A stretch of DNA of 64,000 nucleotides from positions 29,090 to 93,089 of the forward strand of contig JAAZXA010000068.1 in NCBI GenBank assembly GCA_014240385.1. Reading direction: 5' to 3'. Within the stretch, counting starts at the first letter, position 1. Each line of letters opens with the position of its first letter. Positions 1-64,000 of this stretch are shown here, in pieces. Both the position numbers and the translations under genes were made by a program. Origin of the DNA: Methanobacteriota archaeon (lineage in GTDB: Archaea; Thermoplasmatota; Poseidoniia; Poseidoniales; Poseidoniaceae). A model generated the notes under the pieces. The model was not told the origin of the DNA. It ran no database searches and saw nothing but the letters and a program-made list of their open reading frames with translations.

Positions 1-152
1 TTTCCAGTTATGGTCGGTAGGTCTACTCGTTCCAACGGAGTCCATTCTGGTTTCCTGCGCTGTAATTCATTGATGAGGTGTTCATCTGAGTATCTTTTCA
101 ATCTCTTCCGGTCACCCTGACTGAGACCTCTAATTTTGTGCTGTTTAGTCAT
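1..152 (-). CDS. hypothetical protein, N-terminal part (continues past window start)
   Basis: ATG (cat 150-152) directly preceded on coding strand by AACCGCTC; reads MTKQHKIRGLSQGDRKRL...; open to window edge. Confidence 0.5.
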   Translation of the reverse strand, partial: MTKQHKIRGLSQGDRKRLKRYSDEHLINELQRRKPEWTPLERVDLPTITG

Positions 153-163
153 GAGCGGTTCAA

Positions 164-379
164 TCATTCAGGGGAGATGGTCTTTGCCCAGCGGATTAGT
201 GCAAGTTCTCTTGCAACTTTGTCGCTGAGTAACATGCACCCAATGTATTGGTCTAGGGCTTGAAATTCCTCTTTTGCTTTTTCACAAAATAATTCATTTT
301 CCTTATTGCCTGCACAGATCGTTCTTATTTTGTGTAGGCTGTAGCGTAAATCAATCACTTCTTCCTCGATTTCCTTCAT
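164..379 (-). CDS. hypothetical protein, 71 aa
   Basis: ACCGCTC-ATG start (cat 377-379); track ORF 164..625 over-extended, motif visible as ..KPLM KEIEEEV.. Confidence 0.6.
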   Translation of the reverse strand: MKEIEEEVIDLRYSLHKIRTICAGNKENELFCEKAKEEFQALDQYIGCMLLSDKVARELALIRWAKTISPE

Positions 380-387
380 GAGCGGTT

Positions 388-1104
388 TCAATTGGGTTTC
401 ATTTGAATCCAATTGTAGAGTCTCAAGAACTCGTACATCACATTTCCAGTTGGGTTTTCTGGATCGTGTGTTGAGGTTCCTTTGATTCCAAAATATTTCT
501 TCACATCCTTCACCCTCCAATTTGAGTTTGGTTGGATATGTGGCCCACCTGGACGGATTTCCTCCGTTTTGGGGTCGTAGCCAGTCCATAGGGACAGGTC
601 TCGGTGACTGATTATGAGGTTCCACATGGCTCCCCCCATTGGGTTGCCATTGACGGAAAGGATGTCTTCGCCGTTTTGACGGGCTATCATTTCCTTTTCG
701 AACTGTTCCATGAAAGGGCTTACGCGCATTTCATGGGTTAGGGGTGTTGCATCATCTTCTTCTCGGGGATCTTTCCCGTTAAAGTGATATTCAATGTGTT
801 CATCCGTTAGTTCGTCGTAGAAATCGTAGGTTCTCCATGTTGCTGTAATTACCAGCCCCATGAACCACCCATCTTTTTCGTCATCATAACATTCATGTTC
901 CCACCAAGTAATGAGATTCTTCCGATACAGACAACTTAGAATTGTGTCCATCTGTTCTTCGGTTTTGTTCATATTGGTAGGCATATCGTGACCGAAGACA
1001 TCGGAGTAATAGGGTTCTCCGATGCCCCAGTTGTACCATCCTGTCTCCTTGAGCCAATCTAGTGTTTCTTTTTCTGCTTCCGTAAGGTGCATTTTGTTTT
1101 TCAT
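388..1104 (-). CDS. hypothetical protein, 238 aa
   Basis: ACCGCTC-ATG start at 1102-1104 (..NKPLM KNKMHLTEAEK.. in track ORF 388..1329); stop 8 nt before next start. Confidence 0.6.
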   Translation of the reverse strand: MKNKMHLTEAEKETLDWLKETGWYNWGIGEPYYSDVFGHDMPTNMNKTEEQMDTILSCLYRKNLITWWEHECYDDEKDGWFMGLVITATWRTYDFYDELTDEHIEYHFNGKDPREEDDATPLTHEMRVSPFMEQFEKEMIARQNGEDILSVNGNPMGGAMWNLIISHRDLSLWTGYDPKTEEIRPGGPHIQPNSNWRVKDVKKYFGIKGTSTHDPENPTGNVMYEFLRLYNWIQMKPN

Positions 1105-1231
1105 GAGCGGTTTGTTGATAGACCGGCTACCTTTGTTGAAGGTTGCCGGATATAATGTCACCTCCAAGTGAAGGGGGGCAGGGGGATTTCCGGTGAGGCT
1201 TGGGTGGCCTCCCTCTACCCCCTGTCTCCAC

Positions 1232-1429
1232 TTATTCTTCATAGCGTTCTTCATAATCATGAATCTTCCAAGAGCCAACGGTATTTCCGTTGATATCTTT
1301 GATTCTTCCTTCCCCGTGTCCGTTGGCAATCATATCGCAGATGTCTGCGAAAATGCGCCTTGTCTCTGGTAAAGGGGTTTCATTGAACGCTGCGTTGTCT
1401 ATGTTGTATTCGATTTCAATTTTCGACAT
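1232..1429 (-). CDS. hypothetical protein, 65 aa
   Basis: ACCGCTC-ATG start 1427-1429; matches track ORF. Confidence 0.55.
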   Translation of the reverse strand: MSKIEIEYNIDNAAFNETPLPETRRIFADICDMIANGHGEGRIKDINGNTVGSWKIHDYEERYEE

Positions 1430-1601
1430 GAGCGGTGGATGGTGTGTAGGTCTGACATGAAGACAAATGTTCCCATACTATCTTCAATATTTTGATTTTC
1501 ATTTCTTTCCTGATGGATCTGTTATTCTGGACATAGTCTCGAATCTCATCCCATCTGCTTTCGTTTTTCCCTAGTTTGTTTCTAGCGTGTTGTTCTAGCA
1601 T
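1416..1601 (-). CDS. hypothetical protein, 61 aa
   Basis: motif start at 1599-1601 (catgagcggatt); overlaps downstream gene by 14 nt. Confidence 0.5.
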   Translation of the reverse strand: MLEQHARNKLGKNESRWDEIRDYVQNNRSIRKEMKIKILKIVWEHLSSCQTYTPSTAHVEN

Positions 1602-1608
1602 GAGCGGA

Positions 1609-1773
1609 TTAGACATCCCAACAAAGGGGCGTTCGGTTCTCCTTTGCAATTCTCCTGCAAGTTGCACAGGGGATTTTTCCCCCGTCTTTGACTATCTTTC
1701 GTTCCTTCTTGCTAAGATATGAAGTAAACGGTTTCTCTCTGTTGCATATTGAACAGTTGTACCATCGTGGCAT
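1609..1773 (-). CDS. Zn-ribbon protein, 54 aa (CxxC...CxxC); not in ORF track
   Basis: motif start 1771-1773; MPRWYNCSICNREKPF...CATCRRIAKEN; stop TAA abuts next ACCGCTCATG. Confidence 0.5.
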   Translation of the reverse strand: MPRWYNCSICNREKPFTSYLSKKERKIVKDGGKIPCATCRRIAKENRTPLCWDV

Positions 1774-1951
1774 GAGCGGTAATGATGGATCGACTTGTCA
1801 TGAAGGAGATCGCAGCGTTTAAGGGTTGCAGACTATCCGATTGTCATAGGCTTCTCGAATAGTCGAGAGCGAATCATCTTCTTGGCCCTCCTTTCCTTGA
1901 CTTAATATCCTGCATCTTACCCAGCTACTAATTACTGAGATTACTCGCTTT

Positions 1952-1975
1952 GGTGTCGTCCAAGGATTGGACACC
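1952..1975. repeat. conserved hairpin element GGTGYCGTCCAAGGATWGGACACC, copy A
   Basis: 6-bp perfect stem GTCCAA/TTGGAC, loop GGA, extended arms; 4 copies in window; followed 30-45 nt later by start-less motif variant CTGTGAGCGG (2003). Confidence 0.7.
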
Positions 1976-2013
1976 TATTGCTTCAATCCGTTCATATTCG
2001 CTGTGAGCGGTGT

Positions 2014-2382
2014 TCAGATGTAGTCATCTGAACCTTCTTCTCTGATGCCCCATCGACCAACTTCAATCTTAATTGAAGGTAGGTAATGTTCATGGCAATT
2101 CTGTATCTCGAATGCAAGCATTCCATCGGGTTCGGAATCATAAGCACCATATTTGCGCCAGACAGACAATAATGCTCGCATTTGTGTCTGTAGGCTCTTT
2201 GCAAGAAGTATTGCATTCTCTGTGTCGATATCATATCCCAAGTTGGTGGTTGCCTCGCTGTAGGTGTCCTTCGCCATGATGGTGAAAGATTCACTCAACA
2301 TTGCTCCTACTGTTTCACAATCCATGCTTGCAGTATACAGTTGCCATGTTTGGGCATCTAGTTTACACTTGTAGTGTTTCAT
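2014..2382 (-). CDS. hypothetical protein, 122 aa
   Basis: motif start 2380-2382; matches track ORF. Confidence 0.6.
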   Translation of the reverse strand: MKHYKCKLDAQTWQLYTASMDCETVGAMLSESFTIMAKDTYSEATTNLGYDIDTENAILLAKSLQTQMRALLSVWRKYGAYDSEPDGMLAFEIQNCHEHYLPSIKIEVGRWGIREEGSDDYI

Positions 2383-2393
2383 GAGCGGTGTTG

Positions 2394-2900
2394 TTATGGT
2401 CCTTCCACATCAACTGTGTCGTTCCAAGTGCAACTGGTAATGTGGTCCCATTCAACTCTTTCAGCGTCTTCACCATCAACATTCCAGGTATGCTCCGTTA
2501 GAGCATTTCTGAAATCGTAGGATGCATACGATAGAGCGTTGTAAGCTTCTTCGGTAGCATCGCTGTTGGCTTTCACGCCTTTGGCGTTCGCATCTCCACT
2601 GCAGTACAGGCGACTTAACGCCCTGAATAGTAAGATTTCCAACGGTGATGGTGTCCAACTCATTGCTCGTTGGATCTCTTCTTCTATCTCTAACTCTGCT
2701 TCGTTGCGGCTGTGCGGTGAGCCTGTTTCGTTGTGGGCGACATGCAGTTGCCAGTCGTTGAGCGCCTCTAGCGCATCAGCGGGTCTATCTTTTTCTCCTA
2801 AGATGTCGCTTAATCTGTTCAAGGCCTCAGTCAAACTTGGAATCGTATGATTCGCAAGATGTTGTCCTGCCCTTGTGTTTAACCAATTTCTATTAGTCAT
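2394..2900 (-). CDS. hypothetical protein, 168 aa
   Basis: motif start 2898-2900 (..HMKPLM TNRNW.. in track ORF 2394..2957). Confidence 0.6.
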   Translation of the reverse strand: MTNRNWLNTRAGQHLANHTIPSLTEALNRLSDILGEKDRPADALEALNDWQLHVAHNETGSPHSRNEAELEIEEEIQRAMSWTPSPLEILLFRALSRLYCSGDANAKGVKANSDATEEAYNALSYASYDFRNALTEHTWNVDGEDAERVEWDHITSCTWNDTVDVEGP

Positions 2901-2908
2901 GAGCGGTT

Positions 2909-3856
2909 TCATGTGGGTCCATTGGATTCTCCGTATGCGCCACTTGGTAGAGTCCATCCTCCCCTGGAACGAATCAATTGTCTTTCTTCAATCCATGCCT
3001 CGACGAGGTATGTGACGCCTTCGTATGGTGTTCCTTTCTCTACCAATTCTCGGACACTCACGCCTTGCTTGATTGTAAAACCGAATTCTTCTTCGTATTT
3101 CGCAATCTTCTCCACCATTGCTGGATAGAGTTCGGCGGCTGATGCCCATTGATTCGCATTTCCGAATATGCAGGTAATGCATGACAGTCTGCCCCATCCT
3201 AGCCAGTATGCTGGATGAGCCATGATTCTGTGTTTTTCCATGATTTCCCACACTTGTTTTTCTGTCCAATCGTGAATTGGCCTCCAATGATGCACCGTTC
3301 TCAATTTTCCATGACAACGGTGATTCTCGAAGGTGTTGTAGTTGGATCGTGATTTGCTTTCTCCTGCTCTCTCACCAGTCACAACAAGGGTCTTCTTGCC
3401 CTTGAATCGTTCTTGGTTGTTGATTGCTGCGCTCATCACATCGATTTTCAAATAGGCACTGCACCATCTTACCCGCAGATCTGCGGAGACTTGTGGAAAC
3501 TTGCGCCTTGTACCATCAGGGCCTTTACCCCCTGATGAATCGATTGTTCCGTCTGGGTTCTCCCAGAACACCTTGCCTGTCGGGCTGTTATCTCGTAGCA
3601 TCTCTTGCTCGAATCCGCCATCTCTCCAACTGAAGTAGATGGGAACATTGAATTCCTTTGCGAATTCCCGACAGTAATCTTCTGTTATCGGCCAATCCAT
3701 GAATGGATCGCTTCCTGGCGCACCATCAATGAGATGGTGCCACAGTTCTATTTTCTCTTTGTCAACACCGTTGTCTAGCAGGTCAAGGAAACAAGCTGTT
3801 GAGTCCTTTCCTCCGCTAAAGGCAACGATGATGTAATCGTATTCATTTAGGTTCAT
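2909..3856 (-). CDS. PP-loop ATP pyrophosphatase (PAPS reductase / DndC / QueC-like superfamily)
   Basis: N-terminal YIIVAFSGGKDSTACFL = SGGxDS PP-loop; motif start 3854-3856; 315 aa. Confidence 0.6.
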   Translation of the reverse strand: MNLNEYDYIIVAFSGGKDSTACFLDLLDNGVDKEKIELWHHLIDGAPGSDPFMDWPITEDYCREFAKEFNVPIYFSWRDGGFEQEMLRDNSPTGKVFWENPDGTIDSSGGKGPDGTRRKFPQVSADLRVRWCSAYLKIDVMSAAINNQERFKGKKTLVVTGERAGESKSRSNYNTFENHRCHGKLRTVHHWRPIHDWTEKQVWEIMEKHRIMAHPAYWLGWGRLSCITCIFGNANQWASAAELYPAMVEKIAKYEEEFGFTIKQGVSVRELVEKGTPYEGVTYLVEAWIEERQLIRSRGGWTLPSGAYGESNGPT

Positions 3857-3892
3857 GAGCGGTTCATTCCGACAAGGGAATTTCCTTGTTGG

Positions 3893-4126
3893 TTATTGTA
3901 GTTGTGAAACTGTTGTTACTGCGCGTTCGCCTTTAATCACCTTCTGTAAAGCATGAAGGCTGATTACAAGGGGGATGTAGGTTTGCCCATCCCCTGTTGT
4001 GTATGTTTCACAGTTTCCCATTTCGTTTACATTGATGGAGATCTTGATTGCTCCACCTTGGTTGCTTCTTCGGGCGTAGCCCACTAGCCTAGCGGGTGCC
4101 GTATCATCTTTTTCTTCAATAGACAT
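3893..4126 (-). CDS. hypothetical protein, 77 aa
   Basis: motif start 4124-4126. Confidence 0.5.
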   Translation of the reverse strand: MSIEEKDDTAPARLVGYARRSNQGGAIKISINVNEMGNCETYTTGDGQTYIPLVISLHALQKVIKGERAVTTVSQLQ

Positions 4127-4136
4127 GAGCGGTAAA

Positions 4137-4586
4137 TCACATTTCGAATTTAGTGATGCCATCATCTTCCGATAATCTCACTTTACGGCCAATCATTGTA
4201 GCCTGTTTTCGAAGTGCTTTGATTTTAGCGTGTTGTTCTAGCAGTCCTTCTCCATCTAGCATTGCTATGATTTGGAAGGCTTTTTTGTGCGAACGAATAC
4301 TATCCAGAATATCGTCAATCTTCGACAATAGTTCCCACATCTCGGGGCTTATCGTCATCTTGACTGCAGTTCTGTAATCGTCTGCACAGAATCCCTTTCC
4401 ATTAGTTTCTCTTCCTTTGACGAAGTGTCCGTGGCCGATGTGACCGGGGACTGGGAGTTTCGCAAAAATATTCTCTCTAAGGGTTGAGTCGTTTCTGCAT
4501 ATACAGAGGGGATTAGCCCTCATTCTCTCTCTCCCGCCAATACTCCAAGAAGCGGGGGAGAACTGTAGTGTAAATTCAGTTTTCAT
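4137..4586 (-). CDS. 6-pyruvoyl-tetrahydropterin synthase / QueD-like protein (putative)
   Basis: FSPASW near N-terminus (cf. FSAAH) and PGHIGHGHFVKG (cf. PTPS/QueD NGHGHNY / RLHGHSF Zn-site motif); motif start 4584-4586. Confidence 0.4.
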   Translation of the reverse strand: MKTEFTLQFSPASWSIGGRERMRANPLCICRNDSTLRENIFAKLPVPGHIGHGHFVKGRETNGKGFCADDYRTAVKMTISPEMWELLSKIDDILDSIRSHKKAFQIIAMLDGEGLLEQHAKIKALRKQATMIGRKVRLSEDDGITKFEM

Positions 4587-4597
4587 GAGCGGTCCCT

Positions 4598-4849
4598 TTA
4601 GGCTAGGGGATTTAATCCTTCTTTCCTGATTATTTCAGTCACTTGAAATTGGTGCCGGTGTTTGGTACAGGTTTCGTTAAGAAGGGGTTCCCAATGGGGT
4701 GCTAAAAGGGCGTTTTTGTTTCCTGGACATACTCCAGTATGTCCTTTGGTAATATTCTCTAATTCTTCCTCTGTTGCCCAGCCTTCTTCGGGCCAGGTGT
4801 GCTCTGCTTTACAGAACTTGCATCGGAAGATTGCTTTTATCTCTGCCAT
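4598..4849 (-). CDS. Cys-rich Zn-binding protein, 83 aa
   Basis: CKFCKAEH...CPGN; motif start 4847-4849. Confidence 0.55.
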   Translation of the reverse strand: MAEIKAIFRCKFCKAEHTWPEEGWATEEELENITKGHTGVCPGNKNALLAPHWEPLLNETCTKHRHQFQVTEIIRKEGLNPLA

Positions 4850-4856
4850 GAGCGGT

Positions 4857-5087
4857 TCAATTTGTTACTTGCCAAATTGATTCTTTCCATCGTCGGCCTC
4901 TGTCGTAACATCTCTTTGTTTCGACCTTGACGAACTCTGGGTTCTTTCCCAAGACATTGTTCAATGTTTGGATTGAGGTTCCTTCTTTGGTATTCATATT
5001 GATGTGCTCAAGTATCTCATGTGTTGAGGCATTTCCTTTCTCTTGCACATACTCTATTGCCATTTTCTTGATTCTAATGGAGACCAT
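4857..5087 (-). CDS. hypothetical protein, 76 aa
   Basis: motif start 5085-5087 (track ORF 4857..5156 over-extended). Confidence 0.5.
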   Translation of the reverse strand: MVSIRIKKMAIEYVQEKGNASTHEILEHINMNTKEGTSIQTLNNVLGKNPEFVKVETKRCYDRGRRWKESIWQVTN

Positions 5088-5095
5088 GAGCGGTT

Positions 5096-5251
5096 CTATT
5101 CGGGCTGTAGAATTTTGTATTGTAACAGGCCCACTTTCAGGAAGTGCCTGATACAATCTGATCTAGATAACCCGTGCGTATCTGCGATTTCATCAATTTG
5201 TTTCAATTGACCTTTGCTTATTCTGAGACTCACCATCCCTTTTGTTGTCAT
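5096..5251 (-). CDS. ribbon-helix-helix (CopG/Arc-like) DNA-binding protein, 51 aa; not in ORF track
   Basis: motif start 5249-5251; MTTKGMVSLRISKGQLKQIDEIADTHGLSRSDCIRHFLKVGL shows beta-strand/helix/helix RHH pattern. Confidence 0.5.
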   Translation of the reverse strand: MTTKGMVSLRISKGQLKQIDEIADTHGLSRSDCIRHFLKVGLLQYKILQPE

Positions 5252-5260
5252 GAGCGGTGT

Positions 5261-5470
5261 TCAGGAAAAGTCTGCTCCGCAATTGTAGCATTGATCTATT
5301 CCTGTGTTTGCATGGTGGTCGCAACATTTCGGGCAGATTTCATTTTCTGCACAAGGGCAACCGTTCAAGATTCTTCGCATCTCTTTAATCCAGCAATTTA
5401 CCAAATAGCGTTGGGTTTCTGTAGTAAAGGTGTCGATGTTGTTTTCCATGTCTTCAAGTATTGTTTCCAT
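5261..5470 (-). CDS. Cys-rich protein, 69 aa
   Basis: motif start 5468-5470; CPCAENEICPKCCDHH...CYNCG. Confidence 0.5.
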   Translation of the reverse strand: METILEDMENNIDTFTTETQRYLVNCWIKEMRRILNGCPCAENEICPKCCDHHANTGIDQCYNCGADFS

Positions 5471-5478
5471 GAGCGGTT

Positions 5479-6354
5479 TCAAACTGGAACCCATAGTTTC
5501 CTGCCATTAGATGAACAGGCTCGGACTAGAGAGGCTGCAGCACTTGGAGAATTGAAGGTCACATCTCGAGTAAATCGTAAATGTTTGCCGTCTTCAATTA
5601 TTGCTCCTTTTTCAAGGAGTTCTTTTCTCCATCTTTGCTCGCTTAACCTCCATGAGTCTCGGGGTTGCTTGTTTGCTGTAGATCCACGAAATACCACGAA
5701 CTTCTCGTTGCGGTATTGGCCTGTTGCTTCAACACCATTTGTTAGTGCAAGCTTCAGCATATCGTTGTCCCAGTATTCTTCTGATAGCCAGTTTCCCTTG
5801 TTATCCATGCATAGAACCTGCTTACCGCCGGCTCCTTCCCATGGACTGTTTGAAAATACGACTGATACTGACGGCCATCTTGACGCTCCGCCCTTAACAT
5901 GTGCAGGGCCGGTGAAGTCAAGTCTCCCTTTGAAGAAAACCAAATGCGAAGCATGAGGAAAAATCCAATTATGCCACATCAGGGTTTCACAGTTGGTAGG
6001 TCGGATTAGCAAGACGACGATTTCTGCATCGCCATTCTGCACAGAATCAAATGCCTTCTTTACGAACGGTTTGATTCCGTGGCTTGTTTTGCTGGAGTAT
6101 GGCGGGTTGCACCATACTATTCCTTCCCACTTCTGTTCTAGGGAGTCCATCTCAATATCGTAGTAATTCTCGCATAGGGCGTTTTCTTCGCTTGCAGCCG
6201 CATCCAATGTGAATGGGCCGAATCTGGCATTTAGAGAATCGAATATTGCTGTCGGAGTGCGCATGTCGTTTTCATCGCTATTCTTCTGCTTTCGATTCTT
6301 ATGCCAGGAGCGAACTTCCTCTGGCGTCATTTCAATTGATATCTTTTCAGACAT
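5479..6354 (-). CDS. DNA N6-adenine methyltransferase (phage Dam-like family)
   Basis: IVWCNPPYS catalytic NPPY motif; motif start 6352-6354; 291 aa. Confidence 0.7.
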   Translation of the reverse strand: MSEKISIEMTPEEVRSWHKNRKQKNSDENDMRTPTAIFDSLNARFGPFTLDAAASEENALCENYYDIEMDSLEQKWEGIVWCNPPYSSKTSHGIKPFVKKAFDSVQNGDAEIVVLLIRPTNCETLMWHNWIFPHASHLVFFKGRLDFTGPAHVKGGASRWPSVSVVFSNSPWEGAGGKQVLCMDNKGNWLSEEYWDNDMLKLALTNGVEATGQYRNEKFVVFRGSTANKQPRDSWRLSEQRWRKELLEKGAIIEDGKHLRFTRDVTFNSPSAAASLVRACSSNGRKLWVPV

Positions 6355-6361
6355 GAGCGGT

Positions 6362-6652
6362 TCAAGGAGGGGAAGGCCATGTTGGGCAATGTTCTCTCAA
6401 CATTGCTGCCAATATCTCAGTAGCCTCTGAAGCTACTTCTCGGCTAATCCCTCGTTCAGTCCATTGGTCGTAATTGCCTTCTAGATTTTCGTAGTCCAGA
6501 AGTTTCAAGCATTCGTATGCTGCAATTGCAACGCTTTGATCATATTTGCATGTACCCTGTAATCCACAGCATGGACAACAGACGCACATTCCTTCACCAC
6601 CATTCCATGTGGCTGCTCCGCAAGTGCAGGGGTATGTTTTCTTTTTTGTCAT
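6362..6652 (-). CDS. Cys-rich protein, 96 aa
   Basis: motif start 6650-6652; CTCGAATWNGGEGMCVCCPCCGLQGTC. Confidence 0.5.
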   Translation of the reverse strand: MTKKKTYPCTCGAATWNGGEGMCVCCPCCGLQGTCKYDQSVAIAAYECLKLLDYENLEGNYDQWTERGISREVASEATEILAAMLREHCPTWPSPP

Positions 6653-6766
6653 GAGCGGTGTCCTCGATTATGAGGATGATTTCGGTTATTTCTCCGTTGT
6701 TGTCTCTCTTTACATCATGTGGTGTGCAAAGTCCGTATTTGGGGTGCATGTAATGCATGAGCGGTT

Positions 6767-7237
6767 TCATTCATCGAATGAAAGTTTGTCAAAACCGAAG
6801 TTCATCGTGTAGTAGTAACCATCATAAATCTCACCATATCCCTCGATGACAACTATGTCACCAATGGACATTGATGTGTGTCCGACTTCGTTTTCACTCA
6901 TCCAGTTCTGTCCGAATCTTGGATTATCTGGTTCGAGCGGTATTGCGTTGTCGAACTCGTCATAGCAGTTAATCCTGCCTTTGCCGTCCCAATTACGATA
7001 TTCTTCTGCAAGTGGGTTTGTTGCGTATGAGTTCATTCTTCGGAAGATGGCTTCAAGGGTGATTTTTGGTTCGTTATCCTGTGAAGGAACCAAGCACAAG
7101 CCGTCTTCCTCAAGGTTGAATACGACCCAACTGGGCAACTCAGCCCATTGTTCTTCGATTTCTTGCTTTGTTTGTAGTTTCCTGTCTCGGAACATAAATT
7201 CACAGTTCCTCTTTCCGTACAAGATCTTAATCTTCAT
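6767..7237 (-). CDS. hypothetical protein, 156 aa
   Basis: motif start 7235-7237. Confidence 0.55.
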   Translation of the reverse strand: MKIKILYGKRNCEFMFRDRKLQTKQEIEEQWAELPSWVVFNLEEDGLCLVPSQDNEPKITLEAIFRRMNSYATNPLAEEYRNWDGKGRINCYDEFDNAIPLEPDNPRFGQNWMSENEVGHTSMSIGDIVVIEGYGEIYDGYYYTMNFGFDKLSFDE

Positions 7238-7246
7238 GAGCGGTAT

Positions 7247-8152
7247 TCAGTCTCGGTAATTCGGGAACTTGTAGTACATAAGCCACCATGTTCCTCTAAT
7301 CTCATCGCCACAATTACTGCAGCATTGAGCCTTGCCGATACTTTTCTTCGTTTGTGTTCCGTAACAGTAATCGATTGGTTCTCCTGCTTCGCTACGGAAT
7401 AGTTTCTCGATAACTGACTTTGGAATATCATTTTCAGCCCATTTGAACACAAGTGTTCCATTGGTTTTCAATAATCTCCATAGTTCTCGGAATCCCTTAG
7501 CGAGGTTTTCTTGCCAATCATGTCCTAGATACCCATACTTCATTGTGATGAATCCTGTGCCTTTCTTTTTCACATGGGGTGGATCCCATACGATGTGATT
7601 GAAGGTCTCGTCATCAAATTGAGGTAAGTAGGTGAAGTCCCCCAGAATATCTGGTTTGCATTCCCATCCGGGTTGGGATGGTATAGGCACACCGTCTGGG
7701 TCTTTTCGAGGCATCATTACTCCTTGAGAGCCTTCGCCTTTGACTTCTATCCTTTGATCTAGGAACAATACATTCGGATTGTTTTTGTGGTTTTTGTGCC
7801 AAATCGACCTTGAACCTGCTGTTGCATCGAGGATCAATAATTCATTGGCAGTTGGTATAATGGTTGAGTTGATGGTGATTCTCCACCATCCTCTGTCTAA
7901 ACCATCTTTTTCCACATCTCCTTTTCCTTTCAAGGAACCAAGTGCTGTTCTTACTCGGTGTTTCCATTCGGGTTGATTAGTTCCACATGTGCAGCATTGG
8001 CTGCAGAGATAATCGTCATCGCATAGGTGAGGGAAAGAATCCTTCACATATTCGTAAATGACGGTTATTTTGTGGATTCCCTCTGGAACCACTTTCGTTA
8101 TTCCACCGTCCATTAGTTCCTTTTGCAATTTTCTGTGTTGCAATTGTTGCAT
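7247..8152 (-). CDS. DNA methyltransferase (N6A/N4C class) with Cys cluster
   Basis: IVWDPPHV (DPPY-type motif IV); motif start 8150-8152 (..EEPLM QQLQH.. in track ORF 7247..8209); 301 aa. Confidence 0.55.
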   Translation of the reverse strand: MQQLQHRKLQKELMDGGITKVVPEGIHKITVIYEYVKDSFPHLCDDDYLCSQCCTCGTNQPEWKHRVRTALGSLKGKGDVEKDGLDRGWWRITINSTIIPTANELLILDATAGSRSIWHKNHKNNPNVLFLDQRIEVKGEGSQGVMMPRKDPDGVPIPSQPGWECKPDILGDFTYLPQFDDETFNHIVWDPPHVKKKGTGFITMKYGYLGHDWQENLAKGFRELWRLLKTNGTLVFKWAENDIPKSVIEKLFRSEAGEPIDYCYGTQTKKSIGKAQCCSNCGDEIRGTWWLMYYKFPNYRD

Positions 8153-8162
8153 GAGCGGTTCC

Positions 8163-9002
8163 TCAGTTCCATCGCATTGCAAACCTGATAAGGTACTTGC
8201 GTTTTGCACATGAGGTCCTTATTGTAACAAACATAGTTCCATATCCGTTAGGATGGCCGTCGTTGACGGTTAGGTCTGTTGGACAATAGATTTCGATTCG
8301 GGCATTGTTCAATACCCAATTCGGCATTTTTGCTAATTGATCTAAGCGGTAAGCTTCTAGCGTCCCCGACATCTTAATTCCCCCTGGGTTATCAATGGGA
8401 ATAATGACGGTGTTGCTTTCCGATTCGCCTGCGGTTCTGCTTAATTTGAATTCGTTCTCATCAATTGCAAATTGTGTTTGCTGGAATGATTGTGCCAATG
8501 ATTTCAATTTCATCTTCAAGTTTTTGTCTTGGATAGTGAAATTCCTATTAGGCCCCCTCATCCTCTCGAGTTTGGGGTTCATCAAGGATTGAGATGAAAA
8601 ATCGTTGCGGGAATTTTTCCATTTGGAGTTGTTTCCCCAACGCATGGTGAATTCACCATCTTCATCTTCTAATTCAACGGTTGATTTGCCTGCAATTGAG
8701 GCTCCACTCATTCCTTTGAATGTTTTCCATTGCGTCTTGGAGAAATTTCTTCCAACTTCTCCATTGGCAATTTCGTGATTAGAATAGTCAATCCGGTTCA
8801 AACTGAGAAGTGGCATTATCTCTTCATTGCCTATACTCCACCATTCATGCTCCTGTGAATTGGGGTCAATTACAGGTGCCGTTGATGAAAGGAGGAGGCC
8901 TTGTTCACAAAATCCGATTCTAATCGAATCCTCGTTTCCAATTAAGCGATTGGCTATGCCAATTATCTGTCTATTTGCTGTAGCATCTAGTGTTGCTTTC
9001 AT
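8163..9002 (-). CDS. hypothetical protein, 279 aa
   Basis: motif start 9000-9002. Confidence 0.55.
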   Translation of the reverse strand: MKATLDATANRQIIGIANRLIGNEDSIRIGFCEQGLLLSSTAPVIDPNSQEHEWWSIGNEEIMPLLSLNRIDYSNHEIANGEVGRNFSKTQWKTFKGMSGASIAGKSTVELEDEDGEFTMRWGNNSKWKNSRNDFSSQSLMNPKLERMRGPNRNFTIQDKNLKMKLKSLAQSFQQTQFAIDENEFKLSRTAGESESNTVIIPIDNPGGIKMSGTLEAYRLDQLAKMPNWVLNNARIEIYCPTDLTVNDGHPNGYGTMFVTIRTSCAKRKYLIRFAMRWN

Positions 9003-9008
9003 GAGCGG

Positions 9009-9107
9009 TCAAATGATTTTTCCACATTTCTGACAAGACTGGGGGTGAACCCCTGAATGTCTAGGACATGGGTTTTCGCAAATACAATCTTCTGATTCAT
9101 CAGTCAT
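9009..9107 (-). CDS. Cys-rich micro-protein, 32 aa (not in ORF track)
   Basis: motif start 9105-9107; MTDESEDCICENPCPRHSGVHPQSCQKCGKII; stop abuts next motif. Confidence 0.3.
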   Translation of the reverse strand: MTDESEDCICENPCPRHSGVHPQSCQKCGKII

Positions 9108-9133
9108 GAGCGGTTTAGGATTACGAGTGTATT

Positions 9134-9376
9134 TCAACTCTTGGGGCGAAAATGTGCCTCGACTCCAGCCCAAATCCATACGGTTTCATGATCTCCATAA
9201 GTGACGATTACTATGTCTTGGGGTTTGTACCCGTCTTGCAATAAATGCTCAATGTTTTCGTCTGGTCCGCTTGAGGCGAACATTTTGAATCCAGGGTAGG
9301 GTGGATCTAGTTCATCTCTTGCGTTCCATAAGACGGTTTCACAAAACCAGCCTTCTACTCTATCTATTTCGGTCAT
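9134..9376 (-). CDS. hypothetical protein, 80 aa
   Basis: motif start 9374-9376. Confidence 0.5.
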   Translation of the reverse strand: MTEIDRVEGWFCETVLWNARDELDPPYPGFKMFASSGPDENIEHLLQDGYKPQDIVIVTYGDHETVWIWAGVEAHFRPKS

Positions 9377-9384
9377 GAGCGGTC

Positions 9385-9951
9385 CTATTGTTCAATCCAA
9401 TGCCCATCAGAATCGTATTCCTTTGGGTCAATGGTTGTCTTTTCATAGGCTTTGTGTGGGTTGATGTACCAGAATGATTCTTTGTTGATGTAAATCACGG
9501 CTTGTTCTAGTTGCCTTCCTTTCTCAGAGTTTCCTCGTAAGATTTCTTCCGGCCTCCAGGTATGTCCATGTTCATCAACCATAGAATCATCACCATGTTT
9601 CGAACGGTGGTCTGAAAGTAAATGGTAGCTTAGGTTCACGGCAAATTGCATTTCACTATGCCAACCTGCAGCGTTTGTGCTCCATCCTGCTTCTTTCATT
9701 CTTTCAATCAATTCGATGGTGACGAATTCTGGTAGTTTCTGTCCTTCACCAAAAGTTGGTGATTCCTTATCGTAATCTTTGTTGAAGTTAGGCCAAACAA
9801 TCTTGAGTCTGTTCAAAAACACAAGAGGGTCTCGGCAGTCCCCGCAACCTGTTACTGCACTGACGCTTCCAAGAGTATATCCGCAAGCGAATCCAATTTC
9901 TTCGTCAGTAAAGTTTTCTTTATCCATATAGTATCCTACTAGTAGTGGCAT
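9385..9951 (-). CDS. hypothetical protein, 188 aa
   Basis: motif start 9949-9951. Confidence 0.55.
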   Translation of the reverse strand: MPLLVGYYMDKENFTDEEIGFACGYTLGSVSAVTGCGDCRDPLVFLNRLKIVWPNFNKDYDKESPTFGEGQKLPEFVTIELIERMKEAGWSTNAAGWHSEMQFAVNLSYHLLSDHRSKHGDDSMVDEHGHTWRPEEILRGNSEKGRQLEQAVIYINKESFWYINPHKAYEKTTIDPKEYDSDGHWIEQ

Positions 9952-9958
9952 GAGCGGT

Positions 9959-10222
9959 TTATTCGTGGATCCAGAATACCCTGATTATGTGCGTTTCTGC
10001 ACTTGTTTCATCTGGTTCAAGGTGTATCTTGGTTATTGTCCTCATTCTTTTGGTTCTCTTTGCTCCTGAATATGTTTCAAGTGACTTTTCTTCCATGTGA
10101 ATAATTTTCCAACGGGAATAGATGTCGAGAAGCCCGTGCTTCTTGCTGCTCATCTTTTTCCTTAGAGTGCTTGAAGCTACCTTTCCTCCAATTTTGGGGT
10201 TTTTCAGTGGTTCAATCTTCAT
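9959..10222 (-). CDS. hypothetical protein, 87 aa
   Basis: motif start 10220-10222. Confidence 0.5.
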   Translation of the reverse strand: MKIEPLKNPKIGGKVASSTLRKKMSSKKHGLLDIYSRWKIIHMEEKSLETYSGAKRTKRMRTITKIHLEPDETSAETHIIRVFWIHE

Positions 10223-10409
10223 GAGCGGTTTCTCCTAAATCTATTATTCCAAGTTCGACTGCAGCAAGTTCAATTGCCACATCTAGCGGCAGTATGTTGC
10301 CGCCTACGCAGTGTCTGTTGTGTTCCATGTAAATGGAGACAACTCGTGAACTGAATTCTGGGGTGTGATTTTCTTCAACTAATTTTCTTGCTTTTGTTGC
10401 TAAATCCAT
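10212..10409 (-). CDS. hypothetical protein, 65 aa
   Basis: motif start 10407-10409 (..KKPLM DLATK..). Confidence 0.5.
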   Translation of the reverse strand: MDLATKARKLVEENHTPEFSSRVVSIYMEHNRHCVGGNILPLDVAIELAAVELGIIDLGETAHED

Positions 10410-10422
10410 GAGCGGTTTCTTT

Positions 10423-10593
10423 TCAGTAGTCCCAATACCACCTATCATTGCCTGCCGCCAGATATTCTGCGCCACGCACAGCCGTATCGAACTTTCGTTC
10501 TAATTCGATTATCCGTTCTTCTAGTTTTTGGATTAAGGCGAGTAATTGGGTTTCTCTATCAATATCTTGCTTTTCAGCATGTTTTGATTTCAT
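10423..10593 (-). CDS. hypothetical coiled-coil protein, 56 aa
   Basis: motif start 10591-10593. Confidence 0.45.
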   Translation of the reverse strand: MKSKHAEKQDIDRETQLLALIQKLEERIIELERKFDTAVRGAEYLAAGNDRWYWDY

Positions 10594-10600
10594 GAGCGGT

Positions 10601-10807
10601 TTATTCACTTCGGACGAAGGAGTCGCCTCCCATGATGCCGAATACCCATTTGGGTGGACACCACGAACCGTTTTCTTCTGATTCTGGCTTCAATAGCAAA
10701 TACATCTGCATTGCGCCTACAAGGAAATCGGCTTCACTAACAAGTGAGCCGTTCTTGTGCCTTGCAGACAATACTTCGATGATTTTTTCTTGTATTTCTT
10801 GTTCCAT
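10601..10807 (-). CDS. hypothetical protein, 68 aa
   Basis: motif start 10805-10807. Confidence 0.5.
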   Translation of the reverse strand: MEQEIQEKIIEVLSARHKNGSLVSEADFLVGAMQMYLLLKPESEENGSWCPPKWVFGIMGGDSFVRSE

Positions 10808-10814
10808 GAGCGGT

Positions 10815-11144
10815 TCATTCCGCATTCCAAAGATGGGGGTTTCCTGAACGAATTATCGTCAGTATTTCCCACCTTTGGAATGTTATGTCGTTAATTGTTA
10901 GTTGTTCGGGTATCTTCTTCATGTCTGGCCTGTATGTAGGAACAGTTCCATTTTCCAACCTTGTCCGAGTCATTAGATCTCCAAAGTGTTCTTCTGCGAA
11001 ATTCTTCCTAATCGCACCGTTCCTTGCGGAACGATAGTATAGGGTTTCGTCTGAATCTCGCATTTTTCCCATTAGAGTTGTCCAATATTCAGGATCGTTC
11101 CAGACTTCAATGTCCATTCCGAGTTCTCTGTTAATTAGAGTCAT
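10815..11144 (-). CDS. hypothetical protein, 109 aa
   Basis: motif start 11142-11144. Confidence 0.55.
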   Translation of the reverse strand: MTLINRELGMDIEVWNDPEYWTTLMGKMRDSDETLYYRSARNGAIRKNFAEEHFGDLMTRTRLENGTVPTYRPDMKKIPEQLTINDITFQRWEILTIIRSGNPHLWNAE

Positions 11145-11332
11145 GAGCGGTTAGGCCATTTACATCTCTTCCTTCTGTCCATGTTTCTCTGAACTCAAAC
11201 TCCTACCATCAGGTCGTCCGAACTGCGGATTTGCTCCTGTCTCGTTCAATGTAGGTTCTCAAGCAAAGGCCATTTTGGACTAGGTAATTATGTTCCATTG
11301 GCCGTCCCCCGGCTACTTGTTGACTTTGCGTT

Positions 11333-11356
11333 GGTGCCGTCCAAGGATAGGACACC
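11333..11356. repeat. conserved hairpin element, copy B (GGTGCCGTCCAAGGATAGGACACC)
   Basis: same element as 1952-1975; followed by CCGTGAGCGG (11375-11384) just after stop of upstream gene. Confidence 0.7.
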
Positions 11357-11405
11357 TTTTGCTTATCGTCGTATTGAGCCGTGAGCGGTTGGCCGAAGTT
11401 GATAT

Positions 11406-11702
11406 TCAAGCCATAGGTGGCGAGACAATCTTGTTGCACTTCGCCGGTATCTTCGTGCAGCGCAAAAAGTCAACATTCTTCTCGGGCATCATAAAGGGGG
11501 CTGTCGTATATGTTGTGCGCTTGTATTCCTTCACGCCATCATGTCCGATGATTAATGCTCCCTCTTCGTTCTTATGCTTCTCAAACCATTCTTTGCATTT
11601 TGCTTCCAATGTCTTGATGTCTTCTTCCATTGCTTTCTTAGCTTCTTTCATTTTTGCCAAATGTACGAATTTATCTCGTATTCTTTTAGGTGCTTTTGCC
11701 AT
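11406..11702 (-). CDS. hypothetical lysine-rich protein, 98 aa
   Basis: variant start context CCCCTC-ATG (catgagggg 11700); MAKAPKRIRDKF... Confidence 0.45.
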   Translation of the reverse strand: MAKAPKRIRDKFVHLAKMKEAKKAMEEDIKTLEAKCKEWFEKHKNEEGALIIGHDGVKEYKRTTYTTAPFMMPEKNVDFLRCTKIPAKCNKIVSPPMA

Positions 11703-11785
11703 GAGGGGTGGGAGACAGGTGGATCCTATAGGGATGGGATGCCAACAGGAGGTTGTGAACACCTGTCCCCCGTGAGCGGTTTCTA

Positions 11786-12142
11786 TCACAACTTCATCAA
11801 CTTTCCCCGAAGGGATTCGAATTTGATGATCCTTTTGATAGCGTTTTGAAATTCCTTGTTCAGTTTTTCATCATCTGATTCAGATAGATGGAATTCAGGG
11901 TTTTTCATATTCAGTAATTTGTATCTCATCACAGAATTGACGAGGAATTTCTGTTCTTCTTCACTCAATTCAGACCTTGGGCGGTTGATTTTGTAATTGT
12001 TAATCAGCCGTTCCAGAACAAACATTTGTTCTCTATGGTCGTATGAGCATGTTTCAAGCCATTGTTTTGCTTCGATTCGTAATTGCTTTCGAAGATCAAT
12101 AACCCTTTCAGTTTTTTTCCTCAAGTGGGTTAGGTTCGTCAT
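11786..12142 (-). CDS. hypothetical protein, 118 aa
   Basis: variant motif catgagtggtt, start 12140-12142. Confidence 0.5.
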   Translation of the reverse strand: MTNLTHLRKKTERVIDLRKQLRIEAKQWLETCSYDHREQMFVLERLINNYKINRPRSELSEEEQKFLVNSVMRYKLLNMKNPEFHLSESDDEKLNKEFQNAIKRIIKFESLRGKLMKL

Positions 12143-12419
12143 GAGTGGTTAAGTCCCATACGCACACTTGATATCCACCTGATAGGATTCCTCCTCTAAA
12201 GGCGGAACCAACCTTCTTGAAACGCTTGTCTTTGGACAAACAGTTGCCGAGTTGTTGGCTTGTCGTCCCGTGCCTCATGGTTTCATTGATGTAATCTTGA
12301 ATTGCATAAGTTGGCTGGGGGCCGTTATCTTCTAGGTACTGGACTATCTTGATTCGTATTCTTTGTGTCTTCATGGAAATCACCCTACGGGGGTTCCCTT
12401 GATGAAGTCTTTGCTTCAT
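12108..12419 (-). CDS. putative winged-helix DNA-binding protein, 103 aa
   Basis: motif start 12417-12419 (..KLPLM KQRL..). Confidence 0.45.
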   Translation of the reverse strand: MKQRLHQGNPRRVISMKTQRIRIKIVQYLEDNGPQPTYAIQDYINETMRHGTTSQQLGNCLSKDKRFKKVGSAFRGGILSGGYQVCVWDLTTHDEPNPLEEKN

Positions 12420-12429
12420 GAGCGGTAAT

Positions 12430-12684
12430 TTATGCCAGCATTCCTCCCAGCATCTTATCGAGTTCCATATCATCTTTCACAGTAACCCAATGGGCTGATT
12501 CTGTGCAGTATCTCTTGAGTACATTGGTTGGATAGCCGATTATGTCTACAATCTTCCATTTCGGTCCATCAAAATTTACCCAGAATAGAGCTTCTTCCGC
12601 ATCTATTCTGGTTTTGATGGCTTTTCCCGAAGGGAGTGTGTAGATCATTTGGTTTCCATTTGAGATTGCATACTTTGCTTTCAT
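12430..12684 (-). CDS. hypothetical protein, 84 aa
   Basis: motif start 12682-12684. Confidence 0.5.
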   Translation of the reverse strand: MKAKYAISNGNQMIYTLPSGKAIKTRIDAEEALFWVNFDGPKWKIVDIIGYPTNVLKRYCTESAHWVTVKDDMELDKMLGGMLA

Positions 12685-13075
12685 GAGCGGTGTTTTTTAC
12701 CTCATGGTAATAGATGATGTAATGCTCTGCGTAAAGCATCAATTCACCTTTCTTCCAAGACTCGTATTCATCTTTTGTTGGCTCCATCCATCCTCCGTTT
12801 TGGGCTTCGGAATGGTCTGCAACTGTTTTTGTTGTCTGTAAAGTCCAGCGTTCGAATTCGTCGTCTTCCTTTTGTTTATCTTGATGATAGTCTACGAGTT
12901 CATCGGACAAGTTGTGGTGTGCTTTCAGATATGTAAGCATCGTTGGGATGTTGGGGAAATTTCTCCCAATTGCCCAAGTTGCTCCGCATCCCGTGTACTT
13001 TCCTTCTCCTTCTTCCCATGTGTCTTCGTAAATTTCAGACATTATGCTAGTGCAATGAAATAATTTCTTTTCCAT
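12569..13075 (-). CDS. hypothetical protein, 168 aa (overlaps downstream gene by ~116 nt)
   Basis: motif start 13073-13075 (..IKPLM EKKLFH..). Confidence 0.45.
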   Translation of the reverse strand: MEKKLFHCTSIMSEIYEDTWEEGEGKYTGCGATWAIGRNFPNIPTMLTYLKAHHNLSDELVDYHQDKQKEDDEFERWTLQTTKTVADHSEAQNGGWMEPTKDEYESWKKGELMLYAEHYIIYYHEVKNTAHESKVCNLKWKPNDLHTPFGKSHQNQNRCGRSSILGKF

Positions 13076-13082
13076 GAGCGGT

Positions 13083-13268
13083 TTAATCGTATTCAAGTTC
13101 GTAATAGCCATGTTCTTTGATCTTCTCGAAGATGATTTTCAACTTCTTGACTTCTCTGCGAACATCGTGATAATCTTGTTTGGATAGAATACGACCATAG
13201 TACATTCTTGCTACTACTTCGAAGAGTATCTCAAAAGCCTCTTCTTCCGTAGGTATTTCTTCATCCAT
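13083..13268 (-). CDS. hypothetical protein, 61 aa
   Basis: motif start 13266-13268. Confidence 0.5.
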   Translation of the reverse strand: MDEEIPTEEEAFEILFEVVARMYYGRILSKQDYHDVRREVKKLKIIFEKIKEHGYYELEYD

Positions 13269-13280
13269 GAGCGGTTCCCA

Positions 13281-13733
13281 TCAAATGTGGGGGGACTGTG
13301 TATCTCCATCGATTGGCATCGGTTGAATGCTAATCCATTTCTCAGTCCTGTAATGCATGTGGTCGTATAGCCATTCTTTCAATGGCGTAATACCTTTGCC
13401 GTAGACTGAAAGGGAATATTGTTGCAAGATAAATCGCTTGCGTTCCTCTGCAGCCTTGAGGTCTGGCAGTAATTCGTTCCAGTAGCCAGCCTTCGCATCA
13501 CCCCATTCGAGGATGTAACCTCCAAATGGTTTGTCGATACGCCAGGCTACAATTCGAGTCCACATATTCCCAAATTCATGTTCGTTGTTTTCAATAGTAA
13601 ATATCACTGGACCCTCGACATCGTGGCCTCCTTCTCTTAGTGTTCGAAGTTCTGTATCTCGCAGATTGAGGTTTTCGTCTGGTGTTCCTGTGTATTCGTT
13701 TATTTCCATCGGTTTATTTGGTCTTTTAACCAT
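13281..13733 (-). CDS. hypothetical protein, 150 aa
   Basis: motif start 13731-13733. Confidence 0.55.
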   Translation of the reverse strand: MVKRPNKPMEINEYTGTPDENLNLRDTELRTLREGGHDVEGPVIFTIENNEHEFGNMWTRIVAWRIDKPFGGYILEWGDAKAGYWNELLPDLKAAEERKRFILQQYSLSVYGKGITPLKEWLYDHMHYRTEKWISIQPMPIDGDTQSPHI

Positions 13734-13740
13734 GAGCGGT

Positions 13741-13923
13741 TCAATAACATCTACATATAATGCATGTAGTTGAAAAATATTCGACTACTGGGCATTCAGG
13801 TAAGCATCTTTGCTCATCTGCGTTTAGATTGCCCCAGCAGTGTTCTTCTGCATATTCTAGGACTGTTTCGTAGTCATATCCCTCATCTCCATTAATGATG
13901 AGCCAGTCGTCTTTGTTTTGCAT
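13741..13923 (-). CDS. Cys-rich protein, 60 aa
   Basis: motif start 13921-13923 (..MKPLM QNKDDW..). Confidence 0.5.
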   Translation of the reverse strand: MQNKDDWLIINGDEGYDYETVLEYAEEHCWGNLNADEQRCLPECPVVEYFSTTCIICRCY

Positions 13924-13931
13924 GAGCGGTT

Positions 13932-14006
13932 TCATTCGTAGGCACAATCGCATGTAGGATATCCTTCATCGTCGTACTCTTCTTCGCAGATTAGGCACCA
14001 GACCAT
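13932..14006 (-). CDS. Cys-rich micro-protein, 24 aa (not in ORF track)
   Basis: motif start 14004-14006; MVWCLICEEEYDDEGYPTCDCAYE; stop abuts next ACCGCTCATG. Confidence 0.25.
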   Translation of the reverse strand: MVWCLICEEEYDDEGYPTCDCAYE

Positions 14007-14015
14007 GAGCGGTGT

Positions 14016-15149
14016 TCAACTTGTCGAGACCCGATGAAAATTGGTAATCAGTCCTGCTTGAGAACTCCCTGTTCGAGCGTTCCAAGCCTTCTCTAATATC
14101 TTCTTATTCATTGAATGGTGGTAACTTGTCCTGTTCCATTGTTTCATGATGTGCTTGTAAAGCCCATCCGGGTCGTCATTGTAAGTTGAGAGTTCAAGAG
14201 CATCTTGATCCTGTTCCCAGACATTGTGTAATCCCCTGGCACTAGTTCCCCCAGCACCATCGGAACGAAGTAAATCCATCATTTCCTTGAAGGTAAATCC
14301 TGCAGCCTTACTGAATGGGTATGAATCTGTATTCCAGACCTTCTTCATGTGGTTTGCTGCCCAAGGCTTGTGTAGGTTGTTTTTCTTTCCAACTTTGATA
14401 AATCTTCCAGATTCACAATCCATAAGTTGCCGTAGCATGGCATTGAGTCTCCAACTAGTTGCATCTACGCATTTAGCACCAAGCATTGATGCTACCTTGG
14501 TTGCGTTCATTCCACCTGCGCCAAGAAGGAAGAAGTCTTTGTCTGCTTCTCTTAATTCTTGACTGGTGTTTAGAACGACATTCCAAAGTTTCGCCTTTGA
14601 GACGATGGTAGTTTCATTCTTGATGTCGGCATTTCCAATGCGATCCATTACTCTAAAAGTTGATTGAGCCAAATTACTACCGTAGCCAACCATAATGTCG
14701 TTGTCTATGTCGTATTGGTTCAAATGATGGATTGCTTCTTCTGCGTTCCTTCCGTGAATTACGGGTATTGTCTGCGGAATCTCTTCGTGCATCTCGCTAA
14801 ACCAGTCGCAACTTGTCTGTTGCCGTTCCACTACCTCATTTTCGGTGAGGCCTGTGAATCTCGGTATCGGGAAATCTGCTGCAATGATGATGTCATTGTC
14901 TTTGATTCCGATTCTCCTATGGTTTGCGACTAGATCTTCAACTTTGAATGTTGAAGCTAGTTCGGGATTCTGTAGGAAATTGAATCCTCCTGAATCCTTA
15001 GCGACTTGATGCTTTGTTGTGAACTCTTGATGGCTAAAGCCATCTCCGATTCTATCATTTATTGTGATGAGCATACTGTCGGTCAATTCCCTAACATCGT
15101 AGGGTCGTTTACCGATGTATTCTGCGTTTTCACTTGTAAAATTCTGCAT
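14016..15149 (-). CDS. tRNA-guanine transglycosylase-like protein (DpdA-like 7-deazaguanine DNA transglycosylase candidate)
   Basis: VAKDSGGFNFLQN matches TGT family DSGGFQ catalytic motif; FLLGAGG; 377 aa; motif start 15147-15149. Confidence 0.55.
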   Translation of the reverse strand: MQNFTSENAEYIGKRPYDVRELTDSMLITINDRIGDGFSHQEFTTKHQVAKDSGGFNFLQNPELASTFKVEDLVANHRRIGIKDNDIIIAADFPIPRFTGLTENEVVERQQTSCDWFSEMHEEIPQTIPVIHGRNAEEAIHHLNQYDIDNDIMVGYGSNLAQSTFRVMDRIGNADIKNETTIVSKAKLWNVVLNTSQELREADKDFFLLGAGGMNATKVASMLGAKCVDATSWRLNAMLRQLMDCESGRFIKVGKKNNLHKPWAANHMKKVWNTDSYPFSKAAGFTFKEMMDLLRSDGAGGTSARGLHNVWEQDQDALELSTYNDDPDGLYKHIMKQWNRTSYHHSMNKKILEKAWNARTGSSQAGLITNFHRVSTS

Positions 15150-15157
15150 GAGCGGTA

Positions 15158-15550
15158 TTATTGTTCATACACGATCCATTCGTTCTGTTCTGTAGACCAA
15201 ACCCAATACTGGCCGTAGCCCTGCATGTGCCATTGCCCTGAACCGGGCGGCATTTCAAAGGGTTCCCCCCAACCTGTCTGTCCAACTGTCGAAGGTTGTT
15301 CGAACTGTTGCGCAGGTGCAGGGGTTAGATCTACTGTTCTTCGGCTTGGTATTGTTACTAGTACTGGTAGCCAGCACCAGACCGTTATCAACAGGTAAAC
15401 TCCGTAGAATACAGGAGAATGAACCCATTGGGGTAGGTCGAATTGTGGTATGTTGTAATTTTGTGTGTTTGCATAGTAGTATGCAATTCCGAGCAACACC
15501 AATATGATGCCCGATATTCTGCGAACTGCCATTCCAATTATGTTCGTCAT
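15158..15550 (-). CDS. membrane protein, 130 aa
   Basis: motif start 15548-15550; two hydrophobic helices (GIILVLLGIAYYY, VFYGVYLLITVWCWLPVLV). Confidence 0.55.
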   Translation of the reverse strand: MTNIIGMAVRRISGIILVLLGIAYYYANTQNYNIPQFDLPQWVHSPVFYGVYLLITVWCWLPVLVTIPSRRTVDLTPAPAQQFEQPSTVGQTGWGEPFEMPPGSGQWHMQGYGQYWVWSTEQNEWIVYEQ

Positions 15551-15576
15551 GAGCGGTGCGGGGTGGTTCGACTACT

Positions 15577-15912
15577 TCAAACCCCTGCGATTGCTTCTTG
15601 TATCAACTCCATTCTTTCAGCGAGGAGTTCTCTTGCGTCTATATCCACAATTGCTGATACATCGACCTTGCCACCTTCAACTATTGTTAATCTGGTTCTC
15701 GGTTTGATGTACAGTTTTTCGTCATCGTTTATTTCAACATGGAAATCACCTGATGTCGTCAATAATGCAATTGCTTGTTTCTTGTTATTCGCTAGGTCTT
15801 CAAACTCAAAGCGGATGTCGGTTCCGCAAGTAGATAGAAGGTATTCTTGCAGTTCCCTTTCGGAACCGTTCCATTCAATGATTTCGTCTCCTTCGATGTA
15901 TTTCAAGTCCAT
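15577..15912 (-). CDS. hypothetical protein, 111 aa
   Basis: motif start 15910-15912 (..NEPLM DLKYIEG..). Confidence 0.5.
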   Translation of the reverse strand: MDLKYIEGDEIIEWNGSERELQEYLLSTCGTDIRFEFEDLANNKKQAIALLTTSGDFHVEINDDEKLYIKPRTRLTIVEGGKVDVSAIVDIDARELLAERMELIQEAIAGV

Positions 15913-15919
15913 GAGCGGT

Positions 15920-17191
15920 TCATTCCAGTATTTTCTGCATCTCCTTTTCGAGCAAAGCATCATTTCTTCGTGCTATGTGCTCTTTCATGGAGTATCGCAG
16001 ACCGTCATACTTGAGGCTGTTCAGCGTAGCCTTGCCAAGATTGGCAACAGGCTTACGCTCATACCAGTCTTTTCGCTTCATCATCTCGCCTGTAACGGGA
16101 TGAGGAACGATTTCATTTCCTTCTGGGCTTTCAGCGAGTTTCAACCATTGGAAGGGCATCAATTTCCATGCGCCTATCTTCTCAGTATATGGCTTGAATT
16201 CTTTCTTGTAGCCCGAAAGTCCTGATTTCTTATCGGGTTCTGGTGTCATCTTGTAAACATGAGTACAGTTAGGATCTTCGCACCATCCACTAGCCATAGG
16301 AGTCCTATGGTAGCCTCGGTTGCATCTACCTCCCTTGTTGAGAGGCATTCCATCTCTGTGCCATTTCTCATGCTTGTCTTCTGAGTAGAAGCGTTCTTCG
16401 ATTCCTAGAGCTTCTTGCAGCCCTATACCATCAGCGTCAATCAAACGGTCAACTTCCCATTCTTTGCAGAATGGACACCACATGCATGAACTCTTCTGGA
16501 CTGGGGAGCCATCTCCCCTGTAATCCCATCCAAGTATCTGCAACATGGCGAGGCATTCTTTCCTATTCATGTCCAATTCCTGGAGAGGATAGGAGTATTC
16601 ATGCCCTTTGACTTTGTTTTGACCGTGGTTTGCTGTGAATCTGTCAGTTCTTCCACCTTCGTTGGCTTCGATGCCAAGCATCCACCATTTTTCCGATACA
16701 GTATGGTCTCCAAAGGTTTCTTCTGCCCATTTCTGTTGGACATTTCCCTTGAATCTCATGCTGCAGGTATGTTGTTGTCCTCCAATTACTGGAAGCATTC
16801 CTCCATCCATCAACCATTCATAGATCTTGTAGACCTTTTCTCCCTTGGTGTAATCATCCTTCTCTGATTTGGGCAAACTTCTCCATTCTTCATAGCGGAG
16901 TTCTTCGCCTGTATCATTGTGATGATAAACGGGGATTGTGTGTCTAACGGTAACTACTGGCAAGCCTACTTCTGCGCATCGCTTCTCTGCGTATGCAAGG
17001 TTTTCGTAGGTTTCAGGCCATTCGCTACCGGGATCCGAGAATACGGCTGCAACGAATGGAGGAAACTTTTCGTCTAGTTCTTGTCGAGTTATCCCCAACG
17101 CTTCGGCTGAGGTGTCTCTGTCTAAGTGCATGGCTAGAAGGGCTGTTGAATCAACCCCTACGCCAAATGATAACAAGTCTATTCGTTTCAT
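15920..17191 (-). CDS. PP-loop-like / PAPS-reductase-like domain protein, 423 aa
   Basis: N-terminal LLSFGVGVDSTALLA resembles SxGxDS PP-loop; motif start 17189-17191. Confidence 0.4.
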   Translation of the reverse strand: MKRIDLLSFGVGVDSTALLAMHLDRDTSAEALGITRQELDEKFPPFVAAVFSDPGSEWPETYENLAYAEKRCAEVGLPVVTVRHTIPVYHHNDTGEELRYEEWRSLPKSEKDDYTKGEKVYKIYEWLMDGGMLPVIGGQQHTCSMRFKGNVQQKWAEETFGDHTVSEKWWMLGIEANEGGRTDRFTANHGQNKVKGHEYSYPLQELDMNRKECLAMLQILGWDYRGDGSPVQKSSCMWCPFCKEWEVDRLIDADGIGLQEALGIEERFYSEDKHEKWHRDGMPLNKGGRCNRGYHRTPMASGWCEDPNCTHVYKMTPEPDKKSGLSGYKKEFKPYTEKIGAWKLMPFQWLKLAESPEGNEIVPHPVTGEMMKRKDWYERKPVANLGKATLNSLKYDGLRYSMKEHIARRNDALLEKEMQKILE

Positions 17192-17198
17192 GAGCGGT

Positions 17199-17954
17199 TT
17201 ATTCCATAGATGCAATCTTTTGCTCTATGGCTGTGTGCTTTCGAAAGATGCTTAGGCATCTAATTCGTGTGTTTGGGCCACAGGTGATTGATACCACACC
17301 ACATCTTGTTGCCCCTTTGGGCTGAATGTAAACCAAATGGTGTAAGGCGAGGAGATATCCTCCTGGCTTTAGCACCCTGATGGCTTCTTTGACCCATGAA
17401 TAGGGCTTGATGTATTCTGTTTTCCATAACTTGTCGGAGTAATCTATCTTGACTCCGTCTGTTGTTTGCATGTCGTAAGGTGGATCTGCAATAACCATGT
17501 CGTATGAATCAGTTTCAATAGGGAACTGTTGTCTGGCATCAGCTACGAATGTAGGATTATTCGCTTCGCTAATGTCCATTGTGTCTTCATTCTCCCTTCC
17601 TTGGATGCTTCCCGAGAATAGGTGTAATACCTTGGTTTCATCGGTGACTTCCATTAGGGCGTCTACTCTACGAAGGAACCCATTTGGGTAGGCTCCCTTG
17701 TATTTCGCCATTGGTCGGCCACAAGCCCACCCTAGACGGAGTGATTTTTCCGTCATGTGGGTCAATGAGGCGTCTTTCTGTTTCAATTTGTTGTAATGCC
17801 TAGCGATTCGATGAATCGTCCCTTTCGAAACTGTTTCACCAATCCTATCGCCTGCCATCTTAGCAGCATCGTCATACGAGTTATTGCTAAGATCGTTGAT
17901 TACTTGCATATGGTCTAGCAATTCAACCTTTCTTCCTTTCAATGTTAAGGACAT
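17199..17954 (-). CDS. DNA methyltransferase (DPPY, N6A/N4C class)
   Basis: MVIADPPYDM motif IV; motif start 17952-17954; 251 aa. Confidence 0.6.
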   Translation of the reverse strand: MSLTLKGRKVELLDHMQVINDLSNNSYDDAAKMAGDRIGETVSKGTIHRIARHYNKLKQKDASLTHMTEKSLRLGWACGRPMAKYKGAYPNGFLRRVDALMEVTDETKVLHLFSGSIQGRENEDTMDISEANNPTFVADARQQFPIETDSYDMVIADPPYDMQTTDGVKIDYSDKLWKTEYIKPYSWVKEAIRVLKPGGYLLALHHLVYIQPKGATRCGVVSITCGPNTRIRCLSIFRKHTAIEQKIASME

Positions 17955-17961
17955 GAGCGGT

Positions 17962-18249
17962 TCAGTCTTTCATATCTTCGACTGCTGCTATCATTTGATA
18001 GAAGCGAGCATTCCTTTGATTGGGGCTCCCCATACCATACTCGTGTCCGTAGATTAGAGGGGTACAGGCCTTGTGCGTATCAGTTAGATGTTTTTCAATT
18101 TCATCAAGAGATACCCCTGCTTCCAATAGGAACTCGGTCCAGTTGCTAAATCTTTCATAACCATCGTGCTTTCTCAACATTCTCAATGATTGTTTCCATC
18201 GTTTCAGATCTGCTTCTTTGTCATCTGTCGTCATTTCTATTTCTGCCAT
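17962..18249 (-). CDS. hypothetical protein, 95 aa
   Basis: motif start 18247-18249. Confidence 0.5.
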   Translation of the reverse strand: MAEIEMTTDDKEADLKRWKQSLRMLRKHDGYERFSNWTEFLLEAGVSLDEIEKHLTDTHKACTPLIYGHEYGMGSPNQRNARFYQMIAAVEDMKD

Positions 18250-18256
18250 GAGCGGT

Positions 18257-18532
18257 TCAGTAATATTTTCTGTTTTGTATCAACCATTCCCATACGAGGG
18301 GTATTCTTTCCCTCATTTGTGGGTTTTTGCCGAATTTAGCGAGGTATTCAATGTATTCTTCAAGGTATGGGATTAGGTCGCTTCTTTCAATCCCTGCGTC
18401 TTGTAGAAGTTCCTCTACTCCTTCCAATATTGTGATTAGTGATTTGTAGCATCCCACTTGTTTCAAGTAGGTAATTGCCTTCTTTGTCTCACCAACCGGT
18501 TTAATGGTTGCTGCGGTCATAAATTCTGCCAT
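18257..18532 (-). CDS. hypothetical protein, 91 aa
   Basis: motif start 18530-18532 (..TPPLM AEFMTAA..). Confidence 0.5.
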   Translation of the reverse strand: MAEFMTAATIKPVGETKKAITYLKQVGCYKSLITILEGVEELLQDAGIERSDLIPYLEEYIEYLAKFGKNPQMRERIPLVWEWLIQNRKYY

Positions 18533-18543
18533 GAGCGGTGGGG

Positions 18544-19476
18544 TTATTCTGTTCCACATTGGTTCGGGCATACCCCGCAAGTTGTTACGCATCCGATAGC
18601 CCATGAGTCCTTCTCTCGATAGGGATCCCCATGGAAATACAATGCTCCTGCGGTTTCTTTCCGACTTTTCTTGCTCCAATCCGCATAACTGTGGGCCTTA
18701 TCGTAGGCAGTTTTGTCTACATACGGCCATCTTGGGTCATTAGGTTCCATCTTCCATGGTGTTTCAATAATTCTCCAATTGTTCTTCTTTGCGGTGTCTG
18801 CAAAATATTCCTGTGCTTCCCAGAGTAGCCTTCCTTCTTCTTGATTTGCATCGAATAAGAAGGTACACAATCTAATGAAAGTGTTTTCGTGTTTTGTCAT
18901 TCGATTGAACTTCTGCAGTGTCTGGATAATTCGCCTTGATCTCGATGAGACTTCGGGGTGTTCATCATATCCAGGAATGACCGACCAGTGTATTTTTACA
19001 CCTGCGATAGCCATTCGTGTCAATGTTTCTTCCGAGGGTATTTTCCAAAATTTTGTGATTACAACGGGAGTTAACCCAGTCTCGGCAATTATTTCTGCCG
19101 TTGCTGCGGTCAAGTCCCAATCAAATGATGGATCACCCATTACCCCGATTCTAACCCATCGGATTTTCGGTTCGTTCCAAATTAACTGCATACAATCCCA
19201 TCGAAGTAAGGCGGGATTCAGGATTTGCGATACTGGTATGTCGAAATCAATTCTCCCGAACATTACTCCTTGAGAATTCTTTGCGTAACAACCAGAACAT
19301 CTTCCTGCGCATCCCTTAACCGTATCACAGATGTTGGCATCTGTCTTTGTGTTGCCCCCAAGTCTGATTTCCTTTGCTTCATAGGGCCGTAGTGGCGCTC
19401 CTGTTGAAGTGTGGGTTTTTCTTGGACTGAGGGCAATTTTCGGTCCAAATCTTCGTTTGGTTTTCTGTATAGCCAT
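18544..19476 (-). CDS. radical SAM domain protein (QueE-like candidate)
   Basis: GCAGRCSGCY = CxxxCxxC-aromatic radical-SAM cluster motif; second CxxC cluster at C-terminus; motif start 19474-19476; 310 aa. Confidence 0.5.
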   Translation of the reverse strand: MAIQKTKRRFGPKIALSPRKTHTSTGAPLRPYEAKEIRLGGNTKTDANICDTVKGCAGRCSGCYAKNSQGVMFGRIDFDIPVSQILNPALLRWDCMQLIWNEPKIRWVRIGVMGDPSFDWDLTAATAEIIAETGLTPVVITKFWKIPSEETLTRMAIAGVKIHWSVIPGYDEHPEVSSRSRRIIQTLQKFNRMTKHENTFIRLCTFLFDANQEEGRLLWEAQEYFADTAKKNNWRIIETPWKMEPNDPRWPYVDKTAYDKAHSYADWSKKSRKETAGALYFHGDPYREKDSWAIGCVTTCGVCPNQCGTE

Positions 19477-19491
19477 GAGCGGTTTGTTGGT

Positions 19492-19716
19492 TCAGCAATG
19501 GACATAGCCCTTGCGAACCTTTTCCTCTACTTTCTTCTCGATGAAGCTGAGAGCTTCTTCTGCAGTTCCGAAGTTTCGGGGTTTGGCCTTTTGGCCTTTG
19601 CTGCCGATTCTCCCCCATGATACCCACACAATATCTTCGAGTGTGGTTTCATTGTCTGCTTGCCAGAACTTGTGGGAGTTCTCTTCTTCATCATGGTATT
19701 CCATGTATACTCGCAT
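19492..19716 (-). CDS. WGR-domain protein, 74 aa
   Basis: KFWQAD...WVSWGRIGSKGQ...FGTAEEALSFIEKKVEEKVRKGY fits WGR signature; motif start 19714-19716. Confidence 0.5.
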   Translation of the reverse strand: MRVYMEYHDEEENSHKFWQADNETTLEDIVWVSWGRIGSKGQKAKPRNFGTAEEALSFIEKKVEEKVRKGYVHC

Positions 19717-19768
19717 GAGCGGTGTCGATTCTCATTATTACTGAGTTGCAATAGTGCCATGAGCGGGC

Positions 19769-20035
19769 TTAATCATCGTAGCCTCTATCTGAATTGTAAA
19801 TGCTAGCGAACTCGCTGAATATTCTTTCGGTATCTCCTAGATCTCCAAAGTGCATCAGCAAGTTCCATGCATTCCATACTTCACCTGAAGGAGAATTGTT
19901 GATTGCTCCCCCAATTTGTTTTACTTCGATTTCGCCATTCTCGGCTGCTTTGATGCCAGCCGCTAGAAAGTCCTCGACCAAATCAACGGCTTTCTCTAGC
20001 GAATCCTCTTCCAATTTTCCAATGTTCAATGACAT
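19769..20035 (-). CDS. hypothetical protein, 88 aa
   Basis: motif start 20033-20035. Confidence 0.5.
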   Translation of the reverse strand: MSLNIGKLEEDSLEKAVDLVEDFLAAGIKAAENGEIEVKQIGGAINNSPSGEVWNAWNLLMHFGDLGDTERIFSEFASIYNSDRGYDD

Positions 20036-20045
20036 GAGCGGTGAT

Positions 20046-20486
20046 TCATTTGCGAATCAGCCAGTTGAAGAATAACTTCTCGTCGTCTGCCAAGTGATAT
20101 TGGCATACGGTGAGGAATCTGTCGTGTCCTTCAAACCATCTTCGATATTGTTCTTGAATCCAAGTGTCAGAAGCGCAAGCGATAATTTCGCTTCGGTTCT
20201 GCTTTGCGTATTTCCAAAGATTCTTGGGTTTCATGTCCACGAAGTTATCGTCTGTTATCATAATCACGATTTCAGCGAATGGAAAGAGTGTTAGGGATTT
20301 AATGCTTACCATTTCCTCGAGTGTTCGTTCATCAAATCGGCAGGCTGGGTGAGTTGCATAGAACTCAGCAAAACCAGCCGAACCATTATTCATGTGCCAT
20401 TTCTCAATGAGCATTTCTAACGACTTGTAGATTACTCTGTCGAGCAGTTTTCCTGCTTCTTGTATTTGTTCAACGAATGTTGTCAT
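20046..20486 (-). CDS. hypothetical protein, 146 aa
   Basis: motif start 20484-20486 (..KQPLM TTFVEQ..). Confidence 0.55.
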   Translation of the reverse strand: MTTFVEQIQEAGKLLDRVIYKSLEMLIEKWHMNNGSAGFAEFYATHPACRFDERTLEEMVSIKSLTLFPFAEIVIMITDDNFVDMKPKNLWKYAKQNRSEIIACASDTWIQEQYRRWFEGHDRFLTVCQYHLADDEKLFFNWLIRK

Positions 20487-20512
20487 GAGCGGTTGTTTTT
20501 GCCGAGGGTATT

Positions 20513-21271
20513 TCAAGCCTTCTTCTCAACCCAGTTAGCGAGTTCACGCATCATTTCGTTCCTAACGCTGTTCAGGGCGGCATTTACCACCCTGATTCCG
20601 GTTTTCAAACTCTTCCGGTGCGCCTCGCTGTTAAATGTGTTATCTGCAGCCTGTAGTTGAGTTTCAAGAACTCTTGATATTTGGGACTCCAAAGCCCCAT
20701 TGAGTGTTGAGTACCCTTGGGCTTCGTAAGTTGAGCCAAAGGGGTTTACTTCTTCTCGGTTTTCCCTAACACGAAATGTGGCTTCCTTACGATTTCTACT
20801 GATTTCTTGTTTGATCCAGTCTATATCGTTGTACCAAACATCTCGGTTTTGCCTGCCATTAATGAACAGGCGAGGGTACCAACGGTGGCCGTATTGTGAT
20901 ATTATTTCAACTTCACAATATTCTCGGTGGTTTTCGTTGTTTTTATCATAGCCCCACCTTTTCCATTCTTTTCGGAAATTGGGTAGGTGTCTGCTGACAC
21001 CCCCTCCAAAACCTGAGTCTTTGGTTGAATAGGATAGGCTGCTCAAATATCGTTCTTGATCCGTTCTAGCCACGCTAATTCTGGCGTAGTTAGAGCGGCC
21101 AAATGATTTTGGGTATTTGATTTCGTAAACATCCGGGTTCAGGTAAACACCATGCTTGTTGTAGGTATGGTATTTCGTATTCGTACAACCTTCCTCTTTC
21201 AAATTCTTTTCGAAAGGGCAGGTGTATGGGATTACTCCCTCAACCGGTAATTTCCATTGCATTTCTGCCAT
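20513..21271 (-). CDS. hypothetical protein, 252 aa
   Basis: motif start 21269-21271. Confidence 0.55.
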   Translation of the reverse strand: MAEMQWKLPVEGVIPYTCPFEKNLKEEGCTNTKYHTYNKHGVYLNPDVYEIKYPKSFGRSNYARISVARTDQERYLSSLSYSTKDSGFGGGVSRHLPNFRKEWKRWGYDKNNENHREYCEVEIISQYGHRWYPRLFINGRQNRDVWYNDIDWIKQEISRNRKEATFRVRENREEVNPFGSTYEAQGYSTLNGALESQISRVLETQLQAADNTFNSEAHRKSLKTGIRVVNAALNSVRNEMMRELANWVEKKA

Positions 21272-21280
21272 GAGCGGTGT

Positions 21281-21832
21281 TTATTCCTCTTTTGAGAGGA
21301 TTGTTGTTGTTGAGTTCACCCAGTCTTGCCAGTTGTCGTCAAAAACGACTGTTCTCTCGACTGCGTTAACACAAACATATCCGTGAACGCTTGATTCTGT
21401 AGCGAATCCTCCGTATTCAGCGTAGATTTGTTGTGCAAACAAGTTTCTAACCTCCGTGGGTTCTTCCATTTCTTCTGGTGGAATTTTTCTGTAAGAGCCA
21501 TTCTCACCGTTGAAATCGTATGTGCGAACTGCTCCGTTGTCTTCATCATAGTCATCAGTTCCAATTAGAATCACCAAGTCTTGCTTGAGTGTTGGCATTC
21601 CATCTTTCTGTTCCCATTTCTTAGTCTCGGGGTTTAGATATGTTCCTTCTCCAACGACCAAGCCCTCTTTGAAGGTCTTGTGACCTTTGCCGATTATAGC
21701 TTGGATGTCGTCACAATATCCTTCATCGTGACCTCCGTTGAAATTAACGGTTATCTGTTCGTAGCCTAATTCTGTCATTCTGTCCATTAGGGCATTCCAA
21801 TCTTCTTCTGGTATCACACTTTTTGTGTTCAT
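21281..21832 (-). CDS. hypothetical protein, 183 aa
   Basis: motif start 21830-21832 (..ETPLM NTKSV..). Confidence 0.55.
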   Translation of the reverse strand: MNTKSVIPEEDWNALMDRMTELGYEQITVNFNGGHDEGYCDDIQAIIGKGHKTFKEGLVVGEGTYLNPETKKWEQKDGMPTLKQDLVILIGTDDYDEDNGAVRTYDFNGENGSYRKIPPEEMEEPTEVRNLFAQQIYAEYGGFATESSVHGYVCVNAVERTVVFDDNWQDWVNSTTTILSKEE

Positions 21833-21842
21833 GAGCGGTGTC

Positions 21843-22385
21843 TCATCCAAAGACAACTTTTCCCATTGTTATGCATTGAAGCATTACATCGGAAGTAATT
21901 GCATCGCCAGATTCGCTGACGAAATCTTCGAAGTGCCTTTGGTAACTTTCAGACATTGTTTGAAGTCCAGATTCAATGGTCTGTTGATTGACAACTCCGA
22001 GAACCTCTGCGTATATCCAGTCATCCTTCTCTTCACTCCATTCTCTCGATTCTAAGTCGTAAATGGTGATCTCGCCTCCCAAGAATGGGATTTGGTGATG
22101 GTAGATGTATCGCTTATTTTCTCTAAGCCAGTCGAAATCTTCTTCACACTTCTTTCCGTAAGGTAAGAAATTAGTTTCTTGGTGGTGTGAATTTTTATGC
22201 TCAACTAATCGTCTTGCGTTCTCCTCTTTGATTAGAGGGTCTCCATGATTGATTCGTGCGCATCCTGCGTGGTTTGTTACGCTTGATCTAGCCCAGTAAC
22301 CTGAGCCTCCTTCAAACGCACCACTAAGGCACGACCATGTATCTCTGTCTTCAACTTCTTTTTCGATAGTAACATTGTACTTCAT
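21843..22385 (-). CDS. hypothetical protein, 180 aa
   Basis: motif start 22383-22385. Confidence 0.55.
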   Translation of the reverse strand: MKYNVTIEKEVEDRDTWSCLSGAFEGGSGYWARSSVTNHAGCARINHGDPLIKEENARRLVEHKNSHHQETNFLPYGKKCEEDFDWLRENKRYIYHHQIPFLGGEITIYDLESREWSEEKDDWIYAEVLGVVNQQTIESGLQTMSESYQRHFEDFVSESGDAITSDVMLQCITMGKVVFG

Positions 22386-22400
22386 GAGCGGTATATGGTT

Positions 22401-22904
22401 TCATTCTGTGTTTGGTTCCCAATCGTCGAAGGTAACCTTTGTCGGTTGGCTTTCGCTCCATGATTCACCATGAACCTCAATCTTGATATCTTCAATCTTG
22501 ATATGTTCTAGGTTTGATTGGACGCACCAAACACCGTGGACTCCCATGTTCTCCGTGATACTGACTCTCCACAATTTATTGTGTAGTTTCACAATGTATT
22601 CGTAGGATTCGTGTATTGAATCTTCAACTGGGGGGAATCTGTCTGTGCTTGTGAAGCTTAGACTGCTTTCGCAGTTCCATGCGTTGTGTAGCACAAGGAA
22701 CTCTTCTTCACCGATATTATCGGATGATGAGAAGGTCCAAGGTATGAGTTCATCATATTCTTCTCCTGCCCACTCCCATTCTGGGTCATTTTTTTCATAT
22801 GGGTTGGGGCATCCCTCATACCATATCTTTCCTTCATGTCGGTAGTGGGTTCTTCCCGGGTAGTATTCGTTCAGAAGTTCTTCTTCTGCTGGTGTATATT
22901 CCAT
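22401..22904 (-). CDS. hypothetical protein, 167 aa
   Basis: motif start 22902-22904, inside 45-bp repeat. Confidence 0.55.
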   Translation of the reverse strand: MEYTPAEEELLNEYYPGRTHYRHEGKIWYEGCPNPYEKNDPEWEWAGEEYDELIPWTFSSSDNIGEEEFLVLHNAWNCESSLSFTSTDRFPPVEDSIHESYEYIVKLHNKLWRVSITENMGVHGVWCVQSNLEHIKIEDIKIEVHGESWSESQPTKVTFDDWEPNTE

Positions 22905-22945
22905 GAGCGGTGTTATTTGGATCAGTTATTCTAGATCTTCGGTGG
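22901..22945. repeat. 45-bp gene-junction repeat, copy 1 (CCATGAGCGGTGTTATTTGGATCAGTTATTCTAGATCTTCGGTGG)
   Basis: near-identical to 27796-27840 (one indel, one substitution); spans start motif of downstream gene, intergenic spacer and last codons of upstream gene. Confidence 0.75.
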
Positions 22946-23137
22946 TTCCAGCCCGTACACTACATGAGTAATCCTGATTTGGATTTCTCCTTCACAGTTG
23001 TTGCAGAAGTAGTAGTAGGTGTCGTGTTCGACGCTCTCCGTGTCTAGATCGCCGTCATCTTTGCACCAGGGGCATTCTCCGAATCCTTGCGGATCCAGTT
23101 CTTCTCCCACTTTGATGCTAATCTCTTTTGATGTCAT
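22931..23137 (-). CDS. Zn-ribbon protein, 68 aa
   Basis: CPWCKDDG...CNNCEGE; motif start 23135-23137. Confidence 0.55.
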   Translation of the reverse strand: MTSKEISIKVGEELDPQGFGECPWCKDDGDLDTESVEHDTYYYFCNNCEGEIQIRITHVVYGLEPPKI

Positions 23138-23160
23138 GAGCGGTGTTTTGAGTCTAAACT

Positions 23161-23349
23161 CTAAACAATGTAGGTGCCTAGGGCTACTGCTGCAGTAAGT
23201 ACAACGAAATTTATCGCTACCATGAGGGCGAGAAACGATCCACTTCGGGCTGTCTTCTTTTCCTCAATGTACTCATTCAATGCTGTTGTGTTTCCCTTCA
23301 CGATTAGGTTGAAGGTTTCTGTTGGCATACAAACTGTTTTGTCAGTCAT
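23161..23349 (-). CDS. small membrane protein, 62 aa
   Basis: motif start 23347-23349 (..RLPLM TDKTV..); C-terminal TM helix. Confidence 0.5.
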   Translation of the reverse strand: MTDKTVCMPTETFNLIVKGNTTALNEYIEEKKTARSGSFLALMVAINFVVLTAAVALGTYIV

Positions 23350-23366
23350 GAGCGGTAGTCGTCCCG

Positions 23367-24494
23367 TCACTTGAGTTCGGTTACAGCGTGAAGGCTGACC
23401 GTGTTCAAATTTGTAGTTTCATGGTACAATATTAGTTGCTTCGATTTGAAGCCTAACCATAATTGTCCCTTTCTGTCTGTAGGGGCGATTAAATCATTCA
23501 GCGTGTCTGTACACACGGACAACGATGAAACCTTCTTTCTGATGGCAACTTCGTCGGTGTCGAATTTCAATCTGAATACTTCGCCATCCTTCTTGCTGCC
23601 ATTGTAGGCTACCATTGTAAGTTCTCCGTTTTGTGTTCCCTCGAAGTAAACCCTCGAGGTCAAGGACGCTGCTGTTTTCACATGTCCAGCAAATTCTTTC
23701 AAATCAAGGATTTCAACATTGTAATCCTCTTCGTCAAATGTTGGAATTTCAACCCTATAGCCCTTATTGGCGTAGGTTGTCGAGTAAGGTTCATATTTGA
23801 CCTTCTCTGATTCCATCGAAAAAGTGTATTCGATTCTGTCGCCGGTTTCCTCTTTGAGGTGGAATGTCAATTCCTTTGAGTTCCTGGCAGCTTCAGCAAT
23901 TTTCTTGTTGCTTGATTCTGCGCCGGTACTTAACCGGAATGGCATGTTTTCAATAACAACGGGTGTGCTATCCTCTGCCGCACATGTTAATCTCCACTCA
24001 AGTGCTGATGTGGATCTGTAGTGCGATGTCTTGGATTGCTTCCCAATGCCATTGAAGTCCATTATTGAATCTGCGGCGTATTCTCCTGCGGATAATTTCT
24101 TATCAATGATTGTGAATCGTTTAACCGATTCGGAATCGAGTGTTATTGCGAATGATTTGGTTGAATTAGGGGTCATCCCGGCACTATCCCTACGGGCGGC
24201 GGCGGGGTGTTTTGGTCTATATTCAACCGGTTCTTCGTCATCCTCTTCATCCTCTTCATCATCTTCTTCATAGATGTCTGAGTCATTGATTTGTTCCCAT
24301 TCTTCATCCGTGATTAATATTGAGTCATCTTCTTCATGTTCATCATCTTCTTCGGATAAGGAGTCATTAACTCCTGTGAATGATTCTGGATCTGTGTCCT
24401 GTTCTGTCTCTGATTCACTTGCGCCCAGTTTCTCTTCCGATACTCCTAGTGATTCGGCAAGTAATCTTCGGGTTGTTTCCCAATCTAGAGTCAT
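23367..24494 (-). CDS. hypothetical protein with acidic N-terminal region, 375 aa
   Basis: motif start 24492-24494 (..DTVPLM TLDWETT..); DE-rich low-complexity stretch. Confidence 0.55.
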   Translation of the reverse strand: MTLDWETTRRLLAESLGVSEEKLGASESETEQDTDPESFTGVNDSLSEEDDEHEEDDSILITDEEWEQINDSDIYEEDDEEDEEDDEEPVEYRPKHPAAARRDSAGMTPNSTKSFAITLDSESVKRFTIIDKKLSAGEYAADSIMDFNGIGKQSKTSHYRSTSALEWRLTCAAEDSTPVVIENMPFRLSTGAESSNKKIAEAARNSKELTFHLKEETGDRIEYTFSMESEKVKYEPYSTTYANKGYRVEIPTFDEEDYNVEILDLKEFAGHVKTAASLTSRVYFEGTQNGELTMVAYNGSKKDGEVFRLKFDTDEVAIRKKVSSLSVCTDTLNDLIAPTDRKGQLWLGFKSKQLILYHETTNLNTVSLHAVTELK

Positions 24495-24705
24495 GAGCGG
24501 TACAGTATCTTTCCCCCGGTTGCGCAGGACATATTTCCAATTCAACCGTGTCGGTATCAAATCTGTGTTCTCTGCCACAATGTCCACATTCCAAACGCCA
24601 GTCTACATCGTAGATTTCAGCTCCCAGTATTCTTGGGTGTTTGATTTTGGATAATGGCACCCATATTGTAGGAAGTCTTGCTTGCAGGATATCTAATTTG
24701 TCCAT
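24415..24705 (-). CDS. Cys-containing protein, 96 aa
   Basis: motif start 24703-24705; CGHCGREH...C. Confidence 0.45.
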   Translation of the reverse strand: MDKLDILQARLPTIWVPLSKIKHPRILGAEIYDVDWRLECGHCGREHRFDTDTVELEICPAQPGERYCTAHDSRLGNNPKITCRITRSIGRETGRK

Positions 24706-24717
24706 GAGCGGTGCGTG

Positions 24718-25596
24718 TTAAACGCGTCTTTTGATAGCCTCATTAACTGACTTCAACCTTTCAAGGAAAGTGTCGAGGTTTTCGATTGTGTCGTCAAATT
24801 CGTTCACAATCTCGATAATTTTCCTCTCCATCTTTTTCTCCTTTACGAAGATGCTTACCATTTCAGGGGGGTCTTCACTTTGCTGGACTTGTGCTGGCAC
24901 AGGTCCTGTGGATTTCTTTCCCTTTTCTTTGCGGTGTTCAGTAAACGGTTCTATTCCGTCTTCATCTACCCAAATGGTTTCCTTCTCGGTATGCAGGATA
25001 TCCGTTTCAATGAGTCCTTCGTACATCGGCTTTTCATCGTCGTATTCTTCGATTAACTCATTTTGTAGTTCGGATTCTAATACATCCACGAAGTTTGAAT
25101 CTAATTCACGAACTTCTGTGGTTTCTTCGGTTTCCTCTGCATCTGGAACGGGTTCGGAGCAATCGAAATTACTTGAGATGTAGTCTAGCATTGCTTGTTT
25201 GGGGTCTTTCCCCTCAGCAATTGCTTTTCCTGCTACATCGAAAATATTCTCTGAATTCTCTAGTACCTGTTCGTTGTCCTTGACCCATTCCAATGCCAAT
25301 ACTTCTTGCATTAATTCTACAATGTCGGCTGGAGGGTCTTCGGGCTCTTCGGTAGTAGGTTCCTCTTCGGTTTCAGTCTCAACCTTGACTTTTGGTTCTG
25401 AAAACTTGGCTGTAAGGTAGGACGCCATTTCAAATCTCCTCTTCTGGGATGAATCGATGTCGTTAAACTGTCCTCCATCGATTGCATTGTTGAGGTAATC
25501 TTCGGCGGCTACCATGTGCCGGTCTCTCCACCCTTCGTCTGTTAGGTCGGTTAATTTGTTTATCACATAGTTCATATCATCTATGATCTCTTGCAT
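24718..25596 (-). CDS. highly acidic protein, 292 aa
   Basis: motif start 25594-25596; ETEEEPTTEEPEDPPAD. Confidence 0.55.
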   Translation of the reverse strand: MQEIIDDMNYVINKLTDLTDEGWRDRHMVAAEDYLNNAIDGGQFNDIDSSQKRRFEMASYLTAKFSEPKVKVETETEEEPTTEEPEDPPADIVELMQEVLALEWVKDNEQVLENSENIFDVAGKAIAEGKDPKQAMLDYISSNFDCSEPVPDAEETEETTEVRELDSNFVDVLESELQNELIEEYDDEKPMYEGLIETDILHTEKETIWVDEDGIEPFTEHRKEKGKKSTGPVPAQVQQSEDPPEMVSIFVKEKKMERKIIEIVNEFDDTIENLDTFLERLKSVNEAIKRRV

Positions 25597-25606
25597 GAGC
25601 GGTTCA

Positions 25607-25813
25607 TTATTCCATTATCCTCACGAAACTTCCGAATGGTTTGCGGCATTTAGCGTGAATCCAAAGGTTCTTGGTGATGCTCAATTGGCTTCCGGGCTTA
25701 TTCTTCATTGAAATTGCCCTTTCTCCTTTTGTCATCAATTCTCCACACCATACGCAAATTTGTTGTTCTGTTTGTGAGGTTCTCCATACAATTCTGTCGT
25801 GTATTTGGGTCAT
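25607..25813 (-). CDS. Zn-binding protein, 68 aa
   Basis: motif start 25811-25813 (..HRQPLM TQIHDR..); CVWCGE...HAKC. Confidence 0.5.
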   Translation of the reverse strand: MTQIHDRIVWRTSQTEQQICVWCGELMTKGERAISMKNKPGSQLSITKNLWIHAKCRKPFGSFVRIME

Positions 25814-25823
25814 GAGCGGTTGT

Positions 25824-26096
25824 CTATGGCAATGGTGCAACCATTTGAGCCATAGGTGGGCTTGGCGGAACAATCTCAATTAATCCTTCAATGCCTGTTG
25901 CAAGGGCTAAGAGGACCTTTCGGTGGATGGTTAAGCGGTGGATTAATTCGTCCAATACATCTGCGCCTTCCAACTCTGCTATGTTTTCCGCCAGACCATT
26001 AGTTGGATTCCACCTGTCTTGGTGCTTTTCCATTAGGTCTGCTTCGTATTTCACTAGGTCAATTCCTAGTAATTCGTGTTGATATTCTTCTAACAT
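25824..26096 (-). CDS. hypothetical protein, 90 aa
   Basis: motif start 26094-26096. Confidence 0.5.
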   Translation of the reverse strand: MLEEYQHELLGIDLVKYEADLMEKHQDRWNPTNGLAENIAELEGADVLDELIHRLTIHRKVLLALATGIEGLIEIVPPSPPMAQMVAPLP

Positions 26097-26274
26097 GAGC
26101 GGTTCTTTTCATTCCAGCGGGGGATGTTTCGTCACCTTGAACTTGAGCCGACCCCCATCACTTGATTCTTGCCTACAAGCAGTGGGGAGGTATCTTTCAG
26201 TGGTGGGCGAGTATCGAGCCCCTTGTTTCAAAGAACCCGGTTATATCATTGGTTGTCTCCTTTCGAGTTTCTTC

Positions 26275-26298
26275 GGTGTCGTCCAAGGATTGGACACC
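26275..26298. repeat. conserved hairpin element, copy C
   Basis: GGTGTCGTCCAAGGATTGGACACC; followed by CCGTGAGCGG (26327-26336) directly after stop of gene 26343..26711. Confidence 0.7.
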
Positions 26299-26342
26299 TA
26301 CTTTCTCTACTTTGGACTGCAATAAGTCCCCGTGAGCGGTAT

Positions 26343-26711
26343 TCACAAATCTCTGTCCAGCAGTAAGGACCTTAATTCACTCCAACAGTCTTGGATTGCT
26401 CCAGGGTCGGTATGTCCTTCAATTGGCCTTACTTCTGCTAAGATTGTGCTGATTAGGTCTCTTACTCGTTCATAATCTACAGTTTTGATTTCATTGTATG
26501 CATCGGCAATCTCATTTTGAATCGACTCATCGATAAACGATGATGTTGCGTCCATAGCGAGCGTTTGCAATATTATCTCTGCTGCTGATTCGGGTAAAAT
26601 CCAAATCGTTTTGGCGTGTCTTTTGCCGAGGTCGATGTAATCGACTCCTTCCTCTAGTTCATCTAGTCTTTTGGCAAATTCTTTTCCATCTACAAGATCT
26701 TCTCTTGGCAT
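26343..26711 (-). CDS. hypothetical protein, 122 aa
   Basis: motif start 26709-26711 (catgagcggatt; ..CNPLM PREDLV..). Confidence 0.5.
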   Translation of the reverse strand: MPREDLVDGKEFAKRLDELEEGVDYIDLGKRHAKTIWILPESAAEIILQTLAMDATSSFIDESIQNEIADAYNEIKTVDYERVRDLISTILAEVRPIEGHTDPGAIQDCWSELRSLLLDRDL

Positions 26712-26753
26712 GAGCGGATTACACAAGTTAGGTGTTTCAAACTGGGGCATCGT

Positions 26754-27338
26754 TCATCCTCCACGGATGCACTCCAGTTCGCACCTTTCCCATGCTTTCT
26801 CTGAGATTCCGAGTTCCATAGCCTTCTTTCGGCTCTTTTCCTCATCCATCTCCCATTCATCTTCGTTGTGCCATACGATGTAATCTGACATGTTTCCGTC
26901 TTCTACTTCTTCTCCGTTTACCCACCAACCCCAGAAATCCATGCCGGCTTCCATAAAGGAAGCATCGACTTCGAATCCGTTGTTGTATAGGTGTTCATAG
27001 ATTGGGAAGGTAGGACTCCATGCTGAATCAAATCTGATTTCCAGTATGTTTTCGTCTGGGTCTAAATGGCAATGAGTCCGTCCGTAGTTGTTTTCGTCAA
27101 CTTCTGCGGGTATGGCCCATTTGGTTCCCCAATTGTTCACATTCCAATTTCTCCACCAAGTCGGGTCGCTATGAAGCTCCTGCTGTGATGTTTCATATTC
27201 ATCACGGTAAGCAGGTGTGTCCGGCGGTGGGATTAGGAATTGGAACAATCCAGTTTCCTTTGTTGCTTTTTCTATTTCAATTAATTTCTGTCTATCATCG
27301 TGTTTGATGATGACATGGTTGTTTGTCCAATTAGGCAT
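26754..27338 (-). CDS. hypothetical protein, 194 aa
   Basis: motif start 27336-27338. Confidence 0.55.
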   Translation of the reverse strand: MPNWTNNHVIIKHDDRQKLIEIEKATKETGLFQFLIPPPDTPAYRDEYETSQQELHSDPTWWRNWNVNNWGTKWAIPAEVDENNYGRTHCHLDPDENILEIRFDSAWSPTFPIYEHLYNNGFEVDASFMEAGMDFWGWWVNGEEVEDGNMSDYIVWHNEDEWEMDEEKSRKKAMELGISEKAWERCELECIRGG

Positions 27339-27346
27339 GAGCGGTT

Positions 27347-27799
27347 CTAAATGATGAGTTCTGCAATTTTGATAATTTCATGTTGTAAATCAACTTGATT
27401 GTTGATTTCCAAGACTTCTTCCTCGTGAATTATTCGGTCAGTCTTTGCTTTGAGGGCTTGAAGGGATTGGTCTGCTAAAACCAAACCAATCTTCAAAGCC
27501 TCAACTTCTGGGAATCCATATTCCTTCAAGTAGCCTGTAATCCAAACGACACTTCGGTTGAGGTCGTGATTTAGAGAATTGCAATAAACCATATCTGAGT
27601 ATTGTTCTAGGGATAGGTTCAAAGCTTCTCTTTTTGACAGACAGACATCTTTCATGATGAGTTCACCATCAATTATGTCATCTTCCTCTGTGTGCATGAT
27701 TTTCTCATTCCAGTAATCTTGGTAGTTTTCTTCGCCTTTTTCGTGTAAGCCGATCCAAGCGCCATACCATTCATCGATTTCTCCGGTTTCGTTTTCCAT
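27347..27799 (-). CDS. hypothetical protein, 150 aa
   Basis: motif start 27797-27799, inside 45-bp repeat copy 2. Confidence 0.55.
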   Translation of the reverse strand: MENETGEIDEWYGAWIGLHEKGEENYQDYWNEKIMHTEEDDIIDGELIMKDVCLSKREALNLSLEQYSDMVYCNSLNHDLNRSVVWITGYLKEYGFPEVEALKIGLVLADQSLQALKAKTDRIIHEEEVLEINNQVDLQHEIIKIAELII

Positions 27800-27840
27800 G
27801 AGCGGTGTATTTGGATCAGTTATTCTAGATCTTCGGTTGG
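27796..27840. repeat. 45-bp gene-junction repeat, copy 2
   Basis: see 22901-22945. Confidence 0.75.
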
Positions 27841-28146
27841 TTCGATTTCTACGATGTAGATTTCGATGCCTTTGGCCTCCAACCAGTCTAATGTGTCGTC
27901 AAAACTCCGATGGTCTTGTTTGAACTCTTCTGTCAAATCAACCATCATGCCTTGCATACATTCATGTGCAATTGCATCAGAGTTGAACGACCAATCCATA
28001 TCTCTCCAACCCATTCCGAATCCAGAACCACCATCGGTCATGTATTCGTCATATTTGTTGGCTATCTCATCCATTCGTTTGCTACGGTTGCTGAAAGTCT
28101 CGATGTTTCCATCGTCCTTCCATCTGAGCATTACTCTGTATTCCAT
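27820..28146 (-). CDS. hypothetical protein, 108 aa
   Basis: motif start 28144-28146. Confidence 0.5.
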   Translation of the reverse strand: MEYRVMLRWKDDGNIETFSNRSKRMDEIANKYDEYMTDGGSGFGMGWRDMDWSFNSDAIAHECMQGMMVDLTEEFKQDHRSFDDTLDWLEAKGIEIYIVEIEPTEDLE

Positions 28147-28155
28147 GAGCGGTTT

Positions 28156-28443
28156 TTAGAACTCGTTTGTAGTTCCTGTTTTGAGTAATGTGATGATTAT
28201 CCGATTAACGGCAATCATCCTATTTGTAATCGCCTTATCGTCAAAATTCTCAAAGTAAGCCATGAGCATTTCATAGTGAGGCATGTTCCATTGATGTGTC
28301 GGTAAAATAAGTTTTTCAACTGCTTCTACATCTGTTGGTTTCAAATTGTCTGATTGTCTGAGGATAGTTGAAGGGAGTTGTCCTGTTTGGTCGTTGAAAC
28401 CCCATGTTGCTTCTAACATCTTTCTAATCCATTTATCTTCCAT
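28156..28443 (-). CDS. hypothetical protein, 95 aa
   Basis: motif start 28441-28443. Confidence 0.5.
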   Translation of the reverse strand: MEDKWIRKMLEATWGFNDQTGQLPSTILRQSDNLKPTDVEAVEKLILPTHQWNMPHYEMLMAYFENFDDKAITNRMIAVNRIIITLLKTGTTNEF

Positions 28444-28530
28444 GAGCGGTTAATCCTCTTCGTATTCTTCGAAGATGTATTCTTCTGTTTCAATGCGTAA
28501 TATCAATGTCGGCATGAGCGGCTCAAACCA

Positions 28531-28797
28531 TCAAGATGGTTTGTAGCAGTTTGATTCGTTTGTTGTTATTCTGATTGTTGAATCTGATATTGACTCGAGC
28601 AATACATCTCCATCATCCTTGACCTTAATTACTATGCAGAAATCTCCGGGCTCGATTATCTCGTCCTCGCTATTTGTTTCTGCAGCATAAAGGCTCACGA
28701 AGTCTCCGACTTCGAAGTTGTTTTGTGAAGTTGTGTAGTTCTGTTCGTATGCGTCTTCAATCAGTTTCTTTAACCGGGTTGCTACTCTTCTTCCCAT
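28531..28797 (-). CDS. hypothetical protein, 88 aa
   Basis: motif start 28795-28797. Confidence 0.5.
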   Translation of the reverse strand: MGRRVATRLKKLIEDAYEQNYTTSQNNFEVGDFVSLYAAETNSEDEIIEPGDFCIVIKVKDDGDVLLESISDSTIRITTNESNCYKPS

Positions 28798-28806
28798 GAG
28801 CGGTGT

Positions 28807-29073
28807 TCATTCTTCTTCAAGATCATCCCAGTGGATAAAATCTCTTTTCATTGTCCTTCTTTTGAATTTAGGGGTGTTTTCTACAAATGGGTCGGGTATT
28901 GTATTTGTCTCTTCTGGTTTGCCAAAAATATAGGCGAACCAGAAATACATCAATATCCCCATAAGAATTATCGTATAGGGGTCTTGCAGCCATTCGTAGA
29001 TGAGTGCGCATAGCAATCCTGTGCAAATTGCTGCTAGTGCGTTTCTTACATTCAATTCAATGTATTGTTCCAT
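28807..29073 (-). CDS. membrane protein, 88 aa
   Basis: motif start 29071-29073; two predicted TM helices. Confidence 0.55.
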   Translation of the reverse strand: MEQYIELNVRNALAAICTGLLCALIYEWLQDPYTIILMGILMYFWFAYIFGKPEETNTIPDPFVENTPKFKRRTMKRDFIHWDDLEEE

Positions 29074-29310
29074 GAGCGGTTTGTACCGGCATACTCTTGC
29101 TTAGACTGTTCGCTGGACAGTTGGCCTGTGAATCTAACTGCAACACTCCGTCTTCCCGTTTCTGTCTCCGTAGATACAATTGAGGGAAGCTGCGGGTTTG
29201 TCAATTGACTCGATGGCATCGTGGCCGAAGCCGCAGGATGCCCTAAGCAGTATCTTACCGTAGGTACTTACCCGACTCGCCAATTAGGGGTCACACCATC
29301 CATGACTGTT

Positions 29311-29334
29311 GGTGCCGTCCAAGGATTGGACACC
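29311..29334. repeat. conserved hairpin element, copy D
   Basis: GGTGCCGTCCAAGGATTGGACACC; followed by TCGTGAGCGG (29369-29378) abutting stop of gene 29379..29585. Confidence 0.7.
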
Positions 29335-29378
29335 GTAAGCGTATTGGTTCTGCCCCGGTTAGGTCTGTCGTGAGCGGT

Positions 29379-29585
29379 TTAATCATTTCTAACAAGGTTG
29401 TAGACATATTCGAATAAATCTCTTCCTTGTTCTGTGAAGCCAGATGGATCATCGTCGTTTTCAACGATGTTTCCTTCTGCATCTAGGTTGTATAGTAACT
29501 TGCGTTCAATAAGTCCTTCATCAATTAAATATTCGATTACTGAATCTCCTGCATCGCAAGCTTCTCCTATGTTGTTTTCTTCCAT
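29379..29585 (-). CDS. hypothetical acidic protein, 68 aa
   Basis: motif start 29583-29585. Confidence 0.5.
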   Translation of the reverse strand: MEENNIGEACDAGDSVIEYLIDEGLIERKLLYNLDAEGNIVENDDDPSGFTEQGRDLFEYVYNLVRND

Positions 29586-29592
29586 GAGCGGT

Positions 29593-30459
29593 TTATGTCC
29601 AAAGACTCCTCGTCATCCTCCATATCCCTGCTTTTGCGAAGTCAGGGTGTTTTTCTATCCCTACTGCGTGTCGCCCTGTGAGCATCGCAGCCAATCCTAG
29701 GCTGTATGATCCTGCAAACGGGTCGAGCACTACATCTCCAGGATAAGTGGAGAAGCGAATAAGTTCAATCAAGAGTTCAACAGGCTTTTCTGTCTGGTGA
29801 ACCTTCTTCCTACCCATCATTCTAGAGTGGGTTTGAACATCTGCTATGCTGTTATTGATTCTTCTGCGCTTCCCTTTCGAGAAGAACAGAATTAGTTCGT
29901 GTCGTGGCCGACCATTGTAGCCAAGTGATATGACTTTCTTATCCCATACCCATTGGCTATTGAATGTGAAACCTGCGGCTTCTGCAATCTTGATTTGATT
30001 GTAGATGTAGTCGTAGGTGTCGTGCTTTGCTGCAGGCATGAAGCAAAAGAAGTGTCCATTGGGCTTCAAGACCCTAAGCATCTCCGAATACAAATCCGAA
30101 TCGATGTCTTTGGTCTCAAAATCCCATCCCTTCTTGAGATTCCTTGCTCGGGTAGTTCCCGTCTGCATTTGAGCATTCAAGATTGAATACGGAGGATCTG
30201 TGATGATAGCATCGAAGCTGTTATCTTCTAACTTTGCTAATTCATCCCAACTGTCTCCTTCAATCAAAGCGCATTGTGTGTCGCCAACTGTGGCGATGTA
30301 TATGCCTCTTGATACTCTGCGAAAGCACTTGTCTATGTTTTCATTGAGTCTTCCACGAATTGTTGTTTCCTTTTCATCAGGCAATGCTTCGTATATCTCC
30401 TTGAGATTCGATTCATTGTCTGCTAGAAATTCAACCAATCTTTCTTTCAATGTTTTCAT
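29593..30459 (-). CDS. DNA methyltransferase (beta-class N6A/N4C, DPPY with C-terminal FxGxG)
   Basis: AIITDPPYS motif IV and VVLDPFAGSYSLGLAA motif I; motif start 30457-30459 (..TEPLM KTLKERL..); 288 aa. Confidence 0.65.
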   Translation of the reverse strand: MKTLKERLVEFLADNESNLKEIYEALPDEKETTIRGRLNENIDKCFRRVSRGIYIATVGDTQCALIEGDSWDELAKLEDNSFDAIITDPPYSILNAQMQTGTTRARNLKKGWDFETKDIDSDLYSEMLRVLKPNGHFFCFMPAAKHDTYDYIYNQIKIAEAAGFTFNSQWVWDKKVISLGYNGRPRHELILFFSKGKRRRINNSIADVQTHSRMMGRKKVHQTEKPVELLIELIRFSTYPGDVVLDPFAGSYSLGLAAMLTGRHAVGIEKHPDFAKAGIWRMTRSLWT

Positions 30460-30480
30460 GAGCGGTTCAGTTTGGGTCAA

Positions 30481-30774
30481 CTAATCTTCAGTTTGATGAG
30501 ACCAGTTTTCGGGTTGTTTGAGCCAAAGTCCAAAAAGCACCTGGGCTCCGTAGTAGGTTCCGAAAGTTTCCAAATCCGATTCCTCGTAGCCGTCTTTTGA
30601 TTCGTGAATGACATAGAACAATTGTTCCATGGTTAGATCTTCTGGTATTTTCCATTCATCTCCGTAATCGTCATTACATTCCAACAAATCGTCGTTTGCG
30701 ATTTTATCTGAGGGTGCTTCCTTAACGATTCCCGATATTGGGTTCCAGAAAGTTCCTGATATTGTTTTAGTCAT
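30481..30774 (-). CDS. hypothetical protein, 97 aa
   Basis: motif start 30772-30774. Confidence 0.5.
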   Translation of the reverse strand: MTKTISGTFWNPISGIVKEAPSDKIANDDLLECNDDYGDEWKIPEDLTMEQLFYVIHESKDGYEESDLETFGTYYGAQVLFGLWLKQPENWSHQTED

Positions 30775-30783
30775 GAGCGGTGT

Positions 30784-30858
30784 TCAAATTTCGTGACAAC
30801 AAGCCATGCACTTGTTTCTGCACATGGCGTATAGTCTGCATACTCTGCATTGTTCCAT
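30784..30858 (-). CDS. Cys-rich micro-protein, 24 aa (not in ORF track)
   Basis: motif start 30856-30858; MEQCRVCRLYAMCRNKCMACCHEI (8 Cys). Confidence 0.3.
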   Translation of the reverse strand: MEQCRVCRLYAMCRNKCMACCHEI

Positions 30859-30865
30859 GAGCGGT

Positions 30866-31207
30866 TTATTCACCATGATGCCATTTGAGAGCCTTTTCAT
30901 CCCAAGGCCCCCAATGCAGGTGATTTAGTACATTCTCAATTACTTCTTCATAGGTGTATTCAATAATCTCATCGGGATTGATTTTTCCTCGTCTGAAGTA
31001 AATCTCCCATGCCATCTTCACCATTCCATTTGGCCCCGATGGGTCAAAAACCCATTCGGTTAGCCATTCATCTGTGAATCTGACAAAGGCGTGGCCGTAT
31101 CGAATTCCTTCGATTTCTCCCTCGCCTGTTACTTCGGCGTGGACTAATCGGTATTCTGGATTCTCTTGAGCCAATTGAGCTGCTAATCGATAGCATTCTC
31201 CTTTCAT
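30866..31207 (-). CDS. hypothetical protein, 113 aa
   Basis: motif start 31205-31207. Confidence 0.5.
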   Translation of the reverse strand: MKGECYRLAAQLAQENPEYRLVHAEVTGEGEIEGIRYGHAFVRFTDEWLTEWVFDPSGPNGMVKMAWEIYFRRGKINPDEIIEYTYEEVIENVLNHLHWGPWDEKALKWHHGE

Positions 31208-31214
31208 GAGCGGT

Positions 31215-31502
31215 TCAGAATGGAAGATCTAATGCAATCTGCTTTGCGTGTTCTGGTGCATGTTTCGCTATTACTTCCCAAAATGGGCTTTCTGTAATTG
31301 CGTCTTTGCCTCCCGTATCACTCCAAGTTGGAGGAAGGGTTGTTTGGTTTCCATTCTTGTCGAGAAGCCATGCTTGAATGAAATAACTTGTTTCGCCTGT
31401 TATTCCCCCACGGTCAAATCCGTAGGCGAGGTTCCAGTTTTGCTGTTCTTCTATGTTTTTCAATACATTCAGGTTCTCTGCATATCCTAGATATCTAGTC
31501 AT
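31215..31502 (-). CDS. hypothetical protein, 95 aa
   Basis: motif start 31500-31502 (..TNEPLM TRYLGY..). Confidence 0.5.
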   Translation of the reverse strand: MTRYLGYAENLNVLKNIEEQQNWNLAYGFDRGGITGETSYFIQAWLLDKNGNQTTLPPTWSDTGGKDAITESPFWEVIAKHAPEHAKQIALDLPF

Positions 31503-31509
31503 GAGCGGT

Positions 31510-31581
31510 TCATTGGTTCGGGCATTTGCCGCATCCATTGTCTGGACAATCGTTGCATGTCCTTGCTTCATCTTCTTCCAT
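31510..31581 (-). CDS. Cys-rich micro-protein, 23 aa (not in ORF track)
   Basis: motif start 31579-31581; MEEDEARTCNDCPDNGCGKCPNQ. Confidence 0.3.
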   Translation of the reverse strand: MEEDEARTCNDCPDNGCGKCPNQ

Positions 31582-31589
31582 GAGCGGTT

Positions 31590-32003
31590 TTACCAGTCAT
31601 ACACCTCAATGATGTTCTTGACTGCGTGTGATTTCATCGTTGTGAAACTGTTTGGGTCAAGATTCTCTTCAAGTGTTTCGACCAATAATCCAAGTAGTTT
31701 GTTGGTGTCCTCTCTCAACTTGTTACTGCGTCTTTTGAGAGCAATATTGATTTCGTCAATCTCATGTTGAGGGCGTGGCCTCCATGCTTGTGCCTTTCTG
31801 AGTTGTTCCTTGAGCGACTCGACTTCAACTTGTAGTTCGTAAATCGGGTTGCCTTCGTCCAACGGTTCACCGTAGTTTTGAGTTGTTAGTTTCTCTTCGA
31901 GCCTTTGCTCAGCGTCTTCAACCCAACTTGGATCTTCTTCCTTTTGGCCTAATGCATTTGCATCAGGGTTTAGTCCTTCAATCTGTTCTTTCAATGATTG
32001 CAT
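31590..32003 (-). CDS. coiled-coil protein, 137 aa
   Basis: motif start 32001-32003. Confidence 0.55.
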   Translation of the reverse strand: MQSLKEQIEGLNPDANALGQKEEDPSWVEDAEQRLEEKLTTQNYGEPLDEGNPIYELQVEVESLKEQLRKAQAWRPRPQHEIDEINIALKRRSNKLREDTNKLLGLLVETLEENLDPNSFTTMKSHAVKNIIEVYDW

Positions 32004-32011
32004 GAGCGGTT

Positions 32012-32368
32012 CTAAGGCGTCAACTCTATTTTCTTTGAGAGTTTTTCTGCACCATTAGTCATCCAAGGTTCAGGTTTGACTGATTGTAGCCACTTATCGG
32101 GAGTTGGAATGAATCCAAAGTCTTCCATAAGGTGCTGTTCAACAATCAACCTCGTCAATACCTGCTTGCCGTTGCTGTTTTCGATTGTTAATCCGAATAT
32201 AGCTTCAGCGTCTCCTATCGCTAAGGTGCTGTGCCTAAATATTCTAGACACGAAATGCCATCTGTGTTCTTTGGGAGCATCTATCCATTTGTGGATATCG
32301 ATGTAATCTTCCATTTTTCCTCCGTATTTTCTTGCTGATGATTCAGCATGATGTACATAAGTTGCCAT
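32012..32368 (-). CDS. hypothetical protein, 118 aa
   Basis: motif start 32366-32368 (..AYLPLM ATYVHH..). Confidence 0.5.
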   Translation of the reverse strand: MATYVHHAESSARKYGGKMEDYIDIHKWIDAPKEHRWHFVSRIFRHSTLAIGDAEAIFGLTIENSNGKQVLTRLIVEQHLMEDFGFIPTPDKWLQSVKPEPWMTNGAEKLSKKIELTP

Positions 32369-32667
32369 GAGCGGTAAATAGGCATTACACCATTGCGCCA
32401 GCACAAGGCCTGCACTTATCCTAGACTTTCTGAGATGTTGAGGCCAAACCGACCAGTTCATCATCGAGGGCTTTCGGGGGGGCGTGTCGACTTCCTTGCT
32501 TGGAGCCACTTTACCCTAGCCCACCGATTTGGGAACGGTATGTCCTGTTCATGCCTTTAGCCGTCCAAATGGAACTAACTGCCGATCCGTAGATGGGTCT
32601 GGGCTTTGGCAATCCTTTGGATTCCGTCATTCCACTCAGCGTGGGTCTAGTGAGAGGTAAGTTGGGG

Positions 32668-32720
32668 GAAACCAAAAAGAAAACCCAACCGCCGTTGCAG
32701 TTGGGTTTGTTTGATTTGTG
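32668..32720. terminator. bidirectional intrinsic-terminator-like hairpin
   Basis: AAACCCAACCGCCGTTGCAGTTGGGTTT stem-loop flanked by A-run on one side and T-rich run on the other; lies after stop of gene 32736..33203 (minus-strand sense); followed by start-less TTGTGAGCGGCTC. Confidence 0.5.
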
Positions 32721-32735
32721 AGCGGCTCTTATGCC

Positions 32736-33203
32736 TTATGCCATTATCTCGCTTGGGTCGTCTTCCCATCGGTTACTCATCGCAATGATTCCTTCAAGAG
32801 GAACGCCATGGACATTTGACTCGAATAAGAATTGGTCTGTAATGTCGTGGCCTTGTTTCTTCCTGTATTGGTTCGTGTTGACGATTTTCACTCGATAGTC
32901 AAAGATCTTAGCGAGTTTAGCGTGATTTTCATATTCCCATCTTTGAGTGTTGGTGTTGTCTACAACGATGTATTCGTCGCCAGAGGCTAGAGCATCGATG
33001 AAGGAGCCCCAACATGATTGATGGGCCATAGGGATTTGCCAGGGGACAAAGTTGTAATTGCCGTCCTTGTCCTCGAAATAGAAATCTGCAGAATGCCAAC
33101 TGGTAGTTGCATTTGCTAGGTCTGTTTTCAAGCGCAAGTAGTGTTTAGCGTAGTAACTTTTGCCGGTTCCGGGTTTTCCCCTAAGAATTAATACTTCTTT
33201 CAT
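32736..33203 (-). CDS. P-loop kinase-like NTPase (polynucleotide/nucleotide kinase-like)
   Basis: LILRGKPGTGKSYYAKHY Walker A at N-terminus; 155 aa; motif start 33201-33203. Confidence 0.45.
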   Translation of the reverse strand: MKEVLILRGKPGTGKSYYAKHYLRLKTDLANATTSWHSADFYFEDKDGNYNFVPWQIPMAHQSCWGSFIDALASGDEYIVVDNTNTQRWEYENHAKLAKIFDYRVKIVNTNQYRKKQGHDITDQFLFESNVHGVPLEGIIAMSNRWEDDPSEIMA

Positions 33204-33228
33204 GAGCGGTTCTTATCGGGTGTTTGCA

Positions 33229-33525
33229 CTATTCGAATTGTGCAATCAAGTTGGTAAACCCATCATTCTGATCCCCATCAACAGTCCTTACGGCGTTGAT
33301 GAATCGTAGTCCACAAGATTGAGCATACCAATCCTTCAATTGTAGGAGGGCTGATTCAACACCAATAGATTCGATGCGAATCAAGGGATCATAACCGTAT
33401 GATTCCATCTGTTGATGTTGTCCTTCGTCCTGTAAGACATAGATCTTGTGACATGTATCGAATGCTATCGATACAGCGTCTTCCAATGTCTTTTCAATTG
33501 CTTTCCAAGTTTTCTTGTTTGGCAT
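33229..33525 (-). CDS. hypothetical protein, 98 aa
   Basis: motif start 33523-33525 (..NLPLM PNKKTWKA..). Confidence 0.5.
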   Translation of the reverse strand: MPNKKTWKAIEKTLEDAVSIAFDTCHKIYVLQDEGQHQQMESYGYDPLIRIESIGVESALLQLKDWYAQSCGLRFINAVRTVDGDQNDGFTNLIAQFE

Positions 33526-33535
33526 GAGCGGTAAA

Positions 33536-33910
33536 TTATATCCACGACATGTGGTTATTCTCAACCCATTCAAACAAAACCGAGTTATGCGGACCTTCTA
33601 ATCCGTCTAAGTCGGTGGCCTTTACGCCGTGTCTGATGTCGTTGATTCCAATCCAAGCCGGGGTTTTGTCATCTCGGGTCAGCATAACTGACCTGAGAAC
33701 TAGCCTGACTTGGCTATGATAGCCTCCGATGTCGATTCTGTCGGCTACGACTCGTTGCCCTATTGAAAGGGCCGCATCCAGGGGATGTGCTTCGTATACG
33801 ACTTTCTTTTGTTCCGAATCCCATCTCTTTGAGCCGGTGTAGCGGAGAGTAAATCTCCCTTCATGGCGTCCAATCTGGTGTCCGAATGCTTCTACAATGT
33901 TTGTAGTCAT
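33536..33910 (-). CDS. hypothetical protein, 124 aa
   Basis: motif start 33908-33910. Confidence 0.55.
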   Translation of the reverse strand: MTTNIVEAFGHQIGRHEGRFTLRYTGSKRWDSEQKKVVYEAHPLDAALSIGQRVVADRIDIGGYHSQVRLVLRSVMLTRDDKTPAWIGINDIRHGVKATDLDGLEGPHNSVLFEWVENNHMSWI

Positions 33911-33919
33911 GAGCGGTTC

Positions 33920-34651
33920 TCAGAAGTTCAACTTCGAGATTCGTCCGTGTTCATCGCATTGCTGCTTGATACGGAGCAATTCGCAGGCACCACGCCTTAT
34001 CCAAGCGTAGGCCTTCTTGCCCATACTCTCGCCATGAGGGATGTCAAGTTCACTCCACTCAGGCCAGTCCCAAGCGTCAAGTCCTTCGACTTGCGGCTTT
34101 AGGAAATCTGGTATGGTGGTTTTTCCTTGTTCATCCATAGCTGAAAGTTGGTGAGCATTCATGTGCTCCGCTACAATCCAAAGGATTGCATCGTACCCTG
34201 AAGAATCATCTCCGAGGTGTTCTAATGCTTCCTCAAGCATCTTTGCAGATGCCTTGTCGTGTCCAAATGCAGTGCTTTGTGGCGTTCCATCCGGCCATGT
34301 CTTCTTCGGGCTGTCCTTTAATGTGGACAACTTTCCAAGATCCGACCAGAAAATAGCCATCTCAAGAATGTGGTATTTACTCCACTCATTATCCATAAGG
34401 ATAACAGGCGTATCTTCCAGATGTTGAAGCATCCCGATGATGTGGTTGTAAAGCCAACCTTCCTCGTGGTGCTCGTTGTTCTGGAAACAGTAGAGCGTCT
34501 CGGTGTCAAACACCAATCCGTCAATACTTGCCTTTCCGTTCTCGAGTAAGACGATCTCAGTAGTGTGTAGGTGCTTGTTGATAGCACCAATCACTTCTTC
34601 GATTTCTGTTCTTTCAATTCTGCCCGTAGGCAGACAATTTTTTTCTAACAT
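33920..34651 (-). CDS. DEDD-family 3'-5' exonuclease-like protein
   Basis: LVFDTETLY resembles Exo I motif (FDTETTG) of DnaQ-like exonucleases; 243 aa; motif start 34649-34651. Confidence 0.4.
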   Translation of the reverse strand: MLEKNCLPTGRIERTEIEEVIGAINKHLHTTEIVLLENGKASIDGLVFDTETLYCFQNNEHHEEGWLYNHIIGMLQHLEDTPVILMDNEWSKYHILEMAIFWSDLGKLSTLKDSPKKTWPDGTPQSTAFGHDKASAKMLEEALEHLGDDSSGYDAILWIVAEHMNAHQLSAMDEQGKTTIPDFLKPQVEGLDAWDWPEWSELDIPHGESMGKKAYAWIRRGACELLRIKQQCDEHGRISKLNF

Positions 34652-34681
34652 GAGCGGTCTTTTTGCGTAGTCCTATTTGAA

Positions 34682-34882
34682 CTATGCAAGATATCCTCGT
34701 CCCATGAAATGCTTTCTACAGCCTCGAAAGCCGCACTTGTGGCATTCGCCAGGGTCGTGGGTATCTGGCTCTTGAGTTCCTTTTGGGACGAGTGGATCAT
34801 CATCATTGTGAATTGTAATGTTCTGCGTCCCGCAATGGGGGCAGTGCATTCTTGGTGGTTCGATGAATATTATCTGATTCAT
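34682..34882 (-). CDS. Zn-ribbon protein, 66 aa
   Basis: motif start 34880-34882 (MKPLM NQIIF..); CPHCG...CHKCG. Confidence 0.5.
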   Translation of the reverse strand: MNQIIFIEPPRMHCPHCGTQNITIHNDDDPLVPKGTQEPDTHDPGECHKCGFRGCRKHFMGRGYLA

Positions 34883-34890
34883 GAGCGGTT

Positions 34891-35118
34891 TCAATTCTTG
34901 ATAGGCATCAGCTTAAATCTGCAGCCTAGCATCAATTCATACATTACACCCCAATAAGGATGGGGTCTCCGTAGAGTCCACCATATATCGCAAAAGCGTT
35001 CAACCCCGACTGATTCAAGCCACTTTATTGCGGCTTTGCTGTTCTTGAATTTCGGGGATTTGAATCGGATTCTCTTTCGATCCTTGTAAAGGTGGATTGT
35101 GTATCTCTTTTCGGGCAT
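34891..35118 (-). CDS. hypothetical basic protein, 75 aa
   Basis: motif start 35116-35118 (catgagcggattt). Confidence 0.5.
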   Translation of the reverse strand: MPEKRYTIHLYKDRKRIRFKSPKFKNSKAAIKWLESVGVERFCDIWWTLRRPHPYWGVMYELMLGCRFKLMPIKN

Positions 35119-35126
35119 GAGCGGAT

Positions 35127-35408
35127 TTAATCCAGTGGATGTTCAGCCTTCGTGTTAAGGATCCATTCCAGCGTCTTGACTACGCCCCGAAGGGCATTGT
35201 AGTTTCGGACTGCTTCGCTGAATTTCTTCTCACGGGGGCTTACTCTCATCTCTTTCAGTTTATGGAGGTGGTTCAACCACCAATCCCTTCGTTCCTTCGC
35301 TTCGTGATACATTTCAATAATGTCATCCCAATTGCGATTAAAATCGAAGGGTGAACTTACTTGGGTCAGTCTGGGAGTTGTCATCATGGGTGGCGCATCA
35401 ATTCTCAT
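35127..35408 (-). CDS. hypothetical protein, 93 aa
   Basis: ATG 35406-35408 lies 9 nt downstream of start-less motif ACCGCTCAC (gtgagcggtg 35416-35425) that abuts stop of upstream gene; MRIDAPPMMTTPRL... Confidence 0.4.
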   Translation of the reverse strand: MRIDAPPMMTTPRLTQVSSPFDFNRNWDDIIEMYHEAKERRDWWLNHLHKLKEMRVSPREKKFSEAVRNYNALRGVVKTLEWILNTKAEHPLD

Positions 35409-35428
35409 ATTTGATGTGAGCGGTGTGT

Positions 35429-35842
35429 TCACGACCAGCAATTAAACTGGTCGATGCGAACACGCTTTTGGTCCTTATCGGCTCCACGCCCGATAGAATC
35501 GGGTGTGGGGACAGTCGAAACAACAGGGTAGCCATAGGCTTCTGCTGCGACTGCTGAACCAACTACAAGTACTCCTTCGGGGACAGTTGCTAGGAAAGCA
35601 AGTCCATCCTCTCGGGGTAGCTTCGTTGGTGTTACGAAATCGACATCCACTTCAACCTCAAGGTCGAGCGGGTTCCCTCCAAAATCTGCATTCAGCATAA
35701 CTCCAGAAGGCTCTACTTCGGTTTCATCCTCAAAGATGAACGAATGCCATGTTGTGCTAAGCACTTTGACTCCGTTACTCAAGGTGTAAACCATGCTGTC
35801 GTCGTATTCGTTTGTTTTCTCCATATTATTGTCTGTTGACAT
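35429..35842 (-). CDS. hypothetical protein, 137 aa
   Basis: motif start 35840-35842 (..NIPLM STDNNMEK..). Confidence 0.55.
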   Translation of the reverse strand: MSTDNNMEKTNEYDDSMVYTLSNGVKVLSTTWHSFIFEDETEVEPSGVMLNADFGGNPLDLEVEVDVDFVTPTKLPREDGLAFLATVPEGVLVVGSAVAAEAYGYPVVSTVPTPDSIGRGADKDQKRVRIDQFNCWS

Positions 35843-35865
35843 GAGCGGTATATTCCTTTCGGAAT

Positions 35866-36765
35866 TCAACTGAACACAGTCAAGAGTTCCTTCCACTCCT
35901 TTGGAGCACCCATTCTTAGCCGAATTGCCCTGTCGAGGGTTCGGAATGTAACGGCATCGCCATTGGCGTGAGTCTCTTTCAAATGTTTCAATACGCCCCT
36001 TTTGATGTTAATATCAACGCCAGGGTACATATTGGGTAGAATTGTGTTCATTCGTTCAAAAACCTCTGTAGTTGTAAGAACAACAGGGACCAACCAAGAC
36101 CTGTCGACCAGGGGTTGAGGCATTTCATGTTCCATCTTGTTTGTGATGAAGATTACCTGTCCCTTGAAATCGAACTTTCTCGGTAGTCCGTTGTTATCAG
36201 CCCATGAACTGTTCCATGAGATGACTCTTTGTCCATATGAGTCAAGTGCAGCCTTGCACAGTTCCATCATAGTCTCCCCAGACCAGATATCCACATCGTC
36301 TAGCACTAGCACTCCACCTTCTTGGCGGTCGTGCATAGCGGTGTAGACTCCGGTAGGAGCAATGTGTCCGGCAACCCAAGTGAATCCTTGCTTGCCTTTC
36401 TTGTCCTCTACGAGGTTCATTCGCTTGAGTGCTTCCTTTACCATGTGAGATTTTCCTAGTCCGCCTGTTCCACAGACGATTACTGAGGGACTAAATCTTC
36501 GAATTACCATCAACACAATTGATTCCATCATTTCGAATCTTTTGTTGACTGAGTGTTTGCTCATTTTATCGGTAATCGATTGGTTTCGCGCTTTCATTTC
36601 TCGGATTTTGGTATTTTCCTCGATTGATTGCGTTTCTGCTGTTGTTGCTGTACTTGCAATTGGTGTTACAACTTCGTTAGTCACACTTGAGGGGTTCGTA
36701 AAATTGATGTTCTCAAGTGTGCCGTTTTTGATATTTGTTTCTCCTTGCAAGTTATTCGTTTGCAT
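35866..36765 (-). CDS. P-loop ATPase (AAA-like)
   Basis: VIVCGTGGLGKSHMVKEAL Walker A and VLVLDDVDIW Walker B; 299 aa; motif start 36763-36765. Confidence 0.5.
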   Translation of the reverse strand: MQTNNLQGETNIKNGTLENINFTNPSSVTNEVVTPIASTATTAETQSIEENTKIREMKARNQSITDKMSKHSVNKRFEMMESIVLMVIRRFSPSVIVCGTGGLGKSHMVKEALKRMNLVEDKKGKQGFTWVAGHIAPTGVYTAMHDRQEGGVLVLDDVDIWSGETMMELCKAALDSYGQRVISWNSSWADNNGLPRKFDFKGQVIFITNKMEHEMPQPLVDRSWLVPVVLTTTEVFERMNTILPNMYPGVDINIKRGVLKHLKETHANGDAVTFRTLDRAIRLRMGAPKEWKELLTVFS

Positions 36766-36776
36766 GAGCGGTGTGT

Positions 36777-37151
36777 TTAGAACACGGGGCAGTCATTCCA
36801 TTCTGCCCAAAAGGCAGACGATTCATCCTTTGCCAGCACAGGGCCGACTAGGACTTTGAATATCTCAAAGCGCATTCCCTCCAATTTTAATGGCAGGGTA
36901 ACATACCTGAGTATTGGAATTGCCTCACGGCCTTCATTCAGGGTATACCTTCTTTGAATAGCCATTAGTGATGATATCAACACTCGGCCTACAACCTTAG
37001 ATGCCGATTCATCGCTGGTGCTGCTTTGATGGGCAGTCCACGCTTTCCAAATCGGGATCCATAGGTAGTCATCCGTGTGTTCATCTGGTTGTATTGACCT
37101 CAACTTAGAGAAGAGGCTGTCTGCAACCGGGTCATTTGTTTGTTCTTGCAT
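36777..37151 (-). CDS. hypothetical protein, 124 aa
   Basis: motif start 37149-37151 (MLIQPLM QEQT..). Confidence 0.5.
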   Translation of the reverse strand: MQEQTNDPVADSLFSKLRSIQPDEHTDDYLWIPIWKAWTAHQSSTSDESASKVVGRVLISSLMAIQRRYTLNEGREAIPILRYVTLPLKLEGMRFEIFKVLVGPVLAKDESSAFWAEWNDCPVF

Positions 37152-37162
37152 GAGCGGTTGGA

Positions 37163-37429
37163 TTAGCAAATTTCAAGCCATGCTTGTGTAGCCATTTCGG
37201 CTTCCTTTTTGCTAATCGCTATCCGGTTTCCACCCTTTGTGGTGGATGTGAGGACTGTTCCTCCTTTAGCCCATTCTTGGGCCTGTCTTTGTGCGTTTTT
37301 CTTGGCCTTTCGACCTCGTTTTCCATTTTCATGGATTTGTGTTGCTGTATCTTCGTAATATTGAGTCGTTCTGTTGAAATCTATTGAGCCTGTTTTGCGG
37401 CTGATTTTCCACGGAAAGATCCTAGACAT
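37163..37429 (-). CDS. basic (K/R-rich) protein, 88 aa
   Basis: variant start context CCCCTC-ATG (catgaggggtgc 37427); GKRGRKAKKNAQRQAQ. Confidence 0.45.
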   Translation of the reverse strand: MSRIFPWKISRKTGSIDFNRTTQYYEDTATQIHENGKRGRKAKKNAQRQAQEWAKGGTVLTSTTKGGNRIAISKKEAEMATQAWLEIC

Positions 37430-37449
37430 GAGGGGTGCAAAATGGGTAA

Positions 37450-37497
37450 TTCAAAACAAAACGCCCAACCGCATTGTCGCGGTTGGGCTTTTTGAAT
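37450..37497. terminator. bidirectional intrinsic-terminator-like hairpin
   Basis: GCCCAACCGCATTGTCGCGGTTGGGC stem-loop between A-run and TTTTTGAAT; shares CCCAACCGC with 32668-32720 hairpin. Confidence 0.5.
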
Positions 37498-37695
37498 ATG
37501 ACTTTGCGTGGGGGGTGCTCGAGATTTTTACTAGCCGCCTGCCTGCTGTATGGCTCTCGAGGGTCCGTGAGGACACGGCTCCTAACACAACTGATTTCCT
37601 TCTTCAAGATCCAGTTGGCCTCATCCCTGAATTAGGGATTACATTCCTCATTACCTATTGAAGCCGTTTCCGGCCTCTGCTGTAATTTTTTCGTA

Positions 37696-37777
37696 CATGT
37701 GGGGTTATCGTTATGTCCATCTCGATTCATGGCTCCATTGCCGACCTCTAATAGGCGGAGCGGGATTTTTTTCGGTG
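37696..37777. repeat. ~82-bp repeat, copy 1 (CATGTGGGGTTATCGTTATGTCCATCTCGATTCATGGCTCCATTGCCGACCTCTAATAGGCGGAGCGGGATTTTTTTCGG)
   Basis: ~97% identical to 40303-40383; upstream (minus-strand sense) of basic-protein gene 37163..37429. Confidence 0.75.
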
Positions 37778-37788
37778 TGTTGAAAGGT

Positions 37789-38067
37789 TCAACGCTTTGC
37801 CTTGAGCATTTCTAGTTGCTGCAAGTGCTGGTTGTCTCTGAGTTGTTGCGCTGCATCCTTCATAACGAGTATTGTTGTCTGGGCATTTCCAATCACTCTA
37901 TCGATTGCTGCCTTTGACGCCTCGTCAATGAGAAGTTGCTCAACGCAATTACTTGCTTCCCTTGCTATCATCTTAATCTCTGATTTTTCACAGTTTTTGA
38001 TGTTTCGGGGGCGACGGTTTCGCTGGTTTCCTTTTCCTTTTCTTGGTTTTATACATTTATCGTGCAT
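37789..38067 (-). CDS. basic protein, 92 aa
   Basis: motif start 38065-38067; KPRKGKGNQRNRRPRNIKN. Confidence 0.5.
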   Translation of the reverse strand: MHDKCIKPRKGKGNQRNRRPRNIKNCEKSEIKMIAREASNCVEQLLIDEASKAAIDRVIGNAQTTILVMKDAAQQLRDNQHLQQLEMLKAKR

Positions 38068-38090
38068 GAGCGGTTTGCTTTGGAACGGGA

Positions 38091-38124
38091 GCCCCGCTCA
38101 ATATCCGCAGATATTGGGCGGGGC
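38091..38124. terminator. 15-bp-stem hairpin (GCCCCGCTCAATATC/GATATTGGGCGGGGC)
   Basis: near-perfect inverted repeat with CGCA loop directly after stop of gene 38145..39071 and upstream of gene 37789..38067; stem contains CCGCTCA. Confidence 0.4.
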
Positions 38125-38144
38125 GTTCTAGATTTTGAACTCGT

Positions 38145-39071
38145 TCATACTCCGACGGATTTTGCTTTCTTGCTGTTTGTGATTGTTACAGCCAAGTTTG
38201 GTAATCCATCTTCATCTGTGCGTAGGTCAATGAAGTAGCCACGGATGCTTTCGTTGCAATCTAATGCTAAACGCCAGACACTTTGTTTTCCTGTTGGAGG
38301 TGCGGCAATTGGTATGCCTGCTCCCTCAACTAGGGTGTGAACAGAGTAATCAGCCTCATTCATTGGGTTTGAAGCTGCTCGTCCGGACAAGATGTAACCA
38401 GGGGTGATTCCCTGTCCATCATGGCGGGTTAGGCTCATCAAGTTGGCTGGACCGTTTAGGTCGCCAAGAAAGTTGATGAGCCCGATTCCGATTTGTCCTC
38501 GAGTAACTTTCCCATTTGATTGTGGGGTTGAGTCCTGTCCTTCCATGAAAAATGGAATAGATCTGATGCGTAGAGCACTATTGATTAGTGCAACGAATCC
38601 TTGAACCATGTTCAGACTGTTGGAGTTGTAAAGCTGCCATCTGCTGAGGCCATCCACTGATGGGGTAGGCCAGTAGTCCAATTTTTCGTGATACTCACAT
38701 TCTGCCATTCGCACGAATACCGTGTTCAGCCCGATGATTGTTGGGCTTGGTGCGGTTACGATGTCTGAGATGATTCCTGCATCTTTGAGGATGCTGAGTT
38801 CATCAACGAGGGCTTGCTTATCAAGTCCGAAGGCCAGCATGTCGCATCTGACTTCGTAGACTGGTCCGTCTCCGTCAGTATTTGGGACATAGATGAAGCG
38901 AGTTCCACCGTTTACAATGTATCGGGTGAAGTTCTTCTTTCCTTTTTGCTTGGTCTTCCTTGTGACTTCTACTCCTTCCAAGTGTTGTTCTGCTGCTTGG
39001 AGGGTATTGATTAAGTCCTCTGGGTCTATCTTTTCGTTCGTTTTGGTTTCTGTTTGCATGTTTGTTTGCAT
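38145..39071 (-). CDS. hypothetical protein, 308 aa
   Basis: motif start 39069-39071. Confidence 0.55.
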   Translation of the reverse strand: MQTNMQTETKTNEKIDPEDLINTLQAAEQHLEGVEVTRKTKQKGKKNFTRYIVNGGTRFIYVPNTDGDGPVYEVRCDMLAFGLDKQALVDELSILKDAGIISDIVTAPSPTIIGLNTVFVRMAECEYHEKLDYWPTPSVDGLSRWQLYNSNSLNMVQGFVALINSALRIRSIPFFMEGQDSTPQSNGKVTRGQIGIGLINFLGDLNGPANLMSLTRHDGQGITPGYILSGRAASNPMNEADYSVHTLVEGAGIPIAAPPTGKQSVWRLALDCNESIRGYFIDLRTDEDGLPNLAVTITNSKKAKSVGV

Positions 39072-39095
39072 GAGCGGTTGATAGTTGAGTTAAAC

Positions 39096-39422
39096 TCAAC
39101 GGTATGCACCATACTTCAAACCGGGGATTGGGTGGTTTCCGGCTCCACGACGCCTCATTGTGGCAATCATGGAATGAAGGACTTGGTTCGCACGGAACGC
39201 AAGTTCATTTGGTCCCTTTGAAGGATCCAAATTTCCTTTGAAGTCGAATGCACCTGCTTCTTGAATGTCTGTCTCGCATAGGAGGCAGAGCCATTCAGGA
39301 GCTTTTCCAATTGTTAGCACCTTGCGGTGTCCAACAGAGGAGAACTCCTCGCTGTTCAGGTTGCAGTTGCATATAGCGCATGTTCTTGTTATCAATTTCT
39401 GCTTCGTTTGTGTTTGTAGCAT
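39096..39422 (-). CDS. Zn-binding protein, 108 aa (first gene of leftward block)
   Basis: ATG 39420-39422; upstream context ACCGCAC 9 nt from ATG rather than abutting; CAICNCN...CLLCETD. Confidence 0.5.
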   Translation of the reverse strand: MLQTQTKQKLITRTCAICNCNLNSEEFSSVGHRKVLTIGKAPEWLCLLCETDIQEAGAFDFKGNLDPSKGPNELAFRANQVLHSMIATMRRRGAGNHPIPGLKYGAYR

Positions 39423-39840
39423 GTGTGGTGTGTGCGGTTTGGGTTCTGGCAGAGCATTACCTTCACCTACTACGGTCTCGATTCTCCCTTGTTTCTCAAA
39501 TCCTAACCGGAAAGTCCGGTAGTCGGGTAGGTTAAATCCACCTATGATGGTGAATTAGTCCTCTTAATTGAGAATCGGCCTGCGTGGAACTCTGCTTCCT
39601 CTACGGCCATGGGGGAGTCGGCTCTAAGCAACATCAAGTCAAAGTAAGCATCCCCGATGGATTGCTCCATCTTCGTCTGCTTAGATCATGCTATGATATC
39701 GTTCGTAGCGACGCTTTGACTTGAATCGGCTTCGAGCTATCGATTCAGTAGTTGGTGGCCTCTACCACTGCTCGCTATCCGTTAAGGATGAGCATGTGGT
39801 TTTGGCCGTTATACGAGCGGTTGCGTAAACATTGGCAATC

Positions 39841-40305
39841 TCATTGAGCGACCTGCCGCTTTCGTCTTGCTAAAGGAACTGGTGTTCTTTTGGGCTTGAC
39901 GGTTTTAGCGGCAGGTTGTACTCGGCTTCTGGACGCCTGATTAAACAGGTTAGTCGCAGATGATGTTCTTGCCTTATTCTTCTGCCCCTTGAACTGGGAT
40001 TTCTTGGCATGTGGCTTTGACGCCTTTGCCTTGACAGTTTTCATGTGCTTTCTCCAAGCCTTGATGTGATTATCATAGATTGGATCTGCGAAAACTGCTT
40101 CTGGCACATACCGAGAGACCATACTTCCGATTCGATTCCAGCCACCAAAACTCAATGAATCATTCATTGCGTTTTTGATTTTGGAAACATAGGATGCTGG
40201 AGCATTCTTATTCAGTTTGCTCCAGTGTTCGGAACCCATCTTGGTAACCCAAGTTGGGATGTAGAGTTCTTGCGGGGTTTCGATGTTCTTATTTTGCATA
40301 TTCAT
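39841..40305 (-). CDS. basic protein with K/R-rich tail, 154 aa
   Basis: ATG 40303-40305 inside 82-bp repeat copy 2 (context CCCCCC-ATG); C-terminal KKSQFKGQKNKAR...KPKRTPVPLARRKRQ. Confidence 0.5.
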   Translation of the reverse strand: MNMQNKNIETPQELYIPTWVTKMGSEHWSKLNKNAPASYVSKIKNAMNDSLSFGGWNRIGSMVSRYVPEAVFADPIYDNHIKAWRKHMKTVKAKASKPHAKKSQFKGQKNKARTSSATNLFNQASRSRVQPAAKTVKPKRTPVPLARRKRQVAQ

Positions 40306-40383
40306 GGGGGGTTATCGTTATGTCCATCTCGAATCATGGCTCCATTGCCGACCTCTAATAGGCGGAGCGGGATTTTTTTCGGT
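40303..40383. repeat. ~82-bp repeat, copy 2
   Basis: see 37696-37777; abuts start codon of gene 39841..40305. Confidence 0.75.
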
Positions 40384-40400
40384 AGTGTTGATGGGAGAAT

Positions 40401-40778
40401 TTAGTCCTCAGCGATTGTGGGATCTTGAAGCGAATCATTTGCTTCTGCTGTTCCCTTTGCTGGGGACAGAACTTTGGACTCATTGAAGGTCCAACCTAAT
40501 TCCATCATCATGGATAGAATCCATTCAGGTGCTTGACTCCAGTTGCCATGGAACTTGATGTTGCACATGTTGGCGAATTCAATTATCTCGCTTTCTAATG
40601 TGCTTTGTGTTTTGCCATGGGTTGCTGCTGTCGCTGCAATTGCCTGATTAATGGATGCTCCAGATGCTTCTACTTCGAGCAATACTGTGTCCCAAAGGGT
40701 CATCATTGCTGAGTATAGGCTCAGGTATATTCGTTCTGCCATCGTGCTTGTTTGCTTGCTAACTTGTGTGTGTTGCAT
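40401..40778 (-). CDS. hypothetical protein, 125 aa
   Basis: ATG 40776-40778 in CCCCAC-ATG context (catgtggggtatgg). Confidence 0.45.
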   Translation of the reverse strand: MQHTQVSKQTSTMAERIYLSLYSAMMTLWDTVLLEVEASGASINQAIAATAATHGKTQSTLESEIIEFANMCNIKFHGNWSQAPEWILSMMMELGWTFNESKVLSPAKGTAEANDSLQDPTIAED

Positions 40779-40802
40779 GTGGGGTATGGGAAGACTTTGT
40801 CT

Positions 40803-40860
40803 TCCTCATTAGCATAGGTCATAGGGGCCGTAGGCCCTGACCGTTTTAGTCATGTTTTGG
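40803..40860. repeat. two-hairpin element, copy 1 (..CCTCATTAGCATAGGTCATAGGGGCCGTAGGCCCTGACC + T/GT-rich tail)
   Basis: hairpin GGAAGAC-tttg-TCTTCC then GGGCC-GTA-GGCCC; 3 copies (40803, 41195, 42041). Confidence 0.65.
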
Positions 40861-41034
40861 TGCTAAGTTTTATTCTACCTCTCGATAGAAACGGCGCAAA
40901 GCAACCTTTGGACTCCTCCCGTAAAGGGTGGTGTGTGTGGTGTTACGGGTGTCCATGGGTCTCTCTCGCCAATAAAGCGAGTTGTAGGCGTACTCCAACG
41001 CCTCGTTGTTCGTCAATGATTTGACTACACCTCA

Positions 41035-41168
41035 TGGTGGACCGTGCTGGATTCGAACCAGCGGCCTCCTAAGACAGACAACTTCGACTCCTTCCGTCCT
41101 GCCCGGGACAGTTCGGTTTTTGTCTTATTCTGTTTCTTAGGCGCTCTTCCTGACTGAGCTAACGGCCC
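41035..41168 (-). tRNA. archaeal-type tRNA with ~57-nt anticodon-loop intron and encoded CCA; isotype unresolved
   Basis: revcomp reads GGGCCGT-TA-GCTC-AGTCAGGAA-GAGC-G-CCTAA[64 nt]TTAGG-AGGCC-GCTGG-TTCGAAT-CCAGC-ACGGTCC-A-CCA: all four stems canonical; loop+intron between CCTAA/TTAGG. Confidence 0.7.
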
Positions 41169-41194
41169 GTAACGGTGTTTTGAGGAAGTATTTC

Positions 41195-41250
41195 TTCCTC
41201 ATTGGTATAGGTCATAGGGGCCGTAGGCCCTGACCCATTTGTGTGTGGTT
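41195..41250. repeat. two-hairpin element, copy 2
   Basis: GAGGAAG-tattt-CTTCCTC then ATTGGTATAGGTCATAGGGGCCGTAGGCCCTGACC, GT-rich tail, then start-less TGTGAGCGGTTT (41261-41272). Confidence 0.65.
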
Positions 41251-41376
41251 TTTGTGTGTTTGTGAGCGGTTTAGCCTGATTTCCAATCCATACTGACGAA
41301 CTTCCTCGTAAACCAATTCTGGCCTTTCGGCACTCTCGGTTTGCGTAAGAGAGCGAGATCGTTCCCCGTGAGGGGC

Positions 41377-41646
41377 TTAGATCTTCGTAGCTCGCCTTCT
41401 GTTCACCTGGAACCATTGCTGGTACAGGTGCTCTCCAATAACTACTGCTGCAGGGTCGAGCATCGGGTTTCCGCTTGCTAGTGGACGGTCAAAAGACCAA
41501 TCCATGTGCTTACGGTGTTGCCGATATTGCTGTCGCCTGTAACTCAAATAGGGGTGTCCTTCACCGTCAAAGCGGTGTCGGTAACGATATTTTCTTATTT
41601 TTCCCCTCTTCCCAGCATTGGAAATCGTTTGTTGGCTAATTTGCAT
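41377..41646 (-). CDS. basic R/Q/Y-rich hypothetical protein, 89 aa
   Basis: ATG 41644-41646, no motif and no SD; in control region; weak. Confidence 0.25.
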   Translation of the reverse strand: MQISQQTISNAGKRGKIRKYRYRHRFDGEGHPYLSYRRQQYRQHRKHMDWSFDRPLASGNPMLDPAAVVIGEHLYQQWFQVNRRRATKI

Positions 41647-42040
41647 TTATCATACAAGCCCTGAACTACCTCATGTCCGTGGGGCTAATCCACATTGTCC
41701 TTTCGGAGCGTAGAATCACCTAAGCAGCAACCAGCCGCTTTTGCTTCGTAACATATCGGACCAACTGACTAATGCCAGTAGTGATTAAGTCACCAACGAG
41801 GTCTTTTCGTCAATGTTACGGTTTTCGGTGGACTACATGGGAAAGGAGCGATGATAGTCGCTACTTTCTCTCAATGTATATCCGTTAGCCGAGAAGAGGC
41901 ACCAAAAGGTGCGGGTATCTCTATTTCTCGACCCGGTGTCTCGGTGAAGTCCTCTTTCGAGGGATCCTCCGCCTTATCCCCTATCTCTAGGGTTTAGCAG
42001 ATACTTCGTGTAGGCCCTTGAGCCAACCGAGAGAGGGCAT

Positions 42041-42100
42041 TCCTGTCCTCATTAGATGAGGTCATAGGAGCCCTAGGCCTTGCCGTAGCAAGGTGGTGTG
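42041..42100. repeat. two-hairpin element, copy 3 (diverged: GGAGCCCTAGGCC)
   Basis: TCCTGTCCTCATTAGATGAGGTCATAGGAGCCCTAGGCCTTGCC + GTGTGTGG tail. Confidence 0.55.
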
Positions 42101-42101
42101 T

Positions 42102-42545
42102 GGTATAATTTCTTCGTGGTTTTAGGCCACAGGAGGTATATGAATAGGCCCTTTTACTCTCTTTCCTTTGGATCTAGAGGCCTCAAGCTGCTACTCTTGG
42201 CCTCTTTCTCTAGAAAGAGTGTATTTTGGGTATTTCTTCATGTTCTCCACTGTATTGTGCCACAGGGGGTATATGAATAGGCCACTTGCAGTCAATTTCA
42301 AGATCGCTGAAAGGGCATGATTAGCTTCTCATGCCTTCGCTTTCAATTATTGCTTCAATATGGGTATTTCTTCATGTTCTCCACTGTATTGTGCCACAGG
42401 GGGTATATGAATAGGCCATATTTCGGTAACATCTCCAGATCTCTCCTTCGAAAGCTACTCCTGGCATGGCCGTAGGCCAAACAGGGTGAAATATGGGTAT
42501 TTCTTCATGTTCTCCACTGTATTGTGCCACAGGTGTTATTTGGCA
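42102..42545. promoter_or_regulatory. periodic array: 4 direct ~56-bp units (period ~126-134 bp), each ending in GGTATATGAATAGGCC box, immediately upstream of TFB gene
   Basis: units at 42102-42150 (degenerate), 42228-42283, 42361-42416, 42495-42533 (last lost the TATATGAA box); unique ~75-bp segments between units. Confidence 0.7.
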
Positions 42546-42563
42546 AGGCCGTTTCCGTTAACC

Positions 42564-43694
42564 ATGGCGAGTAATGACGATACGGCCAATCAGATGGGGG
42601 CGACTGCTGATTTTTCGTCAATATCGTCTGTCCTTTGTCCTGCATTCGAACAGCCGCCTGGGTGTGCCGTCTCCCTTGCCAAGCAACAAAACTTTGATTC
42701 TTTGTCAGTCGACTCTATGACTGGGAGGGCGTATTGCGGATCATGCGGCGTGGAATTCGTTGTTGACCGTTATCAGGTTAGTCATGAGCAGAAAAAGAGT
42801 GATGATGGGATAGAAACCTACGGATCTGTTCTCTCCAAGTCTGGGAAGCAACGGAATAGGGAACAATCCTTTGACCGCCTGGGCTATCTTTGTATTAGCA
42901 AGTTGGACTTATCTCAAAGTGTGTTGGCACAAGCTACCCGCTACCTGTACGATATGATGGAAGGTGGAGCCGCTAAAGGAGGTCGGGGTTTTCCCCAACT
43001 CGAAGTGGTTGCGGCTTATGTGGCAGGTAGAATGCATAATCAATCCCTTACTCTCGAACATGTTGTTAATATCCATCGAGATTGGATTACAGAAGAAGGG
43101 GAGTTCAAATCGATAAAGGCGGCATCTATGAAATCAGTTAATCGATTGCTGCAGAATATGACTAGGGAAAACATTCTGCCTTACCCCCGCCCTTCTGCAG
43201 ATGATATCATTGGTTCTAATTCGTGGTGCTTGGCTAATCTAGATGAAGTCATTATTCAGAATGCTAAGGAGTTGTCTAATTGCGGAGTCCAAGGTTCCCC
43301 CGATTCTATTGCTGCAGCATCGGTGATGGTGGCTGCGAAGAATAAGCGTGTTGTGAAACCCGGAGATGACTTATCGCGGCCACGAACACAAATGGCCGGA
43401 GAGGAAGATGGGCAGCGTTTAACGCTCGAAGTGATTGCCAAATTGTTTCCTGGCACTACTGCTAGAACTGTAAGGCGAAGAATGAAAGAGATTAGGGATG
43501 TTTTGGAACTTAGGCTACCTCTAACACGAGAGCAAGTAGAGGTTCTTGAAAATCCTGATCCCCGCAAGGTGCGTGTCCGTAATACTGTTGAGGAAGTATT
43601 CAGTCAATTGGATTCGGAATTGGAAGGAAAGATACCATTGACTTCTAAGGATGTAGCAATTCTACGAAAATTGAAAGATTCAAACAAGAGGTAA
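42564..43694 (+). CDS. tfb: transcription initiation factor TFB/TFIIB homologue
   Basis: N-terminal Cys cluster (CPAFEQPPGC...CGSCGVEF), two cyclin-like repeats (LEVVAAYVAGRMHNQSLTLEHVVNI), C-terminal BRE-recognition-helix-like TTARTVRRRMKEI; ATG 42564 (track ORF starts earlier inside repeat array). Confidence 0.65.
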   Translation: MASNDDTANQMGATADFSSISSVLCPAFEQPPGCAVSLAKQQNFDSLSVDSMTGRAYCGSCGVEFVVDRYQVSHEQKKSDDGIETYGSVLSKSGKQRNREQSFDRLGYLCISKLDLSQSVLAQATRYLYDMMEGGAAKGGRGFPQLEVVAAYVAGRMHNQSLTLEHVVNIHRDWITEEGEFKSIKAASMKSVNRLLQNMTRENILPYPRPSADDIIGSNSWCLANLDEVIIQNAKELSNCGVQGSPDSIAAASVMVAAKNKRVVKPGDDLSRPRTQMAGEEDGQRLTLEVIAKLFPGTTARTVRRRMKEIRDVLELRLPLTREQVEVLENPDPRKVRVRNTVEEVFSQLDSELEGKIPLTSKDVAILRKLKDSNKR

Positions 43695-44135
43695 TGTGAT
43701 TTCCCTTTTGGTTTTCTTGGAATCTTTTCTGTATTGCAACAGAACATAATGGATGTCTCTGCGATTGTAGCTTCCGTTTTCATCTGGTTCTGCGGACCAA
43801 CAGGCATACCTTAGTGAGCGGTTTTCTTCCTGCATTAGTTCCAACATGGTTTCAGGGCCAACGCTGTACACTTCCTTGACTTCTCTGAGAGATAATTGCT
43901 CATCTGGAACTAATCGCCAAAGTGTTCGTCTGTATTCTCCTGTTCCATCCTTTGTTCTTTCAACACCTGCTGGATCAAACCTTTCTGGGTATGATGAAAG
44001 GATCCCAGCAATTACTGATTTCCGTTCTTTACCCATTTTGTCTAGTATTCGGTCAAAAGGGAGAATTTCATCTTTGGACTCATGGAAGATTTTCTCAATC
44101 TTTGGGACAAGGCGGTTTTTTGCCTTCCTTGCCAT
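43680..44135 (-). CDS. hypothetical protein, 151 aa (possible wH regulator)
   Basis: ATG 44133-44135 preceded by GAGGGGGATGAGG SD-like purine tract; no ACCGCTC motif. Confidence 0.45.
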   Translation of the reverse strand: MARKAKNRLVPKIEKIFHESKDEILPFDRILDKMGKERKSVIAGILSSYPERFDPAGVERTKDGTGEYRRTLWRLVPDEQLSLREVKEVYSVGPETMLELMQEENRSLRYACWSAEPDENGSYNRRDIHYVLLQYRKDSKKTKREITLPLV

Positions 44136-44428
44136 CAGGCCTCATCCCCCTCGTCCTTCCTAAGTTGTGTGAGTTCTTGCACCAGCCGCCAGACTATGTC
44201 GTCCATTGTCTCGCCCCTGTTGCCGAGGCTATTCAAGATTTCATGCGTTCTTTGCTTAACATTGATGTGTTTCAACTTTGAGCCGTCTGCCGCAATGTTC
44301 CCCATGAGACCAACTGTGTGTATCTGTCGTATAAGCGACTCGGAGGGATTGGGATGGGATGTGAAAGGCTGTGATACTTGGGCAAGAGGGGAGAGAGTTT
44401 ATGCACCGTGCGCTGAAAGGCGCCCATA

Positions 44429-44635
44429 ATGAAAGCAGAAGATCCTCTAGTGCAAACCTTACTCAAGACCCTGATGGAGTTAGAAAAGGTGGATGAAAAA
44501 GACTTGAGACACATGATTGAAGTTGCTGGACAACTATGTACCCAACTCGAGCGGCCGGAGAGTATTGCGGCCTTGATGTTTCAGGTGATGGATGTTTCCA
44601 AAGCGGTTGATTCCTCGATTACTGGTTATGCCTGA
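44429..44635 (+). CDS. hypothetical protein, 68 aa
   Basis: track ORF; weak RBS; stop 34 nt before GT gene start. Confidence 0.3.
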   Translation: MKAEDPLVQTLLKTLMELEKVDEKDLRHMIEVAGQLCTQLERPESIAALMFQVMDVSKAVDSSITGYA

Positions 44636-44642
44636 ATCCTTC

Positions 44643-44655
44643 ATACGACTGAACA
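44643..44655 (+). promoter_or_regulatory. TATA-like box CATACGACTGAACA ending exactly 14 nt before ATG 44670
   Basis: member of ATAYGRCTGAACC-N14-ATG family (5 copies). Confidence 0.5.
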
Positions 44656-44669
44656 CCTTCGGCTCTCAC

Positions 44670-47111
44670 ATGAGAGTAGGTTTTCTCCTGTTAGGCAACG
44701 CCCCGTTTTACTTGACTGGGTATGGTACGCAATTGAAAATTCTAGGCGACAAATTAATTGAAGAGGGTTACCCTGTAGGTCATGTTGTTGACTTTGGATA
44801 TGCTGGACAACATATGGAATGGGAAGGGCGAACTGTTTACCCCCATGATAAGTTGCCAGGAACTCTGACTGCTGATACAATGAAATCGCACATCCTGTCT
44901 TTTCAACATAAACACGGTTTAGATCAAGTCGTTGTTTGGTCTTTGGGTGATACATGGAAATTGAGTAAGTTGAATCAAGCCATCAAGCACCCGTATTGGA
45001 TTTGCATGACTCCTGTTGATTCGGATAGGATGGATGGCGGTTCAATTACCGCTCACAATAATTCATGGTTGCAAGCCGCAATATCGAAACATGGTGTTGA
45101 AATTATGAGGGCTGCTGGATTAACTGGCATCAATTACCTCCCCCACATGGTCGGAGATTCCTTTGTGCCAATAAATCAAGAGTATGCTAGAGCCGCATGT
45201 GGTTTGCCTCAAGATCCCTTTGTCGTTGGTTTCTTTGGAGACATGAGTATGCGTAAATGCCCTCATGAGAATCTAGAGGCTTTTGCAATTTTCAAGCAGT
45301 CCGTACCGAACTCCCTCCTCTTCATCAAGACTAGTAACCATGTCCAACAGGTTCAATTCCATGAATTAATTCATAGGCTGGGTTTGCAGAATTCGGTTAT
45401 CACAATTCCCCCCTATGATTCCCTTCTAGGGCTAACGGATTATGAGATGGCACGAGCCCTCTCCAGTTTGGATGTGCTTCTTCATGTGAGTTCCCAAGAG
45501 GGTTTTGGAATCATACAAGTTGAAGCCCAAATGTGCGGAGTACCTGTTATCAACATGGATTTTGGTTCCCAAAGAGAGCTTCAAGGAAATCCCGAACTGT
45601 TGGTTCCTGTGGAACAGATGAATCGTGTTGATGGTGGAATGAAGGTTCCATTTGCGGCACCTGAGAAGATAGCGGAGAAGTTGATGTCTGTTTACAACCA
45701 TCTCAATAAAGTCAGCAGTCTTTCCGATGGTTTTATCGTCAAAAGGGCAATCGAACATGCAGAAACATACAGGGTTGATAAGGTGTGGGACGAGTATTAC
45801 AAGCCATTCCTCAAAGGGATGATTGGATCTATTGATGCGGTTTCTAGAGTTGTTATTCCCCCCCGTTCATTGAAGAAGGTGGGCATTGTTTCTACATTCG
45901 ATACTGAATGTGGAATTGCTACTTACACCCACATGCTTGCTACAAAATTGGTAGAGCAGGGAATGGAAGTTGTTGTCTTTTCGGAAACAGACGGTGAGTT
46001 TGAAGAAGTTCTTGAACATGAAGGTATTCGGCACCATCGATGTTGGAATCGAATGAATCCAAACACCAAATTATTCCGTGAACTTGTTGAGAGGGAGGGT
46101 TGCGATATTATCCACTTCCAGCACGAATGGCAGTTGTTCAAGAGTACGGGGTTGATTGAGGAACTTCGAGATGTACAAGTTAAGAAAGCCATCACATATC
46201 ATACCCCTCAGCCCGACCAAATGCGTAAATTGCTAAGGATTACTGATTCAACCGTTGATGCCCACATAACGCACTGGCCGGAGACTACCCAGTTGTTGCC
46301 AATGGTTTGTGAACATGGGATGTTGAATGGTGTCCAAACCATCAAACATGGTGTCCTTGAGCATTCACTTGTCCAGGACAAGTCTGTTCTGGGCATTCCT
46401 GAAAAGGTTCCAGTATTCTTCACCTTTGGTTTTGCTTCTTCAAGCAAGGGGTTGGATTATTTCATTGATGCGGCCATCCAAGCTTCTAAGAATCCAAATT
46501 GCCGGTACTTCGAAGTTGTAATTGCAATGTCCTATCATCCCGATTGGGATATGAGCGACTTGGCGAAGGAGATTAGAGCGAAGGCTGGTTCTGTTGATTT
46601 CATTACGCTTATTGAAGGATGGATGGATGATGATTCACTTGATGTTCATGCGGCTGCTAGTGACTACCTTGTTTTCCCCTACCGTTGGTACCAACAGATC
46701 CATAGTGCGTCTGGCGCAGTTAGACGCGTTTTGGGTCATGGTAAGCCCGTCTTGGTTACAGATGAGGGAAGGCTTCGAGATTTGACTGGAGGCGTACACG
46801 GTTGGAAGTTCGGCCAATACGATGTAGATGGCTTCGCTGCTGCTATTGTTGATGCGTCTTCATTACTTGGCAGTCCTCGGTATCAAAAGATGGCCCAAGC
46901 GGTCAAGGATTACTCTTCTTTGACCTCGTGGGATAATATTGCTGCGCAACACATTCAACTTTACGATAAGGTCTGTGGCTTGTGGTCGGTGGTTCCAGAG
47001 GGTATGTCACGAGCCCAAAGAGTTGAGATTGATTTACCATTCCCAGAATTACTTGATTCGGATGTTCAAGTGGATCGTTGGCATTTGCATAGGGGTGACG
47101 AAGAAGAATGA
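44670..47111 (+). CDS. two-domain glycosyltransferase (GT-B / GT4-like in both halves)
   Basis: EGFGIIQVEAQMCGVPVI (E-x7-E GT4 signature) in first half, SASGAVRRVLGHGKPVLVTDEG in second; 813 aa from ATG 44670. Confidence 0.6.
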   Translation: MRVGFLLLGNAPFYLTGYGTQLKILGDKLIEEGYPVGHVVDFGYAGQHMEWEGRTVYPHDKLPGTLTADTMKSHILSFQHKHGLDQVVVWSLGDTWKLSKLNQAIKHPYWICMTPVDSDRMDGGSITAHNNSWLQAAISKHGVEIMRAAGLTGINYLPHMVGDSFVPINQEYARAACGLPQDPFVVGFFGDMSMRKCPHENLEAFAIFKQSVPNSLLFIKTSNHVQQVQFHELIHRLGLQNSVITIPPYDSLLGLTDYEMARALSSLDVLLHVSSQEGFGIIQVEAQMCGVPVINMDFGSQRELQGNPELLVPVEQMNRVDGGMKVPFAAPEKIAEKLMSVYNHLNKVSSLSDGFIVKRAIEHAETYRVDKVWDEYYKPFLKGMIGSIDAVSRVVIPPRSLKKVGIVSTFDTECGIATYTHMLATKLVEQGMEVVVFSETDGEFEEVLEHEGIRHHRCWNRMNPNTKLFRELVEREGCDIIHFQHEWQLFKSTGLIEELRDVQVKKAITYHTPQPDQMRKLLRITDSTVDAHITHWPETTQLLPMVCEHGMLNGVQTIKHGVLEHSLVQDKSVLGIPEKVPVFFTFGFASSSKGLDYFIDAAIQASKNPNCRYFEVVIAMSYHPDWDMSDLAKEIRAKAGSVDFITLIEGWMDDDSLDVHAAASDYLVFPYRWYQQIHSASGAVRRVLGHGKPVLVTDEGRLRDLTGGVHGWKFGQYDVDGFAAAIVDASSLLGSPRYQKMAQAVKDYSSLTSWDNIAAQHIQLYDKVCGLWSVVPEGMSRAQRVEIDLPFPELLDSDVQVDRWHLHRGDEEE

Positions 47112-47335
47112 CTGAATGGAAGAAGGAAGATGTTGGCAAGGAAACTCCCGTTTTTATCGAGGGAGTGAAGGTGATTGATATGATTGTTGAAGTAATGTTG
47201 CCAGATGGGCAGGTTATTATTGGGCCTCAATTGGCGTGTGCTCATATTTTTGCTCGTTATTCAATGGTTCCTGCAATGGAGATGGTTAGCGAAGCTACAC
47301 AGAAAACAATTGAAAGCATGGAGGGGGATGCATGA
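47108..47335 (+). CDS. hypothetical protein, 75 aa
   Basis: ATG overlaps upstream stop (ATGA); purine-rich upstream. Confidence 0.35.
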   Translation: MTEWKKEDVGKETPVFIEGVKVIDMIVEVMLPDGQVIIGPQLACAHIFARYSMVPAMEMVSEATQKTIESMEGDA

Positions 47336-47418
47336 CGCCAGGAGTGGTATACAAGTGTGTGAAATGTGGTGTTTGGAGTATGGGTACTCACAAATGCGTT
47401 CAAGAGGAGGAAGAGTAG

Positions 47419-48177
47419 ATGTTATCCGTAATCTGTTGTACTGCCCGTCAAGAGGCAGGTATCAAAGAGATGTTGAAGAGTTTGGAAAAGCAGACGCATA
47501 CTGATTTCGAGTTTGTTTTGGTTGATAAGGCATGGGAATCTCGCAACGGGGCTTTCATCCTGATGCTGGATAATTCGTCGGTTAATTGCAAATACATCAA
47601 AGACGAATCCAAACATGGATTTGTTTCGATTGCCTCTGCTCGGAACCTAGCAGTTGAGTCCTCCGATGGAGATTGGATCGTTTCAGTTGATGATAGGACG
47701 CTGTTCTACCCCGATACCTTGGAACTACATGCGCAAGCATTTGAGGAAGGTTGGGATGGTATGGCGGGTTTTTCTGATTTCCACCACGAAGGCGTTTTTG
47801 CTGAGAAAGAACCAGACAAAGAGGATGAGAGGGGAGATAACCCCCAGTCAGGACATGGGAAATATGCATCAAGTAATTTCTTTGGCTATCACATGGGGTT
47901 CTCGAAGAAGGCTTGGGCTAAGGTCCGGGGTTTCGATGAGAACTATGATGGTGTTTACGGGTGGGAAGATTGTGATTTTGGTTTGAGGCTCGGTAATGCG
48001 GGAGCGGTTGTGAAATTGGGAACCCAATGTCGTGTGCTGCAGATTCGAGACGCTGCACATGGCGAGGTTTTCCAGAAGGATGATGCGCCACATGCAATTA
48101 CTGGAGGTCACATCAGATGGCGTAATGACCGAATGTATAGGCTCACATTAATGAACAGGGGCAGGTGCAGGTGGTAA
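47419..48177 (+). CDS. glycosyltransferase family 2-like protein
   Basis: LSVICCTARQEAGIKEMLKSLEKQTHTDFEFVLVD pattern; GAGGAGGA SD 47404-47411; 252 aa. Confidence 0.5.
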   Translation: MLSVICCTARQEAGIKEMLKSLEKQTHTDFEFVLVDKAWESRNGAFILMLDNSSVNCKYIKDESKHGFVSIASARNLAVESSDGDWIVSVDDRTLFYPDTLELHAQAFEEGWDGMAGFSDFHHEGVFAEKEPDKEDERGDNPQSGHGKYASSNFFGYHMGFSKKAWAKVRGFDENYDGVYGWEDCDFGLRLGNAGAVVKLGTQCRVLQIRDAAHGEVFQKDDAPHAITGGHIRWRNDRMYRLTLMNRGRCRW

Positions 48178-48178
48178 T

Positions 48179-48313
48179 ATGAAAACAAATGGACGCAGAT
48201 ATCGCAGATTAATGGCGGCTTGGAAGAAGAATAGAAGAGGGCGTTCGAAGCCTGTAGCTTCTAAGCGTCAAGGCCGTCCGGTAAGCAAGAAGAGAACCCC
48301 TCGGAGGAGATGA
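48179..48313 (+). CDS. extremely basic 44-aa peptide (not in ORF track)
   Basis: MKTNGRRYRRLMAAWKKNRRGRSKPVASKRQGRPVSKKRTPRRR; AGGTGG upstream; start overlaps upstream stop (TAATATG), stop overlaps next start. Confidence 0.35.
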   Translation: MKTNGRRYRRLMAAWKKNRRGRSKPVASKRQGRPVSKKRTPRRR

Positions 48314-48314
48314 A

Positions 48315-48950
48315 ATGGTTGATGGTCTTCTGCAGCATGATGAATATTCTGATGTTTGTCCAATCTGCAAGGAAATTGTCACCGAAGAAGAATGGCCTGT
48401 GCCGATTTCGAGAATGGAAGAACGGACAGGGCAGAAGTTTCCCCCTTGCGTAGTATGTGGTTCTGATGAAGACATCCATTACAATTACCTGACTATGCCT
48501 CAGAAGGATGGAAGAGGATTCAATCACAATCTTTTGCTGTGGTGCGAATCCTGCGGAAGTGGTACGCAACATGATGGGTTTGATGTATTGACAGGTAAGC
48601 CCAAGATCGCCCTGCGATTACCGAATGAGTTTTCCAATGATTCGATGGAGAAGGCGAAGGAACGGCTTGAAGCGGCTTTGGCCGCAGGTGAACAGGATGA
48701 AGAACTCGCCCAGGAGATCCAAGCAATGTTAGTCATGCGTGGTTTTTTCCGAGTCCACCATTACCCTTGCTTAGATGATGGTTGGGATGCGATGGGGCAT
48801 GGAGTCCGACCACTAGAAAGAAACGAGATTATGAAGAGGTTCTATGAATGGTCTAATGATGAGGCCATAGGTGTGGCCGAACTGTCTGACAATCCTTTGA
48901 CGAAGAATAAATCTCCTAGGACTCGAAAGCGTGGGAAGCGTTGGTGGTAA
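48315..48950 (+). CDS. Zn-finger protein, 211 aa
   Basis: GGAGGAG SD 48303-48309; CPICKEI...CVVCGSD...CESCGSG. Confidence 0.55.
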   Translation: MVDGLLQHDEYSDVCPICKEIVTEEEWPVPISRMEERTGQKFPPCVVCGSDEDIHYNYLTMPQKDGRGFNHNLLLWCESCGSGTQHDGFDVLTGKPKIALRLPNEFSNDSMEKAKERLEAALAAGEQDEELAQEIQAMLVMRGFFRVHHYPCLDDGWDAMGHGVRPLERNEIMKRFYEWSNDEAIGVAELSDNPLTKNKSPRTRKRGKRWW

Positions 48951-48960
48951 CGAACTGATT

Positions 48961-48973
48961 ATATGACTGAACC
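48961..48973 (+). promoter_or_regulatory. TATA-like box ATATGACTGAACC, 14 nt before ATG 48988
   Basis: ATAYGRCTGAACC-N14-ATG family. Confidence 0.5.
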
Positions 48974-48987
48974 ACTTGAACCAAATC

Positions 48988-49146
48988 ATGCGAGACCCAA
49001 CCTACAAAATCGCCCTAGTCTTTGAAGATGCAGAAGGAAACAATGTTACTCTGGCAACAGATGTACCTGAGAACCAAGTCGGATTGGCACATGCTTCAAT
49101 GTTGAAGCTTGCTGCTGGACTCAAAGGCAAGAGCGACGACGAGTGA
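48988..49146 (+). CDS. hypothetical protein, 52 aa (not in ORF track)
   Basis: MRDPTYKIALVFEDAEGNNVTLATDVPENQVGLAHASMLKLAAGLKGKSDDE; start defined by N14 box. Confidence 0.35.
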   Translation: MRDPTYKIALVFEDAEGNNVTLATDVPENQVGLAHASMLKLAAGLKGKSDDE

Positions 49147-49189
49147 TTAAAAGCGTAAATGCTAAGGGGCAGAGCCTCTTCGCCTGTTC

Positions 49190-49729
49190 ATGCTCAGCCA
49201 ACCGCATTCTGCTGTAAATCACATGAATTACAGTATTCTTGGTTCACATACTGTTCAAGATGCGGCCAATAATGCGAAGAATAATTTCTCTCCTTCGCAG
49301 AGATCTAGACATGCTCGAACCGCATATCAGAATAATCATCAGAATCTAATGCAACCGGCTATTGCTAACAATCCTCATCTTGCAGATGTTTTGAGAGGTT
49401 CTCAAGATCCAATGGGCGCCTCTTGGAATACTGGCGCTTTTCTCATCGCCGCAGGCGTGGGTGGGTTATTGTCGGTGGTGTCGTCGTCGAAGGACTTGAA
49501 GAGTTTTGGGAAATCGAAGAAGACACAAAGGAGAAACATTACCATTGGTACTATGATTGCTGCTTGTGGGCTGCTTGCAGTTGGATATTCGAAGAATTCT
49601 GAATTAATTCCCGCAGGTATCGGACTTCTTTCTGGCAATGTGGTTGGCAACAACTTGTGGTCTATCGGCTCCCGCGATTCTGGATTCGACTTTACGCCTT
49701 CGAAGTCCCTATTTGAGTTGGACTACTAG
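49190..49729 (+). CDS. Gly-rich membrane protein, 179 aa (alternative start 49223)
   Basis: track ORF; AACCGC 19 nt upstream of ATG 49223; TM segments. Confidence 0.45.
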   Translation: MLSQPHSAVNHMNYSILGSHTVQDAANNAKNNFSPSQRSRHARTAYQNNHQNLMQPAIANNPHLADVLRGSQDPMGASWNTGAFLIAAGVGGLLSVVSSSKDLKSFGKSKKTQRRNITIGTMIAACGLLAVGYSKNSELIPAGIGLLSGNVVGNNLWSIGSRDSGFDFTPSKSLFELDY

Positions 49730-49742
49730 ATGGGAATGGTTC

Positions 49743-49755
49743 AAACGGCTGAACC
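49743..49755 (+). promoter_or_regulatory. TATA-like box CAAACGGCTGAACC, 14 nt before ATG 49770
   Basis: ATAYGRCTGAACC-N14-ATG family. Confidence 0.5.
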
Positions 49756-49769
49756 GGCTGGCATTGTCT

Positions 49770-50195
49770 ATGTCGGCAGAAGATGACTCGCACACATTAC
49801 GCATCTTTGGGTTACTTTTCGTAAACTCATTTCTGATTGGTGCGGCAGTTGGGATCCACCAGCAGGGGCTTTGGTTCCCTGAAGAAAGTAATTGGGCTAA
49901 GATTGCAGGCCTCTATATGATGAGTGCTACATTTATTCAAATGGTTGCATTTATGATTTACAAATTGTTCTTCCAGGAGCGACTTGAAGATCAATCGTAT
50001 ATTCAAGGGCTTCATTCCTCTATGCGTCGTAGTATGAAGAAAATTAATGCGGAGACTCAACAATTCCAAGTGGGTCTCGAATTGGAAGCTAAGAGAGCCC
50101 AACAGCAGAAGCAGATGCAATTGCTACGAAATAAGGTCATGGAAGATGATGATGAGTCTGGCCTTAGCGAGAAGATGATGATTGAACTTCGGTGA
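49770..50195 (+). CDS. membrane + coiled-coil protein, 141 aa
   Basis: MSAEDDSHTLRIFGLLFVNSFLIGAAVG...; start fixed by N14 box (track ORF 49638 over-extended). Confidence 0.5.
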   Translation: MSAEDDSHTLRIFGLLFVNSFLIGAAVGIHQQGLWFPEESNWAKIAGLYMMSATFIQMVAFMIYKLFFQERLEDQSYIQGLHSSMRRSMKKINAETQQFQVGLELEAKRAQQQKQMQLLRNKVMEDDDESGLSEKMMIELR

Positions 50196-50204
50196 GGCTA
50201 CCTT

Positions 50205-50414
50205 ATGCGAGGGCTTCTTTTTCCAAGTGAATCTGCTCATCAAGCAGAGATAATGGCTGAGGCTTTTGCCAATAAATCGATATGGGACATGCGATGGTAC
50301 AAATTCAAACTTTGGTTCTACACTAGCGTAACTGCTTTCATCTTCATGTTCTTTACATCCCTTATTGAATGGTTCTTTGATTTCAGTCTTTTCAAGTGGA
50401 TGTTCGGGCTGTAG
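50205..50414 (+). CDS. small membrane protein, 69 aa
   Basis: GGTGAGG upstream; hydrophobic C-terminal half. Confidence 0.4.
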   Translation: MRGLLFPSESAHQAEIMAEAFANKSIWDMRWYKFKLWFYTSVTAFIFMFFTSLIEWFFDFSLFKWMFGL

Positions 50415-50419
50415 GTTTC

Positions 50420-50432
50420 ATACGGCTGAACC
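50420..50432 (+). promoter_or_regulatory. TATA-like box CATACGGCTGAACC, 14 nt before ATG 50447
   Basis: ATAYGRCTGAACC-N14-ATG family. Confidence 0.5.
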
Positions 50433-50446
50433 GTCTCACATTGTCC

Positions 50447-51211
50447 ATGACGCTAAGCGGATTCATTGCAATGCCTCGAAAACCGGGGAAAACAAAGATT
50501 GGGCAGATCCTCAAGAATATTGGATTCAAGGATAAGGGAGCAGCAGGAAATATGTGGGTCTTTGGTAAGACTCGGTTCCGTGTAGATGTGGTTGATTTTA
50601 GGGATGATTTGAGAGATCATGACGCTGAATGGGTTGAAGAAGTTGGATGGGATGATAATTGGGCCGTCCGTATTGCTGTCAATCATTCTAACAGAACAGA
50701 TGAAAATTACATCTTGTGGCATTCGATTCTAGTCATAGCCGCTGAGTGCTTAGGCGTTAGAGAAATTTGGTTAGATGGCGGCACAGGCATTCCACAGCAA
50801 CCGTACACACTTCGAGAGTTGTTTCCTGAATTGAAATCTGATGAAGGAGAAGACTTGATTGAAGAATCCGAAGCCGCCCCTGTTCTAGTCGACAAGGCAG
50901 AAGTCTTGGAGCTTCCAGATATTGAAACACCTGCTGAGCCTGTTTTGGTTCCATCTGAGCCTGAGCCTGAGCCTGAGCCTGAACCTGTGCCTGAGCCTCA
51001 AACAGAATCGTCCGAAGAGGATTACGATTCCTGGGGATGGGATGAGGATGAGGATGAGGATGAGGATGAGGATGAGGATGAGGACGATTCATGGAATGAG
51101 GATGAGGATGAGGATGAGGATGAGGATGAGGACGAGGATGAATCCGAAGAAGAGAATGAATCCGAAGAGAATGAATCCGAAGAAGGTGTTGATGTAATCA
51201 CTGAATGGTGA
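50447..51211 (+). CDS. acidic tandem-repeat protein, 254 aa
   Basis: (PE)n then (DE)n low-complexity runs encoded by GAGCCT and GAGGAT hexanucleotide repeats at 50953-51180. Confidence 0.55.
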   Translation: MTLSGFIAMPRKPGKTKIGQILKNIGFKDKGAAGNMWVFGKTRFRVDVVDFRDDLRDHDAEWVEEVGWDDNWAVRIAVNHSNRTDENYILWHSILVIAAECLGVREIWLDGGTGIPQQPYTLRELFPELKSDEGEDLIEESEAAPVLVDKAEVLELPDIETPAEPVLVPSEPEPEPEPEPVPEPQTESSEEDYDSWGWDEDEDEDEDEDEDEDDSWNEDEDEDEDEDEDEDESEEENESEENESEEGVDVITEW

Positions 51212-51234
51212 GTTCTTTGGTTGAAGGGGGTGCA

Positions 51235-51948
51235 ATGGCGTGGGGAGGCCTCCTTTACCTCAAGCACCTTTGGGATTCTTGGAAAAGTCACCGAATAGGA
51301 ATATATGGCCTGTGGGCGTGTGGTAAGACCACCCTGAATCGTTATTTGAATACCTCTGGGGATCTCGAAGAAGATACTGCCCGTATGACTAGCACCGCTC
51401 ACCCCTATGATAAGAAGAAGAAGCAGTATGTTCCACCAAATGCAACCCGCAAGAGAATTCATGTTTTGTCCGAAGCAAATCAGTCATTCCGTAGAACCAT
51501 TCTCTCGTCTGATATTGGAGGCCAGTCCGAATATTTCAATCTCTGGGTTCGAGATTTGGTGTTGCGTGATGTTGAAGTAATCATCTATCTGGTTGATTCA
51601 AGGGATGATCCAGATGGGCTTCAAGAGGCAACATTTCGAGACTTTACGAGAATTATTGCCGAGAGAGATTTCCGTTTTACTGAACGAAAATTGAGGAAAA
51701 AGGCCAGAAATTATCAGCCGAAGGTGGTAGCCCTTGTTGCCAATAAATCGGACCTTTGGCTCAATCCAGACGAACGGGCGTATTACGAGGGGTCTGGCAT
51801 TGGCAGGCATCCAATTTTTGATGCTTACAGGCCGCACTTGGTACGGCTACAGAGAGCCGGTATTCCTACTTTGAAGCGAAGTATTTCAGCCCTCCATGGG
51901 TATGATGTGGAGCGATTAATATGGGATTGCTTGAAGGCGAAGTCGTGA
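51235..51948 (+). CDS. Arf-like small GTPase (Ras superfamily)
   Basis: GLWACGKTTL (P-loop G1), DIGGQ (G3, Arf/Galpha-type), IIYLVDSRDD, NKSDL (G4) with ~50-aa insert between G3 and G4; GAAGGGGGTG SD before ATG 51235. Confidence 0.6.
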   Translation: MAWGGLLYLKHLWDSWKSHRIGIYGLWACGKTTLNRYLNTSGDLEEDTARMTSTAHPYDKKKKQYVPPNATRKRIHVLSEANQSFRRTILSSDIGGQSEYFNLWVRDLVLRDVEVIIYLVDSRDDPDGLQEATFRDFTRIIAERDFRFTERKLRKKARNYQPKVVALVANKSDLWLNPDERAYYEGSGIGRHPIFDAYRPHLVRLQRAGIPTLKRSISALHGYDVERLIWDCLKAKS

Positions 51949-51960
51949 TATGACTAAACC
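51948..51960 (+). promoter_or_regulatory. TATA-like box TGATATGACTAAACC, 14 nt before ATG 51975
   Basis: ATAYGRCTGAACC-N14-ATG family. Confidence 0.45.
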
Positions 51961-51974
51961 ACTTGGCAACTACC

Positions 51975-52748
51975 ATGTCGATGTTTGGCGATGAGGCTTC
52001 GAGTGGTCTGGAGGATTCTCATTTTATGTCGAATGTGAGGTTCACCTTCGATGACAATCCGGATCCATACAAACGAAGAAAGATAAATATGAAAAACGCG
52101 TATGGCGTTTTGAAACCAAAGCGTAGATGGAGGATTGGTTCCCCCGTCCATAACAATGCAGGACAATGTTGTGTTACTGGTATTGATTTGAGGGCTTTGG
52201 GTGCTGAAGCTTACAACAGGGCTTTACTTGACCCGCATACCCTGCAGCCTGTGGATGATGGTCGAACATTGATGACTGAGTTCTTTCTAGATCATTTGAC
52301 GGGCAAACCAGTTCAGTTTGCGGCTCAATCTGGAGTTACTACTGGTTTGCCGCTTCGTTCGTCTTATTGTCCAGGATTATTGCAGATTTATTGGTTGTAT
52401 ACTCAATGGAAATATGAAACCGATATGGAAGAACAGGGTAGGAATAGTTCATTCCTTAGAAGTAGAGGTATTGAATTAAAGCCTTTGAGAAGAAAGGATG
52501 TCAAAAAGCGCAATAGACCCTTGTTAGTCGATGAAATTGAGCCTTTTTTTGCTAAGGTCAAAATGCATGAAGGGCAGGGCATAACCATTGTTGAGTATTC
52601 TAATCCTGATGAAAATTCTAACTTCTTCGGAGAGATTGATTTAGTACACATAACATTGGATTTGCGGAAGATGCGAAGCGAGGAATTAAATAGGGAAAAG
52701 ACAAAGGGGGGCAACCCCTCCGATAATCAAAGCGAGGTTATACCATGA
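51975..52748 (+). CDS. hypothetical protein, 257 aa
   Basis: start set by N14 box (track uses TTG 51963). Confidence 0.5.
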   Translation: MSMFGDEASSGLEDSHFMSNVRFTFDDNPDPYKRRKINMKNAYGVLKPKRRWRIGSPVHNNAGQCCVTGIDLRALGAEAYNRALLDPHTLQPVDDGRTLMTEFFLDHLTGKPVQFAAQSGVTTGLPLRSSYCPGLLQIYWLYTQWKYETDMEEQGRNSSFLRSRGIELKPLRRKDVKKRNRPLLVDEIEPFFAKVKMHEGQGITIVEYSNPDENSNFFGEIDLVHITLDLRKMRSEELNREKTKGGNPSDNQSEVIP

Positions 52749-53449
52749 GCTTCTACAATCCAAACCCCACACCACAAAATACGAACGCTAATGTCGGTAA
52801 TCCGTTCTCTAAGGCACCTCCAGTGCCAACTGGAGCACCAATGGGTATGCAGGGTATGCAGCCAATGGGACAACAAAACCCCTATGGTATGTATCAACCA
52901 ACGCCACAGGCTTTGTGGGCTCAACTTGGTTATCAAACCGAGCCCTCTTTGGTTGAACTCATTCGAGATTTAGTTGTACAGAATTCTTTGGATTCTGCGC
53001 GATTCGCCGTTGAGGGGGGTTTCTTCGCTGATATTGCAATTATGGAGCAACTGATTGATTATCGCTTGAAGGAGTTCTTCACCAATTTCCGATTAGAAAT
53101 ACACCAAGACGCTACGCAAGAAGGTGCTATGTTCATCAAACCTGCTCCAGAGCAGCCTACGGATGAAGGAAAGAGATTGGCAACCCTCACCCAAAGTGAT
53201 TTGACTGCGAAGGTTGAGGAAATCAAGGGTGCAATTCGAGATAATCTATTGCAGACTGCGGATCAGAAAATTGAGTTGCATATCCAGGCGTCTGCTTTGG
53301 CTACGCAACAAGGATTCATGGGCTCTCTTCTAGCAGAGGACGCTAATGGGCAAAGAGGCGGCATTCTTTCTGCTACTGCAGGAGTTGCAGGAGGCATTCT
53401 AAGATCTGCTGCAGGTCTTCCACCTGCGCCAAAACCACCGGGGGCTTGA
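52745..53449 (+). CDS. protein with P/Q/M-rich N-terminus, 234 aa
   Basis: ATG overlaps upstream stop (ATGA); GMQGMQPMGQQNPYGMYQ low complexity. Confidence 0.5.
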   Translation: MSFYNPNPTPQNTNANVGNPFSKAPPVPTGAPMGMQGMQPMGQQNPYGMYQPTPQALWAQLGYQTEPSLVELIRDLVVQNSLDSARFAVEGGFFADIAIMEQLIDYRLKEFFTNFRLEIHQDATQEGAMFIKPAPEQPTDEGKRLATLTQSDLTAKVEEIKGAIRDNLLQTADQKIELHIQASALATQQGFMGSLLAEDANGQRGGILSATAGVAGGILRSAAGLPPAPKPPGA

Positions 53450-53453
53450 TTAA

Positions 53454-53753
53454 ATGAGTGTTGAAAGAGTTGATGAATTGCTAACAGAGATGGCGTCCGG
53501 TTCGAAGTCAAGAAAGAAAGAAATAGATGTTTATTCGATTATGGATGATTGGTTTCAACCTAAATCAGAATTGATGAAGCATGTGATTATTATTCAAATG
53601 ATTGCTTGTATTATCGTATCGATGTTCCTTTTGATTACTGTCGGAGATTCTCTGAGTAGTGAGGGCTTGCTCTTTGCAGTCATGGCTTTCATGTTGTTTG
53701 TTGGCGGATCCTTCCAATTTTACAATCGAATGACGGGTGGAGGGAGATACTGA
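53454..53753 (+). CDS. membrane protein, 99 aa
   Basis: two TM helices; tight coupling to upstream gene. Confidence 0.45.
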   Translation: MSVERVDELLTEMASGSKSRKKEIDVYSIMDDWFQPKSELMKHVIIIQMIACIIVSMFLLITVGDSLSSEGLLFAVMAFMLFVGGSFQFYNRMTGGGRY

Positions 53754-54017
53754 TGCCTTCGGCTAACCATCCTGCATTGTTGATTCCCAAGGTTGCACCA
53801 GTAGCACCTATGAGCCTTTCACTATACTACCTCTACAAACGACCATCAGATTGGAAGGTTGCAGTATCTACGCTGATATTTTCATCGGCCTTGTTGGTTG
53901 CAGGTCTAAGGTGAGGTTTTGATACATTGTACCCAAGTTTGCCCTGAATGTGGCAAAGTTGCATGTGTTGGGCATATGCGATGTCATTCATGCGGGTATT
54001 TTCTTCGCGTTGAAGAT

Positions 54018-54995
54018 CTAGTTCGGTAGTCCATATTCCAGAACTTCATCTAGAAGCTTCTCGTAATCAGCATCATACTCTTCTGCGTCTGGCCTTCCCT
54101 TTCTGCCGCTATTGACGAAATACACACCGTAAGGAACACGGCCTTGAGATACCATGTATTCTGCGACTCTGTGATTAGAGAGCAGCAAAGCAAATGAATG
54201 TGTTAAACCCGCATTGCGTCCCATCGTTTTATTGAAGCGAGGGCCTTTTGGCCGTCCCCTTGTATTTTTCTCCAACTTACGAACCCAATTTTGGTATGAA
54301 GTGTAACGAACATAGGGAATCCCTCGTTCTTTGATCTGCTCAATCACTTCCCAACAAGAGCCAAAACCATGATTTGAGACTCGGGTATCATCATAACCGT
54401 AAGTAACTGAAAAATCATTCCGCCCAGGGGCTATCTCAATGTTAGAATTCAAAACTTGACCGCCATGAGTTCTGGATTCAACTTTGACCCATTCTCCCTT
54501 AATTTGCTTTGGACGGCCATGAGCAGTCCAACACCACAACGAAAAAGGAGTCCTATGCATTTCATTGATACTTGGATCTCTTTTGTAATCCTTCCAATCC
54601 TTGAATCTGCAAAGAACGGTGATGTCGCCCCCATTGACCGCTCTATCAAACGAGTTTGCTTGAATAGAGATTAACGCCCGAGTAAATCCGAGTTCTTCTT
54701 CATATCGAGGCGTAGTTCTTGGTTCTCGATTATTGAATGGCCCCCGATTAAGTCGAACTGGGTGCTCATCAGGAAGATGGCCGATGAAATTTGATGCTTC
54801 CACATCAGGTTTGAGCAACATGGATATTGTACCCACGCGCTTGTTGATTTCCAATCTCACTTTTTCTTCGCCATCCCATGTAGGGTTGCGCTTAGGACAA
54901 CAGTAGCAAGCAACAGTGGCTCTACTCAGCCCGTCCAAACACCATTCAAATTCCCAATCGTCATTTCCTTCTAATTCACGCACTATTACTCGCAT
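54018..54995 (-). CDS. hypothetical protein, 325 aa (possible nuclease / homing-endonuclease-like; unassigned)
   Basis: ATG 54993-54995; no motif or SD; basic, Cys pair CYCCPK; sits between plus-strand block and tRNA-Arg. Confidence 0.45.
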   Translation of the reverse strand: MRVIVRELEGNDDWEFEWCLDGLSRATVACYCCPKRNPTWDGEEKVRLEINKRVGTISMLLKPDVEASNFIGHLPDEHPVRLNRGPFNNREPRTTPRYEEELGFTRALISIQANSFDRAVNGGDITVLCRFKDWKDYKRDPSINEMHRTPFSLWCWTAHGRPKQIKGEWVKVESRTHGGQVLNSNIEIAPGRNDFSVTYGYDDTRVSNHGFGSCWEVIEQIKERGIPYVRYTSYQNWVRKLEKNTRGRPKGPRFNKTMGRNAGLTHSFALLLSNHRVAEYMVSQGRVPYGVYFVNSGRKGRPDAEEYDADYEKLLDEVLEYGLPN

Positions 54996-55297
54996 AAGGA
55001 AAATAAGGGTGGTCTCGGCTCATAAACCCCACGATGGGGGAAGACTAAACCGAATGATCCCCGTAGGGCCAAGTGGACGGCAGGAGGGGCATCGGAGAGG
55101 TCGACACACGCAAATGTGCAGACTCCGATACTCCTGTCGTCCACCTGAGCATTAGAAATAAATGGCGGCGGTATATGTGATCTTCGCTGACCCCCCCCCC
55201 ATGAAAGTGAAAGTGTTGAATATGAATTGAGCCCCGGCGATACTGAGGGTATATGAACTATGCATAGTGGAAGAATTTCCTTGCGGCAGTAATGAAG

Positions 55298-55371
55298 CGG
55301 CCCCACGGGGATTTGAACCCCGGTTACTGGTTCCGCAAACCAGTGTGATATCCAAGCTACACTATGGGGCC
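55298..55371 (-). tRNA. tRNA-Arg (anticodon GCG), archaeal-type, no encoded CCA
   Basis: revcomp GGCCCCA..CTGGT-TTGCGGA-ACCAG..GGGG-TTCAAAT-CCCC-G-TGGGGCC-G; 7-nt loop TTGCGGA. Confidence 0.7.
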
Positions 55372-55839
55372 TTAATCTTCCCATTCATCTTCTCTGTAGT
55401 GGCATTCTACGGAATAGTTGTCCATTTCTATGTCGTCGATCTCCGCCTTCTCGCGTTCCTCTACCAATTTTTGCGTTAGGGCTACGGCCAATACGCCATC
55501 ATCCATAGAGAATCTCCAGAACATTGTTACAAGGCTTACCTTTCCCGGCCCTCCAACCATAGGTACAAGTTCTAGATTGTGTCCTTCGTATTGTTCTTCC
55601 CACCCTGGCACTAATTTCTGAATTTCACCCATTACAGATTCAGCATTGCCGAGGCCGTCAACTTCGAAGGTCACTTCAACCATCCAACATCTTAGGTTGG
55701 AAAGTTCCTCTTGTACAATTTCTGCTAATTCATTAGACAGTTTTTCATTATCTATCTTAATCTCGGTTGAGTCGCAGTTCGGACATTCCTTTTGTCCATC
55801 GACCCATGGTTTTCCACATATTGCACATTTCTTTTTCAT
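55372..55839 (-). CDS. N-terminal Zn-ribbon protein, 155 aa
   Basis: CAICGKPW...CPNCDS; GAGGCGG SD-like upstream. Confidence 0.5.
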   Translation of the reverse strand: MKKKCAICGKPWVDGQKECPNCDSTEIKIDNEKLSNELAEIVQEELSNLRCWMVEVTFEVDGLGNAESVMGEIQKLVPGWEEQYEGHNLELVPMVGGPGKVSLVTMFWRFSMDDGVLAVALTQKLVEEREKAEIDDIEMDNYSVECHYREDEWED

Positions 55840-55971
55840 CTTAATCCGCCTCGTATTGGTGGTGTCCGCATTGGAGGCAGATTACAATTACCCCCGCCCC
55901 ACAGAACTGGTTGCTCGGAACCTCATTCATAATTACATCCATTGATTCGCACTCCCTACACCGCATTGGGA

Positions 55972-56559
55972 TCACGACTTCATCAATTTCTTGATTTCTC
56001 GTACCCCATCTTCCATGTTATGAGGTTCCCAATCGCCATATTTCCATGTGAAGTCTTTCACTATGGCCCCTTGACGATTTCTCTTGTCCACCTTGACCCA
56101 GAGGATCTTAGCGAAGCAGAAGGGGTATTTTCCGTATTCTTCGAAATATTTACTGATGTACCAGAAAGCAGTCTCTGGGTCTTTGGTGATAGCTTCGATG
56201 CCGAAGTTCACGCCTTCTCTCCTGGTAGGACATTTTTTCAAATGACAATATACAGGTAGATTGTGATTGTAGACAATGAATAAATTGTCGGTTTTTCGTC
56301 TGAATATCGCTTTCCAAAACGGCATCTTTGGGGCTTCTTCCTTCATGCCATCGAGCGCATTCTGTAGTTCTCTTTTGTGAAAATCTTTGAGTTTTCGGAT
56401 TTCCCGCTCATGGCTATTTTTCATTTCTTGGTCTCTTTTTTGCAGGGCCATTTCTCTTTCGAGAGATGTTCCGTCATTCACCAATGGAAGGTTTGCCTTC
56501 GCTTTTTCGTTCATATCTCTATGTTTTTGTTTTCTGCCTTCGGAACGCTTTTCGCCCAT
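55972..56559 (-). CDS. hypothetical protein, 195 aa
   Basis: strong SD GAGGTGA (plus-strand tcacctc 56564-56570) 7 nt upstream. Confidence 0.55.
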   Translation of the reverse strand: MGEKRSEGRKQKHRDMNEKAKANLPLVNDGTSLEREMALQKRDQEMKNSHEREIRKLKDFHKRELQNALDGMKEEAPKMPFWKAIFRRKTDNLFIVYNHNLPVYCHLKKCPTRREGVNFGIEAITKDPETAFWYISKYFEEYGKYPFCFAKILWVKVDKRNRQGAIVKDFTWKYGDWEPHNMEDGVREIKKLMKS

Positions 56560-56747
56560 TTCTTCACCTCATTTTCTTTGTGTTAGCAAGTCGGTTACAG
56601 TAAGAGCAACAAGGCCGAATCCGAATACCACTAGGGATCTTTGCATGATTCCTGTTTCCAACATCATGCCCAATCCTGCGCAGAGCATTCCAATTAGTGC
56701 TGCCCTTCTCTTGAATGCGTTTTCTATTGTTTCAATCATTGTCCCAC

Positions 56748-57239
56748 CTATTGGAATTTCTTGTCCCAGTCTCGAATCTCTACAGTCTTAACGAACTTGG
56801 TTCCTTTGCCCTTGCATACATGGCATGAGCCCTTGTAATGTTGGTGGCCTTTGCATTCAGGATAGGTTGAGCATACGAATACCTTCTTTACAGTCCACAC
56901 TGGTTCTTGGTATTCTTTGAAAGCCATGGGCAATAATAGAAATGCCCATTGGTTGCCAAAGAAATCTTTGTGTTCATCGTTAAGATCTGATGGCGGCATT
57001 GTTCGGGCGTGTGTTGAGCGTTCAAAGGGGCCGAATGCTGCCTCTTTCCGTTCTAAATGGCCCAATGTAGAGATGCCGTATGGGGTTTTCTTGCTTATTT
57101 CATCAACTATTTCTTTCATCATCTTCTCTACATTCTCTACTGTTCTTTCGTCTGAATCTTCGATGGATTTGTTCAGGTTGATGGCCCAATGCATCTTCAA
57201 CTCAGGTTTTTCCTTTTGTTGGTTTTTTCTTACAGTCAA
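56748..57239 (-). CDS. hypothetical protein with C-terminal Cys cluster, 163 aa
   Basis: TTG start with GAGGAGGA SD 6 nt upstream (overlaps stop of upstream gene); alternative ATG at MHWAINL. Confidence 0.45.
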   Translation of the reverse strand: MTVRKNQQKEKPELKMHWAINLNKSIEDSDERTVENVEKMMKEIVDEISKKTPYGISTLGHLERKEAAFGPFERSTHARTMPPSDLNDEHKDFFGNQWAFLLLPMAFKEYQEPVWTVKKVFVCSTYPECKGHQHYKGSCHVCKGKGTKFVKTVEIRDWDKKFQ

Positions 57240-57547
57240 GCTTCATCCTCCTCTTGGTTTAGAACTTCTGTGTCGTTAAGTGTGATTTTCCCATCTCCAT
57301 CGTTGTCTTCAAGAGATAGTATGCCTGTTGGAGACCCCATCGTTAGACGCCATATTTTCTCATTTACAATAATATCCCCAGCAATGGTTGGCCCTTCGAA
57401 TATTGTGATAACCCACCAGCCTACGGTTCCTCCGATAATTATCAGTCCTAGGTAATTTATGGGCGTTGATGGGTCAAATATGATGAAACATAGCATCGTA
57501 GCAATAATTGAAGCGAATATTGGCCTACCTAGATCTCGGTTATTCAT
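57236..57547 (-). CDS. membrane protein, 103 aa
   Basis: GGTGAG SD-like; two TM helices. Confidence 0.5.
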   Translation of the reverse strand: MNNRDLGRPIFASIIATMLCFIIFDPSTPINYLGLIIIGGTVGWWVITIFEGPTIAGDIIVNEKIWRLTMGSPTGILSLEDNDGDGKITLNDTEVLNQEEDEA

Positions 57548-57563
57548 GTGCTCACCGAACCTT

Positions 57564-58385
57564 CTACTCTTCCTCAGTCGCTTGATTGTTTTGGAAAGGA
57601 ATGGTTATTTCAGGTTCGGCCACAAGGGTTGGATGTATGCCTTCTACTACCTCTCCATCAACATCCATCATGCCATAGATGTACAAATTCTTTTTCTCGA
57701 GAATGTTCTTGATTGTCTGTCTGTGCCAGACCACCTTTCCCTTCCTTGTTTTGATGGCTTTTGTTGCTAGTTCATTGATTATGTCGGATATTGTGTAGCC
57801 TTGAGTTTCCATATTGAAGATTATGTTTACTACGCTTGCTTCTTCTTCGTTTGGTACAAGCAAACCTTTCTTGGATCTCTTTCCTGTATCATCGATTTCA
57901 ATATTCATGTCATACCCATAGGGGGGTGTTCCAAGCCAAATTCCTTTCAACTTTGCACCTGCCATGCCCATTTTGACTCTTTCTTTGATTTCATTTCGCC
58001 TTAGTTCAGCCAATGCTGCGAATACTATGTAGAAGAAGCGGCCTTGAACCGTTGTAGTGTCCATTTGTTCAGAGATACATGCAATATGGCAGTTGTTTGT
58101 ATCAATTGTGTTTACAAATTCAATTGCGTTCATGGTGTTGCGATGAAACCGGTCTAGTTTGTAACCAACTACTGCGTCCCATTCTTCGCCCATGGTTTCC
58201 ATCATCGCACCATATCCAGGCCTGTTGTCTGTGAATCCACCTGATCCTGTATCTGAGTAGCTTCGAATGTAAGTCCAACCTTGCATTTCGATGTAGTTCT
58301 GGCAAAGCCTCAACTGTTCCTCTAGGCTGTGGCCTTTTGCTTCTTGCTTCTCGGTTGAAACTCTTGTGTAGATTATTGCTCGCAT
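57564..58385 (-). CDS. serine recombinase (resolvase/invertase family) with C-terminal extension
   Basis: N-terminal MRAIIYTRVSTEKQ catalytic-Ser motif; GGAGAGGAAG SD; 273 aa. Confidence 0.7.
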   Translation of the reverse strand: MRAIIYTRVSTEKQEAKGHSLEEQLRLCQNYIEMQGWTYIRSYSDTGSGGFTDNRPGYGAMMETMGEEWDAVVGYKLDRFHRNTMNAIEFVNTIDTNNCHIACISEQMDTTTVQGRFFYIVFAALAELRRNEIKERVKMGMAGAKLKGIWLGTPPYGYDMNIEIDDTGKRSKKGLLVPNEEEASVVNIIFNMETQGYTISDIINELATKAIKTRKGKVVWHRQTIKNILEKKNLYIYGMMDVDGEVVEGIHPTLVAEPEITIPFQNNQATEEE

Positions 58386-58703
58386 TTACTCTTCCTCTCC
58401 CCTGTCCCAATTTTGGAAGTCAACTGGAGCACCGTTTGATTCAATAAGGGGGGTGTCGGACTCGCTCTTGAAAACTGCTTGAAGGCGTAAATGTTGCCGC
58501 CATACCCTCATTTGGTCGTTTTCGATGGGTATAGGCTCATCACATTCACATTCAGGGGCAGGCACATCCAAATAGTCTGCTGTTGCCATCACGCAATCAG
58601 CGATTAGGTCAATTTTCCCGTTGATCTGGTCGATTGATGATTTGATTATCCAGAAAAAGATTGATGCAAAAATAATTGCAACTGTCAAGTGAATTTCGTG
58701 CAT
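58386..58703 (-). CDS. membrane protein, 105 aa
   Basis: N-terminal TM helix; ATG in ..GAACGAACC-ATG context. Confidence 0.45.
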   Translation of the reverse strand: MHEIHLTVAIIFASIFFWIIKSSIDQINGKIDLIADCVMATADYLDVPAPECECDEPIPIENDQMRVWRQHLRLQAVFKSESDTPLIESNGAPVDFQNWDRGEEE

Positions 58704-59082
58704 GGTTCGTTCACCATAACCTTGGTTAATTGTCGCTATGAAGGGTCAGTCGTATTACACCTTCGCCCTGTGAACCGAATTATCACCCGTTTAACACGCT
58801 ATTCCCCCCCACATAGGGGGTATGTTGACGATGAAGGAGTTCCTTTGCGCTCAACCCCCCCACCTTCATAGTCAAAAACGGGTATTTTTCACCTCATAAC
58901 TTCTCATTGAATCGCAAGTCCTCACATCACATCTCAATTGTAAGGTTGGGGTGGAATGAACCTCATGTGGTTCTGCGCTTCTAACCTTCGTTCACAGGCA
59001 ATTCCAATTCCTATCTACACATTAGGGGTGAATTACCTACTTCGTGCAACAAGGGATCTAGATGAAACAATAGGAAACAAGG

Positions 59083-59156
59083 CGGGTCATGCAGGGTTCG
59101 AACCTGCGGCCTACTGGTTAAGAGCCAGTCGCTCTACCTGACTAAGCTAATGACCC
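59083..59156 (-). tRNA. tRNA-Lys (anticodon CTT), archaeal-type
   Basis: revcomp GGGTCAT-TA-GCTT-AGTCAGGTA-GAGC-G-ACTGG-CTCTTAA-CCAGT-AGGCC-GCAGG-TTCGAAC-CCTGC-ATGACCC-G(CC). Confidence 0.75.
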
Positions 59157-59263
59157 AGTTGTTAGTGTGGTGTCCGACTTCGCAGAAGTCATAGGGTTAG
59201 TATGGTGTGAGGACCGTTGTTCGCTCCATCGGACGGACCAAGCGAAGTGTTTTAGTCGGATAA

Positions 59264-59572
59264 TCATTTCCAAGGATTTAGGCTATTTATGTTGTAATCA
59301 ACCAACAGATCAGTCTTCTTCGAAGAGGATTTGTCGTTGATGTACCAACCGAGGGCGGTGCAAGCAAAGTCTCCAAGGATGTTTAGGGCTGTGTCTTTGG
59401 AGTTATCGGGGAATACGCTGCTGAGTTTTTCCTTGAGGTAGTAATTTTCAAGCAGTTCGAAGGCAGTATGGAGAACCAATGTGGTTCCAAGAGTTAGGCC
59501 TACCCCTCTGGCGATTACGCCCATGGCAGCGTGTCCGATTGAGTATGGATCAATGAAGCCCTGGTTGCTCAT
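59264..59572 (-). CDS. hypothetical protein, 102 aa
   Basis: ATG 59570-59572 with AGGAGGGAG SD 4 nt upstream (track ORF extends further to 59680). Confidence 0.5.
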   Translation of the reverse strand: MSNQGFIDPYSIGHAAMGVIARGVGLTLGTTLVLHTAFELLENYYLKEKLSSVFPDNSKDTALNILGDFACTALGWYINDKSSSKKTDLLVDYNINSLNPWK

Positions 59573-60015
59573 TAATCTCCCTCCTTGAATTTCAATAATG
59601 GTGTACCGTAGGAGCTTTCCCGGAATACATCCAGGTCTTTGTGCCTCAGTAGTGCTCCACTGCCCATCTTGGAGTACCACATTCCCTCAATCTTTCTAGA
59701 TCCATGCTTTACCGTGATGTCGCCTATGGCGTTAATTTCTCCGTATATGCAAACTGTGGCTTTATCGTCCTCAAAGGTAGGGGTATAACCGTGTTTTTTG
59801 TAAAACCTGATGAACTCTAGATAAGATGATGTTCCATCTTTGTTAAGATCTATTTCATTCCATACCCATCTGTCCTTTACACCGATGGTGAATGCTATGC
59901 AATTGTAGGCTTTGGTGTATCTATCGATTACCTCGTATTTGAGGTGTGGGAATTGGTTTCTGTAAGTTGTGAGCAACCGGGGTCGATGTGGATGAGGCCC
60001 TCTCAGTTCATGCAC
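59572..60015 (-). CDS. hypothetical protein, 147 aa (GTG start)
   Basis: track ORF; AGGGGG ~9 nt upstream of GTG. Confidence 0.4.
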   Translation of the reverse strand: MHELRGPHPHRPRLLTTYRNQFPHLKYEVIDRYTKAYNCIAFTIGVKDRWVWNEIDLNKDGTSSYLEFIRFYKKHGYTPTFEDDKATVCIYGEINAIGDITVKHGSRKIEGMWYSKMGSGALLRHKDLDVFRESSYGTPLLKFKEGD

Positions 60016-60026
60016 TTAGAGGCCCC

Positions 60027-60656
60027 CTAGAATCCATACGGTTGCCCTAGTAGCCCTCTCGCATTACTGTGTCCGTCTAGGTTAGTGTATCTTCGTCTCG
60101 ATATCTCAACGAATTTCAAGAATATTGTTCCTGTTGTCTGGAGGTTTTGAACCTTCAAACGGATTCTATGCCTGTATGGCCTAAGACCTCGGAACATTGC
60201 TACTTTGAGTGTGGCTGTATCTTTCTTCAAGAACCAATTTCCATACTGCTCAGGCATTCCTAAATCAGATACATCTTCAAGGATGATTCCTTGGTATGAT
60301 GATGATGATGTCGTGTCGTAATGGCTTTCCAATCCGCCTTGAGCGAATCCGTCTAATTGTAAGAAGACTGCGAGTTTCTCAGGGTTTGCAGGGGTGCTTC
60401 CGTCTGGAAGGTCGCCTGCATCTGCTGTAGCTTGAATAATCACATAGTTCAATTCCCCGGATTCTCTGTCATCGAGAATTGTTAGGGTTTCGCCAGCCGC
60501 TATTTCGATTTTGTTTCTGCGGATGGTGATGTCTCGAAGATCTTGTTGGTCTGCTCTGCCGCCATCCATACCTGCCATCGGATCTATGATTAGAGGTATT
60601 TCCATTGGCGGTGCTGAGTCAATTATATCGCTAATTCCATCTGGTTCGTGTTCCAT
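60027..60656 (-). CDS. hypothetical structural-module protein, 209 aa
   Basis: track ORF; start coupled to stop of upstream large gene. Confidence 0.5.
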   Translation of the reverse strand: MEHEPDGISDIIDSAPPMEIPLIIDPMAGMDGGRADQQDLRDITIRRNKIEIAAGETLTILDDRESGELNYVIIQATADAGDLPDGSTPANPEKLAVFLQLDGFAQGGLESHYDTTSSSSYQGIILEDVSDLGMPEQYGNWFLKKDTATLKVAMFRGLRPYRHRIRLKVQNLQTTGTIFLKFVEISRRRYTNLDGHSNARGLLGQPYGF

Positions 60657-63511
60657 CAGTAATCCCTCCGATGTGTTGAGCGTGGGTCTCTGCGTTGTTT
60701 ATGCCTTCTCCTGGATGTGCCGTTAAGGATTACTTCTGTCTGAGGTGTTATTTGGTTCGTGGCATTGTCGAACTCTTGTTTGTTCATTGGAGTTCCTTTG
60801 TGGTTCCTTACATGCTCATGCCAACCCTCAGCAGGTCCAGCAGGCCCAGCAGTTCCTCTACCGAGTCCTTGTTTCTTGTATGCATCTAGAGCGTGTGGGA
60901 TTACTTCGTATTTGAATCCGCCAGATCTCTTAGTCATTCGTCTGACTTCTGGGTCTGGGACTGGTCGAAGTTTGTATTTGTAGCCAACAATGGTGAGCAC
61001 AGGATCTAAGATGTCTTCATCATTACCTGCAATCTGGAATTCGGGTAGGTTCTCTTCACCAACTCCGACCCAGAGCATGTAGGTTGGGTTCGGAGCAATT
61101 GCTGGAGATTCATTGGCTGTTATCCATCCTGTTTTGTTAATCATCAGGGCATCATTGTTATCCATTCCTACATCGTCTCTGAATGCTACTCCTTGAGCCG
61201 CGAACTTTGGTACTCCTTTTGGTTGGTATACTCGAAGTCTTGCGCTTGTGTAGCCAACGAATGTTTTCTGCATTTTCCCTCGAGTTGTTGTTGGTGCAGT
61301 CCAGTCGCATTGGTAGGCTGTTCCGTTGTCTGGTAGTTTACCAAGTTGGTCTCTCATGACACCTCCGAAATGCGTTGATTTAGGACCTGTTTCGGTAGTC
61401 CCAGCATTGAGGACAGTTAATTGTTCATCAGTATCAAAAAGGTATGTTGTTGGGGAGAAGGGTACATCGCTTCGGGTAGCCTTGGCGAAACCACCTGCTG
61501 CAGTAATGAATTTGGGTGTGTGATTCAAACCAACGCCTACATGATATACGACTGACTTGTCTTTTTTGGATAAGGTGTCCAATATTGTGGCTTGGAATTT
61601 GTTTAGCATTGTTTGCGTTCCTGCGGCTTCTGAACCAGCATGTCCAGGAATGAATTGGATTCGAACAGGATCTCCTGCTACGAATCCTTGGTGAGTAAGG
61701 GCTGCTGTGGTGAAAGTACCTTGTTTGTTGCTCAATGTAACTGCCCCTGTAATTTTTGCTACCTCACGGACGGCTCCGTTTTGCCCTCCAAATATGATGT
61801 CGGTTCCTACAGGTATTACGAGGCTGTCCCATGAGCTTCCAGCAATGGCCTCATTTTCTGTTACATTGATTACAAATGATGTCATCCCTACATTCAATGA
61901 AACCAATTCTGCCTCGAGACCCACTGGGAGTGCAACCGTCAATGAATCAACGCCGGTTACCCTGTGTAACCCTGCGCCCGTCATTACCAATTGTCCTGGC
62001 ATCAACTTCTGCGGGACTCTTCCTCCTTGAGCGAGGGCGGCTCCTGCTGGTTTTGTGTTGGGTGCGGTCTTCCTCGTTACTTTGATGGTTTGGAGACCTC
62101 CTCGAGTCACTACTGCATTCTTGTTGTAGTTGTTCAATGTTGAAGTGGCTGTTGCCTTGGTTGATGAGCCACCTCCAGTGAATGTGATTGGGGGCGGGGT
62201 TCCATAACCTGCTCCGGGATTGGTAATATCAACTGATTCAACAGTTGTTGAGGTTAATGTGGCGGTCATGGTTTCTGCGGCGCCACAGTTGGCTTGACCT
62301 GCTAGGAGCGCAGTAGATGAGGCAATTGCGTATGCTCCCGTTCCGCCTGAATCTGCTGCTATGGGAAGGACTGCTGCCCCGAACTGGTCGCAGAATGGAT
62401 CTGCTGGTAATACAGTTAATGTCGGGGGTGCGGTGTAACCTGCTCCTGGCGTTGATACTGTAACTGAAGCTATTGTGGTTGGAATGAGGCTGGCGACTGC
62501 AGTGGCACCGCTTCCTGCAAACCCCGTAAGGCCTGATAAGTCGATGGTGGGTGCTGATGTGTAACTTCCACCTGCTGATGTTATGGTTACTACTGTGATT
62601 GTATTGCCTGCGACATCTACTGTTGCAGTACCAGATCCACTTACTGTAATGCTTAGGCCGGTCCCATTGGTTAGGCCTGTTCCTGCATTGGTGATTGTAA
62701 TTCTTCCTAGAGTGGTTGCGGTTAATACTGGAACACATACTGCTGCAGTTGTTGGTGTGTCGTCATTTGACGGGGTGACTACGAGTGTTGGAACCTTCGT
62801 ATACTTCGCTGTAAGGGCGCTGCCCTCAGAACGGGCTACTGCTGAACCTGCTACGGCGACTGATGCTACGCTAGTGCCTGTTAATTTGGCAACTGCGGTA
62901 GCACCGCCCCCAGTATCAATCCAAGCCTCTGCTTCTGCTGAATAGGTTGGGTCACTTTGAGCACTACTGGAACCTGTTGAATCTGTAAGGGCGACCGTAG
63001 GCGGTGTTGTATACCCACTTCCTCGAGAATTGGCATCGGTTGTATCGCCTTGAGGGAATATGATTTGTTGGATTGTACCATTGCGAATGTAAGCAAATGC
63101 TAGGGCTCCAGAACCTGCGCCTCCGGAGAAGGCGATTTTAGGCCCGATTTCATACCTGCTAGTGGTATCGGGGTTTGTACCCCATGTAGACACCGTAGCA
63201 GACTTTGTAGCGCCCGTGTAATCCGTTATTTCACGGACTTGCCCTGCGCCCGTCCCAGATTCGATGTAAATGTATGCGCCATTGTAGTAATCGTCAGCGG
63301 CATTTGCTGTTCCTGCTAGAACTATTGTAGTTCCGCTTCCGCCTGTTGCCATTCCGTTTGTGTGATTGTCATAGATGAAGCGTCCTGCACCGCTTGAACC
63401 GTCATTGAGGATGTTCAATTTGGTTATGAAGCCCGAAACAACGGCAACTGTCGGAACAGTTTCATAACTGACTCCTGCGCCCGTTATTTCGATTGATTTT
63501 ATACCTGCCAT
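60656..63511 (-). CDS. large repetitive T/G/A/S-rich protein (tail-fibre / receptor-binding-like structural protein, inferred)
   Basis: 951 aa; AAGGTGAT SD 6 nt upstream; three GxGY[TG]xPPxx repeats (SGYTTPPTVAL, GAGYTAPPTLTV, GAGYGTPPPITF). Confidence 0.45.
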   Translation of the reverse strand: MAGIKSIEITGAGVSYETVPTVAVVSGFITKLNILNDGSSGAGRFIYDNHTNGMATGGSGTTIVLAGTANAADDYYNGAYIYIESGTGAGQVREITDYTGATKSATVSTWGTNPDTTSRYEIGPKIAFSGGAGSGALAFAYIRNGTIQQIIFPQGDTTDANSRGSGYTTPPTVALTDSTGSSSAQSDPTYSAEAEAWIDTGGGATAVAKLTGTSVASVAVAGSAVARSEGSALTAKYTKVPTLVVTPSNDDTPTTAAVCVPVLTATTLGRITITNAGTGLTNGTGLSITVSGSGTATVDVAGNTITVVTITSAGGSYTSAPTIDLSGLTGFAGSGATAVASLIPTTIASVTVSTPGAGYTAPPTLTVLPADPFCDQFGAAVLPIAADSGGTGAYAIASSTALLAGQANCGAAETMTATLTSTTVESVDITNPGAGYGTPPPITFTGGGSSTKATATSTLNNYNKNAVVTRGGLQTIKVTRKTAPNTKPAGAALAQGGRVPQKLMPGQLVMTGAGLHRVTGVDSLTVALPVGLEAELVSLNVGMTSFVINVTENEAIAGSSWDSLVIPVGTDIIFGGQNGAVREVAKITGAVTLSNKQGTFTTAALTHQGFVAGDPVRIQFIPGHAGSEAAGTQTMLNKFQATILDTLSKKDKSVVYHVGVGLNHTPKFITAAGGFAKATRSDVPFSPTTYLFDTDEQLTVLNAGTTETGPKSTHFGGVMRDQLGKLPDNGTAYQCDWTAPTTTRGKMQKTFVGYTSARLRVYQPKGVPKFAAQGVAFRDDVGMDNNDALMINKTGWITANESPAIAPNPTYMLWVGVGEENLPEFQIAGNDEDILDPVLTIVGYKYKLRPVPDPEVRRMTKRSGGFKYEVIPHALDAYKKQGLGRGTAGPAGPAEGWHEHVRNHKGTPMNKQEFDNATNQITPQTEVILNGTSRRRHKQRRDPRSTHRRDY

Positions 63512-63530
63512 CTAGATCACCTTCGTGATC

Positions 63531-63944
63531 TCAGACTGCGAAATCATCTTGCATTGTTCCTGCATGAGGCAGGCCGTAGTCCGTGATGATTTTGTAGTGT
63601 AGCTTCCCGTTGTTCGATGCCCTCATTTCTTCTACCTTTGCTCTGCTTAGAGGCGTTACGCGAATTTTGTAGCCTTCGAGATAGATGACTGGGTCGTAGC
63701 AAACTTCACCCGATACATTCAAAAATCTGAAATTTGGCAAATTGCTCTCGCCTTCGGAAATCCAAATACCAAACGCAGGGTTAGGGTCGTCCTGTGGACT
63801 GTTGTTTACATCAATCCATCCTGTCTTGTCGTCTCCGGGACTCTCATCAGCGGACCATCTTGGGATTCCAGAGGGATGCTGTAGGAAGCAACGGCCTGAG
63901 ATATCTCCGACCTTCATTCTCTGTGCTGCACCTACTGTCTTCAA
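63531..63944 (-). CDS. hypothetical protein, 137 aa (ATG alternative start at ~63917)
   Basis: track ORF uses TTG; in-frame ATG 9 codons downstream. Confidence 0.4.
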   Translation of the reverse strand: MKTVGAAQRMKVGDISGRCFLQHPSGIPRWSADESPGDDKTGWIDVNNSPQDDPNPAFGIWISEGESNLPNFRFLNVSGEVCYDPVIYLEGYKIRVTPLSRAKVEEMRASNNGKLHYKIITDYGLPHAGTMQDDFAV

Positions 63945-64000
63945 TGCTGCAGAAAGTGTGATTTCAGTTGTGTCGTTAGGGAATCCTACTCCGTTGTAAG

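Follow-up and report, generated by a model that had tools for sequence, protein, structure and literature searches.

A probable gene cluster for structured RNAs and small proteins at a divergent strand switch of a marine, presumably archaeal, tailed virus

The interval at positions 39423-42563 of the 64,000-nt stretch of DNA analysed here (the window) is best read, with a probability of about 60%, as a set of closely packed genes, each with a promoter of its own, at the point where transcription diverges in a marine tailed virus, for which we infer an archaeal host. An earlier note had described it as a non-coding control region. This description is wrong: the interval consists mainly of RNA genes and small protein genes, and most of its ORF-free DNA is conserved RNA-coding sequence, not spacer. 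The main value of the locus lies in a new large structured RNA in a rare marine virus lineage, always paired with a gene for a TFB-like factor; covariation in the RNA and its fixed TFB-like partner offer experimental handles on viral takeover of archaeal transcription. Leftward, on the minus strand, the 765-nt RNA, a tRNA-like RNA, orf125, orf154 and a probable second structured RNA would be expressed. The features, with the basis of each call, are as follows:

39096-39422, minus strand: orf108, small Cys-rich protein gene on the left flank of the interval (tblastn)
39425-39830, minus strand: RNA2, probable second structured non-coding RNA of ~400 nt (conservation, hairpin indels)
39621-39737, minus strand: inverted repeat, stem of RNA2 (arms and compensatory change)
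39841-40305, minus strand: orf154, basic small protein gene (single-frame matches in relatives)
40303-40383, minus strand: copy 2 of an 81-nt repeat, upstream or 5' leader module of orf154 (partner at 37696-37776)
40401-40778, minus strand: orf125, protein gene (single-frame matches in relatives)
40800-40847, minus strand: 48-nt element A, composed of a GC hairpin, CCCCTATGACC, TATGCTAA and a second hairpin (repeat family D3/D14)
40848-41037, minus strand: ORF-free trailer downstream of the tRNA-like gene
41038-41168, minus strand: tRNA-like gene whose anticodon arm carries an insertion of 57-64 nt (Rfam)
41193-41240, minus strand: 48-nt element B (92% identical to element A)
41262-41272, minus strand: AAACCGCTCAC motif at the 3' edge of the 765-nt RNA
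41274-42038, minus strand: large structured non-coding RNA of ~765 nt, without known family (conservation and covariation)
42043-42090, minus strand: 48-nt element C (repeat family D3)
42110-42555, plus strand: tandem array of four promoter-like units with CCACAGG cores (conserved in relatives)
42564-43694, plus strand: TFB/TFIIB-like gene, first of the plus-strand block (Pfam, Foldseek)

The 3.1 kb had been taken as non-coding throughout, with the minus-strand genes ending at 39422. This is contradicted by orf154 and orf125, two intact minus-strand genes inside the interval; ORF-free DNA is limited to 39423-39840, 40306-40400 and 40779-42563. Single-frame matches to orf154 were found in L001, L007, L008 and L009 (74-80% aa identity; L numbers designate related lineages), and to orf125 in the L001 group (79-81%) and in L010, L011 and L012 (33-36%). 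Judging from these matches, both are real genes, whereas orf89 and orf85, local ORFs lying over the 765-nt RNA, are frame-broken in relatives. This corrects an annotation trap, as gene callers also put ORFs over the array in public contigs, and relatives do not conserve the ORFs lying over the RNA as reading frames. The flanking orf108 likewise gave single-frame tblastn matches (82-85% aa identity in L001 and L007-L009, 47-49% in L010-L012) and no Pfam or PHROG match. In L001 and L007-L009, orf154 is found beyond orf108, with the homologue of the 38145-39071 gene as its other neighbour, so that its position in the window is the result of a relocation. The repeat previously given as 82 bp is present as 81 nt, 98% identical to its partner; copy 2 ends at the orf154 ATG, while copy 1 precedes only a 15-codon ORF, and the repeat is absent upstream of orf154 in relatives. 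All features that the earlier note listed for the interval recur in related contigs.

The 765-nt RNA is conserved and base-paired. It shares 81% nt identity with the L001 group and 54-56% with L010/L011, is the longest nucleotide-level match among relatives, and is one of the few small pieces detectable in distant lineages, in which the TFB-like proteins are 44-46% identical. RNAalifold yielded 210 pairs in 34 helices. Compensatory changes were found in 65 of the 210 pairs, compared to 24.8±3.7 in shuffles (0/500) and 7-13 with the partners slid, and paired cells amounted to 94.5% versus 31-45%. A long-range helix (465-476/824-835) carries four compensatory pairs. Compensatory pairs beyond controls and no conserved reading frame are what is generally expected of a structured RNA. 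The minus sense folds with -203.8 kcal/mol and the plus sense with -176.8 kcal/mol, which, together with invariant G-U pairs, assigns the RNA to the minus strand. It is known from four viral lineages only, all of them marine, with most sequences coming from one lineage.

No Rfam 15 family, including GOLLD, ROOL, RNase P, group I and II introns, SRP and tmRNA, matched the 765-nt RNA or its relatives at the gathering score, and nothing relevant was retrieved at E<=5 (3.4 kb) or E<=10 (826 nt). GOLLD and ROOL are large, ornate non-coding RNAs of phages and prophages, and both families are in Rfam. To our knowledge, few such large structured RNAs have been described in phages, and their function is still lacking. 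Like them, the 765-nt RNA spans hundreds of nucleotides, is densely paired and virus-encoded, lies beside a tRNA-like gene, as GOLLD and ROOL often lie beside tRNA genes, has no protein partner or known function, and is conserved above the surrounding genes. Unlike them, it comes from four marine lineages with a probably archaeal host and invariably has a TFB-like gene as its divergent partner on the other side of the promoter array; it matches neither of them in sequence or structure. In the literature, no large structured RNA of an archaeal virus was found described. By analogy with the large phage RNAs, our best guess is that it may be an abundant early RNA, acting as a scaffold or as a regulator of host or viral gene expression.

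RNA2 is ORF-free and conserved, and relatives differ by the insertion or deletion of whole hairpins. Its core, AAGCCGATTCAA...ATTGATGTTGC, is also present in L010, L011 and L023. Since only 7 of the 97 pairs given by RNAalifold are compensatory, support for the structure is moderate, and we consider RNA2 probably a second structured RNA. The 10-bp inverted repeat reported before is indeed there and extends to 24-nt arms (39621-39644 and 39714-39737; 79% complementary). The stem is kept in relatives through a compensatory change from CAAG/CTTG to CAAT/ATTG, and its apical part varies in length.

The intron-containing tRNA of the earlier note stands only in part. Rfam recognises a tRNA (RF00005; 48.9 bits versus a gathering score of 29), but neither a canonical intron nor a canonical loop was found. 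In the Rfam alignment, 64 nt replace the anticodon loop, and ARAGORN -i calls a tRNA-Gln(CUG) whose 57-nt intron would sit at a non-canonical position and leave G32 and U37. GUCUGUC (G32, U37) is the sole 7-nt loop that has U33. The fold has a long irregular arm and shows a 2-nt bulge, but a 3-4-3 bulge-helix-bulge is missing. In relatives, tRNA-like genes of 131 nt that contain a homologous insertion are located at other places in the genome, and their anticodon calls are inconsistent (Ala, Ile, Gln). We therefore label the gene tRNA-like, given the non-canonical loop, the missing bulge-helix-bulge and the discordant calls. Downstream, positions ~40950-41037 of the trailer match sequence adjoining the relatives' tRNA-like genes (40950-41071 with L007 1254-1363, and 40978-41059 with L001 1149-1225).

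The three two-hairpin elements seen previously were recovered as 48-nt elements, with element C being 67% identical. Element A ends ~20 nt upstream of the orf125 ATG and element B ~25 nt upstream of the 5' end of the tRNA-like gene, and 5-10 nt separate the end of element C from the first helix of the 765-nt RNA downstream of it. As each lies just upstream of a different minus-strand gene, they are best read as promoter modules. In L001, copies of the element head other units, namely a 40-codon ORF and orf125. Element C is conserved in every lineage, its upstream hairpin being kept by compensatory changes (CCUUGC/GCAAGG versus CCUGCA/UGCAGG). The CCTATGAC motif occurs five times, always on the minus strand, compared to 1.17 expected, and is also found 32 nt upstream of the tRNA-Lys at 59156. 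The module combines a GC hairpin with CYCCTATGAC and an AT-rich box. It would be an archaeal-type promoter, whose hairpin could insulate, terminate transcription or bind a protein. The TATA-like boxes (TATGCTAA, TATACCAA and TCATCTAA) are weak, which counts against this reading. In an archaeal promoter the box would be centred ~26 nt before the transcript start; relative to the predicted starts, this geometry roughly fits the three elements and the tRNA-Lys.

The periodic array was confirmed, with four units whose cores (42127, 42260, 42394 and 42527) are spaced 133, 134 and 133 nt apart. Each unit contains a conserved block of ~60-75 bp with GCCACAGGRG and GTATATGAA, followed by a variable spacer, and several units carry ideal TATA boxes, such as GGTATAAAAA. 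All lineages have the array, which comprises 2-5 units repeating every 120-135 bp, and even close relatives differ in copy number (2 versus 5). In five lineages (the window, L001, L002, L012 and L011), the last core lies 37-38 nt upstream of the ATG of the TFB-like gene, with a TATA-like box 24-26 nt before that ATG. The repeats are thus conserved and fixed in position relative to gene starts. An alignment of 23 distinct units from the five lineages showed no conserved RNA structure in either sense (~0 kcal/mol), indicating that the units act as DNA. The four rightward modules, each with a BRE-like GCCACAGGRG and a TATA box (GTATATGAA, or TTATTTGG in the last copy), could form stacked promoters or a factor-binding platform, and the last copy would drive a leaderless or short-leader mRNA of the viral TFB-like factor. 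Methylation of GATC may regulate the array. One GATC is found in each of the three full units of the window, and its retention per unit is unexplained by the promoter model.

The earlier note's placement of promoters here is plausible, since both repeat families are positioned like archaeal promoters. We infer from sequence that both act as promoters, with the firing directions assigned above. The array resembles archaeal BRE/TATA promoters in having an AT-rich box ~25 nt ahead of the predicted start, immediately preceded by a purine-rich element, in stacking tandem units before one gene and in a predicted mRNA that is leaderless or nearly so. It differs from them in using GCCACAGGRG in place of the usual A-rich BRE, in the GATC of each unit, and in a conserved block of ~75 bp, far longer than a core promoter, which counts against a promoter function. 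Tandemly repeated promoters also stand upstream of haloarchaeal rRNA operons, but here the gene served would encode a viral TFB-like factor. The YCAYAGGRG motif occurs six times in one orientation within 1.6 kb (~0.1 expected there by our own estimate), and elsewhere twice on the plus strand and six times on the minus strand. Because both repeat families carry it in one and the same orientation on the DNA, although their assigned transcription directions are opposite, it may be a regulator site instead of a BRE.

The TFB-like gene opens the plus-strand block. A GTG start at 42486 was rejected, and the alignment of seven homologues points to the ATG at 42564. Pfam gave a TFIIB repeat (E=2e-4) at 21.7 bits, below the 23.6 cut-off, and a PDB sequence-profile search found nothing. 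An AlphaFold model (pLDDT 65) best matched TFIIB and Pyrococcus TFB in Foldseek (E=2e-7 to 4e-7), and its top 30 matches were all TFIIB, TFB or Brf chains (E=2e-7 to 3e-4), with low TM-scores (0.25-0.5) for a medium-confidence model. The predicted structure contains two cyclin-like repeats. Four invariant cysteines (C51, C60, C84 and C87) fall in a predicted beta-rich N-terminal part, modelled with low confidence, at the end of the protein where TFB/TFIIB has its zinc ribbon and the B-reader/linker in contact with RNA polymerase. The phage collection contained no relatives of the protein, and only 11 were found among 5.8 billion proteins. Magroviruses (Aoguangviridae; PMC10768690) are known to carry TFB genes and share with this virus a marine-metagenome origin, a tailed type, an own TFB-like factor and oppositely transcribed gene clusters (PMC10768690). 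In contrast, the type magrovirus has 31.5% G+C (PMC10768690) versus ~44% in the window, and the window encodes a serine recombinase, whereas the magrovirus family is reported to lack an integrase (PMC10768690). The 64 kb also showed no replisome genes.

Two other functions can be envisaged for the array. Its units could be tandem small-RNA genes, each with its own promoter, as suggested by a good TATA box followed by ~100 nt in every unit and by hairpins in several spacers. We consider this very unlikely, as the 23-unit alignment has no consensus structure, the spacers are unconserved in sequence except for the short linear motifs GATC, AGCT and CTCCTGGC, and the units have no oligo-T terminators. 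Somewhat easier to entertain, though still unlikely, is the replication origin that the earlier note favoured, for which nothing specific was found: no ORB dyads, no AT-rich unwinding element and no recognised initiator gene. The interval, and especially the direct-repeat array, would then be the origin, with the repeats as initiator sites and divergent transcription as incidental. In its favour, direct repeats lie at a strand switch in the largest gene-poor stretch, their conserved block of ~75 bp exceeds core promoter length, each array unit of every lineage has one GATC although this site is depleted (147 versus 236 expected), and a Dam-type methylase is among the viral gene products, a combination that recalls methylation-controlled origins and pac sites. 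Intergenic repeats at divergent transcription are also typical of archaeal chromosomal and viral origins, but these have ORB repeats, an AT-rich element and an adjacent orc1/cdc6, whereas the repeats here are direct, not inverted, with a long period. A search for TCCASTGGAAAC with up to two mismatches, based on a TCCA..GGAAAC-like consensus, gave seven matches in the window versus 10.3 expected, none of them in the array; relatives do not conserve the CTCCACTG stretch of the window's array units. Within the interval, G+C over 80 nt is lowest (0.35) inside orf154. The interval has 45-51% G+C (average 47.5%) versus ~44% in the window, whose most AT-rich spots are elsewhere (e.g. 53523). Pfam recognised no Orc1/Cdc6, MCM or Rep domain among the 50 ORFs, many of which are unannotated; the best initiator candidate is a weak AAA_16 match (E=0.0055; 35866-36765) with no related PDB sequence. 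The uniform direct orientation and 120-135-bp period are unlike ORB arrangements or iterons, which are 17-22-bp close repeats beside a rep gene, and no rep gene was found. The variation in copy number from 2 to 5 among close relatives and the locking of the last unit to the ATG also argue against an origin. The cumulative GC skew of the 64-kb window, which is part of the genome, has its minimum nearby but outside the interval (36,534, 3 kb to the left) and its maximum at 54,029, the next strand switch, indicating that the skew follows gene orientation.

A separately promoted gene cluster remains our reading of the interval. The 765-nt RNA might belong, in divergent or rearranged form, to a known catalytic class (RNase P-like or group I/II intron-like) and process viral transcripts, for example at the ACCGCUC gene-start signal. 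Its helix 30, an invariant 8 bp pairing ACAGAA-GGCGAGCU with GAGGA-AGUUCGUC, looks like the CR-V/CR-I strands of the RNase P P4 helix, segments of invariant AGAGC and GCUCU occur where a P2-like pseudoknot would fall, and ACCGCTCA borders the RNA, the relatives' tRNA-like genes and 87 ORFs. We regard this as highly improbable: RNase P, group I and group II models gave no Rfam match even at E<=10 on 826 nt, the P4-like strands are in reverse order, with the remaining topology having no simple circular-permutation mapping, the suggestive positions are all invariant and so lack covariation support, and no segment of any local RNA is complementary to ACCGCUC. Equally a long shot is a new class of functional viral RNA that has a P4-like ACAGAA/GAGGAAG core and may be catalytic. 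Together with the TFB-like factor it would run a virus-specific expression programme, in which the invariant ACCGCUC before 87 genes would mark the points of cleavage or re-initiation that turn a 39-kb transcript into leaderless mRNAs. The motif itself, AAACCGCTCAC, precedes 87 ATGs of the leftward gene block as well as the relatives' tRNA-like genes. This adjacent ACCGCTC gene-start signal suggests that genes are expressed in an unusual manner and merits a study of its own.

We compared the window with ten related loci. The interval at the divergent strand switch (39423-42563) holds clustered genes for RNAs and small proteins, along with two promoter-like repeat families. An earlier note, whose observation was confirmed in part, had described it as non-coding, which is wrong; nor is the stretch from 39422 to 42564 free of genes, as orf154 and orf125 lie in it. 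What did stand are the sequence features listed for the interval, all present at or near the positions assigned to them. The supposed intron-containing tRNA is a tRNA-like gene, the two-hairpin element recurs three times as a 48-nt element, and the 82-bp repeat is an 81-nt repeat, 98% identical to copy 1 at 37696-37776. The 10-bp inverted repeat extends to 24-nt arms, and the periodic array consists of four units spaced by 133, 134 and 133 bp.

Genes, RNAs and repeats of the interval and its right flank
39425-39830, minus strand: RNA2, conserved and ORF-free, with insertions and deletions of whole hairpins
39841-40305, minus strand: orf154, full-length single-frame matches in relatives
40401-40778, minus strand: orf125, full-length single-frame matches in relatives
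41038-41168: tRNA-like gene, scores as a tRNA
42038-41274, minus strand: large RNA, paired region of 765 nt
42110-42555, plus strand: array of tandem promoter-like units
42564-43694, plus strand: TFB-like gene

Together with neighbouring orf108, orf125 is still recognisable in distant lineages, at 33-49% identity. Gene order varies between lineages: orf154 lies beyond orf108, on its far side, in relatives (39841-40383 in the window versus 6104-6576 in the related contig L001), and in the window it stands behind the duplicated 81-nt leader. These differences in order and the duplicated leader suggest that modules may be shuffled through recombination at repeats.

The centrepiece of the interval is the predicted large RNA, which is always accompanied by a viral TFB-like gene. 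The longest nucleotide-level match falls on 41187-42150 (83% over ~990 nt, compared with 72-76% for genes outside the interval), and this RNA is among the few small pieces that can still be detected in lineages with TFB-like proteins of only 44-46% identity. A protein-coding reading of 41159-41646 was ruled out, as both local ORFs, orf89 (89 aa) and orf85 (85 aa), are frame-broken in relatives; indel lengths in the region are not multiples of three. An RNAalifold consensus of eight sequences from four lineages contained 34 helices and 210 pairs. Both sides had changed in 65 of these pairs, compared with 24.8±3.7 after column shuffling (none of 500 shuffles reached 65) and 7-13 when the partners were slid by 1-3 columns. 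Moreover, 94.5% of cells pair, versus 31-45% in controls, and a long-range helix joining columns 465-476 with 824-835 holds four compensatory pairs. The minus sense is the more stable fold (-203.8 kcal/mol versus -176.8 for the plus sense) and has invariant G-U pairs. No Rfam family was matched, even in a permissive search limited to 826 nt. A previously uncatalogued structured RNA of 765 nt is thus a well-supported prediction from comparative analysis.

The large RNA is nearest in kind to GOLLD and ROOL, the large ornate phage RNAs, but belongs to neither family, and our literature search found no usable precedent for the RNA, motif or tandem promoters described here. Kinship with RNase P has a low probability. 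An invariant helix pairs ACAGAA-GGCGAGCU with GAGGA-AGUUCGUC and is reminiscent of the RNase P P4 core; its strands, however, are in reversed order and show no covariation, the overall topology of the molecule does not map onto RNase P, and RNase P models are silent on it.

RNA2 is probably a second structured RNA. The inverted repeat is one of its stems, which is maintained by a compensatory change and has an apical part of variable length (~25 to 69 nt); the core of RNA2 recurs in distant lineages at another position. Formal covariation is weak, at 7 of 97 pairs, since there are in effect two informative lineages. As for the tRNA-like gene, we use this name because removing the insertion leaves no normal anticodon loop and a canonical bulge-helix-bulge was sought in it and not found. 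Relatives carry 131-nt tRNA-like versions with a homologous insertion, placed elsewhere in their genomes, ~7 kb away (1201-1331 in L001, 1327-1457 in L007 and 2339-2469 in the more distant L010). Downstream of the gene in the window, 190 ORF-free nt (40848-41037) contain several hairpins; the end nearest the gene is conserved and matches the flanks of the relatives' tRNA-like genes. This stretch could be another small RNA or else a 3' trailer.

In the minus-strand sense, the 48-nt element runs from a GC hairpin through CYCCTATGAC and an AT-rich box to a second hairpin. Its three copies end ~20 nt upstream of the orf125 ATG, ~25 nt upstream of the tRNA-like 5' end and 5-10 nt upstream of the first helix of the large RNA; in the copy heading that RNA, the upstream hairpin is kept through compensatory changes. 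Copies stand before other units in L001. The sequence CCTATGAC occurs five times in the 64 kb, always on the minus strand, a fourth copy lying 32 nt upstream of tRNA-Lys. This placement is as expected of archaeal promoters, the function that we infer for these elements. A scan for bacterial sigma-70 promoters and intrinsic terminators returned counts at shuffle level.

The second repeat family, the array, was found in every lineage and comprises 2-5 units that repeat every 120-135 bp. Within each unit, a ~75-bp conserved block ends in GCCACAGGRG-GTATATGAA (or GTATAAAAA), followed by GGCC; in the last unit, TTATTTGG or CTATATGA replaces the usual box. In all cases 37-38 nt separate the last core from the start codon of the TFB-like gene, which puts a TATA-like box ~25 nt upstream, as would be expected of a leaderless or short-leader archaeal mRNA. 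Homologue alignment sets this gene start at 42564, and the 26 extra residues given by gene finders are translated repeat. Public calls run the ORF 26 codons into the last unit (42486-42563; P0001, the resulting protein, 402 aa), and a 98-aa ORF is called over the L001 array (9576-9872); both look like artefacts that arise when repeats are translated. Since the units have neither a consensus RNA structure in either sense nor frames conserved among units and lineages, structured small RNAs and small ORFs were rejected, and the units therefore act as DNA. Copy number differs between close relatives: two units in L011 (9831-9954) versus five in L023 (9476-9963), whose large RNAs are 94% identical, and four in L007 versus five in L001. 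Despite the opposite directions assigned to them, the array and the 48-nt elements share YCAYAGGRG in one DNA orientation. One GATC is present in the otherwise variable spacer of all 23 distinct units examined (42171, 42302 and 42438 in the window, and all units of L001, L002, L007, L010, L011 and L023). Across the window GATC is depleted, with 147 sites observed versus 236 expected. The gene for a Dam-family methylase lies at 5479-6354.

The idea that the interval holds promoters is plausible; that of a replication origin here is unsupported and we consider it unlikely. Within the window, which spans roughly half of a genome of ~100-130 kb (judged from related contigs) and bounds the test accordingly, no ORB-like dyads were found, an AT-rich stretch is absent and none of the 50 ORFs scanned is a recognisable initiator. 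Cumulative GC-skew has its minimum at 36,534 and its maximum at the next strand switch, both explained by coding-strand composition.

In the leftward 39-kb block (152-39071, minus strand), 87 ORFs have exact CCGCTCATG in front of them, usually as AACCGCTC-ATG; neither the plus-strand block nor the minus-strand block at 54-64 kb contains it. With the stop codon of the upstream ORF usually 7-11 nt ahead of the ATG, the motif makes up essentially the entire intergenic spacer. A TATA-like signal is absent at -26, and relatives have the motif as well. A variant without ATG, ACCGCTCAC (41262-41272, 39815, 2005, 11383, 26334 and 29372; ~1335 in L001, ~2475 and ~11145 in L010), occurs in three settings: 2-10 nt before the relatives' tRNA-like and tRNA-Lys genes, at the 3' edge of the large RNA, and 20-35 nt before all four copies of a conserved hairpin.

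Copies of the hairpin GGTGTCC-AATCCTTGG-ACGACACC
1947: conserved hairpin
11328: conserved hairpin
26270: conserved hairpin
29306: conserved hairpin

These settings mean that the signal is not translational alone. The idea of an antisense guide to ACCGCUC was rejected, none being conserved in the large RNA, RNA2, the tRNA-like region or array transcripts.

The window (G+C ~44%) has three gene blocks: 39 kb of small genes on the minus strand, then one block on the plus strand (42.5-53.4 kb) and another on the minus strand. Recognisable genes encode DNA methylases (one Dam-type), PAPS-reductase-like proteins, glycosyltransferases and a serine recombinase; a 951-aa protein has tail/baseplate-like PHROG matches. 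For the first plus-strand gene, a match to the Pfam TFIIB repeat fell below threshold. A PDB sequence-profile search with the protein of this gene gave no match and only the fold search was informative, TFIIB and Pyrococcus TFB being the top structural matches of the AlphaFold model. Relatives come from marine or lagoon metagenomes only. IMG/VR holds a single related contig (127.6 kb, recovered in four separate ways), and DNA and protein searches of a phage collection found no close relatives. An 18-mer scan of GTDB genomes gave chance matches only, confirmed with BLAST and nhmmer, and so no clue to the host. Marine archaeal tailed viruses are known to have TFB genes (PMC10768690). Given this precedent, the gene content, the TFB-like gene and the marine or lagoon relatives, we infer that the element is probably a tailed virus of a marine archaeon.

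The serine recombinase (57564-58385, minus strand) has Resolvase and Recombinase domains (E=3e-35). Canonical genes for tRNA-Lys (59081-59156, minus strand) and tRNA-Arg (55297-55371, minus strand) are close to it, which hints at a possible temperate lifestyle. The same tRNA pair follows the TFB-like gene on the plus strand in L010 and L011. An Arf-family small-GTPase-like protein is encoded at 51205-51948 (plus strand, E=1.6e-5), and just upstream, in a coding region, lies an acidic hexanucleotide repeat, (GGATGA)n, of 18 copies (50955-51185).

Follow-up and report, generated by a model that had tools for sequence, protein, structure and literature searches.

The left end of phage T7 reportedly carries the tandem early promoters A1, A2, and A3, strong promoters that lie in the same orientation ~125 bp apart at the start of the early region, before the T7 RNA polymerase gene. 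Multiple tandem promoters in repeated units are also known from the rRNA operons of haloarchaea, and the rDNA of Xenopus combines spacer promoters with enhancer repeats. Direct repeats serve other purposes as well: the iterons of replication origins are phased repeats of ~17-22 bp beside an AT-rich unwinding element and an initiator gene, and CRISPR arrays combine repeats of 23-47 nt with unrelated spacers subject to turnover between strains, and come with a structured repeat RNA or with neighboring cas genes. Among the viruses of marine archaea, the magroviruses (Aoguangviridae) are tailed, have two oppositely transcribed gene clusters, and possess an annotated TFB gene, so that a virus-encoded TFB as such is already known (PMC10768690).

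The window that we analyzed, a stretch of DNA of 64,000 nucleotides, contains four direct repeats at 42102-42551 (a degenerate first copy followed by three that match exactly over 39-57 nt) in a divergent non-coding region of ~900 bp directly upstream of a TFB/TFIIB-like gene. Based on the sequence comparisons presented below, we think it somewhat more probable than an even chance that promoter modules were duplicated in tandem to form this array, within the divergent control region of a virus. As in T7, a rightward-firing array would head the gene for the virus's own transcription machinery, here TFB-like. Unlike the T7 promoters, which are of the bacterial sigma-70 type and do not repeat one long unit, the modules are blocks of 57-80 bp that are near-identical within a genome and of an archaeal, TATA-like type, and the activity and direction of their internal copies are predicted. 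The resemblance to the haloarchaeal and Xenopus rDNA is that a gene promoter would be tandemly duplicated upstream of a highly transcribed unit and homogenized within the genome, and, if the internal modules fire leftward, that a stable-RNA cluster (a large RNA and a tRNA) would be fed. Those are cellular rRNA loci, however, whereas the present array belongs to a virus, lies between divergent units, and has a proximal copy that would serve a protein gene, TFB. In contrast to the situation in the magroviruses, tblastn finds no match to the TFB-like protein of this element among the phage and virus records of GenBank, and the magrovirus profile does not describe a promoter array (PMC10768690).

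The array marks a strand switch, with nearly all ORFs of 1-41.6 kb on the minus strand and those of 42.5-53.5 kb on the plus strand. Its predicted products, among them head-closure, baseplate-like, and virion proteins, PAPS-reductase-like proteins, several DNA methyltransferases, glycosyltransferases, and a serine recombinase, mark the element as a tailed virus of marine archaea, and a tRNA gene with a 64-nt intron (Rfam, 48.9 bits; missed by ARAGORN) supports an archaeal host. The serine recombinase, with Resolvase and Recombinase domains, is encoded near a tRNA-Lys gene; together they may represent a module for integration, in which case a temperate lifestyle would be favored. There are two PAPS-reductase-like proteins. 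Coordinates are collected in Table 1.

Table 1. Features of the array, its surroundings, and other loci of the window named in the text
Feature	Positions	Strand	Description
PAPS-reductase-like proteins	2909-3856, 15920-17215		
Dam-family methyltransferase gene	5479-6354	-	
Further DNA methyltransferases	7247-8209, 17199-17954, 29593-30480	-	
M2, first copy	40804-40845	-	
Non-coding stretch	40846-41037		~190 nt; separates the 3' end of the intron-containing tRNA from M2, first copy
Intron-containing tRNA	41038-41168	-	
M2, second copy	41197-41237	-	
Putative large structured RNA	~41280-42040		~800 nt, immediately left of the array
M2, third copy, with hairpin	42047-42094	-	M2 (CCTCATTnnnnnnGGTCATAGGrGCC) 42047-42085; hairpin CCTTGC/GCAAGG; directly left of unit 1
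Unit 1	42102-42150	+	5' half degenerate; CCACAGG 42127-42133; TATATGAA 42137-42144; GGCC 42147-42150
Inter-unit segment 1	42151-42227	.	77 nt, unique; one GATC at 42171-42174
Unit 2	42228-42284	+	T1-type box CTTCATGTT 42236-42244 (relatives: GTTTATGYT); dyad CAC..GTG 42248-42259; CCACAGG 42260-42266; TATA-like TATATGAA 42270-42277; GGCC 42280-42283
Inter-unit segment 2	42285-42361	.	77 nt, unique; one GATC at 42302-42305
Unit 3	42362-42418	+	Same as unit 2 over 57 nt; CCACAGG 42394-42400; TATATGAA 42404-42411; GGCC 42414-42417
Inter-unit segment 3	42419-42494	.	76 nt, unique; one GATC at 42438-42441; hairpin GGCCGTAGGCC
Unit 4, putative gene-proximal promoter of the TFB-like gene	42495-42551	+	First 39 nt as in units 2 and 3; CCACAGG 42527-42533; in-register box TATTTGGC 42537-42544, 27 nt 5' of the ATG; GGCC 42547-42550
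TFB/TFIIB-like gene	42564-43694	+	376 aa; Cys4 zinc-ribbon-like N-terminus and two cyclin-like repeats
151-aa protein gene	43680-44135		Convergent, beside the TFB-like gene
GTTTATG box of gene 44429	44397-44403	+	
GTTTATG box of gene 54995	55021-55027	-	
Solitary box copy GGGTATATGAA	55247-55257		
Serine recombinase	57564-58385	-	Resolvase and Recombinase domains
tRNA-Lys	59081-59156		

The repeats are clearly not a product of chance, as the 39-mer GGGTATTTCTTCATGTTCTCCACTGTATTGTGCCACAGG is found exactly at 42228, 42362, and 42495, where shuffles predict none, and GGTATATGAATAGGCC is found exactly at 42135, 42268, and 42402, against 0.39 occurrences expected. In register, the copies begin at 42110, 42243, 42377, and 42510, with periods of 133, 134, and 133 bp. 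The original prediction of four repeated units separated by unique segments of ~75 bp was thus essentially right, the segments measuring 76-77 nt. Its period of 126-134 bp narrows to 133-134 bp, the lower figure reflecting a shift of ~7 nt in the register given to the degenerate first unit; the third unit begins one nucleotide later than the 42361 given. The last unit was said to lose the box and to run into the TFB start codon: it does carry TTATTTGG where the other units have TATATGAA, but it ends 13 nt short of the ATG at 42564. The additional box announced near tRNA-Arg exists as well, at the position given in Table 1 and not at 55241-55251. The claim that TATATGA forms the core of the -27 boxes of the plus-strand genes did not survive, since the window holds 6 occurrences against 6.8 expected, 3 of them inside the array, and none lies 27 nt upstream of any other plus-strand gene in the 64 kb.

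In each unit, a GTTTATG-type box is followed by a small dyad, then by an invariant CCACAGG, then by an AT-rich TATA-like box (TAYAWRAA), and finally by GGCC. Each unit holds two TATA-like boxes, T1 and T2, 33 bp apart, which precludes fixing the start site. The T1 element is of a promoter type in this virus, given that genes 44429 and 54995 both have GTTTATG exactly 31 nt upstream of their ATG and that similar boxes lie 30-32 nt upstream of the orthologues of those genes (for example at L002:~2567). In clade B, the tRNA-Lys and tRNA-Arg genes have the reverse complement of this box, CATAAAYGGCTGAACC, ~30 nt upstream, and a shared downstream element follows it (L009:11058-11087 and 12102-12131).

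The prediction would have been undermined by syntenic relatives devoid of the array, and we found none: the array is kept in all 13 related metagenomic loci with upstream sequence, from Tara Oceans and other marine assemblies, with 2-5 units spaced by 120-135 bp; shorter related contigs break off within the array. These loci fall into three clades, and their TFB-like proteins are 44-76% identical to that of the window (~75% for L001-L003 and L010-L015, 44-47% for L004, L009/L016, L017, and L023). The conserved block spans about 57-80 bp, with the plus-strand consensus GYAAnnTGG-N5-GTTTATGYT (T1), dyad (C-R-T-A N4 T-A-Y-G), CCACAGG, RRG, TAYAWRAA (T2), NN, GGCC. CCACAGG and GGCC are essentially invariant and stand at a fixed distance of 13 nt, and the internal boxes hold the register CCACAGG-N3-box-N2-GGCC in all units. 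T2 itself appears as TATATGAA, TATAAAAA, TACATAAA, TAAATAAA, or TTGATAAA, its core positions being T or A in 28-32 of the 32 distinct internal units while the other positions vary. Repeats are identical within a genome and ~70% identical between clades. In clade B, the segments within one genome are near-identical to each other, and the number of internal units differs among close relatives (one in L017, three in L004, four in L023), which together point to unequal recombination and homogenization. Beyond these loci, searches of GenBank phages with DNA and protein queries gave no match and IMG/VR returned only the contig already found. Three single array matches in bacterial GTDB genomes, as well as a candidate relative (L022), were discarded as chance matches.

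Comparison of L001 with L011, L013, and L015 locates the constraint in the repeat and not in the spacer, since the inter-unit segments (87-94% identical) drift like the 4-fold degenerate sites of TFB (87-97%) and the repeats (97-98%) do not. The sequence between the modules thus looks like an essentially neutral spacer, in which the features kept are its length and one GATC. These data bear on the proposal, made in the original prediction, that the units are promoters for short non-coding RNAs, in which case each of them would drive a functional RNA of ~75-100 nt acting as a regulator, a guide, or a decoy. The repeated layout of a promoter-like box and a unique segment of ~76 nt would suit such genes, short islands recur in the segments (GATC and AGCTnCTCCTGGC-like), and the window's segment 1 gives a favorable fold (z = -3.2). 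However, the segments diverge at a synonymous rate and carry 1-2 nt indels between close relatives, 7 of 8 segment folds are ordinary (z from -1.0 to +0.2), and no register-consistent covariation was detected. By blastn-short against the masked 64-kb window, the three segments of the window gave no match beyond 13-14 nt, so that no complementary target of at least 14 nt was found there for antisense RNAs or guides, and the near-identity of the clade B segments within a genome is not that of a repertoire. The segments do not behave as a structured small-RNA gene family, and we regard this proposal as improbable. A derivation of the segments from decayed copies of the TFB 5' coding sequence could not be demonstrated (local alignment against shuffles, p > 0.05 in 17 of 23).

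The same observations effectively refute a CRISPR-like or other guide-RNA array, in agreement with the original prediction. Conserved repeats do alternate with unique segments, but the segments are orthologs that differ between relatives through drift by point mutation, with no spacer turnover, they are without matches elsewhere in the window, and in clade B those of one genome are copies of one another. The conserved block of 57-80 nt, the lack of conserved RNA structure in the repeat, and the absence of any cas-like Pfam or PHROG match among the 30 ORFs scanned also speak against such an array, to which we give next to no chance.

Within the repeat, RNAalifold found essentially no structure (-1.8 kcal/mol, 0 compensatory pairs), and the covariation of the small dyad is weak, 12 of 500 shuffles reaching the observed score, with only 3 supported pairs (at pair 7-16 of alignment A3: 12 AU, 8 GC, 7 GU). 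The repeat was accordingly set aside as a structured RNA, and, together with the ordinary folds of the segments, this result favors a function at the DNA level. Coding potential was also rejected: micro-ORFs starting at the ATG in TATATGAA lack this codon in many units (TATAAAAA, TATATCAA, TACATAAA), and ORFs through the repeat are interrupted by stop codons in relatives.

The gene that follows the array had been called a TFB, which we can uphold as TFB-like on the grounds of a weak Pfam match and clear support at the fold level. Its start codon is the ATG at 42564; ORF finders extend it to a GTG at 42486 because the repeat itself is translated. The Pfam TFIIB match scores 21.7 bits against a cut-off of 23.6 and is found in 6 of 7 family members, and four cysteines (C25, C34, C58, and C61) are invariant. 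No match to the PDB was obtained at the sequence level, and the protein has only 11 relatives among 5.8 billion proteins. Foldseek, run with an AlphaFold model of moderate confidence (pLDDT 66.5), returned TFIIB, TFB, or Brf chains as its top 22 matches, with E values down to 6e-8 and with the TFB of P. woesei (1ais_B) among them. Taken together, these features give the protein the N-terminal zinc ribbon and the two cyclin-fold repeats by which the TFB/TFIIB family is recognized.

In archaea, the TATA box lies ~24-30 nt upstream of the transcription start, which is the start codon in a leaderless mRNA. In the window, clade A, L002, and clade B alike, the AT-rich box that occupies the register of the internal boxes in the proximal unit (TTATTTGG, TTTTATCA, or YTATATCA) is found 27-29 nt 5' of the TFB ATG, and no Shine-Dalgarno sequence precedes this gene, whose plus-strand neighbors have GGAGG. 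From this combination we infer a leaderless TFB mRNA with the last unit as its promoter, in line with the promoter-like character that the original prediction had seen in the units and now supported by the position of the box in three clades. Autoregulation by the viral TFB would be compatible with this arrangement.

The internal units share in-register homology with the TFB-proximal box, which makes them, in our reading, copies of the TFB promoter region. We propose that each block is a DNA-level protein-binding platform, whose layout would fit the assembly of TBP, TFB, and RNA polymerase, with an extra regulator possibly on the dyad and CCACAGG. The module nearest to the gene would start the leaderless mRNA for the virus's own TFB-like factor, and the 1-4 upstream modules per genome, which have a more canonical, purine-flanked TATA box, may be added initiation or factor-loading sites by which transcription from this hub would be strengthened or timed. 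What the comparisons show is the anatomy, the conservation, the pattern of constraint, and the place of the last box relative to the ATG; that the internal modules initiate, in which direction they do so, and whether GATC methylation plays a part are inferred. A homogenized array of promoter modules before a viral TFB would offer a testable cis-element for viral control of the archaeal pre-initiation complex, and it opens questions of promoter strength, TFB specificity, and methylation gating.

Since the conserved block (~70 bp) exceeds a basal archaeal promoter in length and CCACAGG is absent from all other promoters of the 64-kb window, the main reader of the array could be a dedicated DNA-binding protein instead of the basal machinery. 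Carried further, this would make the array a set of operators, enhancer-like sites, or a centromere bound by a regulatory protein, in which the internal units do not initiate and only the proximal unit is a promoter. Candidate readers are the TFB-like protein itself and the product of the 151-aa protein gene, which is syntenic in all relatives; repeats that are alike within a genome and differ between clades are what sites co-evolving with a cognate protein would give, and the dyad shows some compensatory change. Against this, the variable AT-rich box in fixed register resembles a TATA box and an operator would not vary so, the dyad statistics given above are weak, the 151-aa protein has no Pfam match, and the scanned ORFs include no ParA/ParB-type partner. 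We judge such a binding array to be unlikely, although less so than the other alternatives to promoter modules; a dedicated regulator on the dyad and CCACAGG is a rival to be taken seriously, or may act in addition to the promoters.

If the internal modules are promoters, their direction of firing has to be weighed. Pointing rightward are the homology with the TFB-proximal box, the RRG purines upstream of the internal boxes (the proximal box being preceded by pyrimidines), and a GRCC element shortly downstream, an arrangement shared with other oriented promoters in these viruses. Leftward pointers are the minus-strand reading of the box, TTYATATA, which has the canonical archaeal polarity, and the solitary copy of the box, for which only leftward firing makes sense because it lies inside an all-minus-strand module. 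Match scores to oriented reference boxes are tied (6.6 versus 6.9 out of 10), and homology between the box and the M2 motif described below, significant in 3 of 11 comparisons, was dropped as evidence of polarity. On balance, firing toward TFB seems slightly likelier than the reverse. No clear oligo-T terminator is present between the units, and rightward transcripts would consequently read through and give TFB long leaders devoid of a Shine-Dalgarno sequence. In the leftward alternative, the internal modules would fire toward the large RNA, the tRNA, and the 40-kb leftward operon.

Exactly one GATC is present in 38 of 40 inter-unit segments, 28-50 nt after CCACAGG and hence around the predicted start site, and GATC is depleted genome-wide (147 observed versus 236 expected). 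The virus encodes a Dam-family methyltransferase, and firing may be tied, through this GATC, to methylation by the Dam-like enzyme. At least three further DNA methyltransferases are encoded on the minus strand. AGATC is a termination motif in the archaeon Haloferax (PMC7237163); as a terminator in the array it was not retained beyond a mere lead, the position of GATC relative to the box shifting by 22 nt.

One GATC per unit and a Dam-like methyltransferase would also be in keeping with iterons of a viral replication origin, another reading put forward in the original prediction, as would direct repeats identical within a genome and a large non-coding region where two gene blocks diverge close to a minimum of cumulative GC skew (36-38 kb). 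Like plasmid and phage iterons and centromeres of the sopC/parS type, the repeats are the same within a replicon, diverge between replicons, and contain a small dyad each. Unlike iterons and sopC, whose repeats of 17-43 bp are contiguous or closely phased, they are blocks of 57-80 bp set apart by ~45-75 bp of neutral spacer, and neither a DUE nor any Rep or Par gene was found near the array. The period of 120-135 bp is far from ~20 bp, the lowest GC content in 80 bp is 0.39 against 0.44 for the genome, which leaves no AT-rich unwinding element, and no initiator (Orc1/Cdc6, Rep, MCM) was found beside the array or among the 30 ORFs scanned. Furthermore, GC skew in the window merely tracks the direction of transcription, and the last repeat occupies the position of the TFB promoter. 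An origin is therefore quite improbable, a shade more so than the small RNAs.

Returning to promoter modules, one can conceive that the repeats are high-affinity landing pads in which an extended element, GCCACAGG-N3-TATA-N2-GGCC, is read specifically by the divergent TFB that the virus encodes. Such an array would work either as an amplifier with positive feedback or as a bidirectional switch, gated by GATC methylation at the start sites, and would divide the RNA polymerase of the host between TFB on the right and, on the left, the large structured RNA, the tRNA, and the 40-kb operon. We hold this elaborate scheme to be speculative and rather unlikely as a whole; if true, such landing pads would be a virus-encoded system of promoter specificity in archaea, analogous to phage sigma factors.

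Immediately to the left of the array is a conserved stretch of ~800 nt, flanked by copies of the M2 motif, with homologues at L001:8612-9438, L014:2532-3367, L009:8590-9387, and L017:8985-9746. It retains ~72% nucleotide identity to relatives whose TFB is only 46% identical, and it is non-coding, as tblastx matches shift frame. Its predicted fold comprises 188 pairs in 28 helices, 93.7% of the paired cells form pairs, and 59 pairs show compensatory changes, a number that none of 500 shuffles attained (30±3.6) and that compares with 5-12 in slid controls; the folding energy and the balance of G-U versus A-C favor the minus strand. By these comparisons, the stretch behaves as a large structured RNA. 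Rfam recognized no family over 40800-42700 except the intron-containing tRNA. The large phage RNAs GOLLD and ROOL offer a parallel, in that here, too, a large RNA adjoins a tRNA, in this case the intron-containing one. Between the second and the third M2 copies, the distance is 1353-1397 nt in some clade-A relatives and 868-877 nt in others (L012, L013, and L015 compared with L001, L010, and L014), a difference that implies an insertion or deletion of ~500 nt within or beside the large-RNA locus. The tRNA and the first M2 copy are separated by a non-coding stretch of ~190 nt.

The M2 motif, CCTCATTnnnnnnGGTCATAGGGGCC followed by a GC hairpin and an TGTGTGTGG tract, occurs three times and is kept in all relatives. 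On the minus strand, ORF 40778, the intron-containing tRNA, and the large RNA each have a copy 30-48 nt upstream, so that M2 is probably a class of leftward promoter. With M2 as the likely leftward promoter of the large RNA, the whole region would be a divergent control region. The array would thus mark a control region that apparently expresses a previously undescribed structured RNA of ~800 nt and a highly unusual operon. Read on the plus strand, the hairpin of M2 is followed by a T-rich run. The hairpin that lies between M2 and unit 1 (42079-42094), CCTTGC-CGTA-GCAAGG, becomes CCTGCA-ACAATG-TGCAGG in clade B (L004:~275-292), with both arms changed and the pairing kept.

ACCGCTC occurs 93 times on the minus strand of 1-39100, and 82 of these occurrences directly abut an ATG, usually just after the stop codon of the preceding gene (examples are the starts at 2382, 3856, 4586, 9002, 13733, 17954, 25596, 33203, and 39071). 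This zero spacing rules out a classical Shine-Dalgarno sequence; genes in other modules have GGAGG 7-10 nt upstream. Candidate roles for ACCGCTC are reinitiation or translational coupling, an RNA processing site, and an initiator element. Together with the large structured RNA, this element may matter more than the array itself. Among the other 11 minus-strand occurrences, 8 read ACCGCTCAC.

Follow-up and report, generated by a model that had tools for sequence, protein, structure and literature searches.

Archaeal viruses are thought to be fully dependent on the RNA polymerase of their hosts, and the means by which they impose a temporal programme on that polymerase are, to our knowledge, largely unknown. 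In archaea, a TFB encoded by a virus would correspond to the sigma factors of phages, and the locus described here, in a window of 64,000 nucleotides (the whole stretch of DNA that was analysed), raises the question of whether such a factor is present and on which promoters it would act. A first-pass annotation had read a 376-aa protein at 42564-43694 as a TFB/TFIIB homologue on a mobile element that could turn host RNA polymerase to element-specific promoters. The identity is well supported by the profile, Foldseek, NCBIfam, and BFVD matches given below, the element being a virus, and redirection of the host polymerase is what we infer.

The open-reading frame is indeed present on the forward strand from an ATG, and the 376-aa TFB/TFIIB-like coding sequence (42564..43694, + strand) is leaderless. 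It is real and conserved, as homologues with 45–76% identity contained zero frameshifts and had many invariant residues in common in the alignment of relatives, including the arginines of the helix-turn-helix (HTH), and synteny and many invariant residues persisted among viruses whose proteins are merely 34–46% identical. A longer form starting at a GTG (42486, 402 aa) was rejected, since its extra part is a translated upstream DNA repeat and protein conservation in the relatives starts at or after the ATG. The family is small, with 16 members detectable among 1.84 billion representatives; the family alignment and profile set comprised 17 members, the distant ones having come from that search. 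The 3′ end of the gene overlaps by 15 nt a conserved convergent ORF of 151 aa (43680..44135, − strand) that is syntenic in all relatives. This ORF was rejected as a recognizable partner such as TFE because it had no match in either Pfam or the PDB.

By its profile relationships, the 376-aa protein is a true, very divergent homologue of TFB/TFIIB. As a single sequence it gave no match with phmmer against the PDB, with tblastn against any INPHARED record, or in PHROGs, and a first profile of 7 close sequences returned just one chance RT match from the PDB. The homology emerged only once the distant members had joined the profile, which then matched the core of Pyrococcus TFB (PwTFB) with E = 8e-13 and human TFIIB with E = 4.6e-10, spanning both cyclin repeats, while its best cyclin matches in the PDB were weak (E = 0.04–0.8). 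The profile check on the cyclin-like region thus favoured TFB, with TFB/TFIIB at E = 1e-13 to 1e-8 and cyclins at E ≥ 0.04, and identity as a CDK-partner cyclin was rejected, the cyclins being merely fold-level neighbours that ranked under TFIIB. Foldseek placed TFIIB and TFB on top (E = 5.6e-8), with TFIIB, TFB, or Brf chains making up 22 of the 23 best matches, and the structural neighbours in BFVD were TFIIBs of giant viruses together with the putative TFB of SSRV1. For Orc6, neither sequence similarity nor closest-fold similarity to the protein was found. The NCBIfam model for archaeal TFIIB (PRK00423) matched 5 of the 17 family members and gave no match to the window protein itself. Against the Pfam TFIIB repeat (PF00382) the window protein scored 21.7 bits, for one repeat only and under the 23.6-bit gathering cut-off, which is exceeded by the relatives P0010 (23.8 bits), P0011 (29.3 bits), and P0019 (29.5 bits).

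A second AlphaFold model had a mean pLDDT of 76.7, and most of its 10-residue block means exceeded 90 over residues ~100–310; together with the profile it bears out the earlier claim of two cyclin-fold repeats with TFB-like sequence; both tandem repeats are homologous to the TFIIB core. The first (residues 94–205; 42843..43178, + strand) was aligned to PwTFB core residues 5–80 with a domain i-E of 1.3e-6, and the Pfam TFIIB repeat covered its residues 112–170 (E = 2e-4). It contains an invariant GAxKGGRG loop (135–142) and a lineage-specific beta-hairpin insert (173–183). The second repeat (residues 206–317; 43179..43514, + strand) carries an insert of ~25 residues (259–287) and an HTH, and its alignment to human TFIIB residues 104–292 is continuous. 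TFIIB reads BREu via its HTH (V283, R286) and BREd via the G153-R154 loop of repeat 1, and the family-invariant KGGRG loop aligned with this G153-R154 loop in the family profile. The HTH region corresponds to helices 288–294 and 300–317 of the model; its recognition helix TTARTVRRRMKEI was aligned by the family profile with PwTFB VTEVTVRNRYKEL and human TFIIB ADVTIRQSYRLI. The stretch LTLEVIAKLFPGTTARTVRRRMKEI was aligned with PwTFB RTQREVAEVARVTEVTVRNRYKEL and human TFIIB ...VADVTIRQSYR, placing R304 opposite human TFIIB R286. The recognition helix of this predicted C-terminal HTH matches the BRE-reading helix. A C-terminal helix resembling the BRE-reading helix had been proposed before; the resemblance holds in the alignments with PwTFB and human TFIIB, but the helix is not the C-terminus, since ~60 conserved residues lie beyond it. 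These form a family-specific tail of three helices (residues 318–376; 43515..43691, + strand) with an invariant N330, a near-invariant P331, and the motif LTxxDVxxLRxL+, conserved in 17 of 17 family members and matched by nothing in the alignments with PwTFB or human TFIIB.

On the N-terminal side of the repeats, the cysteines C25, C34, C58, and C61 define a module of residues 25–61 (42636..42746, + strand) that is a candidate non-canonical Zn ribbon. All four are invariant among close relatives (alignment A1) and are retained in most of the wider family, where the pattern C-x8-C-x16-50-C-x2-C recurs throughout. The description of this N-terminus as Zn-ribbon-like stands as far as the four conserved cysteines are concerned, but the first pair deviates in spacing (C-x8-C...C-x2-C compared to the canonical C-x2-C...C-x2-C), Pfam Zn_Ribbon_TF matched the protein only with E = 0.16, and the module is poorly modelled, with pLDDT 50–66. 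The module is followed by a short linker (residues 62–93; 42747..42842, + strand) that stands in place of the B-reader and B-linker and ends with the family motif LSKSGxQRNRE. In the profile alignment, the distance from C61 to S88 is ~27 aa, compared to ~67 aa from C37 to residue 104 in human TFIIB. Because the segment between cysteine module and core is ~40 residues shorter than that of human TFIIB, the B-reader and B-linker cannot, judging from the aligned lengths, both fit, and the [ED]W[RK]x[FYW] reader motif is absent from all 17 family members.

The gene has its own promoter unit (unit 4; 42496..42563, + strand), in which GCCACAGG at 42526-42533 is followed by a variant TATA-like box, TTATTTGG, at 42536-42543, with 28 nt from box start to ATG. 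CCACAGG is present at −37 of the ATG, with like geometry, in L002-L005, L007, and L008, and the arrangement is equivalent in L001, L009, and L010. Three more tandem copies of the promoter-like unit lie at 42110..42422 on the + strand (cores 42110-42155, 42229-42288, and 42363-42422) with a period of 133–134 nt, and the repeat search gave the unit core sequence ...GCCACAGG[AG]GGTATATGAATAGGCC. Relatives contain 2 to 5 tandem units each, identical in the core; the layout recurs in every one, always with the last unit placed before the ATG at exactly the distance of a promoter. In every relative the GCCACAGG-TATA unit is confined to the array that immediately precedes the gene. The TFB gene promoter is a separate class, GCCACAGG-N3-TATA. 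Reading the repeat units as micro-ORFs (SD-like AGGAGG and ATG, 'MNRP...') was rejected since the L001 units are without an ATG, and a CRISPR-like array was rejected since unit and spacer sizes misfit. ATACGACTGA resembles the T7 promoter (TAATACGACTCAC), a likeness that is probably fortuitous, given that the analysis met no single-subunit polymerase.

Class-B promoters consist of a TATA-like box (TTYATAYG) and a conserved downstream element, GRCTGAACC, 25–29 nt before the ATGs of operon heads. The motif ATAYGRCTGAACC is over-represented (7 matches at ≤1 mismatch compared to 0.25 expected), and AYGRCT-N19-ATG, with 6 matches at ORF starts compared to 0.21 expected, recurs at equivalent genes in relatives. 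A class-B motif at 44643..44655 (+ strand) heads a glycosyltransferase operon, and identical motif and spacing precede the glycosyltransferase orthologue in L002 (12151) and in L012 (11932); the true start of the glycosyltransferase gene is probably the ATG at 44670. Further class-B motifs on the + strand at 48961..48973, 49743..49755, 50420..50432, and 51948..51960 each lie 27 nt upstream of an ATG (48988, 49770, 50447, and 51975, respectively). What the first-pass annotation had called diverged −27 boxes is a real motif, over-represented and conserved, but it consists of a fairly ordinary TATA-like box plus GRCTGAACC and not of a diverged TATA alone. The viral promoter types in question are the GCCACAGG-N3-TATA unit and the TTYATAYGRCTGAACC promoter. 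TATA-like boxes with conserved flanks are present, 28–29 nt ahead of the ATG, at the TFB gene and at 5–6 operon heads, and the promoter motifs recur at orthologous genes of relatives down to 34% protein identity. Enrichment of bacterial sigma-70 promoters or intrinsic terminators was rejected, as neither is enriched and sigma-70-type promoters are fewer than expected by chance. Some 90 genes in the left arm are without any TATA-like box, so the promoter model leaves most of the genome unexplained. An invariant ACCGCTC-ATG is present at ~90 gene starts, and an initiator-like (A)ACCGCTCA lies directly on the start codons of ~90 TATA-less genes and also at the 5′ end of a structured RNA of ~850 nt.

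This RNA (41265..42115, − strand) is divergent to the TFB-like gene, and its start adjoins the first promoter unit. Compensatory changes were observed in 53 of its 144 pairs, and 94.6% of cells were paired compared to 33–45% in slid controls (alignments A3, A4, and A6). No Rfam family matched it, and a role in guiding cleavage at ACCGCUC through base pairing was rejected, since no complement is conserved. Gene, array, and structured RNA are conserved together, as a single block, among relatives whose proteins are as little as 34% identical. The RNA beside the gene and the genome-wide ACCGCTC-ATG signal suggest that an unusual strategy of gene expression has its control centre at this locus.

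The carrier is a large marine tailed virus that probably infects archaea; we infer an archaeal host as the most likely one and a virus that is magrovirus-like, resembling the order Magrovirales. It has gene signals of prokaryotic type, both Shine-Dalgarno sequences and leaderless starts. Archaeal traits are a tRNA with a 57-nt insert in the anticodon loop and, in a 127-kb relative, genes for an ATP-dependent ligase, a Zn ribbon of TFIIS type, and a chaperonin (Cpn60/TCP1). Counting against this picture, some neighbouring genes are closest to bacteriophage genes; the neighbouring PAPS reductase has 47.5% identity to a Pseudoalteromonas phage counterpart, and the phrog_1250 neighbour protein has ~29% identity to T4-like phage proteins. 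G+C content is 44–46% in the window compared to 31.5% in magrovirus YSH_150918. PHROG matches for tail or structure in the window were limited to a 951-aa protein, for which the contig index had no record, and the parts that were looked at showed no sign of a major capsid protein, a terminase, or PolB. Neither relatives of the TFB-like protein, in 185,579 GTDB species genomes, nor a copy of the invariant 22-mer of the structured RNA, in GTDB species genomes, was found. Coding strand and GC skew both switch at the TFB-like gene, and the cumulative skew reaches its minimum at 36–42 kb. No TBP, RNA polymerase, or second TFIIB was found among the 102 window ORFs and, with no TBP or polymerase of its own there, the host machinery must serve.

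The explanation we prefer, to which we give roughly an even chance, is that the protein is a virus-specific initiation factor acting on viral promoters, in a magrovirus-like virus with an archaeal host and a leaderless mRNA. This mRNA, made from a virus-specific promoter, would yield the TFB-like protein, which would bind host TBP on viral promoters instead of host TFB and would recruit host RNA polymerase via the cysteine module. The contact between module and polymerase is uncertain, since the module is non-canonical and modelled at low pLDDT. Transcription would then be channelled to viral promoter classes whose conserved flanks are predicted to sit exactly where the TFB core touches DNA, one, in the reiterated units of the gene itself, with GCCACAGG immediately before the TATA box, and another, at operon heads to the right of these, with GRCTGAACC immediately after it. 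Having its promoter in tandem copies would give the gene strong or autoregulated expression. Cellular TFB/TFIIB depends on the reader/linker segment to open promoters and to select start sites, and a protein without ~40 residues of this region may not open promoters in the way of a normal TFB.

The same loss would also allow for a role in shut-off, which we find rather doubtful. Because the B-reader and B-linker are missing, the protein could act as a decoy that binds TBP-DNA and/or RNA polymerase in dead-end complexes, a dominant-negative TFB silencing host or viral early transcription. A shortened reader/linker region without a reader motif, joined to a conserved core and HTH, is consistent with such a competitor, and the tandem promoter copies could supply a sufficiently high dosage. 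However, P. furiosus TFB2 is also without the conserved reader motif yet supports transcription, the virus needs the host RNA polymerase for its own genes, no polymerase having been found in the window, and the virus-specific conserved elements at the TFB-core contact positions of its promoters would be needless for a pure decoy. In favour of a decoy, too, proteins that globally repress the host polymerase are known from archaeal viruses, ATV RIP/ORF145 among them (PMC5123050). The confinement of the GCCACAGG-TATA unit to a single array in every relative, and the conservation of gene, array, and RNA as one block, would also fit an autoregulatory switch that acts only at its own locus, on the reiterated GCCACAGG units and on the promoter that drives the ~850-nt RNA in the divergent direction, and not as a genome-wide factor. 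This is unlikely in our judgement, as a complete TFB core is a costly route to a local regulator and class-B promoters likewise carry a conserved element at a TFB-contact position; it is also a narrower version of the preferred explanation.

Orc6 is a eukaryotic TFIIB-fold protein at origins, and the position of the gene at a strand and GC-skew switch, adjoining direct repeats, could be taken to mean that the cyclin/TFIIB fold was re-used for another DNA transaction, such as binding the tandem repeats as origin iterons. We consider this very unlikely, given that the sequence similarity is specific to TFB/TFIIB, BRE-type HTH included, that every relative has its last repeat unit spaced from the ATG exactly as a promoter would be, that GC skew here merely tracks gene orientation, and that a period of 121–134 nt is unusual for iterons. 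It is hardly credible that the gene is a decaying passenger, acquired from a host and now without function; the extreme divergence, with a Pfam score below the cut-off, and the lack of a direct PDB match for the single sequence would be expected of one, but the reading frame is intact, the promoter is conserved, and synteny and many invariant residues are retained at just 34–46% protein identity.

Returning to the virus-specific initiation factor, a bolder version, which we rate as quite improbable, makes the stripped-down TFB the dedicated initiation factor of a virus-private code that uses GCCACAGG, GRCTGAACC, and the initiator-like (A)ACCGCTCA, with the linker and cysteine module rebuilt for picking start sites at the initiator. 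We know of none of these three cis elements in such form from cellular promoters. If this were true, the viral programme would be orthogonal to host transcription, and the ~90 TATA-less genes would be early genes. More generally, the lineage is a natural deletion experiment in which the TBP- and DNA-binding core was kept while the reader/linker segment for DNA opening and start-site choice was lost. Its promoters are easily recognised and conserved across relatives, and a single protein, two or three classes of short promoter, and leaderless starts make a testable system, suited to asking how much of TFB initiation needs and how promoter specificity gets re-coded.

The protein resembles archaeal TFB (P. 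woesei/furiosus TFB1; PDB 1AIS, 1D3U) and eukaryotic TFIIB in its two cyclin repeats, the repeat-1 GR loop, the C-terminal HTH with a T-V-R-x-R-x-K recognition helix, and a cysteine-containing N-terminal module. It is unlike them in its C-x8-C...C-x2-C spacing, its ~40-residue-shorter linker without a reader motif, the inserts at 173–183 and 259–287, and the conserved 60-residue tail after the HTH. Loss or alteration of the reader region, in the service of specialised programmes, is also known from natural TFB variants, namely P. furiosus TFB2, which has no conserved B-finger and a full-length linker, and Sulfolobus TFB3, a truncated, UV-induced co-activator without the DNA-binding core. Neither is viral or has a C-terminal tail, and the viral protein keeps the core that TFB3 lacks.

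TFB genes were already annotated in the rudiviruses ARV3, MRV1, and SSRV1, in the Asgard wyrdvirus WyrdV1 and related mobile elements, in magrovirus YSH_150918, and in a Halorubrum tailed virus, and the earlier remark that viral TFB homologues are rare is fair but has to allow for these precedents. They are likewise virus-borne TFB homologues and presumed recruiters of host RNA polymerase, the SSRV1 TFB being a structural neighbour, whereas the protein described here has no tblastn-level similarity to any INPHARED record and is set beside YSH_150918 by annotation. No functional test of a viral TFB is reported in the literature found. Viral TFBs as such are thus on record, while this lineage and its regulatory surroundings have no prior description. 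Giant viruses of eukaryotes (Mimiviridae, Marseilleviridae, pithoviruses, and ASFV with C315R) likewise encode initiation factors of TFIIB fold, and these were the top BFVD matches (E ~1e-6), but those viruses have their own RNA polymerase and eukaryotic hosts, whereas here no polymerase was seen and the gene signals are prokaryotic. Phage sigma factors and appropriators (T4 gp55, MotA/AsiA, and SPO1 gp28), which are unrelated in fold and belong to a bacterial transcription system, offer a functional analogy only, in that they re-target the host polymerase to virus promoter classes in a temporal programme.

The open reading frame that the first-pass annotation had proposed as a mobile-element TFB/TFIIB homologue is present at 42564..43694 on the plus strand and encodes 376 aa from its ATG. 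Starting at a GTG at 42486 would add nothing more than the upstream DNA repeat in translation; this translated repeat, 'CHRPYLARP', is seen in N-terminal extensions of some database entries of homologues, and in an alignment of seven homologues conservation begins at or after the ATG. C25, C34, C58 and C61, many residues of both helical domains and the segment TTARTVRRRMKEI are invariant in that alignment. The family is tiny, with seven proteins among 5.8 billion clusters and 16 members recovered when 1.84 billion representatives were searched with a profile. As a single sequence, the protein matched the Pfam TFIIB repeat in the first repeat only (E=2e-4, 21.7 bits, below the cut-off of 23.6 bits) and Zn_Ribbon_TF at E=0.16, and gave no match in the PDB by phmmer or in phage records by tblastn. 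Most of the distant family members have weak TFIIB-repeat matches of their own. The proposed homology was borne out by the profile of a 17-member family alignment, which matched the Pyrococcus woesei TFB (PwTFB) core (1AIS, 1D3U) at E=8e-13, human TFIIB at E=4.6e-10 in a single unbroken alignment of residues 104-292 covering both repeats, and yeast TFIIB at E=5e-3; cyclins reached just E=0.04-0.8 with this profile, so the cyclin-like region was not assigned to another family. These matches support membership of the TFB/TFIIB superfamily at the core level, and, judged from sequence, it is at this level that the protein is TFB-like in its working.

Compared with a complete TFB, the viral protein is without the reader/linker segment and has a divergent candidate ribbon. 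Its cysteine module (residues 25-61) has the spacing C-x8-C-x23-C-x2-C, which differs from that of the canonical ribbon, and the structural model is unreliable there (pLDDT 50-66); the C-x8-C...C-x2-C pattern is found again throughout the family. Only ~27 residues lie between the last cysteine and the LSKSGxQRNRE motif at the start of the core, compared with ~67 from C37 to residue 104 of human TFIIB in one HMM alignment, and an EWRxF-like reader motif is absent from every family member, which together indicate that a B-reader and a B-linker cannot coexist in the protein. Repeat 1 (residues 94-205) bears GAxKGGRG, the family's most conserved motif, which the HMM alignment places on the TFIIB K-G-R loop; in TFIIB, recognition of the element that follows the TATA box falls to this loop (G153, R154). 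At the end of repeat 2 (residues 206-317) is a helix-turn-helix whose recognition helix aligns residue by residue with PwTFB TVRNRYKEL and human TIRQSYR, with R304 at the R286 position. The BRE-type helix noticed earlier is therefore found, but not at the C-terminus, as it is followed by a 60-residue, three-helix tail. The tail has an invariant N330, a near-invariant P331 and an LTxxDVxxLRxL+ motif kept in 17/17 family members, and no counterpart to it was found in TFB and TFIIB alignments.

Directly upstream of the gene, four tandem promoter-like units (class A; 42110-42555, plus strand) recur with a period of 133-134 nt and share the core ...GCCACAGG[AG]GGTATATGAATAGGCC, which is identical in the 2-5 units of relatives. 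Hairpins and a recurrent AGATC were seen inside the upstream spacers of the array, whose possible roles include the production of short RNAs, read-through into the TFB-like gene and titration of factors. The last unit, the putative promoter of the TFB-like gene itself, carries a variant TATA-like box without exception among relatives (TTATTTGG in the window), always with CCACAGG ~37 nt and the box ~28 nt ahead of the ATG, the latter being the spacing expected of an archaeal TATA box with a leaderless mRNA. The diverged -27 boxes of the first-pass annotation are real (7 matches vs 0.25 expected) but amount to a fairly ordinary TATA-like box with a conserved element. In these class B promoters the box lies ~29 nt ahead of the ATG with the element immediately after it, giving the extended form (c/g)TTYAT-AYGRCTGAACC; AYGRCT-N19-ATG was observed at 6 ORF starts in the window against 0.21 expected, and the motif was found again at orthologous operon heads of four related viral loci (L002, L001, L010 and L012). 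Genes internal to the right arms of the loci have ordinary GGAGG or GGTGA Shine-Dalgarno sequences. One class B form, AATACGACTGA... (58743-58755, minus; 44643-44655, plus), is similar to the left half of the T7 promoter (TAATACGACTCAC), which is probably chance since no single-subunit RNA polymerase was seen. Conservation of these flanks indicates virus-specific information just upstream (class A) or just downstream (class B) of the TATA box. A TFB core contacts DNA at these two places, a coincidence that is suggestive of a link to the protein.

The left arm carries another start signal (class C), CCGCTCA[TC]G, invariant at 91 gene starts and preceded by A in 95%. A-CCGCTC-ATG sites stand at nearly every left-arm gene (~150-39100, e.g. 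39077, 38073, 17960 and 158, minus strand), and the window holds 91 in minus-strand orientation and a single plus-strand site. The ATG within the motif is the start codon, with the stop codon of the preceding gene directly upstream, and these starts showed no conserved information at -13 to -66 and no TATA-like box at -27. The motif also occurs in L001 and L002; in the distant relative L012 its form is less strict, (A)CCGCTCA, ATCGCTC or AACCACTCA, and it stands 0-3 nt ahead of the ATG or before a Shine-Dalgarno leader, and thus marks the mRNA 5' end rather than the codon. The motif may serve as initiator, RNA-processing site or translational handle.

Class C motifs also stand at both ends of a structured non-coding RNA of ~850 nt (~42115 to 41265, minus strand), which is divergent from the TFB-like gene and sits between the first class A unit and an intron-bearing tRNA. 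The RNA is conserved among all relatives and contains long blocks without variation (L002 8640-9505; L001 8590-9460; L010 8960-9820; L012 8975-9700). RNAalifold on five sequences gave 144 pairs; compensatory double changes occur in 53 of these and 94.6% of cells are paired, against 33-45% paired and 6-10 double changes in slid-partner controls and 26.5±3.2 in column-shuffle controls, the fold being somewhat favoured as it was drawn from the alignment used to score the pairs. The presence of GAAA tetraloops and of invariant G-U pairs places the RNA on the minus strand. No Rfam family matched the RNA, and no conserved complement to ACCGCUC was found inside it.

Locus order was unchanged over 76% to 34% protein identity among eleven related loci retrieved from marine metagenomes and IMG/VR: a lengthy leftward arm made up of small genes, a non-coding stretch of ~1 kb, the TFB-like gene, a conserved convergent ORF of ~150 aa, and a rightward arm whose first genes encode GT4 and GT2 glycosyltransferases. 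The convergent ORF, 151 aa in the window (43680-44135, minus) and overlapping the end of the TFB-like gene by 15 nt, keeps its syntenic position in every relative, with 43-87% identity; it had no match in Pfam or PDB and could encode a functional partner. Two relatives have contigs of 127.6 and 128.7 kb. The window also encodes several DNA methyltransferases, two PAPS-reductase-like proteins, a serine recombinase, three tRNAs and a 951-aa protein with PHROG matches to tail or structural families. The two PAPS-reductase-like genes, one with 47.5% identity to a Pseudoalteromonas phage counterpart, and at least four methyltransferases of differing types lie in the left arm (2909-3856, 15920-17191, 5479-6354, 7247-8152, 17199-17954 and 29593-30459, minus) and look like an anti-restriction or DNA-modification arsenal. 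The recombinase (57564-58385, minus; Resolvase and Recombinase domains, E=2.9e-35) lies between tRNA-Arg(GCG) (55297-55371) and tRNA-Lys(CTT) (59081-59156), an arrangement that may represent a module for integration or inversion. The ORF at 51205-51948 (plus) has a weak, above-threshold Pfam Arf small-GTPase match (E=1.6e-5, 24.9 bits, cut-off 22.3), unusual in a prokaryotic virus. The 127.6-kb relative L017 (IMGVR_UViG_3300020446_000001) encodes a 2459-aa protein joining DUF5824, an ATP-dependent DNA ligase and a TFIIS-type Zn ribbon (2659-10038, plus), an adjoining Cpn60/TCP1 chaperonin (10055-11542, plus; E=5e-107) and, upstream, a guanylate-kinase fusion.

Archaea are a candidate, not a proven, host domain. 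We counted in favour the TATA-type promoter geometry with leaderless starts, the TFIIS-type ribbon of the 127-kb relative, the TFB-like gene itself, a deficit of sigma-70-like promoters (20 in the window vs 29.9±4.8 by chance) and the anticodon-loop insert of one tRNA (41038-41168, minus; Rfam 48.9 bits, CCA encoded, missed by ARAGORN), which at 57 nt is below the size of a group I intron; this tRNA is missing in relatives. Counted against were two neighbouring genes whose closest phage homologues are bacteriophage genes, and a search of cellular genomes that gave no match.

Among the 102 window ORFs, none was recognisable as a TBP, a subunit of RNA polymerase or a further TFIIB. A role for the TFB-like protein as an initiation factor is plausible, complicated by the missing linker: at viral promoters bound by TBP it would take the place of host TFB and recruit host polymerase, a reading that we judge about evenly balanced. 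On the protein side we observed core-level family membership, a conserved helix-turn-helix, lost reader/linker length and a gained tail. On the DNA side, the gene has a conserved, reiterated, leaderless promoter, and the promoter flanks are conserved and virus-specific. In the main rival, which we consider unlikely, the protein would form dead-end complexes for want of a reader/linker and act as a decoy or shut-off factor. A narrower role, with autoregulation at its own locus and at the adjacent ~850-nt RNA, appears doubtful. An origin-binding, Orc6-like role for the protein is improbable, and that a gene with so conserved a promoter is a decaying passenger is very improbable indeed.

Viral TFB genes have already been annotated in Italian rudiviruses (bioRxiv 10.1101/2020.01.16.907410; MN876842), in the Asgard wyrdvirus WyrdV1 and related elements, in magrovirus YSH_150918 (PMC10768690) and in a Halorubrum tailed virus (OP630574), and the works cited for them report no functional test of any. 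The present family had no detectable sequence similarity to the viral records compared. The TFB-like gene, promoter array, large RNA and genome-wide start signal together make one locus of note. A viral TFB as such is thus already known; what is new is the present family, whose architecture is distinctive.
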